Virus record (IMG/VR): IMGVR_UViG_3300006193_000026
Location: 1-34,502 of that record
Length of the DNA stretch: 34,502 nt
Reading direction: 5' to 3' (one strand)
From: a virus
Taxonomy: Duplodnaviria > Caudoviricetes
Below the pieces are notes generated by a model. That model was not told where the DNA came from. It made no database searches and worked only from the letters and a program-made list of their open reading frames with translations. The translations under genes and the position numbers were made by a program. Below, in pieces: positions 1 to 34,502 of this stretch. Numbering within the stretch: the first letter of the stretch is position 1; every line of letters begins with the position of its first letter.

Positions 1-147
1 GTTCAAAAAGGTTTAAAAGCAGACCCTTTAAGAAATAAAAGACCGCTTAAAGAGTTTGCTGAATTAGCAAACCTTATTGGAGAGCAATTTGATGATATGA
101 CTACATTTAAAATTAAACAGGAGCAGGTATGTTTAAGCCTGATATAA
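1..147 (+). CDS. Partial CDS (3' end), hypothetical protein
   Basis: Frame 1 is open from base 1 (VQKGLKADPLRNKRPLKEF...VCLSLI) to TAA at 145-147 and overlaps the next start. Translated by hand. Confidence 0.6.
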   Translation, partial: VQKGLKADPLRNKRPLKEFAELANLIGEQFDDMTTFKIKQEQVCLSLI

Positions 148-473
148 TTAAAATGACAAATATGAAAGATAATTTACCACCTTGTCCAGCAATTTTTGAT
201 AAAGAGGAATTAATTAAAAATATGAACAGGGACTTGGAAGGTGAAAGAGCTGGTCCAGTTGCACTTAAGATTTTAGATATAAAAAATCCTAGAAGAACTT
301 GGATCCGTTATGAATATCATTTGGATGTTAGTTATAATACATCAACAAATGAAAAGGCCTATATTGTAATGCCTAATAATTATTTTGATGATAAGAGTTA
401 CCCTCTAGGATTTGAAGAACAATTATACAATAGGTTAGCAAGGGTACAACTATCAATTAACAAAGGAGTATAA
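129..473 (+). CDS. Hypothetical protein (114 aa)
   Basis: ORF track; AGGAG just upstream; no recognisable motif. Confidence 0.7.
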   Translation: MFKPDIIKMTNMKDNLPPCPAIFDKEELIKNMNRDLEGERAGPVALKILDIKNPRRTWIRYEYHLDVSYNTSTNEKAYIVMPNNYFDDKSYPLGFEEQLYNRLARVQLSINKGV

Positions 474-557
474 ATGAGCTATAATTTTAAATTGACTATA
501 TTTGCAATAATTACTATAATATTAGGAAATGGATTAGCTAATTATGTTTATTGGTAG
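474..557 (+). CDS. Small hydrophobic peptide (27 aa, MSYNFKLTIFAIITIILGNGLANYVYW)
   Basis: Not in the ORF track. AAGGAG SD upstream; ATG directly follows the previous stop; one TM-like stretch. Confidence 0.55.
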   Translation: MSYNFKLTIFAIITIILGNGLANYVYW

Positions 558-663
558 GATAATAATAATATGTTTATTAATTACTGGTTGTAGTAATTAT
601 AAATATGATCCAAGATTTACAATCATAAAACAAATAATAAAAATAGGAGGTAAAAATGAATAA
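544..663 (+). CDS. Small putative lipoprotein (39 aa)
   Basis: Not in the ORF track. MFIGRIIIICLLITG-CSNY... has a lipobox-like LITGC; overlaps both neighbours. Confidence 0.5.
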   Translation: MFIGRIIIICLLITGCSNYKYDPRFTIIKQIIKIGGKNE

Positions 664-934
664 AACAATTATGTTAATAACAATATCTATTTTGTTATTA
701 CAAGGTTGTGCTAAATATGTACCAGTGGTTGATACAAAAGGTAAAGCAAGATTTGAAACATCTAATGCTTCTGAAATTTCAGATGATCTTTTACATTGTT
801 CACATTTAGCAAAAGAAAACAGTACACTTTTAGGTAATATTAATTATTGGCTTGCAAGTAAAGAAGGTCATAATCAATATGCTGATATATATAAAAAATG
901 TATGACAGGGCGTAACCACCAAATATTAAAATAA
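656..934 (+). CDS. Putative lipoprotein (92 aa)
   Basis: AGGAGG SD; signal peptide MNKTIMLITISILLLQG-C with lipobox; two further Cys. Confidence 0.75.
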   Translation: MNKTIMLITISILLLQGCAKYVPVVDTKGKARFETSNASEISDDLLHCSHLAKENSTLLGNINYWLASKEGHNQYADIYKKCMTGRNHQILK

Positions 935-949
935 CATAGGAGTATAATA

Positions 950-2152
950 ATGACAATACTAAAAAGTAAAGTTAATACTGATGCTATTACAGACCAAGTA
1001 AGTTTAGCATCAGACTTTGAGTGGACAGGAGAAAATACATTTACTGTTCCAGAAGTTACATTACCTAAGGATTTTACAATAGGTGTTATAACTGGACCAA
1101 GTGGTACTGGTAAATCATCTATATTAAAAGCATTAGGTAGAACAGAAAAAACTGTAGTATGGGATCCTAATAAAGCAGTTTGTTCTCATTTTAGTTCTTT
1201 TGAAGAAGCATCAGAAAAACTAGGAGCCGTTGCTTTAAATAGTATACCTGATATATTAAAACCATATCATACATTAAGTACTGGACAAAAAGCCAGAGCA
1301 GATGTTGCAAGGGTTTTAGAATCTGGTGCTACCATAGATGAGTTTACTTCAACAGTAGATAGGAACGTTGGTAAAGCTATGGCTAATAGCATAAGAAAAT
1401 ATGTAGATAGAAAAGGTCTTAAAGATATATTATTAGTATCTTGTCACAGAGACTTTATTGAATATGCAACTCCTGATTTTACATTTGATACAAAGAGTTG
1501 CACTATGCAGCTAGGGAGGTCGGCCAGGAGAAGACCAGCAATTGAGCTATCCATTGTTAAAGCCAACAAAGAGTCTTGGCAAGTATTTAAAAGCCATCAT
1601 TACTTAACTGGTTCAATACCTAATAATACTCCACATGCTTATTTGTATTATTGGGGTAAGGAATTAATTGGTTTTGGAAGTTTAAATGCTTTTCCACATC
1701 CTAAATTAAAAGCCTGTATGAACATAGGTAGGGTGGTAGTGTTTCCAGACTTTCAAGGTCTTGGCTTTGGATATAAAATAATAGAAAACTTGGCTCAAAT
1801 AGCTACTCATAATTATAGTTATACAACTAAAAGTTATGGTAGGTGTAAAATTGTTACAGCTATTCCAGCATTGCAGGGTAAATTAATGTCTTCCGAAGAT
1901 TGGCAATTTATTAAGGGATCCGATGTTAGGAAAGAGCATAAGGAAACTGGGCGTAAGTTTGGTGGTTATGATGCAGCATATTATGAAAAACATTTAAAAA
2001 GAACAACAAAAGCTTTTCATTATGTTGGTCATAAAGGCTTTAAAGATATTACTCATTTAGTTGAAGATAAGTTAGCTGATGATAAGGGTAATATATTTAA
2101 TGATATGCCACCTATGTCAATTAATAATAATAATTACCAAAAGGAAATATAA
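950..2152 (+). CDS. ABC-type ATPase fused to a GNAT (Mom-like) acetyltransferase
   Basis: Walker A GPSGTGKS, signature-like LSTGQKAR, Walker B TIDEF, H-loop VSCH; C-terminal acetyl-CoA-binding motif RVVVFPDFQGLGFG. Confidence 0.85.
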   Translation: MTILKSKVNTDAITDQVSLASDFEWTGENTFTVPEVTLPKDFTIGVITGPSGTGKSSILKALGRTEKTVVWDPNKAVCSHFSSFEEASEKLGAVALNSIPDILKPYHTLSTGQKARADVARVLESGATIDEFTSTVDRNVGKAMANSIRKYVDRKGLKDILLVSCHRDFIEYATPDFTFDTKSCTMQLGRSARRRPAIELSIVKANKESWQVFKSHHYLTGSIPNNTPHAYLYYWGKELIGFGSLNAFPHPKLKACMNIGRVVVFPDFQGLGFGYKIIENLAQIATHNYSYTTKSYGRCKIVTAIPALQGKLMSSEDWQFIKGSDVRKEHKETGRKFGGYDAAYYEKHLKRTTKAFHYVGHKGFKDITHLVEDKLADDKGNIFNDMPPMSINNNNYQKEI

Positions 2153-2398
2153 ATGATAGTAATACCAACATGGTTACTATTTGTTTTAATTTTTTCAATT
2201 GTGATTCTATTTGTCTTTTATGAAGATTTATCAAAAAAGGTAAATAGGACTCAATTTGATCAATTACAAATAGGTATGATTGTTAATAAAAGTTTTATAG
2301 ATATAACTAATGATATGGAACTAGTAAATAAAGGACTGGATCAAATGAATGAGGACTATGATAAAATCAAAAATAGATTATCTAAAATTAATAGTTGA
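2153..2398 (+). CDS. Membrane-anchored hypothetical protein
   Basis: N-terminal TM helix (WLLFVLIFSIVILFVFY) followed by a coiled-coil-like tail. Confidence 0.7.
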   Translation: MIVIPTWLLFVLIFSIVILFVFYEDLSKKVNRTQFDQLQIGMIVNKSFIDITNDMELVNKGLDQMNEDYDKIKNRLSKINS

Positions 2399-2654
2399 TA
2401 ATACTGGAGAAAGTAAATTACAGACATTGTTAAAAAAGCAAGAAAGTTTAATTAAAAAGAAAATTTTTGCTCAAGAACAAATTAAGGGTATGAAAGCCTT
2501 AACTGTAATTTATGGAACAGAAATTATTAAAATAGAAGATGAATTATTGAAAATAACCAGGAGGAAAGAATATGTTGAAAGAACAGCTAAACAATTTAGA
2601 GACGCTGGGACCAATAGGAATAAAGATAAGAACTCAAATGGAAATGTTGTTTGA
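2358..2654 (+). CDS. Hypothetical coiled-coil protein
   Basis: ORF track 2349..2654; the ATG at 2358 follows GAGGA and is the likelier start. Confidence 0.6.
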   Translation: MIKSKIDYLKLIVDNTGESKLQTLLKKQESLIKKKIFAQEQIKGMKALTVIYGTEIIKIEDELLKITRRKEYVERTAKQFRDAGTNRNKDKNSNGNVV

Positions 2655-4860
2655 TAAATTATCTAATAAAACTGATAGTAATAGAAAACCAGATGTTGTA
2701 ACAGTTATTAATAATAATAAAATTGACTTTAATATTGCAATACAATTATCACATTCAATGATAGCTACTGGTGTATCTGAAGGTCAGAACTTAACACAAT
2801 TAGCAATTGCCATTGGTGATAGAATATTTAGTTATTATAATATTAGTAAAAAATCATCAATTGCTTTAAAGTTAGGTGTATTTATTATCAATTCATATAG
2901 CATATTATTTATGGTGGTAGTAAAATTAATAAGAGAATATTATCAACATAATAAAGTTAAAACTGTTTATAAAGTTTATGCTGGTAAAAATAGAAATGAT
3001 CTTAGAAAATTAGTAAAAGAGTTTGCTGAAGTTTCAGATCCTTACAAACCGTTATTAACTAAGGCTCCAGATTGGAAGTTTGGTACAGTAACAATAGACA
3101 ATGGTGAAGAAATTAAATTGATTAAAAATGTTAATAAAGATACATTAGCAAAAATTAATGAATATAATACTCCTATTGTTTTAAATGCAGTAAATAAAAA
3201 ACAAGCCATAGGTTATTATGTTAAACCTGAAGTATTTAATGTTTATAAATGGGCATTAAAAACTAACCAAGATTGTTTTGAACATAATTCTGTTAAAACA
3301 ATTTCTAAAGAAAGAGCATTGGCTAAGAAAAGAGAGGCTGAGCAAGTTTTAAATGCAACTAAGCCTTATGTTGGTACTGTATTTTATCAACAATATCAAG
3401 CAGATAACAGGGGAAGGTTATATCCATTGTCAGCTTATTTGAATGAATTAAACTCAGATAATGCTAAGGGTATGCTTACATTTGCAGAAGGTAAACCACT
3501 TGGCTTAACTGGATTAAATCAGTTATATCATCATATAGCTAATATGTATGGTGAGGATAAATTGCCCCATGAAGACAAAGTTAAATTTGTAGAAAATAAT
3601 TATTATGACTTTGTTAAATGTGGTAAGGATCCTTATACAGCTAAACGTTGGATGGAAGCAGAAGAGCCTTTTCAATTCTTATCATCTGTTATTGAATTAG
3701 CGGAACTTGATAAACATTTTGTTGATATTAAAAGTGTTGAAACTTTTGTATCTCATACAATTTGTTACAGAGATGGTTCTAATAATGGCTTACAATGGTT
3801 GTTTAGTTTAGCTAAGGATGATAAAAATGCTCATTTGGTTAATGTAGCTAAAAGTAATGATAATAAACCAGGTGATATGTATTCCCATGTAGCAGTTTCT
3901 GTTGTGGATAAAATGCATAAAGAAGCAGAAAAAGCAGATGACTTAGCTTTGGAATATTACAATTTATATTTTAAAGGCATAGAAAAACTTAGGAATAAGT
4001 TTAGAATTGCTGAATTAAATAGTGATACAAAAGCAGAGTTATATAAAAAACTAATAAGATGGTATCAAAGAAGATATAAAAGTCAACTTAAATTAACTGA
4101 TATTATTTATTGGGATAAGTCTAAGTTTACTGTTAAGGAGTGGAGAAAAATAGTAAAAAGAAATGTTATGACTTATGGTTATAGCGCAACAAAGCAAGGT
4201 ATGGGTGAGCAAATAATACAAGATACTAGAGATATAGATAATGTATATTTGAGTAACAAACAACACAGTGCGGCTAGGGCTTTGGGCGCTCTTGTTTATT
4301 TAACTATTGAACAAGAATTTCCTATGGTTTCTGAAACTATGAAGTTGTTTAAAGACAATTGTGAAAAATATATGAAGGATACTGGAAGACAATATTCTCA
4401 TAAAACATTAATTAGCAATTTTCCTTTTACACAAAAATATGTTAAATATAAAAGAGGTATTGTGTTTGTTCACGATGGTTTATATGTACAAAATGCAGAT
4501 AAATCTTACAAATGGGATTATCAATTAGAGTTAATTATAAAAACAGAACTAGCTGTACAAAACATTAGTAAAGCTAAGGCTGGAATAAGTCCTAATACAA
4601 TTCATAATTTGGACTCATTACATTTAATGCTTGTAATTGATAAATGCAACTTTGATATAGTATCAGCACATGATAGTTATGGTTCACATGCTTGTAATGT
4701 AGTTGATATGCAAAAATGTATCAGGGAGCAATTTAAATATATCATAGACCAGGATCCTCTTGAACATATATTAAAAGAAACAGGAAACTTGGTACCTATG
4801 ATTCAACGTGGCAATTTAGATAGCAGTGAAATATTGCAATCTGAATTTGCCTTTGCTTAA
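2572..4860 (+). CDS. T7/T3-family single-subunit DNA-directed RNA polymerase
   Basis: DNRGRLY; motif A RDGSNNGLQ; motif B RKIVKRNVMTYGY; ISPNTIHNLD; motif C AHDSYG; C-terminus EFAFA like T7 RNAP (FAFA). AGGAGG SD upstream. Confidence 0.97.
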   Translation: MLKEQLNNLETLGPIGIKIRTQMEMLFDKLSNKTDSNRKPDVVTVINNNKIDFNIAIQLSHSMIATGVSEGQNLTQLAIAIGDRIFSYYNISKKSSIALKLGVFIINSYSILFMVVVKLIREYYQHNKVKTVYKVYAGKNRNDLRKLVKEFAEVSDPYKPLLTKAPDWKFGTVTIDNGEEIKLIKNVNKDTLAKINEYNTPIVLNAVNKKQAIGYYVKPEVFNVYKWALKTNQDCFEHNSVKTISKERALAKKREAEQVLNATKPYVGTVFYQQYQADNRGRLYPLSAYLNELNSDNAKGMLTFAEGKPLGLTGLNQLYHHIANMYGEDKLPHEDKVKFVENNYYDFVKCGKDPYTAKRWMEAEEPFQFLSSVIELAELDKHFVDIKSVETFVSHTICYRDGSNNGLQWLFSLAKDDKNAHLVNVAKSNDNKPGDMYSHVAVSVVDKMHKEAEKADDLALEYYNLYFKGIEKLRNKFRIAELNSDTKAELYKKLIRWYQRRYKSQLKLTDIIYWDKSKFTVKEWRKIVKRNVMTYGYSATKQGMGEQIIQDTRDIDNVYLSNKQHSAARALGALVYLTIEQEFPMVSETMKLFKDNCEKYMKDTGRQYSHKTLISNFPFTQKYVKYKRGIVFVHDGLYVQNADKSYKWDYQLELIIKTELAVQNISKAKAGISPNTIHNLDSLHLMLVIDKCNFDIVSAHDSYGSHACNVVDMQKCIREQFKYIIDQDPLEHILKETGNLVPMIQRGNLDSSEILQSEFAFA

Positions 4861-4875
4861 AAGGAGTAATAATAA

Positions 4876-5019
4876 ATGGATAAATATATATATAAGACAT
4901 TAGAAATAATTGGAGATGCTTGGCAATGGTCATTTGACTTTGTTGATAGCCATACAGTTGAGGTTACATGGTTCGTTATAGGTGTAATATCAATATTAGC
5001 AATTCAATTTATATTTTAA
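4876..5019 (+). CDS. Small membrane protein (47 aa)
   Basis: Not in the ORF track. AAGGAG SD; MDKYIYK...WFVIGVISILAIQFIF with a C-terminal TM; stop overlaps the bS21 start (TAATG). Confidence 0.65.
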   Translation: MDKYIYKTLEIIGDAWQWSFDFVDSHTVEVTWFVIGVISILAIQFIF

Positions 5020-5246
5020 TGGCTATGATAAATAATAAAAGGGGTAATTTTTTAGTAATTGTTAAAGATAACAATATTGAAAAAGCTATCCGTAAAATGA
5101 AGACTAAAAGTACTAAACTTAATATAATGAAAACATATAGGGATAGACAAAGATATGAAAAACCAAGTGAAGTAAGGATTAGAAAAGAAAAGGAAGGTAG
5201 AATTAACCTTTATAAAGCCAAGAAAAAACGAGAACAAGAAGCATAG
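5019..5246 (+). CDS. rpsU: Phage-encoded 30S ribosomal protein bS21
   Basis: VIVKDNNIEKAIRKMK...RDRQRYEKPSEVRIRK fits the S21 pattern (V.V..NN.E.ALR..K, YEKPS..R). Start reassigned from 4968 to 5019. Confidence 0.92.
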   Translation: MAMINNKRGNFLVIVKDNNIEKAIRKMKTKSTKLNIMKTYRDRQRYEKPSEVRIRKEKEGRINLYKAKKKREQEA

Positions 5247-5261
5247 GCATATAAGGCTAAT

Positions 5262-5281
5262 TCAAATTCTATGTCTTACAG
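5262..5281 (+). promoter_or_regulatory. Candidate phage-RNAP promoter, copy 1 (TCAAATTCTATGTCTTACAG)
   Basis: 18/20 identical to the copy at 5425-5444; intergenic, downstream of the RNAP gene and upstream of the late genes. Confidence 0.55.
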
Positions 5282-5306
5282 AAAACAAAAAAAAAAAAAT
5301 AAGCCC

Positions 5307-5359
5307 ATCTATATACTATAGGATCTATTGAACTCTAAGTAGACCAATAGTATATAGAT
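5307..5359. repeat. Inverted repeat next to an A13 tract and TA-rich DNA
   Basis: ATCTATATACTAT (5307-5319) and ATAGTATATAGAT (5347-5359) are perfect 13-bp arms, extendable inward by GG(A)TCTA/TAGACC. Confidence 0.8.
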
Positions 5360-5424
5360 AATATATATATAGATATATAAATATATAATAAGACCCTTAT
5401 TCTAGGGCATTTTCAATAATCAAA

Positions 5425-5444
5425 TCAAATTCTATACCTTACAG
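5425..5444 (+). promoter_or_regulatory. Candidate phage-RNAP promoter, copy 2 (TCAAATTCTATACCTTACAG)
   Basis: Second copy of the 20-mer, 60 bp before the terS start; followed by a hairpin (5446-5474). Confidence 0.55.
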
Positions 5445-5504
5445 TACACAGTGCCGACTTCGGTATTATGTGTCAATTAAATTAAGTATATATAGGATAA
5501 ATTT

Positions 5505-5879
5505 ATGGCTGGAAAAGGTGGAGCAAGACCTGGTGCCGGTAGACCTCCAAAGTCTACTGTTGCAAAAAGTAGCATAGATAAATCAAGTATAGAAAAATTA
5601 AAAAAATTAAATATAGATCCTATTGACATATTAGTCAAGGAACTATCTAAACTTAAAGGCAAAGATGACTTTAGGTCCCAAAATTTAAGGGTACGAATAG
5701 CTGAAAAGTTAATTGAGTATTCTTATACAAAACAACCTGTTGGTCAGGCTAATATGCAATTGAACAATGTTCCGGTACTCACCATAGTGCAAAAAAGCGA
5801 CCCACAGGTTAAACCCGTTATAGAGTTAAAAGATAGTGAAGCAGAAATAATAATCCAAAGGCCAGTAAATGAAACCTAA
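5505..5879 (+). CDS. Terminase small subunit (probable)
   Basis: N-terminal GGARPGAGRP motif typical of TerS; size and position upstream of TerL. Confidence 0.75.
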   Translation: MAGKGGARPGAGRPPKSTVAKSSIDKSSIEKLKKLNIDPIDILVKELSKLKGKDDFRSQNLRVRIAEKLIEYSYTKQPVGQANMQLNNVPVLTIVQKSDPQVKPVIELKDSEAEIIIQRPVNET

Positions 5880-6222
5880 ACTTACTGAGAAAGTATATAA
5901 GGTATACGTTACGTACTATACTGATGGTTCATATTACATTGGGTTTACAGGTAAATCTGGATCTGCATTAGCTTCTTATTTTGGTAGTAATACTATCAAA
6001 GATAAGTTGGTAAGCCATAAAGAAATTGTTTGGACTTCTAAGTCTAAGGCAACAACTAAACTTTTTGAGCTTCTTTTACAATTATGTAGATTACATTCCC
6101 CTAAGTGCGTAAATATCATGTTAAATGTTAGGGTAAGAAAAGATCACTTAAAAGGCTTACCAAAATACAAAATAGAATTTGAAGAAAATAAATTTAATAA
6201 TATAGAGATAAATAATGAATAA
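5869..6222 (+). CDS. GIY-YIG-like endonuclease
   Basis: KVYVTYYTDGSYYIGFTG, downstream YFGS and a C-terminal Asn motif resemble Seg-type GIY-YIG domains. Confidence 0.6.
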   Translation: MKPKLTEKVYKVYVTYYTDGSYYIGFTGKSGSALASYFGSNTIKDKLVSHKEIVWTSKSKATTKLFELLLQLCRLHSPKCVNIMLNVRVRKDHLKGLPKYKIEFEENKFNNIEINNE

Positions 6223-6670
6223 TAAATTAATAGAACAATTAAAAGAACAATTAAAAATTGATGAAGGTGTAAAATATGAAGTTTATACAGATCACTTAGG
6301 CTATGCCACTTTTGGTATTGGTCATTTAATTACAACGGCTGATGAAGAATATAACTGGCCTATTGGAACTAAAGTAAGTGAAGAAAGAGTAAATGAAGTA
6401 TTTCTAAAAGATGTACAAACATTTATTAAGGAAACACAAAAGGTATTCCCAGACTTAATTAATAAGCCTGATAATATTCAAGTGGTTCTTGTTAATATGT
6501 GTTTTAATTTAGGTGCTCCAAGGTTAAATAAATTTATAAAGTTTATAACTGCAATTAATGATGAACAATGGATTGAAGCTGCTGTTGAAATGATGGATAG
6601 TAATTGGGCAAACCAAGTTGGTCCAAGGGCTATAAGATTAAGACAAACAGTTTTAGATCAACAAATATAA
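6215..6670 (+). CDS. Endolysin, T4-like lysozyme (GH24)
   Basis: LKIDEGVKYEVYTDHLGYATFGIGHL with the E-x8-D-x5-T catalytic triad; NMCFNLG and WANQVGPRA. Confidence 0.93.
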   Translation: MNNKLIEQLKEQLKIDEGVKYEVYTDHLGYATFGIGHLITTADEEYNWPIGTKVSEERVNEVFLKDVQTFIKETQKVFPDLINKPDNIQVVLVNMCFNLGAPRLNKFIKFITAINDEQWIEAAVEMMDSNWANQVGPRAIRLRQTVLDQQI

Positions 6671-6675
6671 AATAT

Positions 6676-7959
6676 ATGGATCATAAAATAGAACTTTTCG
6701 ACTTTCAACAGGAAGTTTTAATTGATCCTGCTAGGTTTAAGGTAATGGCAAGTGGACGTAGGGTAGGTAAATCTTACTTAGCTTGTGTTGCTGCATATCA
6801 ACATTGTTTAGAAGAGCCTGGAAGAAGAGCTATAATTATTGGTCCAACTGTATCAATGATAAGAGAAAGTATTTGGACAACATTAAAGAGCCTAGTTCAT
6901 AGAGATCATATGGTAGGTTTTCCAAGAGAAATAGATTTAGAAATTAGATTTATTAATGGTTCAAAAATTACTTTAAAAGGTTTTGATAGACCAGATGCTT
7001 TAAGAGGTATATCTCCATCACCTACATTTATTGTACTTGATGAGTTTGCTTATATTAAACAAAATGCCTTTACTGAAGTTATATTACCTATGACATCAGA
7101 TCCACAAAGAAAGGCTAAAGTATTTGTAATAAGTACACCCAAAGGTATTACCAATGACTTTTATAAGTTATGGGTAAGGGGTCAAGAAGATAAAACTGGC
7201 TTATGGAAGTCTTGGCAGTTTACTGCTGAGTCTGTACGACCAGATATGAAAGAAGAGTTAGACCTTGCAAGATCCACTATGGATGAAAAAAGCTTTAACC
7301 AAGAATATTGTGCTACATTTAATAATACAGGAGATAGTGTATTTTACAACTTTAACCGTAATGTTAATGTAACAGAAAATTTATTACCAATTGAACCAGG
7401 TGAGCCAATACATATAAGCATTGACTTTAATGTTAAGATAATGGCTTCAACTGTATGGTGCCACCGTGGTAACCAATTGCATGCCATGGACGAGTTTTAT
7501 GGTAATGCTGATACATATCAATTAATTAGATCTATAAAAGGTAGATATAAGAATAGAGATATAACATGTTACCCAGATGCTTCCGGTAGGGCAATGAAAA
7601 CCTCGGCTGCTACTGGTACAACAGATTTTAGTATTTTAAGAAATGCTGGCTTTAAGGTGTTAGCTAGGTCAAAGCAACCACCTATAATAGACAGTGTTAA
7701 TAGTGTAAATGCTTTATTAAAAGATGCCAATGGTAACAGCAGGTTATACTTTAATAAGCAAACAACTCCAAGGACAATTGCCTCAATTGAGACAACCACT
7801 TGGAAGGCAGGTTTTACTACTGGTATGGACAATGCAATTATAGACAAATCAAAAGGTGTTGAACACTTTTCTGATGGTATAAGATATATAAGTGAGTTTC
7901 TATATCCAATAGGTAAACACAAACCACAAGTTATCCGTGATAGGGCGTGGTCGTTTTAG
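6676..7959 (+). CDS. Terminase large subunit
   Basis: Walker A SGRRVGKS, Walker B IVLDEFA, coupling motif ISTPKG; nuclease motifs ISIDFN, YPDASG and HFSDGIRY. ATG 6676 preferred over the TTG-type start at 6604. Confidence 0.96.
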   Translation: MDHKIELFDFQQEVLIDPARFKVMASGRRVGKSYLACVAAYQHCLEEPGRRAIIIGPTVSMIRESIWTTLKSLVHRDHMVGFPREIDLEIRFINGSKITLKGFDRPDALRGISPSPTFIVLDEFAYIKQNAFTEVILPMTSDPQRKAKVFVISTPKGITNDFYKLWVRGQEDKTGLWKSWQFTAESVRPDMKEELDLARSTMDEKSFNQEYCATFNNTGDSVFYNFNRNVNVTENLLPIEPGEPIHISIDFNVKIMASTVWCHRGNQLHAMDEFYGNADTYQLIRSIKGRYKNRDITCYPDASGRAMKTSAATGTTDFSILRNAGFKVLARSKQPPIIDSVNSVNALLKDANGNSRLYFNKQTTPRTIASIETTTWKAGFTTGMDNAIIDKSKGVEHFSDGIRYISEFLYPIGKHKPQVIRDRAWSF

Positions 7960-8358
7960 TTTGTAACTAAACAATCAATATAATATAATAAAGTTAATCA
8001 ATGGTAGCCGTAATCAAATGGCACTAAACCATTGGTGTTTAAGGCTTATATAAATTTTTGTGGTCCGATAACAATTCATTCGGTCCGAGCTTTTTCAATT
8101 TTAAAGCCCAAAGCCCAGTAAAAACTATATTTACCAAGGTAGGCGTGGCTGTACGACTGTAGCGTTTTCAATTGCTATAGAATTGTCTGGACTGATTGAG
8201 CTTGCGGGGCGTATGGGCGGCTGGGCTAGGGGGCTAGATCCCCTTTTTGGCCTAGACTAGGGTGGCCAATCGCACTTTGACGAACACCAATTTCTTTTGA
8301 TCTTGGATCGGCCAAATCAAAAATTATTTTATTAATCCCGAGCCAAATGTTTTGGTTC
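7955..8358 (+). other. Structured, locally GC-rich non-coding region between terL and portal (ncRNA or genome-end/packaging site)
   Basis: No ORF of 60 aa or more; several hairpins; 44/70 GC at 8201-8270; short direct repeats. Confidence 0.55.
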
Positions 8359-8387
8359 ATCTTAATGTTTAAGGAAAAAAACACATA

Positions 8388-9989
8388 ATGTCAATTACAT
8401 ATAAAAACAGCTCGATAGTTAAATCATCGACAGCTGCAAGAGGACCTGGGTATCCTAATGATGAATACCTAAGTCAAGTAAATGAATGGAAACGAAACAG
8501 AGCAGTTATTCAAGGTCCAAGTTATACAAAAGACTTTGATACTGTACCTTCAAGCGATAATTTATTATTACCGTTTAACCCAACAATGACTCAAGCTCAA
8601 TATGATTTTTATAAAGCTGAAGCTGAGGTACCTGGTGTATCTAGTGAATTTTGTAAAATGATAATTGGTGGTTTATTAAGAAAACAACCAATGCTAGAGC
8701 TCAAAGGGGCTCCGGAGGGAGCTAAACAATGGATATTAGAAGATATTGGTTCAGATAAATCAAATTTAATATCATTTTTGTCTGCTGCTTTGTGGGAAGA
8801 GTTACAAACAAGCCGTGCATTTATTCAAATAGACTTTCCAATTGTTGATTTAGAAAATTTATCACCTGAAGAAAGAAAAGAAGTTAAACCATACCCAATA
8901 TTACACACAGCTGAAAATATTGTTAATTGGTCTACTTCAGTAAACTATAAAGGTCAAGTAAAGTTAGATCAAATAATTACTAGATACTTTACAACTCAAT
9001 ATGATCAAAATAGTCCATATCATCCTAAATATTTAGATACTGTACAAGTACATAGATTAGATGAAGATGGTTTATATGTTATTGACACATTTTATAGAGC
9101 AACCTCTGATACGCCTTCATTTATTGATGGTGGAGTTGATTATGCATTTGATCAATTATCAGATGATTGGGTTTTATCATCAACAAATAGCAATTTATTT
9201 AAAAACGGTGAAAGATTAAATATAATTCCTTTTTACCCTTTAAATGGTTCAATTGATACAGTTGATCCTTTAATGACTGTTATTGTTAATAGAGAAATTG
9301 CTTTATATAATAAAATTTCAAGAAGAAACCACTTATTATATTTAAGTGCAACTTATACACCTGTTGTTAAATCTGATTCATTAACAGAATCCGAAAAATC
9401 TGAACTTGTTAAACAAGGATTAGGTACTTGGTTATTTGTTAATAAAGATGACACTGTTGAAACACTTCAAACACCTACTAATGCTTTAAAAGATATGGAA
9501 GCTGCTATATTAGGTGGTTATGATGAATTAACAAGAATAGGTGTTAAAATGTTAAGCCTAGAGCCCAGTAATTCCGATTCATCTGGCGTTGCTTTAAGTT
9601 TAAGAAATGCTTCACAAAATGCTGCTTTGGCAAGTTTAAATGCTAAAATATCAGAAAGCATGAAAAAAATAATTAAAGAAATGATTAATTGGAGATATGA
9701 CACTAATATCGGCGAACAAGATATAAGATTTAATCTATCATCTGACTTTAATGCTACACCAAGAGGTAGCGATTGGATGAGATTAATTACTGAATGGTAT
9801 CAAAATGGATTAATTCCAAGATCAACATTCTTAGAAGTTGCTAAAAATAATGATGCAATTCCTACGGATTATGATGATATTAAAGGTAATGATGAAATAT
9901 CTAACGATGATAAAATTGTTTCTCCAAGAGAACAATATCAACAAGAACTAAATGTTATTCAAACCGGTACTGATACTGTACCTGAATAA
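8388..9989 (+). CDS. Portal protein (DUF4055-like)
   Basis: 533 aa following TerL; YDFYKAEAE, ENIVNW, IPFYP and SGVAL motifs typical of this portal family. Confidence 0.9.
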   Translation: MSITYKNSSIVKSSTAARGPGYPNDEYLSQVNEWKRNRAVIQGPSYTKDFDTVPSSDNLLLPFNPTMTQAQYDFYKAEAEVPGVSSEFCKMIIGGLLRKQPMLELKGAPEGAKQWILEDIGSDKSNLISFLSAALWEELQTSRAFIQIDFPIVDLENLSPEERKEVKPYPILHTAENIVNWSTSVNYKGQVKLDQIITRYFTTQYDQNSPYHPKYLDTVQVHRLDEDGLYVIDTFYRATSDTPSFIDGGVDYAFDQLSDDWVLSSTNSNLFKNGERLNIIPFYPLNGSIDTVDPLMTVIVNREIALYNKISRRNHLLYLSATYTPVVKSDSLTESEKSELVKQGLGTWLFVNKDDTVETLQTPTNALKDMEAAILGGYDELTRIGVKMLSLEPSNSDSSGVALSLRNASQNAALASLNAKISESMKKIIKEMINWRYDTNIGEQDIRFNLSSDFNATPRGSDWMRLITEWYQNGLIPRSTFLEVAKNNDAIPTDYDDIKGNDEISNDDKIVSPREQYQQELNVIQTGTDTVPE

Positions 9990-10004
9990 TATAATAATTA
10001 AAAT

Positions 10005-10036
10005 GTCCCTTTGTTTAAAAAGCAAGGGGACTTTAT
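10005..10036 (+). terminator. Intrinsic terminator-like hairpin after portal
   Basis: GTCCCTTTGTTT-AAA-AAGCAAGGGGAC followed by TTTAT. Confidence 0.7.
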
Positions 10037-10056
10037 AAAGGACTTATGGAATTATA

Positions 10057-10251
10057 ATGATTAATAACGAAACAATAGTTACTGCAAGTTTATTTGGTAT
10101 ATCTGCAGGCATAACTACATCATCCATGTTTGCTATATTAATTGGAGCGGTAACCGTCGGGGTTGTTCAACCATTTTTTAGAGTATTATGGACTAAAAAA
10201 CTAAATGAAGTTAAAAAATGTCCAAAATGTAGTAAAAAGAAAAAGAAATGA
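10057..10251 (+). CDS. Small membrane protein, holin candidate
   Basis: Two hydrophobic segments and a very basic C-tail containing CPKC. Confidence 0.5.
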   Translation: MINNETIVTASLFGISAGITTSSMFAILIGAVTVGVVQPFFRVLWTKKLNEVKKCPKCSKKKKK

Positions 10252-10571
10252 ATATAGCAGAATTATTTAAAAAGAATTTTGTCTTAATACCGGTTATAGC
10301 TTCTGTATTATTTGGAACATTTACTGGTGTTAAATATATTATTAACTTAACTGATACTATTAATGGAAATAAAACAGCCATTACAAAAATATTAGCTGTT
10401 GAAGTAGTAGATCTTAGAAGAGATTTAAAAATTGAACAAGATAAAACAGCAGACTTAAAAATAAGACTATCATCTGCTGAGGCTACATGGCAAATGGCAG
10501 AAAATTTATATAGAACTTTAGCTGATCAAGTTAGAGAGCATAGTTATGATATTAAGGATTTAAATAGGTAA
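10248..10571 (+). CDS. TM plus coiled-coil protein (possible lysis accessory)
   Basis: N-terminal TM (FVLIPVIASVLFGTFTGV) then a heptad-rich region; ATGA overlap with the previous gene. Confidence 0.65.
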   Translation: MNIAELFKKNFVLIPVIASVLFGTFTGVKYIINLTDTINGNKTAITKILAVEVVDLRRDLKIEQDKTADLKIRLSSAEATWQMAENLYRTLADQVREHSYDIKDLNR

Positions 10572-10575
10572 CTAT

Positions 10576-11166
10576 ATGGAGATTTTTAATATGAATTACA
10601 AATTTACTACAATATTAATTACAATGATGGTTTTATTGGCTTTATTTGGTGGACCTGCACATAGTAGAAATGACTATTTAAATAATTATGGTAACAACTG
10701 TAGTTATGGAAGTATTGATTTATCTATTTCTGCAAATGAAACCGATCAAAGATATCGTATTCCAAGCAATAGTGATTATGATAATAATAGGCAAGAATTA
10801 AGATTATCATTTAGAAAAAATTTAGGTATAGCTAAAAAACAATGTGATGAGCAAAATAGAATAATAACTCACAATATGAAATTAATGCAACAACTTGAAT
10901 TAAACAAAAATTGCCCAAGAGTTAATAGAGATACAACACTTCAATATAATTCTAATTTTAAAGAATTAGTAGCTTATTGTAAAAATATTATAGGGGTTAA
11001 AGACAATAAACCTGATGATAATGGAAGTTACTGGGATACTATTAAAGACGATTATAAAAAAGAAAATCCAGATGTTAAAATAATGGGAGATAAGATTATA
11101 ACTAATAAAAAGAAATTAGTAATACCAAAATATTTAACAGATGAGTTACCAATACCAACAAATTAA
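10576..11166 (+). CDS. Secreted/periplasmic hypothetical protein
   Basis: Signal-peptide-like N-terminus ending PAHS; four Cys. Confidence 0.7.
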   Translation: MEIFNMNYKFTTILITMMVLLALFGGPAHSRNDYLNNYGNNCSYGSIDLSISANETDQRYRIPSNSDYDNNRQELRLSFRKNLGIAKKQCDEQNRIITHNMKLMQQLELNKNCPRVNRDTTLQYNSNFKELVAYCKNIIGVKDNKPDDNGSYWDTIKDDYKKENPDVKIMGDKIITNKKKLVIPKYLTDELPIPTN

Positions 11167-11291
11167 CAATAAAGAATAAAAAAATTTTAAAATGAAATAT
11201 ATATTATATTCAAGTTTAGGAATATATTTGATATCAATAACAATACTTACTTTAAACACACTAATTTAAAAAACAACAAGGTATATAAATA

Positions 11292-13046
11292 ATGATAATA
11301 GAAGATAGAGATAATTTACTGACAGATTTCGGTAAAACTACACTAAAGGATAGGTATTTGTTACCTGAAGAAAACAGTCCACAAGAAGCATTTTTAAGAG
11401 CGGCTAAAGCCTTTTCTGACAATGATGAAATGGCAAAAAGAATTTACGATTATTCATCTAAATTATGGTTTATGTATTCAACGCCGATATTAAGTAATGG
11501 TGGAACAGAGCGAGGTATGCCTATATCATGCTTTTTAAATTATGTAGGTGATAGCCGAGAAGGCTTAACTGATCATTATACTGAAAATGCTTGGTTAACA
11601 TCTATTGGTGGCGGCATTGGCGGCTACTGGGGAGATATAAGAAGTGATGGAACTAAAACATCAGGTGGTTCTCAATCATCTGGAACTATTCCATTTTTAA
11701 AAGTAGTAGATGCAGAAATTATGGCATTTAGTCAAGGTAAAACTAGAAGAGGTAGTTATGCCGCATATATGAATGTATCACACCCTGAAATATTAGAATT
11801 TTTAGATATAAGAAAACCATCAGGTGGAGATATACATAGAAAATGTTTAAATTTACATCATGGAATAAATATTACTAATGATTTTATGGAACTTATAGAA
11901 AAATGTATAGCTGAACCTACTTATGATGATACTTGGAATTTAATAGATCCTCATACTATGGAAACAGTAAGAACTGTATCAGCTAGAGATTTGTGGCTTA
12001 AAATATTAGAAAATAGAGTAGCTACTGGTGAGCCATATATTTGTTTTATTGATCATATCAATGATGCATTACCCGAAACACAAAAGAAATTAGGTTTGTC
12101 TGTTAAACATTCAAATTTATGTACTGAAATTACTTTACCTACTGATGAAGATAGAACAGCAGTATGTTGTCTATCATCTGTTAATTTAGAAAAATATGAT
12201 GAATGGAAAAATGATAAATTATTTATATCTGATGTAGTTAGATTTTTAGATAATACATTACAAAGTTTTATAGATAATGCTCCTGAACATGTAGCTAGAG
12301 CTAAATATAGTGCAACTCAAGAAAGATCTATTGGATTGGGTGCTATGGGTTTTCATGCTTATTTACAAAAAAATAATATTGTATTTGAATCTGTTTTAGC
12401 AAAATCTAAAAACAAGCAAATGTTTAAACATATAAAAACAGAAGCTGTTAAAGAATCTCAAAGGTTAGCTATAAAAAGAGGTGAAGCTCCGGATATGGAA
12501 GGCACTGGAATGAGAAATGCTCATTTACTTGCTGTTGCTCCTAATGCTTCAAGTTCAATTATTTGTGGGACTACTTCTCCAAGTGTTGAACCTTTTAGAG
12601 CTAATGCTTATGTTCAAAAGACTATGTCAGGTTCTTTTCTTGTTAAAAATAAATTTTTAGAAAAATTATTAGAAACAAAAGGTATTAACAACGAAAAAAC
12701 ATGGACTTCAATCCTTGGTAATCGTGGTTCAGTATTACACATTAAGGAATTATCAACTTGGGAAAAAGATGTATTTAAAACTGCTATTGAAATTAACCAA
12801 AGTTGGGTTATTGAACATGCAGCTGATAGACAAGAATTTATTTGTCAAGGTCAATCATTAAATATATTTGTACCTGCTGATGTTAATATTAAAGAGTTAC
12901 ATGATACGCATATGTTAGCTTGGAAGAAAAAATTAAAAACTTTATATTACTGTAGAAGTGAAGCAATTAAACGTGCTGAACTAGTAAGTAAAAAAGTTGA
13001 AAGAACAATAATACCTGAAGCTGAATGTTTAGCTTGTGAAGGTTAA
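11292..13046 (+). CDS. nrdA: Class I ribonucleotide reductase alpha subunit, without ATP cone
   Basis: PISCFL, SNLCTEI, VCCLSS, APNASSS, TLYY and C-terminal CLACEG. Confidence 0.97.
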   Translation: MIIEDRDNLLTDFGKTTLKDRYLLPEENSPQEAFLRAAKAFSDNDEMAKRIYDYSSKLWFMYSTPILSNGGTERGMPISCFLNYVGDSREGLTDHYTENAWLTSIGGGIGGYWGDIRSDGTKTSGGSQSSGTIPFLKVVDAEIMAFSQGKTRRGSYAAYMNVSHPEILEFLDIRKPSGGDIHRKCLNLHHGINITNDFMELIEKCIAEPTYDDTWNLIDPHTMETVRTVSARDLWLKILENRVATGEPYICFIDHINDALPETQKKLGLSVKHSNLCTEITLPTDEDRTAVCCLSSVNLEKYDEWKNDKLFISDVVRFLDNTLQSFIDNAPEHVARAKYSATQERSIGLGAMGFHAYLQKNNIVFESVLAKSKNKQMFKHIKTEAVKESQRLAIKRGEAPDMEGTGMRNAHLLAVAPNASSSIICGTTSPSVEPFRANAYVQKTMSGSFLVKNKFLEKLLETKGINNEKTWTSILGNRGSVLHIKELSTWEKDVFKTAIEINQSWVIEHAADRQEFICQGQSLNIFVPADVNIKELHDTHMLAWKKKLKTLYYCRSEAIKRAELVSKKVERTIIPEAECLACEG

Positions 13047-13063
13047 TAGAAAGATTAAAAAAA

Positions 13064-14017
13064 ATGAGTTTATTTGATACTAGAAATCATTATAAGCCCT
13101 TCGATTATGGTTGGGCGTTTGAGGCATATGAAACAATGCAGAAGATGCATTGGCTTCCTAGTGAAGTACCATTGCATGAAGATGTAAGGGATTGGAATGA
13201 AAGATTAACTGAAGAAGAAAAAAATTTAATATCTCAAATATTAAAATTCTTTACTCAAGGTGATGTAGATATAGCACAAGCTTATTTGGATAGATATATT
13301 CCAAAGTTTAAATCTCCCGAAGTAAGAATGATGCTTGCATCTTTTGTTGCCTCTGAAGCTAATCATGTTCATAGTTATTCATTATTAAATGATACTATTG
13401 GTGAAACACAATTAACTAATTTTAAAGCATTTCAAGAATATAAAGAAATGTCTAATAAACATGCATACCTTTTTAAATCTAAGGGTAAAGGCACTCAAGG
13501 ATTAATAAGAGATATTGCTTGTTTTTCTGCATTTGGAGAAGGTTTACAATTATTTGCATCATTTGTAATGCTTTTAAACTTTCAAAGATTTGGAAAAATG
13601 AAAGGTATGTGTCAAATTGTTACTTGGTCTATTAGAGATGAAACACATCATGTTGAATCAATGATTAAATTATTTCATACATTAGTAAAAGAAAATCCTG
13701 AAGTATGGACAGAAGAATTTAAAGCTGAATTATATCAAACATGTAGAGATATGGTTGAATTAGAAGATAAATTTATTGACTTAGCTTTTGAAATGGGTGG
13801 TATCCGTGGATTAAACCCTGAAGAAGTTAAACAATATATAAGGTATATTGCTGATAAAAGATTATTACAATTATCTTTAAAACCAAATTATAAAATTAAA
13901 GAAAACCCGTTAAGTTGGCTTGATTGGGTTATTAATGGTGTTGAACATACTAATTTCTTTGAAAATAGAGCTACTGAATATAGTAAAGGTTCAATAACTG
14001 GTAATTTGTGGGGATAA
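13064..14017 (+). CDS. nrdB: Class I ribonucleotide reductase beta subunit
   Basis: Metal ligands FTQGD, EANHVHSY (with radical Tyr), GEG and RDETHH; C-terminal NFFENRATEY. Confidence 0.97.
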   Translation: MSLFDTRNHYKPFDYGWAFEAYETMQKMHWLPSEVPLHEDVRDWNERLTEEEKNLISQILKFFTQGDVDIAQAYLDRYIPKFKSPEVRMMLASFVASEANHVHSYSLLNDTIGETQLTNFKAFQEYKEMSNKHAYLFKSKGKGTQGLIRDIACFSAFGEGLQLFASFVMLLNFQRFGKMKGMCQIVTWSIRDETHHVESMIKLFHTLVKENPEVWTEEFKAELYQTCRDMVELEDKFIDLAFEMGGIRGLNPEEVKQYIRYIADKRLLQLSLKPNYKIKENPLSWLDWVINGVEHTNFFENRATEYSKGSITGNLWG

Positions 14018-14018
14018 A

Positions 14019-14237
14019 ATGAAATTTATTTTAACTATTTATATTTGCTCTGCTATTGCACAACAATGTGGAGAACCTATTGTAAAAAATACTGAATATA
14101 ATAGTTGGAATGATTGTATAAAAGATGGTTATAATCAGTCAATGTTATTACTAGATAATTTTACAATTGATGAAATGAATAAATTTCAAACAATGACAAA
14201 GTTTACGTGTACTAAATCAATTAACAAAGGAGCTTAA
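14019..14237 (+). CDS. Small Cys-containing hypothetical protein
   Basis: MKFILTIYICS...C...WNDC...FTC; four Cys. Confidence 0.7.
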   Translation: MKFILTIYICSAIAQQCGEPIVKNTEYNSWNDCIKDGYNQSMLLLDNFTIDEMNKFQTMTKFTCTKSINKGA

Positions 14238-14238
14238 A

Positions 14239-14370
14239 ATGGCTTATAAAAGAAAAACAAGTGTTAAAAAAGTTGTAAGTAAAGGTAAAGCTAAACTTAC
14301 TGCAAAACAAATGAAACTTCCAAAAGGTTTAAGAGATAAAATATTAGCTGCTAAAAGAAAAGGCAAATAA
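14239..14370 (+). CDS. Small highly basic protein (43 aa)
   Basis: Not in the ORF track. AAGGAG SD; MAYKRKTSVKKVVSKGKAKLTAKQMKLPKGLRDKILAAKRKGK, 17/43 K+R. Confidence 0.7.
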   Translation: MAYKRKTSVKKVVSKGKAKLTAKQMKLPKGLRDKILAAKRKGK

Positions 14371-14371
14371 T

Positions 14372-14449
14372 ATGGCTTATGCAAAAAAGAAGTCTTATAA
14401 AAAGAAAAAAGAAGACGAACCTAAGAAAAAACGAAAAAGAAAAAGATAA
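14372..14449 (+). CDS. Very small basic peptide (25 aa)
   Basis: Not in the ORF track. MAYAKKKSYKKKKEDEPKKKRKRKR, 15/25 K+R; fills the gap between its neighbours. Confidence 0.55.
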   Translation: MAYAKKKSYKKKKEDEPKKKRKRKR

Positions 14450-14453
14450 ATAT

Positions 14454-14681
14454 ATGATTATAAAAGATAAAGAAGTAGAAAATAAAGCTATTGTTATTAA
14501 TAATAAAAGTTATTATGAAAACGATTTAAATGATAATATGAGAAACAGTTTAATTGCCTTAAATACGCAAAGAAATAATAAAGTAAGATTACAAATTGAT
14601 GTTACTAATACTGATATTTTGATTGTACATCACTCTAAAATAATTGATGATGAACTTGCTAAAATCAAATCTATTGATTAA
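14454..14681 (+). CDS. Hypothetical protein (75 aa)
   Basis: ORF track start 14379 reassigned to ATG 14454, because the upstream part overlaps the basic peptide gene. Confidence 0.65.
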   Translation: MIIKDKEVENKAIVINNKSYYENDLNDNMRNSLIALNTQRNNKVRLQIDVTNTDILIVHHSKIIDDELAKIKSID

Positions 14682-14692
14682 AGGAATAATAA

Positions 14693-15715
14693 ATGTCTAT
14701 AAATGATGATGTATATTCAAGAATGCTGAAACACCGTGCATTACTTACTCTTTACGAAAAGAGATTGGATCGTGAAATTGAAAAAATTTTAACGTCACAC
14801 AAAATAAGGTTACAACGAATTGTAGCATTATCTGGTCAAACAAATATAAATAGTTTAACTAGAAAAGTAAATACTGAAATTCGTTTAACTTATAAAAAAA
14901 TATATAAAGATGGTATTAGTGAATTAAATAAATTATCTAGTGTTAGTGCTAGGTTTTATAAAAGTATATTTACTAGTTCATTAAATAATATTTATAAAGC
15001 TAAAGGTGTAAAAGATACTTTAAAAGTTAATGATTTAATTATTAAGTCAAATGGAACTTACAGTCAACAATTAGCATCTATAAGTATTTTAGAACAAAGA
15101 AAAATAAAAGGTATAGTCAAAGATGGAATGACTCAAAATAAAGCTATGATAAATATAGCTCAAGATGTAGGTAAAAGCGGAATATTAGCTTCTGCTGTAC
15201 AAGTAAAAACCTTAACTAGAACTGCAATAACTGAAACATCTAATTTTATATCAAATACAACATATAAATTAAATGATGATGTTGTTCAAGGTTACCAATA
15301 TGTGGCTACTTTGGATAGTAGAACTAGTTTAATTTGTGGAAGATTAGATGGTAAAGTTTATTCATTAAGTAATAAAAATGCACCACAACCACCACAACAT
15401 TTTAATTGTAGGTCAACAACTATACCTGTAATAAAAAGTACTAATCAATTATTAAATACAAATAATAATAGATTACAAAAACGAAAAATTACTGGATTAT
15501 CTGATAGCCGCCGTGCCTCTATCAATGGTCAAGTACCAGCTAAGACAACTTATCCAGAATGGTTAAAAACACAATCAAATGATGTTAAGTTGGCTATATT
15601 AGGAAATAGTAAAAGGGTTACATTGTTTAACTCAGGAAAAGTTAAATTTTCTCAATTTTCTAATAAAGATGGTAAATTAATTTCGTTAAAACAATTAGAA
15701 GAATTATCAAATTAA
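14693..15715 (+). CDS. Head morphogenesis / minor capsid protein (SPP1 gp7, Mu gpF family)
   Basis: YQYVATLDSRTSLIC...LDG...PPQHFNCRS signature. Confidence 0.92.
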   Translation: MSINDDVYSRMLKHRALLTLYEKRLDREIEKILTSHKIRLQRIVALSGQTNINSLTRKVNTEIRLTYKKIYKDGISELNKLSSVSARFYKSIFTSSLNNIYKAKGVKDTLKVNDLIIKSNGTYSQQLASISILEQRKIKGIVKDGMTQNKAMINIAQDVGKSGILASAVQVKTLTRTAITETSNFISNTTYKLNDDVVQGYQYVATLDSRTSLICGRLDGKVYSLSNKNAPQPPQHFNCRSTTIPVIKSTNQLLNTNNNRLQKRKITGLSDSRRASINGQVPAKTTYPEWLKTQSNDVKLAILGNSKRVTLFNSGKVKFSQFSNKDGKLISLKQLEELSN

Positions 15716-15766
15716 TCTTTTGTTTTAAATTAAAATATAACTAAGGCCGTGTCCAAAGGAAAAATA

Positions 15767-16423
15767 ATGTCAGAAAACATTGAAAATAATACTCAAGTAA
15801 AAGAAGAAACAGCAACTGAAACTAAACAACCAGATATAAAACAAATGGTTGATAATGAAGTTTCAAAAGCTATATCTAATATCAAATTAAATTTAGATAA
15901 TGCATACAAAGAACGAGATGAAGCTCTAGGTCAAATTGAAAAAATTAAAGTAGAGAAAAGACAAGCTGAAATTTCTAGCCTTGAACAACAAGGTAAACAT
16001 TCTGAAGCTATGCAAATAAAACTAAGTGAAATGAATACTAAACTTGAGGCATATGAACAAAAGAACACAGAATTGAGCAGAGATAATGCCGTGCGTACTC
16101 AGCTTAACTCTTTAAATTTTAAATCTGAAAAAGCCGCTAATATGGCCTATTCGGATATTGTAAAAAGTTTAAAGAAAGATGCTTTAGGAAATTGGGTGAA
16201 TGAAAACGGAACTAGTATTAACGAGACTGTGTCAAGTTATTCTAAGGACGATAATAATGAATTCTTATTTTCTATTAAAGCAAATGTTGGTTCTGGAATT
16301 ACTCCAGCCAAGTCAAATACAGGAAACACTCCTGTGTCGTCTATAAAAGATATGTCAACTGATGAAATGCTTAATGCTATTAGCAAAGGGCAAATTAAGG
16401 TTAACGGAGAATGGTCTAGTTAA
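15767..16423 (+). CDS. Capsid scaffolding protein (probable)
   Basis: Acidic, coiled-coil rich and directly upstream of the MCP; AAGGA SD before ATG 15767. Confidence 0.75.
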   Translation: MSENIENNTQVKEETATETKQPDIKQMVDNEVSKAISNIKLNLDNAYKERDEALGQIEKIKVEKRQAEISSLEQQGKHSEAMQIKLSEMNTKLEAYEQKNTELSRDNAVRTQLNSLNFKSEKAANMAYSDIVKSLKKDALGNWVNENGTSINETVSSYSKDDNNEFLFSIKANVGSGITPAKSNTGNTPVSSIKDMSTDEMLNAISKGQIKVNGEWSS

Positions 16424-16491
16424 ATAGATCAATCTTTTATACTAATAACCGCACAATTATGTGCTTTAAATAATAAAAGGAAAATAAATAA

Positions 16492-17556
16492 ATGACTGTA
16501 ATAAGTTCAAACTTTAATAACATTGCAAGAGCAATTTCTGCTTACGAACAAGCTGGAAGAGCTGATGCTGCGTTATTAACATCAACTGCTTTAATTGGTT
16601 CTGACGCAAGAATTAATGATTCAGGTGAAAATTACACTGGTACATTAAGATGGTTAGATTTTACTGATCCAACTACTTTTAATAAACAAAATGAAACAGC
16701 TAGTGATGTTGCTATTAATGAAATGGCAGTATCAAACAAATCAGCAGTATATATCAAAAATATTGATCATATCGCTGCACAAGAAATGTCTGTTCAAAAA
16801 TTAATCTCTAAAGTAGATGGTTTAGCATACTTAGGATCTCAATTTGCTTCAGTTAGAGCAAGAAGAGAAGATTTACAAGTAAGATCTATTCTTAATGGTA
16901 TTGCTGATAATATTTTTGGTGCAACTTCTATTGGGACTAATGATCCTGCTGCTGTTGTTGGAACTTTTGGTTTCTACACTGGTTCAAATGCTAGTGATGC
17001 TCCAAATCCACTATTTGTTAATTCTACTGGTGCTAGCCAATCAAGAAGTACTTTCTTTGATACGCTATTAGATGCTATCAGTGAAATTAAAGGTGAATTT
17101 GAAGAGCCTTTCTATTACTTAGTAGTAACTTCTGCAACTTACAACATTATGAGAAAAGAAAACGTTCTTGATGTTGCTCCAGTTGTAGACGGTAATTTCA
17201 ATTTCTCTACTATTTTAGGTGGAAAAATTAGACTTATTATTAACAACCAAAGTTTAACTGCTAACTTACCTGCTAATATTAAAGTTTCTTACTTAGCTAA
17301 AGCTGGCGCTATTCATTATAGTGATATTGCACAGGTTAATCCTACTGCAATTGAAAGAAATGAACTAGCTGGTAACGGTGGTGGATTAGTAACTGTTTTA
17401 TCTAGATGGGGTAATATTATGCATCCAAAAGGTTGGACATGGGCTGGAAGTGCAACTGCATATCCTTCTAATGCTGATCTTGCTGCTATTGCATCATGGA
17501 CTATTAGCGCTACTAACGTTAACCAAACTGGATTATTTCCAATTTTCCACGGTTAA
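16492..17556 (+). CDS. Major capsid protein
   Basis: 354 aa after the scaffold gene; C-terminal ERNELAGNGGG...IMHPKGWTW of the phage coat-protein type; strongly biased codon use. Confidence 0.88.
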   Translation: MTVISSNFNNIARAISAYEQAGRADAALLTSTALIGSDARINDSGENYTGTLRWLDFTDPTTFNKQNETASDVAINEMAVSNKSAVYIKNIDHIAAQEMSVQKLISKVDGLAYLGSQFASVRARREDLQVRSILNGIADNIFGATSIGTNDPAAVVGTFGFYTGSNASDAPNPLFVNSTGASQSRSTFFDTLLDAISEIKGEFEEPFYYLVVTSATYNIMRKENVLDVAPVVDGNFNFSTILGGKIRLIINNQSLTANLPANIKVSYLAKAGAIHYSDIAQVNPTAIERNELAGNGGGLVTVLSRWGNIMHPKGWTWAGSATAYPSNADLAAIASWTISATNVNQTGLFPIFHG

Positions 17557-17587
17557 TATTTATAACTATTAGATACGGAGAAAAATA

Positions 17588-18130
17588 ATGGCTTTACAAA
17601 TTGGGATCAATTCATTTGTTACTGTAACAGAAGCAGAGGTTTATTTTTATGATAGACTGAATCAAGCTTCTTGGGATAGTGCTACAGATGAAATTGTTGA
17701 ACGAGCTTTAGTAACGGCCACAGGAATTCTCAATGACTTGGATTGGGGTGGTACGGCATTGCCTACTGCCCTTTATCCTCTATCATGGCCTAGGGATATT
17801 ACATATTGGGACACTAAGTCCGGTGCGTATGATACCATAGAAGATGATAGAAGCACAACAAGTTATGGAACTTTTCCTGATGATATCAAAAGAGCTACCT
17901 ATGAATTATCACTACATTTGATTAAAAATATGGGAACAATCGAGGATCAATCAACTGGTTCGCCAAAGTTGAAAGATTTAAAAGTTGGTTCTGTTTCTAT
18001 GGCTTTTGATCTAGGATCTGGTATAAGTAATTTTAAAGAATTACCTGACCAAATTCAAAGATTAATTGCTAAATATGAAAATCAAAATAGTATTGTAAAT
18101 AGGGGAGTTAATGTTAGTGGAGGTGCTTAA
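17588..18130 (+). CDS. Head-tail adaptor (DnaT-like family)
   Basis: NSFVTVTEAEVYF, ALVTAT, LSWPR and PDDIKRATYEL pattern; follows the MCP. Confidence 0.8.
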   Translation: MALQIGINSFVTVTEAEVYFYDRLNQASWDSATDEIVERALVTATGILNDLDWGGTALPTALYPLSWPRDITYWDTKSGAYDTIEDDRSTTSYGTFPDDIKRATYELSLHLIKNMGTIEDQSTGSPKLKDLKVGSVSMAFDLGSGISNFKELPDQIQRLIAKYENQNSIVNRGVNVSGGA

Positions 18131-18486
18131 TGAGTTACCAAAAACTAATCAAAAGTAATGTAAAAAATGCTTTCAATGTTATAGGTGATATAGCCGAAGA
18201 TATAGTATTTACAAATAAAAATGTAACTAACTATAATTTTGCTACACAAGCCATTACTAGTACTACTGATACATCTTTTACTGCTAAAGCGGTAATTGAA
18301 AGTCAATTTAGAACTAATGATGATACACCTAGAATAGAATGCAATTTATTATTAGATTCAGATTATATAGATTCAAGTAAAATTGATAATTACGATAGTA
18401 TTGTACTTAGAAATAAAACTTGGAAAATACTAAAATTTGAAGATAATAATTACATTATTAATTTAACTGTTGGAAGGGAATCTTAA
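18130..18486 (+). CDS. Head closure / stopper protein (probable)
   Basis: Position, size and a beta-rich C-terminus (DSIVLRNKTWKI). Confidence 0.65.
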   Translation: MSYQKLIKSNVKNAFNVIGDIAEDIVFTNKNVTNYNFATQAITSTTDTSFTAKAVIESQFRTNDDTPRIECNLLLDSDYIDSSKIDNYDSIVLRNKTWKILKFEDNNYIINLTVGRES

Positions 18487-18878
18487 TGTCTACAATATCA
18501 AATATATTGACAGCTGTTGAGGGTTTATTTGCTTCCACCGCTTGGACGTCTAATAACATCAAAGCATTTCCTGCGAATTATCAAGGGGAAATTAATGCTG
18601 ATGAATGGATACGGGTTTCTGTATTACCATTTTCTTCAGAATTAGCTTTTAAAGATGTAATAGCAAATGGACAAATTGTAATTCAAATATTCGTTGCAGC
18701 TGGATCTGGAATGAAAAGAGCATATCAAATTGCTGATTTGTTAAAAACATTATTAGACCAAGAAGTAATTTCCGGATATCTACAAACAACTAATAGCTTT
18801 ATAACAAATATTGGAGTTGACCCGAAAGATGCAGGTTTATATAACGTGGATTATACGGTTAATTTTCGATCAATATAA
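18486..18878 (+). CDS. Tail terminator protein (probable)
   Basis: WIRVSV, GQIVIQIFVAAGSG and IAD pattern; precedes the tail tube gene. Confidence 0.7.
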   Translation: MSTISNILTAVEGLFASTAWTSNNIKAFPANYQGEINADEWIRVSVLPFSSELAFKDVIANGQIVIQIFVAAGSGMKRAYQIADLLKTLLDQEVISGYLQTTNSFITNIGVDPKDAGLYNVDYTVNFRSI

Positions 18879-18910
18879 CAACTAAGAAATAATATAAGGA
18901 ACAAAAATAA

Positions 18911-19408
18911 ATGTCTCTCATTTCAAACATAGGTGCTGGTATTTTTACTAGACTAGAATACAAAGCTGATAGTAGTTACACACTGCCCACTTCAGATGCA
19001 ACACACCAAGCTTTTATAGCTGGTGGTGGTGATTTTGCAGGTGCGGTAGAAGTTACTAATATCAGAGAGTTTCCATCATTTGGTAAACCCGCTAACATTG
19101 TTAACGTGCCAAGTTTTGGACAATCTGTAAGTTCACAGATTCAAGGACAAGCTGACGCTCCAACATTGGAGTTCAGTTTGAATTATGTACCAAGTGTACA
19201 TAAAGTAATTCAAGATCTTGTTCAAGATGGACTTGTTTATGTATTTCAGTTAGATGTTAAAAATTCATCTACTGGTGAAAATGCTGCATTTTACGTAAAA
19301 GGCTCAATAGCTTCTTTTGAAGTATCTGCAAATTTGACTGATTCAAATCAGGCAACTTTGACTTTAAGTACTTCAACTGACTATACTGGTCCGTTTACTG
19401 ACGCATAA
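18911..19408 (+). CDS. Major tail (tube) protein
   Basis: IREFPSFG, IQGQADAPTLEFSLNYVP; siphovirus tube-like; followed by a terminator. Confidence 0.85.
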   Translation: MSLISNIGAGIFTRLEYKADSSYTLPTSDATHQAFIAGGGDFAGAVEVTNIREFPSFGKPANIVNVPSFGQSVSSQIQGQADAPTLEFSLNYVPSVHKVIQDLVQDGLVYVFQLDVKNSSTGENAAFYVKGSIASFEVSANLTDSNQATLTLSTSTDYTGPFTDA

Positions 19409-19420
19409 TAAAATATTTTT

Positions 19421-19444
19421 AGGCTGGGCTTTATTGCCCAGCTT
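19421..19444 (+). terminator. Hairpin after tail tube gene
   Basis: AGGCTGGGC-TTTATT-GCCCAGCTT. Confidence 0.7.
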
Positions 19445-19469
19445 AATTCAATTAGTATAGGATAAACTC

Positions 19470-19781
19470 ATGGATAATAAACCATTTAATAAATACTATG
19501 TGCTAAGAATAACTTCTTTGCATATAAAGAAGTCTGTAGATACATCAATAAGAAAAACTTATGACAGATTAAAAGATGTAGATAATAAAATAGAAGTCTT
19601 TGAAACATTAGATGTTTTACACAAAATAAGAAAAATGATGGAAGACTTTGAATCGCATAATAAACATTTATATATAAAACCCTTACAGGAGATAAAAGAT
19701 GAAACACATAAAGATAGTGGAGATAACAAAGAAAATACCATTTCTGGAACAGGAAGTGGAGATAAAACAACTAACAGTTAA
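19470..19781 (+). CDS. Hypothetical protein (103 aa)
   Basis: AGGA SD; overlaps the tail chaperone gene by 83 nt. Confidence 0.65.
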   Translation: MDNKPFNKYYVLRITSLHIKKSVDTSIRKTYDRLKDVDNKIEVFETLDVLHKIRKMMEDFESHNKHLYIKPLQEIKDETHKDSGDNKENTISGTGSGDKTTNS

Positions 19782-20016
19782 AGGTATTAAGGATCTACAA
19801 AAAGCGTTAGATACTAGTAAAACCGATGATGTTACAGGTGTAAAAACCTTAAGTGCTATATTTAAATGTACTGTTGTAGATGCTCAAGATATGACTGAAA
19901 AGGATTTTGAAAAGTTTCCTATTCAAGCATTAACTAAATTATCAGCAGATATTATGCAATATAATGGGTTAGGTGCCACAGACGAAAAAGGTGGTGACTT
20001 GGGGAAGAAGATTTAG
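19699..20016 (+). CDS. Tail assembly chaperone (lambda G-like)
   Basis: EVEIKQLTV motif; AGGAG SD; lies between tube and tape measure; ends DLGKKI. Confidence 0.8.
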   Translation: MKHIKIVEITKKIPFLEQEVEIKQLTVKGIKDLQKALDTSKTDDVTGVKTLSAIFKCTVVDAQDMTEKDFEKFPIQALTKLSADIMQYNGLGATDEKGGDLGKKI

Positions 20017-20333
20017 CAGACTATGAATTGGCTTTTCAATTAGGTGTTACATTAGATTATATTTATAATATGTCCAGCAAAGAATATATGGGTTGGATAA
20101 AATATTTTGATAAAAGACCATATGGTTGGAGAGATGATCACAGAGCTGCTATATTAGCACAAACTACTTATCAAGGTACTAAACCACTTAAAGTAAATGA
20201 TTTATTTCCTTCAATAAGAATAATGGCTAATACTAATATAAAAAAGGATATAAAATTAGAAACTGGTTTTAATGAATTAAAAAGCATAGCTAGAAAAAAT
20301 AATATATCTTTTATGGAAAATAAAAAATCTTAG
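19998..20333 (+). CDS. Tail assembly chaperone extension (lambda T-like), probably made by -1 frameshift
   Basis: The -1 frame is open from 19998 (LGEEDLADYELAFQLG...MSSKEYMGWIKYF...RDDHRAA) and overlaps the end of the chaperone; no good start of its own. Confidence 0.7.
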   Translation, partial: LGEEDLADYELAFQLGVTLDYIYNMSSKEYMGWIKYFDKRPYGWRDDHRAAILAQTTYQGTKPLKVNDLFPSIRIMANTNIKKDIKLETGFNELKSIARKNNISFMENKKS

Positions 20334-20341
20334 AAAATGAT

Positions 20342-20366
20342 AGTTGGGCGGTATAAACTGCCCACT
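20342..20366 (+). terminator. Hairpin (terminator or processing site)
   Basis: TGGGCGGT-ATAA-ACTGCCCA stem; weak U tract. Confidence 0.5.
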
Positions 20367-20381
20367 TGAAAAGGAGAACTT

Positions 20382-20543
20382 ATGCGGGATAACAAAATTT
20401 TAGAGTCCTTTAATAAAAAATTAAAAAAGAATTTAAAAGAAAAAGAATTATTTAAAAACCTTAAAAAAGAAGTAAACACTGGTGCTAATGGTACACAGGG
20501 TTATAGAATTAAAAAAGGTATAAACAAAGGCAAAGTAATATAA
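20382..20543 (+). CDS. Small basic protein (53 aa)
   Basis: Not in the ORF track. AAGGAG SD; MRDNKILESFNKK...GANGTQGYRIKKGINKGKVI; TAATG overlap with the next gene. Confidence 0.7.
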   Translation: MRDNKILESFNKKLKKNLKEKELFKNLKKEVNTGANGTQGYRIKKGINKGKVI

Positions 20544-20914
20544 TGGGAATTACAACTATTGGTTTGTCAACTGCTTCAATGGATTTAGAAAAAGATATTA
20601 ATAAAACTATTGAACAAGAATTTAGATCAAGAGCATTAAAAGCTTTTGCTGACGTAAAATTAACAACTCCAGTCGATAGTGGACAAGCTAGAAATAGCTG
20701 GTATATTGGCTACACTGAAACTTACTTAAATCAAACTGCAACATCAAATATAAATATATTGGTTCCTAAAGATAAACCTAATAAAATTATTGTTACAAAT
20801 GGTACTACTTATATAGAATTTCTTAATAATGGACATTCTCAACAAGCTCCTACTAAATTTATAGAGGCTGCTTTTAGGAAATATTTTGATGAAGTAACTG
20901 TTGAAGTAACTTAA
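20543..20914 (+). CDS. HK97 gp10-like neck / tail completion protein
   Basis: TPVDSGQARNSW, YIEFLNNGHSQQAP motifs. Confidence 0.85.
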   Translation: MGITTIGLSTASMDLEKDINKTIEQEFRSRALKAFADVKLTTPVDSGQARNSWYIGYTETYLNQTATSNINILVPKDKPNKIIVTNGTTYIEFLNNGHSQQAPTKFIEAAFRKYFDEVTVEVT

Positions 20915-20927
20915 CGGATAAAGGAAT

Positions 20928-23054
20928 ATGGCTGTAAAATTAAATATAATTGCGGATGTAAAGGGACAAGGCCAAGTAAAAAATTTACAATCTAATATAA
21001 ATAAATTAGGTACAAATGCTGCTATAGCATCTAAAAGAATGAAGCAACTAGAAATGGCTGCTGCAAGATCAAGAGGTACTTTTGCTGCACTAGGACAAAC
21101 ATTAAAAACAGGTGTTGTTGTTGGGTTAGCTGCTGTTACTTTTGGTATTGGTAAATTTGTTAAAGATACATTTGCTGCCGGTAAACTTACTGAATCACTT
21201 CAAGTTAGATTTAAACTATTATTTAATTCAGCTTCAGAGGGTGCAAAAGCATTTGCTGAGTTAAATACATTTGCTGGAAAGGTTCCTTTCTCACTAGAAG
21301 CTATTGCTGCTGCATCTGGTAACTTAGCCGTTATTTCTAAAGATGCAAATGAATTAGCTAAAGTATTAGCATTAACAGGTAACGTTGCTGCAGCTACAGG
21401 TTTAGATTTTAGACAAACTGCTGAACAAATTCAAAGAGCATTTGCTGGTGGTATAGCTGCCGCTGATGTATTCAGAGAAAGAGGTGTTAGAGCAATGTTA
21501 GGTTTTGAAGCTGGTGTAACCGTATCAGTTGAAGAAACTAGAAAAAGATTTTTTGAAGTATTTGGTAATGGTGGACAATTTTCTACAGCCACTAAAGAAT
21601 TTGAACAAACTTTAGAAGCACAGGTTTCATTTGTTGAAGATGCTTATTTCAGATTTAGACAAGCAGCTGCAAAACCTTTATTTGCTGGTGTAAAGAAACA
21701 AGTAATGGATTTAGTAGGTAACTTTAAACAAAATGATGCTGCATTAAAACAATTAGCAAATACTGTTGGTAATAAAATGGCAGCAGCGTTTCAAAGTATT
21801 CAAGATACAATTGTTTTTGTAGCTAAAAATATTACCCTTTTAACTGATGCATTTAAAATATTTATTGGATTAAAAATTGCTACATTTGTTGCAGGTATTG
21901 TTGCACAATTTATTTTATTAGCAGGAGCAATTAGGGGTGCTACATTTACTTTAGCTGCTTTAAATCTTGCCTTAAGAGCTAATATAGTTGGTATTGTTAT
22001 TACTGCGGTACAATTAGCAGTTGTAGCATTTATTGCATTTAATGATGAAGTAATGGCTCTTGTAAATACAGTTAAAAATTTTTTAATAGTTACATTAAAG
22101 AAAGCTGAATTAGCTACACTTAGTTTTATTTCTAAACTAACAATATTTCCAGAAACTTCTAAAACAGCTGCAGAAGCTGCAATGAAATTAAGACAAGAAC
22201 TTGAATTAATAAGATTAAACGCTAATGAAGTTGTTGATTCATTTGCAAAATTAACTGTAAAACAAAAAGAACTTTTTAGTGGTACTAGAAGAAGACCTAG
22301 AGCCGAAAGAGATCAATCTTCTAGACCAAATTCTGATGCAGCCGCTATAGCAGCAAAAGCATTAAAAGTAAGACAAGCAGAATTAGCTTCTATAAATGAA
22401 CGGATTATGTTCACAAATAAAAGAATGATTATTGATCAAGCTAAAGCTAATGGTTTATTACTAGATTATAGACAACTTTTAGAAAGAGCTGGTATTGAAG
22501 CAACATTAATATCTAATACAATAAGTACATCTTGGATAGAAGGATTAAGAGCAGGTAATTCATTATTAGAAGTTACTAAAAGTATGTTTAGAAATTTATT
22601 ACAAACTATAACTGAAACTATTTTTAAAAAAGGTGTTGAGTTAGCAGTTGAAAAATTATTTCAAATATTTGCTCAAAAAAAAGTTGGTTTAGAAAAACAA
22701 GTTACTCAAGAAAAACAAAAACAATTAGCATTACAAATAGCTATTATGGCTGCCGGTGGTGGTGGTGGTGGTTTTAAATTCTTTGGAATGTCTAAAGGTG
22801 GAGTTGTACCAGGTGGTGCACCTTATACTGATCGGGTTCCAACAATGTTAACACCAGGTGAAGTTGTTATACCAAGGGGTGGTAATGGTAGTGGATCATC
22901 AGTAAGTAATACTACAATAAATATAAGTGGTAATGTTGATCAAAGAGCAATAGACCAAATTAGAAATGTTATATCATCAAGTCCAACTCATGTAGGTGGA
23001 GCTAATAAAAATTTTACTAGAGATACTGCTGGTATAAGAAATAGAGGAAGATAA
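20928..23054 (+). CDS. Tape measure protein (708 aa)
   Basis: Ala-rich helical protein with FAGKVPFSL tape-measure domain, a hydrophobic middle, and C-terminal GGVVPG...DRVPTMLTPGEVVIP. Confidence 0.92.
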   Translation: MAVKLNIIADVKGQGQVKNLQSNINKLGTNAAIASKRMKQLEMAAARSRGTFAALGQTLKTGVVVGLAAVTFGIGKFVKDTFAAGKLTESLQVRFKLLFNSASEGAKAFAELNTFAGKVPFSLEAIAAASGNLAVISKDANELAKVLALTGNVAAATGLDFRQTAEQIQRAFAGGIAAADVFRERGVRAMLGFEAGVTVSVEETRKRFFEVFGNGGQFSTATKEFEQTLEAQVSFVEDAYFRFRQAAAKPLFAGVKKQVMDLVGNFKQNDAALKQLANTVGNKMAAAFQSIQDTIVFVAKNITLLTDAFKIFIGLKIATFVAGIVAQFILLAGAIRGATFTLAALNLALRANIVGIVITAVQLAVVAFIAFNDEVMALVNTVKNFLIVTLKKAELATLSFISKLTIFPETSKTAAEAAMKLRQELELIRLNANEVVDSFAKLTVKQKELFSGTRRRPRAERDQSSRPNSDAAAIAAKALKVRQAELASINERIMFTNKRMIIDQAKANGLLLDYRQLLERAGIEATLISNTISTSWIEGLRAGNSLLEVTKSMFRNLLQTITETIFKKGVELAVEKLFQIFAQKKVGLEKQVTQEKQKQLALQIAIMAAGGGGGGFKFFGMSKGGVVPGGAPYTDRVPTMLTPGEVVIPRGGNGSGSSVSNTTINISGNVDQRAIDQIRNVISSSPTHVGGANKNFTRDTAGIRNRGR

Positions 23055-23671
23055 TGTCAAAAATATTTGAATATACTAATAATATATCGTTAAATAGATC
23101 TGCCAGAATCAGAAGATCTATATCTAATTCAGGTTATGCTAGACAAGAAAGAGGTAGTCCAACATTTTATTCTATGCAAGTAGATTTACCATTATTAACT
23201 AAGGTACAATATGATGAAGTTGAATCTGAATTATTAGGTTTAATAGATGGTATTGATTTTAAAACTACTAGTATACCATCAACAATTAATTTAACTTTTG
23301 CTAATGGAACTATAGCTGCACAAGCTGGTTTAACAATTACAGTTGTTAATGCAAATACAAGTGGGGTTAATGTACAATTAGCTAATGTAACTACATCAAG
23401 TTTTGTTAAAGCTGGTGATTTTATACAGTTTAGTTCAGGTACAAAAGTATATCAAATTAAAGAAAATGCTAATGCAACAGCTGGTAATGTATTAACTTTT
23501 AAATTAATGACTGGTGCAATTAATCCTATTGTTAGTGGTAATACTTTTATTTATGGTAATGGTGTACAATTTAAAATGTTATTAAATGGAAGACCAAGTA
23601 TATCAGTTATACCTGGTCCAGGTTATAATTATTATTCTTATGATAGTTTTAATTTTCAGGAGATATTATAA
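23054..23671 (+). CDS. Distal tail protein (probable)
   Basis: Directly after TMP; KAGDFIQF insert; ends FQEIL. Confidence 0.65.
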   Translation: MSKIFEYTNNISLNRSARIRRSISNSGYARQERGSPTFYSMQVDLPLLTKVQYDEVESELLGLIDGIDFKTTSIPSTINLTFANGTIAAQAGLTITVVNANTSGVNVQLANVTTSSFVKAGDFIQFSSGTKVYQIKENANATAGNVLTFKLMTGAINPIVSGNTFIYGNGVQFKMLLNGRPSISVIPGPGYNYYSYDSFNFQEIL

Positions 23672-24255
23672 TGAGAACAATTGATGCCGTAACACTGGCT
23701 GAAGTACAAAGCACTAAAACTTATCCTATTCAATTAATTAAATTTCAAGTTACCTCAAATAATGCTGATAGTTTATTTTTAAATACAGGTTACACAAGTA
23801 TTACATATAATAGTGATACATATATACCTGGTTCAAATGTAGTAAGCTTATCTGCTGTTGATGAAACTAGGGATGTAAAAACTAATGCAATAACTATAAA
23901 ATTAAATGGTATACCTAATACAATTATAGCTGCTTTAGAAAATGTAAATGCTATTGGTGGAATAGTTACAATATTTCAAGCTTTTTGGAATGAAGAAACT
24001 GGTCAAATACAAGGTCAAGTTTATCAAAAATGGCAAGGTATAATTAATTCACATGCAGTTGATGAGGAAAATAGTGAAACTGGTGATGTAAATATAAGTG
24101 TAGAATGTAAAAATATAGTAGGTGCAATATTAAATACTAAATCAGGTAGGTTTACATCTGATAGTTCATTTAATGAATATACAACTAATGATAAATCTAT
24201 GGAATTTGTTGCCGCAATGGTTGATTTTAATCCAAGATTTGGTGCAGAAGATTAA
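23671..24255 (+). CDS. Minor tail / baseplate hub protein (lambda L-like position)
   Basis: Position; ITYNSDTY, ITIKLNG and DKSMEFV pattern. Confidence 0.65.
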   Translation: MRTIDAVTLAEVQSTKTYPIQLIKFQVTSNNADSLFLNTGYTSITYNSDTYIPGSNVVSLSAVDETRDVKTNAITIKLNGIPNTIIAALENVNAIGGIVTIFQAFWNEETGQIQGQVYQKWQGIINSHAVDEENSETGDVNISVECKNIVGAILNTKSGRFTSDSSFNEYTTNDKSMEFVAAMVDFNPRFGAED

Positions 24256-24276
24256 TAAGAAGGAGAATAAAATATA

Positions 24277-24714
24277 ATGATAAGAATTGGAGAATACAAA
24301 GACGTTGAACAAGGTGTAAAATTACTTGAACAACACAGAATGGAATTTGATTTTGGTCAATTTAAAGAAGACAATACAGAGTATTATACAGGTTTAATGG
24401 AAGCAATAGCTAAAGATAAAACTGCAGTAATATCAGAAAATGAAAATGGTATAATTGATGGTGTATTATTAGGAATGAAAATACCTAATTTATTAAATCC
24501 ACAATTATGTCAATTACATATTTTATTAACTTGGGTTCACCCTAATAAAAGGGGATCCTCTGTATTTTATAGGATGAATAAAATGTTAGAAAAAGAAATT
24601 AAAAATCATAAAGAAGTTAAGGATATAATTTTTTATTCTATTCCAGAAACTAATATTAATTTTAATAAGTTGAATTATAAAGAATTTCAATTAATGTACA
24701 AAAAGGAAATTTAA
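24277..24714 (+). CDS. GNAT-fold protein within the tail module
   Basis: MIRIG N-terminus and TWVHPNKRGSSV, resembling GNAT motif A. Confidence 0.6.
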   Translation: MIRIGEYKDVEQGVKLLEQHRMEFDFGQFKEDNTEYYTGLMEAIAKDKTAVISENENGIIDGVLLGMKIPNLLNPQLCQLHILLTWVHPNKRGSSVFYRMNKMLEKEIKNHKEVKDIIFYSIPETNINFNKLNYKEFQLMYKKEI

Positions 24715-24716
24715 CT

Positions 24717-27290
24717 ATGGCAGCAGCCGCACCTATTATTGCAGCAGTAATGGCACCAACCATACAGGGAATGGTACTTCGATTTGCATTGTCAGTAGCA
24801 GTTTCATATATTACAAATAAATTATTTGCTCCAGATGTACCTGCCGGTCCAGGTGCAGCAGATCCAGCTCCAGATCCAGGAGTTAGACAAAGAATAGCTT
24901 CTAATCCTAATAATAAATTACCTGTTCTTTATGGACAAAATAAAATATTTGGTTCAATTACATTTGCTGATATTACATCTGATAATCAAACAATGGCGTT
25001 TATTGTTAGTTTATGTGAAGGACCTATTCAAACTATTGGTCAAGTATGGTGGGACAATTTTAAATTAACTTTAGATAGTAATGGTAATGTAACAAATGCA
25101 ACTGATGGTGAAGGAAATACTGATGATTTTTTAAATGGAAATTTAACAGTTAAAAAATTTAAAGCTGGTGGTAGATGTTCTCCTATGGAATCATTTTCTA
25201 CTAAATGGAATACAAATGCAGTAAATAGAACAATGCCCAATGTTGCATATTTATATGTAGAATTAAAATATAATAGAGATGAATCTGTAACTGGTTTAAC
25301 ACCTAAATTAGGTGCAGAAGTTGAAGGTAAATTAATTAGAACATTTAGTGGATCTACTTTATCTAGTGGTACTTCATATTCAAATAATCCATCTGAATGT
25401 TTATTAGATTATTTAACTAATACTGTTTATGGTTGTGGTGATGTAATTTCTGATACTGATGTTGATTTAACAAAATTTGCTTCTCATAAAACATTTTGTG
25501 ATACTTTAATTACACATACAGATAAAGATGGAAATTCAACAACAGCTAAAAGATATAAAACAAATGGAGCTATAAATACATTTGATGAAAGAGATTTAAG
25601 TATTTCTGATTTAGTTAATTGTTCGCAAGGTATATTTTCTTATCATTTAGGTAAATTTCAAGTTATTTCTGATACTATAGGATCATCCGTAATGTCATTT
25701 AATGCTGATAATATGTATGGTGATTTTACAGTAGTTAATGATGGTTTTAATAGTTCATTAAATAAAATGAATATTTCATTTTCTTCTTATGATGAAAAAT
25801 ATCAAGATGATCAAGTATTTTTAAATTTAGCTGCTAATCAAAAATCATTTAATGAACCAGAATTAGTTCAAGATACAAGATTTAAATTTATAAATAATAA
25901 TATTATGGCTCAAAGAGTTGGTAATGTTATTATTAAAAGATCAAGAGATAATTTAATTGTTTCATTTAAAACAGACACAAAGGCTTTAGCATTACAAGTT
26001 ACAGATATAATAGCAGTTTCAAATAATACTTATGGTATTACAAATAAATTATTTAAAATTAATTCTATTACTGAAACAGATATGGGTAATGAAGGTATTG
26101 CAGGTTATTTAATTACAGCTCAAGAATATAATGCTGATGCATATACAGAAGAAGCATTAACAGAATTTCAATTAGCTCCAAATACAAATTTACCTAATCC
26201 TAGAAATTTTGGAGCAATTACTAACTTAACAACAATTAGTAATAATACAGATTCTTCTACTCCATTTGTAGAATTACAATGGACTGTACCTACTGGATTA
26301 ACAGAAACATTTGAAATATATGTTGGAGATAATATTAATAATACTGTTGCTCAAAGATTGTTTAATATTTCATTTAGAACATCTACAGGTCCATTTGCTG
26401 AAAATACAATAGTTAAACATAAAGTATTTGATTTAGATTTTACAGATACGTTAGTATTTTGGGTAAGACCTATTAACCAATTTGCTAGAGGTGGTTTTTC
26501 TAATGCTTATGACTTTGGTGTATTTAGACCAGGGGCTGGTGGTATTACTTCTGGTGTTTCTGGAATTATTGTTGATCCTAATGATTTAAAAAATCCTTAT
26601 GGTGTTGTAAATAGATTTACTCAACTTAAATATGGAGATAGCACTACTGGTTTAAATATAAGAGATGGTTTTACTGATATTGATTCTGTTCAACAAATAG
26701 GTTATGCTGGTTCAGCAATTAATACAATTACTAGAACTGGTGGAACTGATGGCTCAGGGTCTATAACATTTCCTACAAATTTTAATGCTGGTGTAGCAAC
26801 AACGGAAGAACAAGAATTAAGTTTTACAGGAACAAGAGGTAATATAACACAAAAAGAATTATTACATATTAATTTAGCTGATGATATAAAAAATGATACA
26901 GTTAGAAAAACAATATCAAATATTGCAATTTGGGGATCAACTGGTTTTTTAACTGTAAATTCATCAAGTAATAGTGTTAAGGTTAATGATATTATAGAAT
27001 TAGCTTCATTAGTAGTTGCTGGAGTATCTTCTGGTTTTGGAAGATCAGTATGTATAGGTACTTTTTATGCATATGTAATGTCTGATACTGAATTATTTTC
27101 ATTTAAATTAGCTTTAGGTACTTGGACATTTTTTGCTAGAACAAATTCAGGTGGAGTTCAAAATTATAATGTTTCTGATATGGGAGATGATGTATTGCTT
27201 TATAACTCATCTACTAATGAAGGACAAATATGGAATGCCTTTTTAATACCATTAACATTTGGTGCTACAGGTGGAGGTCAATTTAACTAA
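24717..27290 (+). CDS. Tail tip / central fibre protein (lambda J-like), ends [11 protein letters not shown]
   Basis: LPVLYG, LCEGPI, NNPSECLLDYLTN..YG and LQVTDII motifs; FnIII-like LQWTVP...FWVRPIN. Confidence 0.88.
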   Translation: MAAAAPIIAAVMAPTIQGMVLRFALSVAVSYITNKLFAPDVPAGPGAADPAPDPGVRQRIASNPNNKLPVLYGQNKIFGSITFADITSDNQTMAFIVSLCEGPIQTIGQVWWDNFKLTLDSNGNVTNATDGEGNTDDFLNGNLTVKKFKAGGRCSPMESFSTKWNTNAVNRTMPNVAYLYVELKYNRDESVTGLTPKLGAEVEGKLIRTFSGSTLSSGTSYSNNPSECLLDYLTNTVYGCGDVISDTDVDLTKFASHKTFCDTLITHTDKDGNSTTAKRYKTNGAINTFDERDLSISDLVNCSQGIFSYHLGKFQVISDTIGSSVMSFNADNMYGDFTVVNDGFNSSLNKMNISFSSYDEKYQDDQVFLNLAANQKSFNEPELVQDTRFKFINNNIMAQRVGNVIIKRSRDNLIVSFKTDTKALALQVTDIIAVSNNTYGITNKLFKINSITETDMGNEGIAGYLITAQEYNADAYTEEALTEFQLAPNTNLPNPRNFGAITNLTTISNNTDSSTPFVELQWTVPTGLTETFEIYVGDNINNTVAQRLFNISFRTSTGPFAENTIVKHKVFDLDFTDTLVFWVRPINQFARGGFSNAYDFGVFRPGAGGITSGVSGIIVDPNDLKNPYGVVNRFTQLKYGDSTTGLNIRDGFTDIDSVQQIGYAGSAINTITRTGGTDGSGSITFPTNFNAGVATTEEQELSFTGTRGNITQKELLHINLADDIKNDTVRKTISNIAIWGSTGFLTVNSSSNSVKVNDIIELASLVVAGVSSGFGRSVCIGTFYAYVMSDTELFSFKLALGTWTFFARTNSGGVQNYNVSDMGDDVLLYNSSTNEGQIWNAFLIPLTFGATGGGQFN

Positions 27291-27817
27291 TGCCAATATT
27301 ACAAACATTACCAACTTTAGATATTTCTAATAACATTGTAGATACAAATGAAAATATTATTGTTTGGTACAATGGAACTAAAATAAGATATTATCACAGA
27401 TTTGAAAAAGTATTTAGAGATGTTGAAACTATTAGTGGTATTTTATCAATTAAACTTTTAAATGATAATAATATAAAAATAACTACAAGTACAAAAGTTA
27501 GAGAATTAATTTTAACAAGACCAGCTACAACAAATACATATACAATTACTTTAGATAGTAATTATGATACTAATATTGATCCATTGGCAACATGGACATT
27601 ATCTTTAACAGATTATGGTATTTTAACTGATAGTATGTCTTCAACTGTTGCAGGTACTGCTACGGCTATAGCTTTAGCAATTAATAATTTAACTGGTTTT
27701 AGTTCTACTTCTAATAGTAATATAATTACTTATACTAATACTGGTTCACAAGTTGTACAAACAAGTTCAATAGATTTTAGTTTATCTACTGCAACTGGTG
27801 GTGGTCAATTTAATTAA
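27290..27817 (+). CDS. Tail-tip associated protein, ends TATGGGQFN
   Basis: TAATG-coupled; Thr/Ser/Asn-rich and beta-rich; TATAIALAIN domain. Confidence 0.75.
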   Translation: MPILQTLPTLDISNNIVDTNENIIVWYNGTKIRYYHRFEKVFRDVETISGILSIKLLNDNNIKITTSTKVRELILTRPATTNTYTITLDSNYDTNIDPLATWTLSLTDYGILTDSMSSTVAGTATAIALAINNLTGFSSTSNSNIITYTNTGSQVVQTSSIDFSLSTATGGGQFN

Positions 27818-27835
27818 TAATAAAGGAAATTAAAA

Positions 27836-29971
27836 ATGTCAATAAGTTCTGTTTATTCAAATTCAGGAACATTTGCAACAGCCGATATTATTACAGCTAC
27901 CATGAAAAATAGTTTAAATAATATTCATGTAATAGATGATACTTCTGTTGTTGCAGTTAATACTACAAATGCACAAGTATATACTAATAGTGGTAGTGGA
28001 TATGTATCACAAATTACTCATGCAAGTACAAGTGATGTTGTTGGTTTTAGTAAAGAATTTATTTTAGGAACTAATTTATATATTTATAATACTACTCAAC
28101 CTGTTTCAAATACAAGATGGAATACAGGTACAGATACAAAATATTCAGTAAGTTTAGGATCTTTAGGATCTATAACTAATAATACATTTTCAAATAATAT
28201 TGGTGTTATTGATGCATTAAATGAAATTAGAACAGCAATATTAGGTTTAAGTATAAGTGGATTATCAGTTTCATTACCAACTTATGTATCAGATATAAAT
28301 CCAGATACTAGTGTTATTGATTTTTCAGGTTATGGTATAATAATTAATACAGGTTCATCAACAAATGAAAATACATCTTTTTCAATTAATGATGTTTATG
28401 GTGATGGTTCAAATATTATTTATAATTATGAATTTGAAACAGATGGTGCTGGAACTTCACAATCAACTACAATATCTTTAACTGAGCCAGATGGAACAGG
28501 AACTTATACATTAAGTATTGCCGCTGATGCTACAGATGATAATCAATCAAATAGTATTGGAACAGATTTAATTGCATTAGTAAATAATAATGTAGAATCT
28601 CCTAATAATTATACTGCTACATATAATACTTCTTCTAAGAAAATTACATTTACATCAGTAAGTACATTTGATTCAGTTGCTAGTGAATTATGGACTGCTA
28701 CAGTAAATAATAATTCTGTTAGTGGTGTTAATGAAGGTAATATTATTTTTGGTACATCTACTATGACAAGAACAGGTATACTTGGTTCATCATATACTAT
28801 TACAGCACCTAATTTATTTACTAAAACTGTAAATGGTTTACCCCTATTTAGTAAAGTTACATTTACTGGTGGAACAGAAACAGCATTTAGTGATAATATA
28901 AATGCAACTGCTGCGGCTCTCGAATTTAAAAATGCATTAAATACTTCTTTAAATGGTTTTATGACTGCAACAATAGATTCAGGTGATTCAAAAATAGTAA
29001 ACTATACTACATCTATTCAAGATGATATTGGATTAAACTTAGTTTTTTCTAATGCATCAATTAATAAAACTATTACTCAAGGTATACTAGGTACTACACA
29101 AACAAATATTAATAATGCTGGTAAAACTAATATTCAGGTATTTAAACCTGGAAATGTTAGTTCTGATTATAATAAAAACTTCGTTGGTTTTGTACCAACT
29201 TTAACTGGTGCTATAAATACACCAGCGGATATAATATCAAATATTAATACAACAATAACTGATTGGACTATTGAAAAAGATCAACCAGTAAATAATCAAA
29301 TTAGGTTTACTTCAGTTGATAGTCAATATGTCAATAATGTATATAAATTAAATGTAACAAATACTACGGCTACTGGAACAACAACAGGTGATTTTTCAAC
29401 AGGTTTAGGTAATGCTACGATTACTACTATTGGTTCATCGGTTCCAGATTATTATGGTTTAAGATCTGTAACCTTAGCTAATAAAGATGTTTTTTCAAGT
29501 ACACCAACAGATTATTCTTGGTTTGAAACTACTAAAAATAATTTAAATACTATATTTCCAGGATATAAAGTAGATGCTTTAAAAACTCCAGAATTTGCTT
29601 TTGATGGTATAACAGGAACTACTCCTAGATTAGTAGATGGATTTTTTGCTATAGGTGCTAATGCAGGTGGTCAATATGTTATTGATACTGATGCTGTTAC
29701 ACTTACTGAAATAGCTAATATACCTGTTGATACAACTACTAATACAATATTTGGATCTGAAATTATTTATTTTTCTACTAAATTATATTTAGCATATAGA
29801 GTAAATAATGATAGTGAAATTACTGCTTTGTCTTTAGGAGGAAGTAATTCAGGTGCAACAATTTATACCAATAATGGAACTACTTATTCAATAGTAGATA
29901 GTAATAATGCTGTATTAATTGCCAATTATATATATAAATGGAATGGTACTGCATGGGTCAAAGAAACTTAA
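27836..29971 (+). CDS. Tail-tip associated protein (711 aa) with repeated domains
   Basis: AAGGA SD; T/S/N-rich; several helix-plus-strand repeats; ends YKWNGTAWVKET. Confidence 0.8.
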   Translation: MSISSVYSNSGTFATADIITATMKNSLNNIHVIDDTSVVAVNTTNAQVYTNSGSGYVSQITHASTSDVVGFSKEFILGTNLYIYNTTQPVSNTRWNTGTDTKYSVSLGSLGSITNNTFSNNIGVIDALNEIRTAILGLSISGLSVSLPTYVSDINPDTSVIDFSGYGIIINTGSSTNENTSFSINDVYGDGSNIIYNYEFETDGAGTSQSTTISLTEPDGTGTYTLSIAADATDDNQSNSIGTDLIALVNNNVESPNNYTATYNTSSKKITFTSVSTFDSVASELWTATVNNNSVSGVNEGNIIFGTSTMTRTGILGSSYTITAPNLFTKTVNGLPLFSKVTFTGGTETAFSDNINATAAALEFKNALNTSLNGFMTATIDSGDSKIVNYTTSIQDDIGLNLVFSNASINKTITQGILGTTQTNINNAGKTNIQVFKPGNVSSDYNKNFVGFVPTLTGAINTPADIISNINTTITDWTIEKDQPVNNQIRFTSVDSQYVNNVYKLNVTNTTATGTTTGDFSTGLGNATITTIGSSVPDYYGLRSVTLANKDVFSSTPTDYSWFETTKNNLNTIFPGYKVDALKTPEFAFDGITGTTPRLVDGFFAIGANAGGQYVIDTDAVTLTEIANIPVDTTTNTIFGSEIIYFSTKLYLAYRVNNDSEITALSLGGSNSGATIYTNNGTTYSIVDSNNAVLIANYIYKWNGTAWVKET

Positions 29972-29980
29972 TTAATACAA

Positions 29981-30004
29981 ATAATATATCTATAGGTATA
30001 TTAT
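29981..30004. promoter_or_regulatory. Intergenic palindrome
   Basis: ATAATATATC-TATA-GGTATATTAT, 10-bp stem with one G-T pair. Confidence 0.4.
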
Positions 30005-30032
30005 AACTCATAACTAACCTACAGGAGATAAT

Positions 30033-30482
30033 ATGAGAATATCAAACATACAAAATTACTTAGGAGGAGCAGATAATATTATTGCTCGAGAAATATCCGA
30101 AGGTAATCAATTTTTACTATCAATAGAAGATGGCACTATAGATTTTAGTGCTTCTGCTACAACTTTTGATATAAAGGCTGATTTATTTGAAGCAAACGTT
30201 ACAAGAAAGAGAGGATCTATTACAATTGATTCATTAACAGCAGTTGGTGCTGCAACACAACATACTTATACAAAAGCAGAATCGGTATTTAATACTACTG
30301 TTGCTGGTAAATTTGAGTTGTTGGTTCCAAGTACAATATTATCAGATCAGGGAAGTTATACTTCTACACCTGATGATGCATCTCCATATATCGTGGTTAT
30401 GAAAGTACAATGGGCTGCAGGTACTCCCTCAGTTAAAAATTCAATTAGGTTCGTATTTGTAATAAGATACCAACCTCAGTAA
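30033..30482 (+). CDS. Fibre adaptor / BppU-like baseplate protein (possible)
   Basis: AGGAG SD; beta-rich with GKFELLVP; precedes the fibre gene. Confidence 0.55.
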   Translation: MRISNIQNYLGGADNIIAREISEGNQFLLSIEDGTIDFSASATTFDIKADLFEANVTRKRGSITIDSLTAVGAATQHTYTKAESVFNTTVAGKFELLVPSTILSDQGSYTSTPDDASPYIVVMKVQWAAGTPSVKNSIRFVFVIRYQPQ

Positions 30483-30495
30483 GGAATAAATAATT

Positions 30496-33400
30496 ATGAC
30501 AATTAAAATAGATGGAATAACTTCAACTATAACCGTTTCAAAACAAACAGGACCAATAGGTCCAACAGGTCCGCAAGGATCAATAGGTAATACTGGGTCA
30601 CAAGGATCACAGGGTATTCAAGGATCCCAAGGATTACTAGGACCAACTGGTAACACAGGTAGTAAAGGTAATGATGGTATACAAGGTCCAACAGGATCAC
30701 AAGGTCCTACTGGTACAACTGGTGCTACTGGTGCTGCAGGTGCTAGTGGTGTAGTTAGTGATGCTACAGTATTTCCAATTATTGATAGCCGTGTAACTAA
30801 AAATTATGTTAACAATTTAAATGTAGATGCCGATACTTTAGACAATCTTAATTCTACTTCTTTTGAACAAATATCTAGAAAAAATATTAACAATGGCTAT
30901 GCAGGATTAGATGCTGCTGGTAAAGTTGCTGTTGCACAATTACCTAGTTATGTAGATGATGTAGAAGAATATGCTAATTTTGCAGGTTTTCCAGCTACTG
31001 GAGAAGCAGGTAAAATTTATGTGGCTATTGATACTGGTGATGTTTATAGATGGGCAGGAAGTGCTTATGTACAAATTAATGACGCAGTTACATCTGCTGA
31101 TCAAGCTACAAAATTAGCTACAGCCAGAGACATTATATTAACAGGTCCAATTACTGGAAGTGCTAGTTTTGATGGAACTACTAATGCTTCTATTACAACT
31201 TCATTAAATATATCTTCTAAGTCAACTTCTGATTTATCTGAAGGAAGCAATTTATATTATACTGATGCAAGATTTGATACTAGATTAGCTTCTAAAAATA
31301 CAGCTAATTTAAGTGAAGGAACAAATCTTTATCATACTGATGCAAGAGTTCAAACAGTTATTAATACAAACTCAGCTGGTTTTATTACACCAAGTTCATC
31401 AAGTGCACTTACAAATAAAACTGGTAATATAAGTCAATGGACAAATGATGCTGGATATATAACAGCTGAAACTGATTCACAAACCTTATCATTTAGTACA
31501 CCTAATTTAACTATTTCAAATGGTAATGCTGTTGATCTTAGTTCATTAACTACTAATTTTATTACAGCATCAAGTACAGATAATTTAACAAACAAAACTT
31601 TAACAGATGCTGTTGCAGTAACAAATTCTGTAACTGGTGAAATAGTTCCAGGTAAGATTGGTGGAACTAATTTTACAAATAGTTTATTAGTTGGTCATGC
31701 AACTACTGGAACTTTAAATAATGCAACACACAATACAGGTATTGGAATTGATGCTTTAAATTCAATTACTTCTGGAGACTTCAATACAGCTTTGGGCTCT
31801 AATGCACTAACTGCTTTAGATACTGGTCAAAGAAATATTGGAATTGGTTTTTTTGCTGGTGTTAAAATACAAGGTGGAGATCACAATCTTGCTATAGGTC
31901 ATGCTTCTTTAGCAGAAGCTGTTGATGCTGTAAGAAACACAGCAGTAGGTTATCAGTCTGGTAATAAAACAACTGGAAATTTCAATACTTATCATGGCTA
32001 TCAAGCTGGATTGAATATAGCAAATGCAAACTATAATGTAAATTTAGGTTGGACATCTGGAGATAATATTACAAGCGGTTCTGGAAATGTTTCTATTGGA
32101 GCAGCAGCAGACCCATCTTCAGCAACTGGTAATAGACAATTAGTTATTTCAGGATATGATGGAACAACTACAACTACTTGGATTAGCGGAGATAGTGACG
32201 GTAAACTTACAATGACAGATGGTGAAATTATTCCAGGTAAGATTGGTGGTACTAATTTTGCAAACAGTTTATTAATTGGTCATGCAGATTCAGGAACTTT
32301 AAATAATGCTCAAAGTAATACTGGAGTTGGTATTGGTGCTTTAGATGCCTTAACTTCTGGTGATAATAATACAGTCATGGGATTTGCGGCAGGTGACTCA
32401 ATAACAACTGGTGGACAAAATACATATTTGGGTACTCAATCTGGTACTAATTCAAATGGAAATGAAAATGTTGGAGTTGGACATCAAACTTTAATTGGCG
32501 CTAGTGGAATTAGAAATACAGTAATAGGTATGAAAGCTGGGCATGTTATTTCTGGAGATTATAATATTTGTGCGGGATGGAAATCTGGTGATAATATTAC
32601 AAGTGGGGATGGTAACGTAATTATTGGTGGTGTTAATGCTACTTCAGCTACAGGAGATAGACAATTAAAAATTGCTGGATATGATGGTTCAACAACTACA
32701 ACTTGGATATCAGGTGATAGTTCAGGTAATTTAACAACTACTGGTGATATAGATCTAAATGGTAATAAAGTATTATTTGCTAATATGTATTCTGCTATAG
32801 GAGATTTACCAAGTGCTTCTACTTATCATGGTATGTTTGCTCATGTTCATGGAACAGGTAAAGGTTATTTTGCACATGCTGGTAATTGGATAGAATTAGC
32901 CAATAAATCAACTACATTAGCAGGTTATGGAATTACAGATGGTTACACAGATGCAAAAGTTGATGCTAGAATAGCTGCTGGAGGTGCTAATCCAACAATT
33001 AGTTCTATTAGTCCAAGTACAATAATAGGTAATGTTGTATCTACAATTACGGTTACAGGTTCAAATTTTGCTGTTGGAACACAAGTAGAATTTATAAATA
33101 CTGCTACAGGTATATGGTATCCTGCTATTACAATTGTATATAATAATAGTACATCATTAACTGTTAAAATTAATTTAACTATTGATGCTCAATATAGAAT
33201 GAGAGTTGAAAATGGAGACGGTAGAGCAGTCATATCAACTAGTAATATTTTAAATGTATCTGATGCACCTACATGGTCAACAAGTGCAGGTAGTTTAGGT
33301 TCTTTTGCTGGAAACTTTTCTGGTACAATTGCAAGTCTTTCTGCTTCTTCAGATAGTGCTGTAACATTTAGTGAAGTTGGATCTAATTTAACAGGAGCTA

Positions 33401-33576
33401 ATGTTACTATGACATCTGCTGGTGTTTTAAGTACAACTGATTTTGGTGGTTCATCAACAAGTGCAACAACTTATAATTTTACAATTAGAGTAACCGATGC
33501 TGAAGGCCAAACGGCTGACAGATCATTTAGCTTTGCATCTACATTTGGTGCTACAGGCGGAGGACAGTTCAATTAA
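30496..33576 (+). CDS. Mosaic tail fibre (collagen, beta-roll repeats, Ig-like C-terminus), ends [11 protein letters not shown]
   Basis: 22 G-X-Y triplets; LSEG.NLY.TDAR twice; duplicated NT..G repeat module; PTISSISP (IPT/TIG-like) and [19 protein letters not shown] (Ig/cadherin-like). Confidence 0.9.
30550..30747 (+). repeat. Collagen-like (Gly-X-Y)22
   Basis: GPI GPT GPQ ... GAT GAA GAS, uninterrupted. Confidence 0.95.
31636..32727 (+). repeat. Internal tandem duplication in the fibre gene
   Basis: Units at 31636-32202 and 32221-32727, both running [19 protein letters not shown] ... [15 protein letters not shown]. Confidence 0.9.
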
Positions 33577-33668
33577 TGAGTAAATTAAATCTTAAATTAA
33601 AAAAGGAAATAAAAAATATAATGAATAAAATTAAAAAAATAATTAACGAAATAATGGGGGTTAACTAA
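33576..33668 (+). CDS. Short basic ORF (30 aa) coupled on both sides
   Basis: Not in the ORF track. [30 protein letters not shown]; TAATG overlaps at both ends. Confidence 0.45.
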   Translation: MSKLNLKLKKEIKNIMNKIKKIINEIMGVN

Positions 33669-34502
33669 TGGCTACTGCATTACAAAGAACTTTTGGAACA
33701 CCAACAAATAATAAAATATTTACATTATCACTTTGGTTAAAAAGAGCAGCAGGTGATATTAATAATACTATAACTTTAGTTCAAGGTGGTGGTTCTTCAA
33801 GACCCACATCAGAGCTTGTTTTAAATAGTGAAGCAATAGCATTATCTCAATATGATGGTTTAAATTATAATTATAATGTTAGAGCATATTATAAAGCAAG
33901 AGATCCTTCGGCTTGGTATCATATTGTTTATACTTTTGATAGTACACAATCTACAGCAAGTGATAGGGTTAAATTTTATGTAAATGGAGTTATACAAAAT
34001 TATAATATGCAAACCACAGCTTATCCAAGTTTAAATTATGTTCCTGCCATGAATGGTGCTACTAGTCATGCTATTGGTGGTTCTGTATTTGGTAGTTTTT
34101 CAGCAAATGCTTTATGTCTAATGTCTCATATACATTTTACAGATGGTACAGCTTATGACCCAACAGCATTTGGAGAAACAGATAGTACAACTGGAGAATG
34201 GAAAATTAAAACTGATGTTAGTGTAACTTATGGAAACAATGGTTTCTTTATTTTAAAAGATGGTAATTCAGTAACAGACCAATCTGGCAAAGGTAATAAC
34301 TGGACAGTTGGTGCAGGTACACTTACAAAAACAGAAGATTCTCCAAGCAATGTTTTTTGTACAATGAACGCATTATCAAAATCTTTAACAAATGTAGTTT
34401 TATCAAAAGGTAATACAGTAGTTAGAAATGACTCAAGTGCTAATGGCAATGTATTAGGAACGATTGCTTTAGGTAATGGTAAATATTATTGGGAAAATTA
34501 CA
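33668..34502 (+). CDS. LamG/concanavalin A-like lectin-domain tail protein (truncated by window end)
   Basis: Not in the ORF track because it has no stop in the window. MATALQRTFG...FTLSLWLKR, RDPSAWYHIVYTFDST...RVKFYVNG; GKYYWE (SPRY-like) at the edge. Confidence 0.85.
   Translation, partial: MATALQRTFGTPTNNKIFTLSLWLKRAAGDINNTITLVQGGGSSRPTSELVLNSEAIALSQYDGLNYNYNVRAYYKARDPSAWYHIVYTFDSTQSTASDRVKFYVNGVIQNYNMQTTAYPSLNYVPAMNGATSHAIGGSVFGSFSANALCLMSHIHFTDGTAYDPTAFGETDSTTGEWKIKTDVSVTYGNNGFFILKDGNSVTDQSGKGNNWTVGAGTLTKTEDSPSNVFCTMNALSKSLTNVVLSKGNTVVRNDSSANGNVLGTIALGNGKYYWENY

Follow-up and report, generated by a model that had tools for sequence, protein, structure and literature searches.

A short C-terminal peptide shared by three phage tail proteins is predicted to supply the missing first strand of a LamG domain

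Why should three different tail proteins of one virus end in the same few residues, directly at the stop codon? The question is raised by the window analysed in the present study, i.e. the whole stretch of 34,502 nucleotides of a tailed marine virus (IMG/VR record IMGVR_UViG_3300006193_000026), in which a J-like tip protein (J), a 175-residue protein (S) and a collagen fibre share the C-terminal end [12 protein letters not shown], hereafter the tag, and differ there only at synonymous sites according to the ORF translations. Copies 1 and 3 differ at five positions, all third-codon, and copies 1 and 2 at four synonymous positions across ATGGGQFN, confirming the original prediction of three ORFs with a common ending, in its coordinates as well as its synonymous differences. 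The features discussed below are as follows.

24717..27290, + strand: J-like central tail-tip protein J, 857 amino acids, tag carrier 1 (PHROG 31, central tail fiber J, E 1e-40)
27255-27290, + strand: tag copy 1, [11 protein letters not shown], J C-terminus, at the J/S break; its stop overlaps the next ATG (TAATG)
27290..27817, + strand: protein S, 175 amino acids, tag carrier 2; the J chain extends through residues 1-73 and is followed by an added stretch (74-167) and the tag
27788-27817, + strand: tag copy 2, TATGGGQFN and stop, S C-terminus
27836..29971, + strand: protein T, 711 amino acids, untagged C-terminal piece of an ancestral J+S+T chain; aligns to residues 1762-2343 of P0248 and 1019-1672 of P0247
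30496..33576, + strand: collagen-repeat side fibre, 1026 amino acids, tag carrier 3, taken as the original carrier type; Pfam Collagen and TIG, with two Ig-like domains and the tag at its end
33541-33576, + strand: tag copy 3, [11 protein letters not shown], fibre C-terminus, in register with SLRF(N/D) of Ig-LamG fusions
33576..33668, + strand: mini-ORF of 30 codons, rich in Lys and Ile, lying between the fibre and LamG genes and joined to each by a TAATG overlap
33668..34502, + strand: LamG/SPRY protein, cut by the contig end, proposed acceptor (Pfam Laminin_G_3, 37.5 bits, cut-off 27.6)

Under a composition model, the chance that three of the window's 39 complete plus-strand genes have identical last eight residues is approximately 1e-15. 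No fourth C-terminal copy was found in the window, which holds one partial internal match, GGQF, in a tape-measure-like gene. The sequences preceding the tags had been described as unrelated, which needs the qualification that permissive BLASTP gave weak and probably compositional matches of S (22%) and J (25%) with the fibre. A DNA or RNA signal at the tag was rejected given the synonymous codon variation and junction folding no better than that of shuffled sequences: none of the three tag junctions had a stable RNA fold (z 0.1-1.2 against shuffles), and promoter-like sites were no more frequent there than in shuffles. Likewise, although GGQ is the release-factor motif, this likeness was dismissed, as GAQ, SGG and SMS variants of the tag occur.

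Across IMG/VR, a stop codon directly followed 120 of 122 tag codon runs; in cellular genomes this was true of nine of 67 matches, eight of these nine lying in phage-type carriers. Together with the synonymous codon variation, these stop-adjacent matches support the earlier proposal that it is the peptide, with its C-terminus free, that is under selection. A QFN end was found in 34/35 complete J relatives and 28/30 complete S relatives, the remaining two being S-T fusions, and QFN was present with synonymous change in all 23 distinct J ends and all 19 S ends. The J and S tags favour GGAQFN (21/23 distinct J ends) and the Ig tags favour GGGQFN (146/161). The terminal Asn is nearly invariant, although two FT ends exist and FNP ends also occur. 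At three loci (L014, L073 and L644), tags lie behind broken or extended frames.

The LamG/SPRY protein, encoded two genes downstream of the fibre and named earlier as the most plausible partner, has 278 of its ~440 residues inside the window. Its profile score above the curated cut-off and its jelly-roll sandwich fold place it among the LamG/pentraxin-like domains (Pfam PF13385), and its predicted structure matched 4dqa with a VIA Z of 17.7, an rmsd of 2.8 and 187 residues aligned, and pentraxins with Z values of 16-17. The first LamG strand is absent from this chain, which starts 5-8 residues into most solved LamG/pentraxin domains. The AlphaFold model of P0123, a natural Ig-LamG fusion (a singleton that could be an assembly chimera), reaches 5-8 residues further into the domain start, with Z about 2 higher; the aligned starts of P0123 and of the window model are, respectively, 3 and 10 in SAP, 178 and 184 in PTX3, 225 and 231 in NP1, 13 and 19 in PAPP-A and 37 and 43 in neurexin-1beta. 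In 55 aligned unsplit homologues the motif SLRFN (S 100%, L 84%, R 95%, F 98%, N 80%) stands just ahead of the strand where the window LamG begins, and at least 99% of split LamG proteins have gaps at these positions. Weighing against the missing-strand reading, the window LamG was predicted at high confidence without the strand (pLDDT 88); structure predictors often give high confidence with a strand missing. A PDB sequence search with the LamG part returned nothing significant, a PDB search with the unsplit profile gave SPRY domains as the best 60 of 137 matches, S did not match the unsplit LamG profile and a Foldseek search of viral structures added no named mechanism.

Five natural Ig-LamG fusions were found, and they link the tag with the missing strand. 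The last 194 residues of the fibre have 40% and 48% identity, over ~180 residues, with the Ig regions of the fusions P0188 and P0123, the tag Phe falls in register with the fusion Phe and, in the P0123 model, SLRF (246-249) forms a strand. The distance from the last Ig-strand Phe to the tag Phe is 14 residues in 213/214 tagged ends and 14-16 residues in the five fusions. The intervening mini-ORF occurs in a 26-codon version in several relatives. These alignments identify the GG(G/A)QFN peptide as the counterpart of the LamG domain's first beta strand. As it occupies the position of SLRFN in unsplit homologues, the tag is not a generic linker; the original prediction of a Gly linker plus a QFN plug is thus replaced by LamG's own first strand, and its choice of LamG as the most likely partner stands.

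The co-occurrence of tag and truncated LamG, which had been put forward as a check, was examined in loci selected through their LamG gene, irrespective of any tag. An ORF ending F[NDT]P? lay ahead of the truncated LamG gene in all 86 cases in which some ORF preceded it (in four further cases the retrieved DNA contained none), compared with one of 73 unsplit genes, that one a false match (NFTP), leaving no real case; these counts take in near-identical contigs and are not independent, since the split LamGs have approximately one origin. In a quick tree, almost all sampled split LamGs fell into one clade (support 98), suggesting that the split probably arose once, and re-fused members with SLRF (P0123, P0127 and P0130) nested within it. 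Whole-record searches found this LamG in 7/11 records with a tagged J, the other four ending within the fibre gene, and in 0/9 records with an untagged J, most of which are fragments but which include the complete Kolga genome. Three loci are instructive. On one 31-kb contig (L157, 66% complete), the gene before the truncated LamG is untagged, and the single F[ND]-ending ORF found is a J ~8 kb upstream; in L677, Ig plus tag has been gained on a Kolga-like J with LamG directly after; and in L127 a 27-codon ORF ending GTTGGEFN is kept upstream of LamG although J and S are tagged, which may reflect decay or a tag wanted beside the LamG gene. L127 was dropped as a second orphan LamG once inspection of its DNA had revealed this tag-like ORF.

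A feature of the locus that the first reading had missed is that J, S and T are, by their alignments, parts of one ancestral chain, with tags placed at the breaks. J aligns to residues 12-840 of the unsplit protein P0248, as its N-terminal piece, and residues 4-89 of S to 840-931; in P0248, J runs on into S with no tag between, and in L157 and L161 residues 1-73 of S are fused to T, again with no tag. The unsplit forms P0247 and P0248 were recovered by profile search, and no contig encoding either was among the loci examined. T had no Pfam or PHROG match, and in Atlas searches neither T nor the J tail fell into a family. Kolga gp15 was rejected as an unsplit J+S+T protein because its C-terminal part is unrelated.

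Taken together, these comparisons favour, with a probability of roughly 0.7, a mechanism in which the tag supplies LamG with its missing strand in trans and thereby docks this putative adhesin at up to three sites. An Ig-LamG-SPRY fusion would have been split directly after FN, leaving the strand on the carrier, and in Kolga-like siphoviruses copies of tag plus stop would then have been gained inside the long J gene, giving J, S and T and two more tagged ends. The tag is predicted to slot into the missing-strand gap of LamG; the side fibre and two tail-tip pieces would then all bear the same putative adhesin, with J, S and T presumably re-associating. The LamG/SPRY protein may act in host attachment by binding a carbohydrate or another receptor; a shared fold does not by itself establish function. 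It weighs against the proposal that the tag no longer has the I and L side chains found in the ancestral strand (IxxSLRFN to ATGGGQFN), and the affinity may be low because only about QFN still resembles that strand.

That all three tags sit at breaks of chains continuous in relatives would also suit a tag that links its carrier to whatever protein is encoded next, with J-S, S-T and fibre-LamG re-linked by stop recoding or by peptide ligation at the terminal Asn. The stop and start overlap as TAATG at 64/86 Ig-LamG junctions, position 2 is A, S, P, T, G or V in all 327 distinct truncated LamG starts, residues that permit Met removal, and L127 retains its tag-like mini-ORF before LamG. We nevertheless consider such a joint improbable: carrier-LamG spacings of 2, 12, 18, 25, 34, 55 and 82 nt have no common frame, every frame of the 94-nt spacer in the window contains a stop, the three junctions lack a stable RNA fold, the L157 LamG has no tagged neighbour, FT and FNP ends exist and the tag is independently explained as a LamG strand. 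A universal frameshift or read-through fusion was rejected on the same varied spacings and all-frame stops. A related proposal is that tag plus stop forms a mobile cassette of ~40 bases, which phages would place within tail genes to gain new adhesin sites, the truncated LamG being joined covalently to the terminal Asn through a peptide or isopeptide bond. Covalent isopeptide tag/catcher pairs have an essential Asn or Asp on the tag and a reactive Lys and a catalytic acid on the catcher; the Lys of the WxK motif is conserved equally in split and unsplit LamG proteins. The covalent form is improbable; the non-covalent form of the cassette is the explanation favoured above. If the covalent form did hold, some of the most abundant viruses of the ocean would possess a natural self-ligating tag/catcher pair of ~8 residues.

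The replacement of the strand's large side chains by Gly and Ala, together with an Asn and free end that are nearly invariant, unlike in unsplit proteins (Asn in 79/123 motif matches), might instead mean that a tag derived from the LamG strand is now a C-terminal ligand of another pocket, in the SPRY domain or in the DUF7483 protein encoded downstream of LamG in the loci inspected. SPRY domains do bind short peptides. However, the LamG groove would then stay empty, whereas the re-fused SLRF members nested in the split clade suggest that it has been retained, and we regard this alternative as unlikely. Slightly less likely still is that the fibre tag alone docks LamG, the J and S copies being recombination-derived and kept, e.g., for capping or assembling the split tip. 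The differing GGAQFN and GGGQFN preferences of J/S and Ig tags would fit, and crowding at the tip could block LamG; but QFN is kept at the 23 J and 19 S ends and in 34/35 complete J ORFs despite synonymous change, GGAQFN is found on 84 Ig carriers too, 78 of them scored as followed by LamG, and L157 and L677 tie J tags to LamG.

The split tag/LamG module is common in SAR11 phages. Tag and truncated LamG were present in all five isolates inspected (Skadi-1, HTVC011P, HTVC204P, HTVC104P and HTVC200P), 26 Pelagibacter phage records in GenBank contain a related LamG gene, and the pelagiphage proteins named there as 'lectin domain containing' or SPRY belong to the same gene family as the window LamG/SPRY protein. 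In the available part of the Skadi paper (PMC10504331), Skadi-1 is ranked among the two most abundant pelagiphages and a lectin-domain gene, a candidate for the same gene, is placed in a hypervariable region; that part does not mention a tag, a missing strand or docking. If correct, completion of LamG in trans would explain how lectin-like proteins are attached to pelagiphage virions, would allow variable adhesins to be swapped behind a constant joint and would mean that a siphovirus raised its adhesin number through gain of a short tag. It offers a direct test of host recognition in cultured pelagiphages and might also provide a natural peptide tag of very small size together with its protein partner.

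Our literature search found no description of the tag, the sole text match to its motif being an unrelated clinical paper, and the split-strand joint itself appears, by analogy, to resemble known strand-complementation docking. In chaperone-usher pili, a strand of one subunit completes the fold of the next, with a lectin at the tip; that donor strand is N-terminal, its acceptor is an Ig fold and chaperone and usher are required, whereas the donor in the window is C-terminal and the acceptor is LamG. In the Pseudomonas podophage A1002, a canonical tail fold is split over two genes, nozzle gp39/gp42, and rebuilt by strand complementation between large propeller and platform pieces, with one partner and no short portable tag (PMC13730344); the J/S/T split may be of the same kind. 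The closest solved case is Tuc2009 of Lactococcus, in which a C-terminal extension of the tail scaffold protein BppU completes a beta-sheet of BppA; BppA bears a carbohydrate-binding module and is fixed to the virion in this way (PMC4742702). That system uses a 25-residue hairpin, a titin-like acceptor apart from the binding module and one carrier; ours would use one strand of 8-11 residues, the LamG domain itself as acceptor and three carriers, with unsplit ancestors seen. A LamG/pentraxin-like acceptor and a single-strand donor make the relationship one of analogy and not of BppU/BppA descent. The likeness lies in a tail scaffold protein whose free C-terminus bears a conserved extension, predicted to complete an accessory protein lacking the matching element, both parts being one chain in homologues.

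The window is a phage contig of 34.5 kb with 30% GC. Its capsid protein shares 77-78% identity with the capsid proteins of Kolga and Aegir, the SAR11 siphoviruses described in PMC8163748, a similarity that makes Pelagibacter the likely host. The genes of its tail region run in the following order:

J, J-like tip protein, 857 aa
S, 175-aa protein
T, 711-aa protein
149-aa gene
collagen side fibre, 1026 aa
33576-33668, Lys/Ile-rich mini-ORF of 30 codons, TAATG-coupled at both ends
from 33668, LamG/SPRY gene, the last of the region, interrupted by the contig end

The mini-ORF, which has shorter versions in relatives, may play a role in keeping translation coupled. An acetyltransferase-like gene (PHROG 1249; 24277-24714) lies in the tail-tip module directly 5' of J, and this siphovirus-type genome also carries a T7-like single-subunit RNA polymerase (2572-4860) and, within the head-gene region, ribonucleotide reductase genes (11292-14017).

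The original prediction held that J, S and the fibre share the peptide ATGGGQFN at the stop codon and that selection acts on this peptide and its free C-terminus, and both points were borne out. The ending is common to the three proteins, all differences over the motif are synonymous, and the probability of its being shared by chance is about 1e-15. Searching IMG/VR for codon runs that encode ATGGGQFN, without demanding a stop codon, yielded at least 122 loci; a stop follows directly in 120 of the matches listed, the remaining two being one QFNN end and one internal occurrence. A similar pattern gave 67 matches in cellular genomes, 58 of them without a stop, and eight of the nine with a stop were phage-type carriers of the tag. 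Across 43 loci of J relatives, whose contigs include near-duplicates, QFN closes 34 of the 35 complete J ORFs, the 35th being broken with the tag in its downstream piece, and 28 of the 30 complete S ORFs, the other two being S-T fusions. In HTVC011P (L165:3693-5995), the annotated tail-fibre ORF stops short of an Ig-plus-tag end that is unannotated and in another frame, reflecting either a sequencing error or a real break.

The best 120 short LamG homologues begin as the window protein does, with a WxK motif approximately 23 residues in, and most of the best 120 long homologues have an additional stretch ending SLRF(N/D/R) directly before the window-type start. This motif is conserved among 55 aligned unsplit proteins (S 100%, L 84%, R 95%, F 98% and N 80%), and its columns are empty in at least 99% of split proteins. 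Five of the long homologues are direct Ig-LamG fusions, with an Ig-like end and LamG in one chain, and the fibre end is 40% and 48% identical to the Ig part of two of these. Counting from the last Ig-strand F, the tag F lies 14 residues further on in 213 of the 214 tagged ends, and the F of SLRF lies 14-16 residues further on in the fusions, matching distances that place the split point directly after FN. The tag is homologous to a LamG strand, and the window LamG is truncated. In the model of the fusion P0123, SLRF forms a strand, and the FFILKD strand has six residues versus three in the window model. On solved domains, the window LamG model starts at 10 (SAP), 184 (PTX3), 231 (NP1), 19 (PAPP-A) and 43 (neurexin-1beta) and the fused model at 3, 178, 225, 13 and 37 respectively, with Z about 2 higher for the latter; the models compared are of separate proteins, each predicted as a single chain rather than in complex. 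This earlier start identifies the absent piece as the canonical fold's first strand.

LamG/SPRY had also been proposed as the most plausible partner, and the tag and truncated LamG do co-occur. In 80 loci chosen by split LamG, holding 90 LamG genes, an F[NDT]P? ending closes the upstream ORF for all 86 LamG genes with such an ORF in the fetched DNA; in 80 loci chosen by unsplit LamG, the lax pattern picked out one of 73 LamG matches with an upstream ORF, falsely. The same ending is found in 94 of 583 ORFs of at least 100 aa from the split-LamG loci versus 2 of 824 from the unsplit. Over all loci, many chosen by the tag, there are 327 distinct truncated LamG starts: a tagged ORF lies upstream of 314, eight lack any upstream ORF within the DNA fetched, and five were flagged as untagged; on inspection, four of the five have a tag or tag-like end and locus L157 is the sole true orphan. 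At L127 (5378-5461), directly after T and before LamG, a 27-codon ORF with a start like that of the 149-aa gene and the decayed tag end GTTGGEFN looks like a deletion product. Some genomes have two or three carrier-LamG pairs with differing tags (L171, L190, L204, L205, L212, L214 and L167, the last being HTVC104P; GGGQFN, NSGQFN, NSMSFN and NSGGFN), possibly orthogonal pairs. In HTVC200P, a 168-nt copy of the fibre Ig-plus-tag end, 98% identical, precedes a second LamG gene (L714:8375-8542, 10819-10986), and an inverted gene sits between the two copies; this copy may represent a silent adhesin cassette that is switched by recombination, or it may be an artefact of assembly.

In a quick tree built from 87 of 253 LamG domain cores, a single clade (support 98) holds 36 of the 38 split rows, although the split set was picked by resemblance to the window LamG, which favours such clustering; the co-occurrence counts therefore reflect about one origin. 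The re-fused proteins P0123, P0127 and P0130 nest within this clade, which suggests that the LamG groove is still usable. P0141 and P0196, in which truncated LamG is still joined to DUF7483, branch as sisters of the main split clade, with support 86, and possibly represent an intermediate or a separate split. LamG/SPRY and DUF7483 (PF24299) form one chain in unsplit homologues (e.g. P0225) and two adjacent genes in pelagiphages (L142:9767-12138), so that this module has undergone fission a second time.

A profile search turned up two unsplit chains: P0248, of 2408 aa, and P0247, of 1723 aa. P0248 matches J up to residue 840, S from 840 and T from 1762, with no tag, and in L157 and L161 S(1-73) passes straight into T; the window tags thus mark breaks in a formerly continuous tip protein. 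We infer fission as the direction of change because the tag originates in LamG. Kolga-like J occurs in 35 of the loci, where 26 of the 27 complete J genes lack the tag; in L677, a Kolga-like J ends in Ig plus tag, followed by LamG. Whole-record searches of 11 records with tagged J found this LamG in seven, the remaining four breaking off within the fibre gene; it was found in none of nine records with untagged J, mostly fragments but including complete Kolga. In L157, the gene before the truncated LamG is untagged, and on this 66% complete contig no F[ND]-ending ORF other than J was found.

We put at about 0.72 the probability that the tag, a real feature that occurs across several pelagiphage groups and in multiple copies on the tail tip of Kolga-like siphoviruses, is a portable single-strand donor for a LamG adhesin candidate. 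Most likely, the free C-terminal strand would pair into the empty first-strand position of LamG, its F packing in the core and its Gly run acting as a tether; LamG/SPRY would then be suspended from the side fibre as well as from the two tip proteins J and S, and J, S and T may re-associate via their shared fold. Against this reading count the tag's lack of the I and L side chains of the original strand, the retention of a decayed tag before LamG in L127 and the fact that the orphan LamG is a single case. A joint to the next gene's product through recoding is unlikely, because carrier-to-next-gene spacings have no common frame, all frames of the window spacer contain stops and no RNA structure stands out. 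The tag might instead serve for ligation at its terminal Asn, although two FT ends argue against this; binding to SPRY or DUF7483 is a possible alternative to strand donation.

In the literature searched, we found no account of the tag (subscription papers and supplements lay outside it and could bear on novelty), and such domains are named only as putative receptor-binding in the accessible parts of PMC7029224 and PMC10504331. In Tuc2009, the carbohydrate-binding protein BppA has one of its sheets completed by a 25-residue hairpin at the C-terminus of BppU (PMC4742702), and the split nozzle of A1002 is restored by complementation (PMC13730344); donation of the tag strand to LamG would work like both of these systems, while belonging to neither family.

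Follow-up and report, generated by a model that had tools for sequence, protein, structure and literature searches.

How did a phage tail tip come to be encoded by three consecutive ORFs, the first two of which terminate in the same ten-residue tag? The question is raised by a locus of a marine phage whose relatives include viruses of SAR11 bacteria, which was analysed as a stretch of 34,502 nucleotides (IMG/VR record IMGVR_UViG_3300006193_000026), hereafter referred to as the window. We consider it probable, based on sequence comparison and structure prediction, that the three ORFs derive from one protein through two cuts in a predicted beta-propeller, and that the tags supply the missing strand of a LamG-SPRY protein, which would dock this lectin-like protein on the tail tip.

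Three tail-tip genes and their one-gene homologues

The ORFs, of 857, 175 and 711 aa, have the limits given in a preliminary description of the same DNA (Table 1). The first is lambda J/Tal-like by homology of its hub and by its position downstream of the distal tail and L-like genes (phrog_1302 and phrog_2048), while its PF13550 match falls below the cut-off; from its family, it is assumed to form a trimer on the tail axis.

Table 1. Coordinates of the tail-tip, fibre and lectin features in the window.
Feature	Coordinates	Strand	Remarks
J-like central tail protein, 857 aa (hub, FnIII-like part, first half-motif, first propeller blades, tag)	24717..27290	+	phrog_31 E 1e-40
First half of 3-beta-like motif	26622..26666	+	kept in four of four one-gene homologues
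J's share of predicted beta-propeller, approximate limits	26949..27245	+	last strand is strand c of a blade; residues 130-224 in the model of P0001 613-1611
Tag 1 plus stop	27258..27290	+	overlaps next start as TAATG; missing from one-gene forms
175-aa ORF, residues 1-76	27290..27517	+	predicted: closing strand d for J's last blade, a complete blade, and three strands of the following one
175-aa ORF, added domain, likely spacer	27518..27778	+	no counterpart in one- and two-gene forms
Tag 2 (...ATGGGQFN, stop)	27779..27817	+	residues 164-175, the entire predicted LamG interface (L183 homologues)
711-aa ORF, untagged	27836..29971	+	propeller remainder (about residues 14-83), four alpha/beta repeats, second half-motif, C-terminal domain
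Second half of 3-beta-like motif	29447..29527	+	kept in four of four one-gene homologues
Collagen tail fibre, 1026 aa, ending in Ig-like domain plus tag 3 (33544-33576)	30496..33576	+	Pfam Collagen; TIG below cut-off
Headless LamG-SPRY protein, predicted tag acceptor, clipped by window end	33668..34502	+	PF13385 E 3e-9

The preliminary description proposed that the tail tip had been one ancestral protein, and fused homologues do exist: P0001, P0002, P0009 and P0010 (1611 to 2408 aa) are one-gene forms, all without tags, each a single sequence for which no DNA context was found. P0001 is colinear with the three ORFs, aligning in order to residues 14-843 of J, 4-85 of the 175-aa ORF and 23-710 of the 711-aa ORF, with identities of 63% for J (P0001 11-835), 38% for the region of residues 1-76 of the 175-aa ORF (P0001 838-919, E 2e-15) and 50% for the 711-aa ORF (P0001 923-1611). 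P0009 is likewise continuous through the first junction. A further candidate, P0014, was dropped as an unrelated repeat.

On trees of J, which were quick builds with long branches, the tagged forms are placed on one side of a branch that separates them from the four one-gene forms (SH-aLRT 98), and on one side of a branch that separates them from phage Kolga and locus L220 (SH-aLRT 97). Because the one-gene homologues are untagged and the tagged forms make up one clade, fission is the likely direction of change, and the ancestor would have been a one-gene untagged form from which the tagged clade was derived. The proposed scheme of two cuts, with the same tag at both new C-termini, is supported, but the second cut also added a domain of some 85 residues before the tag. 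This domain, likely a spacer, found no match in P0001 or in the two-gene form L056, and shows weak similarity (E 0.1-0.4) to the alpha/beta repeats in the 711-aa ORF. The repeats themselves had no fold-library match in the lists obtained, because propellers filled these lists, and a search of the Atlas returned unnamed clusters only.

Two other accounts of this gene arrangement were weighed. The possibility that the stops are artefacts of sequencing or assembly, or that translation runs through them, was rejected as practically impossible: 27 of 28 distinct sequences, drawn from 73 loci that cover both junctions, have the three-gene layout, the remaining one being the two-gene form; the spacing at the junctions ranges from -1 to +26 bases; and contigs from runs of two other studies span both junctions with zero differences. 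A reverse course, in which some lineages fused three originally separate genes and lost the tags, is very improbable. On the tree of the J N-terminus the two-gene form is nested among the three-gene forms, which would allow for one re-fusion, so that this form may be either a re-fusion or an intermediate, and the one-gene branches are long; against a general merger, however, four divergent one-gene lineages lie outside the single tagged clade, the cuts are located inside a predicted domain, and on trees of the distal parts the two-gene form is basal to the tagged group, three-gene monophyly being tolerated with p-AU values of 0.48 and 0.085. Scattered breaks at other positions were seen in a few loci (L028, L041 and L211).

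Predicted beta-propeller and separated half-motifs

In models of the fused protein (P0001 613-1611), both cuts fall in a beta-propeller, at the same hairpin of blades that are two apart, the hairpin linking strands c and d. In the first model, residues about 125-375 match propellers (best Z 13.2, rmsd 4.4, 239 aligned), and in the second, residues 220-373 do (Z 13.9, rmsd 2.9, 142 aligned); the matches are generic in fold, at 9-15% identity, and four-stranded blades repeat in an arc across both cuts. The blades of J, the less confident part, are within the match in the first model and hardly so in the second, and in the alignment behind the first model 13 residues of the 175-aa rows were misplaced. 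The blade part of the 175-aa ORF corresponds to model residues 226-296, with pLDDT of 82-92 by blocks. These models predict a propeller that is split by the two cuts, with blades shared between chains; each downstream chain would close a blade of its neighbour, so that the propeller would reassemble from three chains.

The two halves of a phage tail motif had been described on J and on the third gene, and both are indeed present there, QLKYGDSTTGLNIRD at residues 636-650 of J and DYYGLRS...SSTPTDYSWFE at residues 538-564 of the 711-aa ORF. They are conserved in all four one-gene homologues, where 807, 1191, 1587 and 896 residues separate them, and have pLDDT below 50 in both fused-protein models. 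The idea that a large insertion nested inside the motif domain and that the chain was cut afterwards is upheld in that the half-motifs flank the inserts, but the cuts are in the predicted propeller within the insert and not in the motif domain. The search for fused or contiguous homologues yielded the four one-gene forms but no contiguous motif in this tail-tip family; its absence from 93 near-length homologues (all at least 70% identical), 13 profile-library hits and the J relatives is a weak negative.

The half-motifs weakly resemble the 3-beta module of streptococcal phages. A profile built from 10 such modules gave no significant match, the best being to the second half-motif (E 0.075). 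Of 12 distinct best hits for the profile of the first half-motif, all of them weak, 10 place it on module positions 2-3, and a reverse test set the second half-motif in the right module place in 11 of 13 hits; in both sets the hits are related and non-independent, the modules comprising 10% of the residues there. In Streptococcus thermophilus phages, the 3-beta modules of Tal are about 50-60 contiguous residues between collagen linkers (PMC9437275). A similar motif order (aromatic-x-x-x-Y-A/G-D ... Y-x-G ... S-x-x-P-x-D-Y-x-W) appears there too, within the extension at the C-terminus of the central tail protein, whereas in the present family the halves are encoded by separate genes or lie 807-1587 residues from each other, and the match is weak. 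A long insert including the propeller may protrude from a 3-beta-like domain, whose two halves would then also link J and the third chain.

The terminal tag and the headless LamG-SPRY protein

The tag-plus-stop pattern has three copies in the window (ends at 27290, 27817 and 33576) and none in 100 shuffles; the third copy terminates the collagen fibre, not the 711-aa ORF. Tag matches numbered 130 in 121 viral loci, with 106 terminating the Ig-like domain of the fibre. A recognised LamG gene directly follows 94 of these 106 fibre ends, and the TAATG overlap is found at 100 of 107 fibre/LamG junctions; at the J junction, 56 of 83 loci, counted without de-duplication, show it as well. Of 93 J homologues, 89 retain the terminal QFN, as do all 22 distinct 175-aa ends, also where the overlap is missing. 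The residues upstream are variable, and in the J and 175-aa tags there is little conservation of the aromatic residue at position -10. At the DNA level, the tags of J and fibre are identical at 28 of 33 bases, and the J junction is matched over 35 bases by fibre junctions of other phages.

The LamG-SPRY protein matches PF13385 with 37.5 bits (cut-off 27.6) over profile positions 15-124, and a SPRY domain was recognised in a full-length homologue. The headless protein begins at the second strand of intact homologues, as seen in 53 aligned headless forms, and SLRF(N/R/D) directly precedes this starting point in the five intact LamG homologues read. It ends in STKGLNL, without a tag; sugar or receptor binding is assumed from its family name and gene position. 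In these sequences, the tag normally terminates the fibre gene just ahead of a LamG gene that starts at the second strand.

The tag is predicted to be the missing first strand of LamG-SPRY. The modelled complex of tag 2 and LamG, for homologues from locus L183, scored 0.85, against 0.29 for the best of three controls; the mark set for this score is reached by 116 of 157 solved pairs and 2 of 215 mismatched pairs, and a split domain may pass it through likeness to solved LamG folds. Runs share at least 88% of contacts with a partner pLDDT of at least 73, and the interface comprises only tag residues 164-175, between LamG residues 152-159 and 222-233 and beside residues 2-5. The tag would fill the LamG slot by donor-strand complementation. 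A headless LamG is present in 5 of 10 tagged-J records and in 0 of 12 untagged-J records; the latter include the complete Kolga genome, have other C-terminal types and are mostly fragments (G004 is 66% complete). In locus L057, where the fibre is untagged and a headless lectin is present, J has the only tagged end found.

Because of the usual pairing of fibre end and headless lectin, the equivalent strand in all five intact homologues and the predicted complex, the tag on the split ends appears to be more than a by-product. The acquisition of tags at the new C-termini, as originally proposed, is retained, and can be extended with an origin traceable to the fibre end and with headless LamG-SPRY as predicted partner. 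The first cut could have been made in one step by a short copy of the fibre/lectin junction comprising tag, stop and start. The best reading is that docking tags acquired at a loop of the propeller split the gene, and that fission may in this way create extra tagged termini as additional lectin docking sites, with a gain of more lectin heads per virion, on the tail axis. As a broader and tentative generalisation, phages of the SAR11 type may use a plug-in cassette of about 35 bases, comprising tag, stop and start, that can land in surface loops of structural genes, split them into chains that reassemble and add sockets for exchangeable lectin heads, so that fission would tune the valency of receptor binding.

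Fission could be real with the tags of J and the 175-aa ORF as functionless passengers, the stop and coupled start having come from recombination at the fibre junction. Copying could preserve the likeness between the near-identical tag DNAs, and the 35-base junction match, without selection; we nevertheless regard this as unlikely, given that QFN is conserved next to variable residues, also without TAATG, and that in L057 it is J that bears the sole tag found for the headless lectin. Slightly less likely again is that the tag targets another partner, such as the DUF7483 protein, the 149-aa protein, a chaperone, or the split propeller as an extra strand. The docking model covers LamG alone; in these loci LamG-SPRY precedes the DUF7483 protein, and intact forms have the two fused. 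The tag, however, corresponds in place and pattern to the strand missing from LamG, the model sets its end beside LamG residues 2-5, and the fused propeller does without it.

If docking of LamG-SPRY by the tag is right, extra host-binding heads on the tail tip are likely, which bears on how pelagiphages recognise SAR11; their widespread fibre/lectin gene pair would be one split domain with the lectin as a swappable head, and the number and virion position of lectins would be set by which genes carry the tag. Tag and LamG-SPRY would also constitute a short natural peptide/protein coupling pair, and the locus offers a rare one-, two- and three-gene series with a plausible advantage for gene fission.

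Comparison with known systems

In chaperone-usher pili, a strand-deficient fold is completed by a terminal strand from another chain, which is known as donor-strand complementation. The tag/LamG pair would by analogy work like these subunits without being a member of the group, the LamG of the window phage being predicted to be completed by the terminal strand of another chain. In contrast to the pili, whose Ig-fold subunits each supply a donor and an acceptor and polymerise, the donor strand here lies at a C-terminus and the acceptor is a LamG (ConA-like) domain; no chaperone is evident, donor and acceptor are on separate proteins and thus form no polymer, and the donor has spread to unrelated carriers. 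Listings from literature searches contained nothing relevant on the tag or on such a mechanism.

A split propeller has a counterpart in the nozzle of Pseudomonas podophage A1002, in which, according to a cryo-EM report, gp39 and gp42 share a beta-propeller by exchanging missing strands, and the split adds docking sites for fibres (PMC13730344). A1002 differs in having a podophage nozzle of two chains, whereas here a siphophage J-like tip of three chains is predicted, one-gene relatives are at hand and each cut carries a portable tag.

The nearest cultured relative of the J hub is the tail tip J of Pelagibacter siphophage Kolga EXVC016S (gp15, 50% identical; MT375529; PMC8163748). Kolga shares the gene order through the 149-aa gene and the fibre, but differs in having another C-terminal extension, untagged, and no headless LamG gene. 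The same Ig-like fibre end adjoining a LamG-SPRY gene is found in the cultured pelagiphages HTVC103P, HTVC011P, Greip, Skadi and others. In HTVC103P and HTVC011P the tag was read directly, on the fibre, whereas the lineage of the window phage has three tagged proteins. The hypervariable region of Skadi contains a lectin-domain gene (PMC10504331), which is not equated here with the LamG-SPRY gene. In the cultured pelagiphages, the gene pair is annotated merely as tail fibre and 'lectin/SPRY domain'.

Gene order at the tail tip

The window is a siphophage-like marine record, estimated by its source to be 73% complete, with genes for terminase, portal, capsid, tail tube, distal tail and an L-like protein; among cultured phages, Pelagibacter phage Kolga is its nearest relative as regards the tail tip. 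Downstream of the J-like tail-tip ORF (J) follow the 175-aa and 711-aa ORFs, the 149-aa ORF, a collagen fibre gene and a LamG gene truncated by the window end. The C-terminal tag with its stop occurs in three copies (J, the 175-aa ORF and the fibre), versus none in 100 shuffles. The observation itself is real. Loci spanning both junctions numbered 73, of which 28 were distinct; since the three-gene layout was present in 27 of these 28, and contigs from two other runs traverse both junctions without change, the stops between the ORFs are real. One three-gene locus (L366) sits inside a genome bin titled Campylobacteraceae and is probably a mis-binned phage contig.

Coordinates of features in the window
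Feature	Position	Basis	Setting
T7-like single-subunit RNA polymerase	2572-4860	phrog_414, E 8e-101	in a phage whose tail module is of the siphophage kind
Ribonucleotide reductase genes	11292-14017		between portal and head genes
Small overlapping ORFs	19470-20333		downstream of the tail tube gene
Acetyltransferase-like gene	24277-24714	phrog_1249	between the L-like gene and J
J-like ORF	24717-27290		
Four alpha/beta repeats with returning strands	28130-29350		in the 711-aa ORF
149-aa gene	30033-30482	no family match	retained between tail tip and fibre

A location downstream of the tail tube gene, as the small overlapping ORFs have, is common for tail assembly chaperones with a programmed frameshift. 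Relatives with and without the tag, Kolga among them (gp16), have the 149-aa gene, a possible fibre adaptor, in the same position. Near hub residue 210, Kolga-type J proteins (L223 8906-13075; L334-L358) contain an insert of ~270-300 residues, and their C-terminal extensions are of several unrelated kinds: the tip is highly modular.

Origin of the split and the candidate propeller

The preliminary description had proposed a single ancestral protein, and one-gene versions of the three ORFs were indeed found. P0001 (1611 aa) aligns colinearly with J 14-843 (63%), the 175-aa ORF 4-85 (38%) and the 711-aa ORF 23-710 (50%) and has no tag; P0002, P0009 and P0010 (2007, 2408 and 1723 aa) are likewise untagged single genes. 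A two-gene state is seen in L056 and L057, which combine a tagged J with a 780-aa protein consisting of residues 1-73 of the 175-aa ORF joined to the 711-aa ORF. On shared-hub trees, which are quick trees with long outer branches, the 20 tagged rows fall on one side of a branch versus the four one-gene rows (SH-aLRT 98), and likewise versus Kolga and L220 (SH-aLRT 97). Given this separation from the one-gene forms, fission is very likely the direction of change. The hub tree places the two-gene form inside the three-gene group, whereas distal-part trees make it basal, a conflict under which it may be either an intermediate or a re-fusion. The second of the two proposed cuts is not a plain one, residues ~77-163 of the 175-aa ORF being new.

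AlphaFold2 models of P0001 613-1611 were poor overall (mean pLDDT 55 and 64), but the stretch spanning both cuts was confident and resembles beta-propellers (best match of the first model Z 13.2, rmsd 4.4 over 239 residues; of the second, Z 13.9, rmsd 2.9 over 142 residues). When model strands are read against the alignment, J is predicted to end past strand c of a blade, with strand d opening the 175-aa ORF; two blades further, the 175-aa ORF would leave the propeller past strand c, strand d coming from the 711-aa ORF. Completing a blade in this manner is how propeller rings usually close, so the three chains would likely reassemble into a propeller, although J's blades have low confidence in the second model. 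In phage A1002 the solved structure shows two tail proteins that together complete a propeller (PMC13730344). The alpha/beta repeats with returning strands in the 711-aa ORF, taken with outgoing strands at J 655-720, suggest that more domains are nested here; fold searches yielded no match for these repeats.

The positions given earlier for the two halves of the 3-beta-like motif, in J and in the 711-aa ORF, were confirmed, and the motif quoted there agrees with the sequence of the DT1 module (the '3-beta domain' of PMC9437275). Each of the four one-gene forms keeps both halves, separated by 807 to 1587 residues, a spacing consistent with one domain interrupted by a variable insert. The forward 3-beta profile match is statistically thin (E 0.075); in reverse, the profile of one half lands on the matching module half in 10 of 12 distinct hits and that of the other in 11 of 13, the hits being related to one another and all with E > 0.2. 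Neither model of P0001 613-1611 resolved the half-motif structure. On balance, we slightly favour pairing of the two halves.

The tag and its predicted lectin partner

A scan of 18 of the 64 parts of the viral collection, with a pattern fixing the last six residues, returned 130 matches in 121 loci: 106 at the end of a fibre-type Ig-like domain, 12 on J (one a 15-residue stub), nine on the 175-aa ORF and three on nothing. The gene following the 106 fibre-type ends was a recognised LamG in 94 cases and an ORF without match in seven, no ORF being found in five; a TAATG overlap occurs at 100 of 107 fibre-type junctions. LamG proteins after tagged fibres begin MA(S/N)TYL.RT. All five intact homologues examined, which come from cultured phages, have SLRF(N/R/D) shortly ahead of the strand at which these proteins begin, and in four of them an aromatic residue lies nine places before the end of this segment, as in the tag. 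A complex predicted for LamG-SPRY and the 175-aa protein (residues 78-175), each taken from L183, scored 0.85 versus 0.29 for the best control, a mark that 116 of 157 solved pairs attain against 2 of 215 mismatched ones (contact agreement at least 88%, partner pLDDT at least 73). Predicted contacts involve only residues 164-175, which lie next to residues 2-5 of LamG and are flanked by its strands 152-159 and 222-233. Since a split domain can pass by its likeness to solved folds, the model supports tag-LamG binding short of proof. We regard the tag as very likely a donor strand of LamG.

A terminal QFN is present in 89 of 93 J homologues and in all 22 distinct 175-aa ends, the preceding residues being variable. 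Headless LamG (without its first strand) was present in five of ten tagged-J records, the other five stopping short of its expected place, and in none of 12 untagged-J records; one of these 12 is the complete Kolga genome, most are fragments, and their C-termini are of other types. L057 has an untagged fibre together with a headless lectin, and J's was the only tagged end found in the 21.8 kb searched of this 66% complete record. The tag DNA of J and fibre is identical at 28 of 33 bases; of 83 loci, 56 have TAATG at the J junction, which aligns over 35 bases with fibre/lectin junctions of other phages. We infer that a piece of such a junction may have been copied into the c-d loop, bringing tag, stop and coupled start together; later exchange between tags could also account for the likeness of the J and fibre tags. 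Donor-strand complementation is known from pili, which the present phage system would resemble in its way of working but to which it does not belong. Many cultured pelagiphages have this fibre end next to the lectin gene, annotated as fibre and lectin only. Searches of an open-licence library returned no paper on the tag or mechanism. We regard the whole model, fission with tags as donor strands, as probable.

P0012 (154 aa) starts as a headless LamG and ends as the 711-aa protein does, and is either an assembly chimera or a natural fusion. The third tag is carried in L041 by a separate 250-aa Ig-like protein (14152-14904), and in HTVC200P (H87) three places match the tagged Ig-like domain and two match LamG-SPRY. 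In HTVC011P (L224 3100-3500, KC465900) the annotated tail fibre CDS is in a different frame from the Ig-like end and tag of the fibre, through either a sequencing error or a frameshift.
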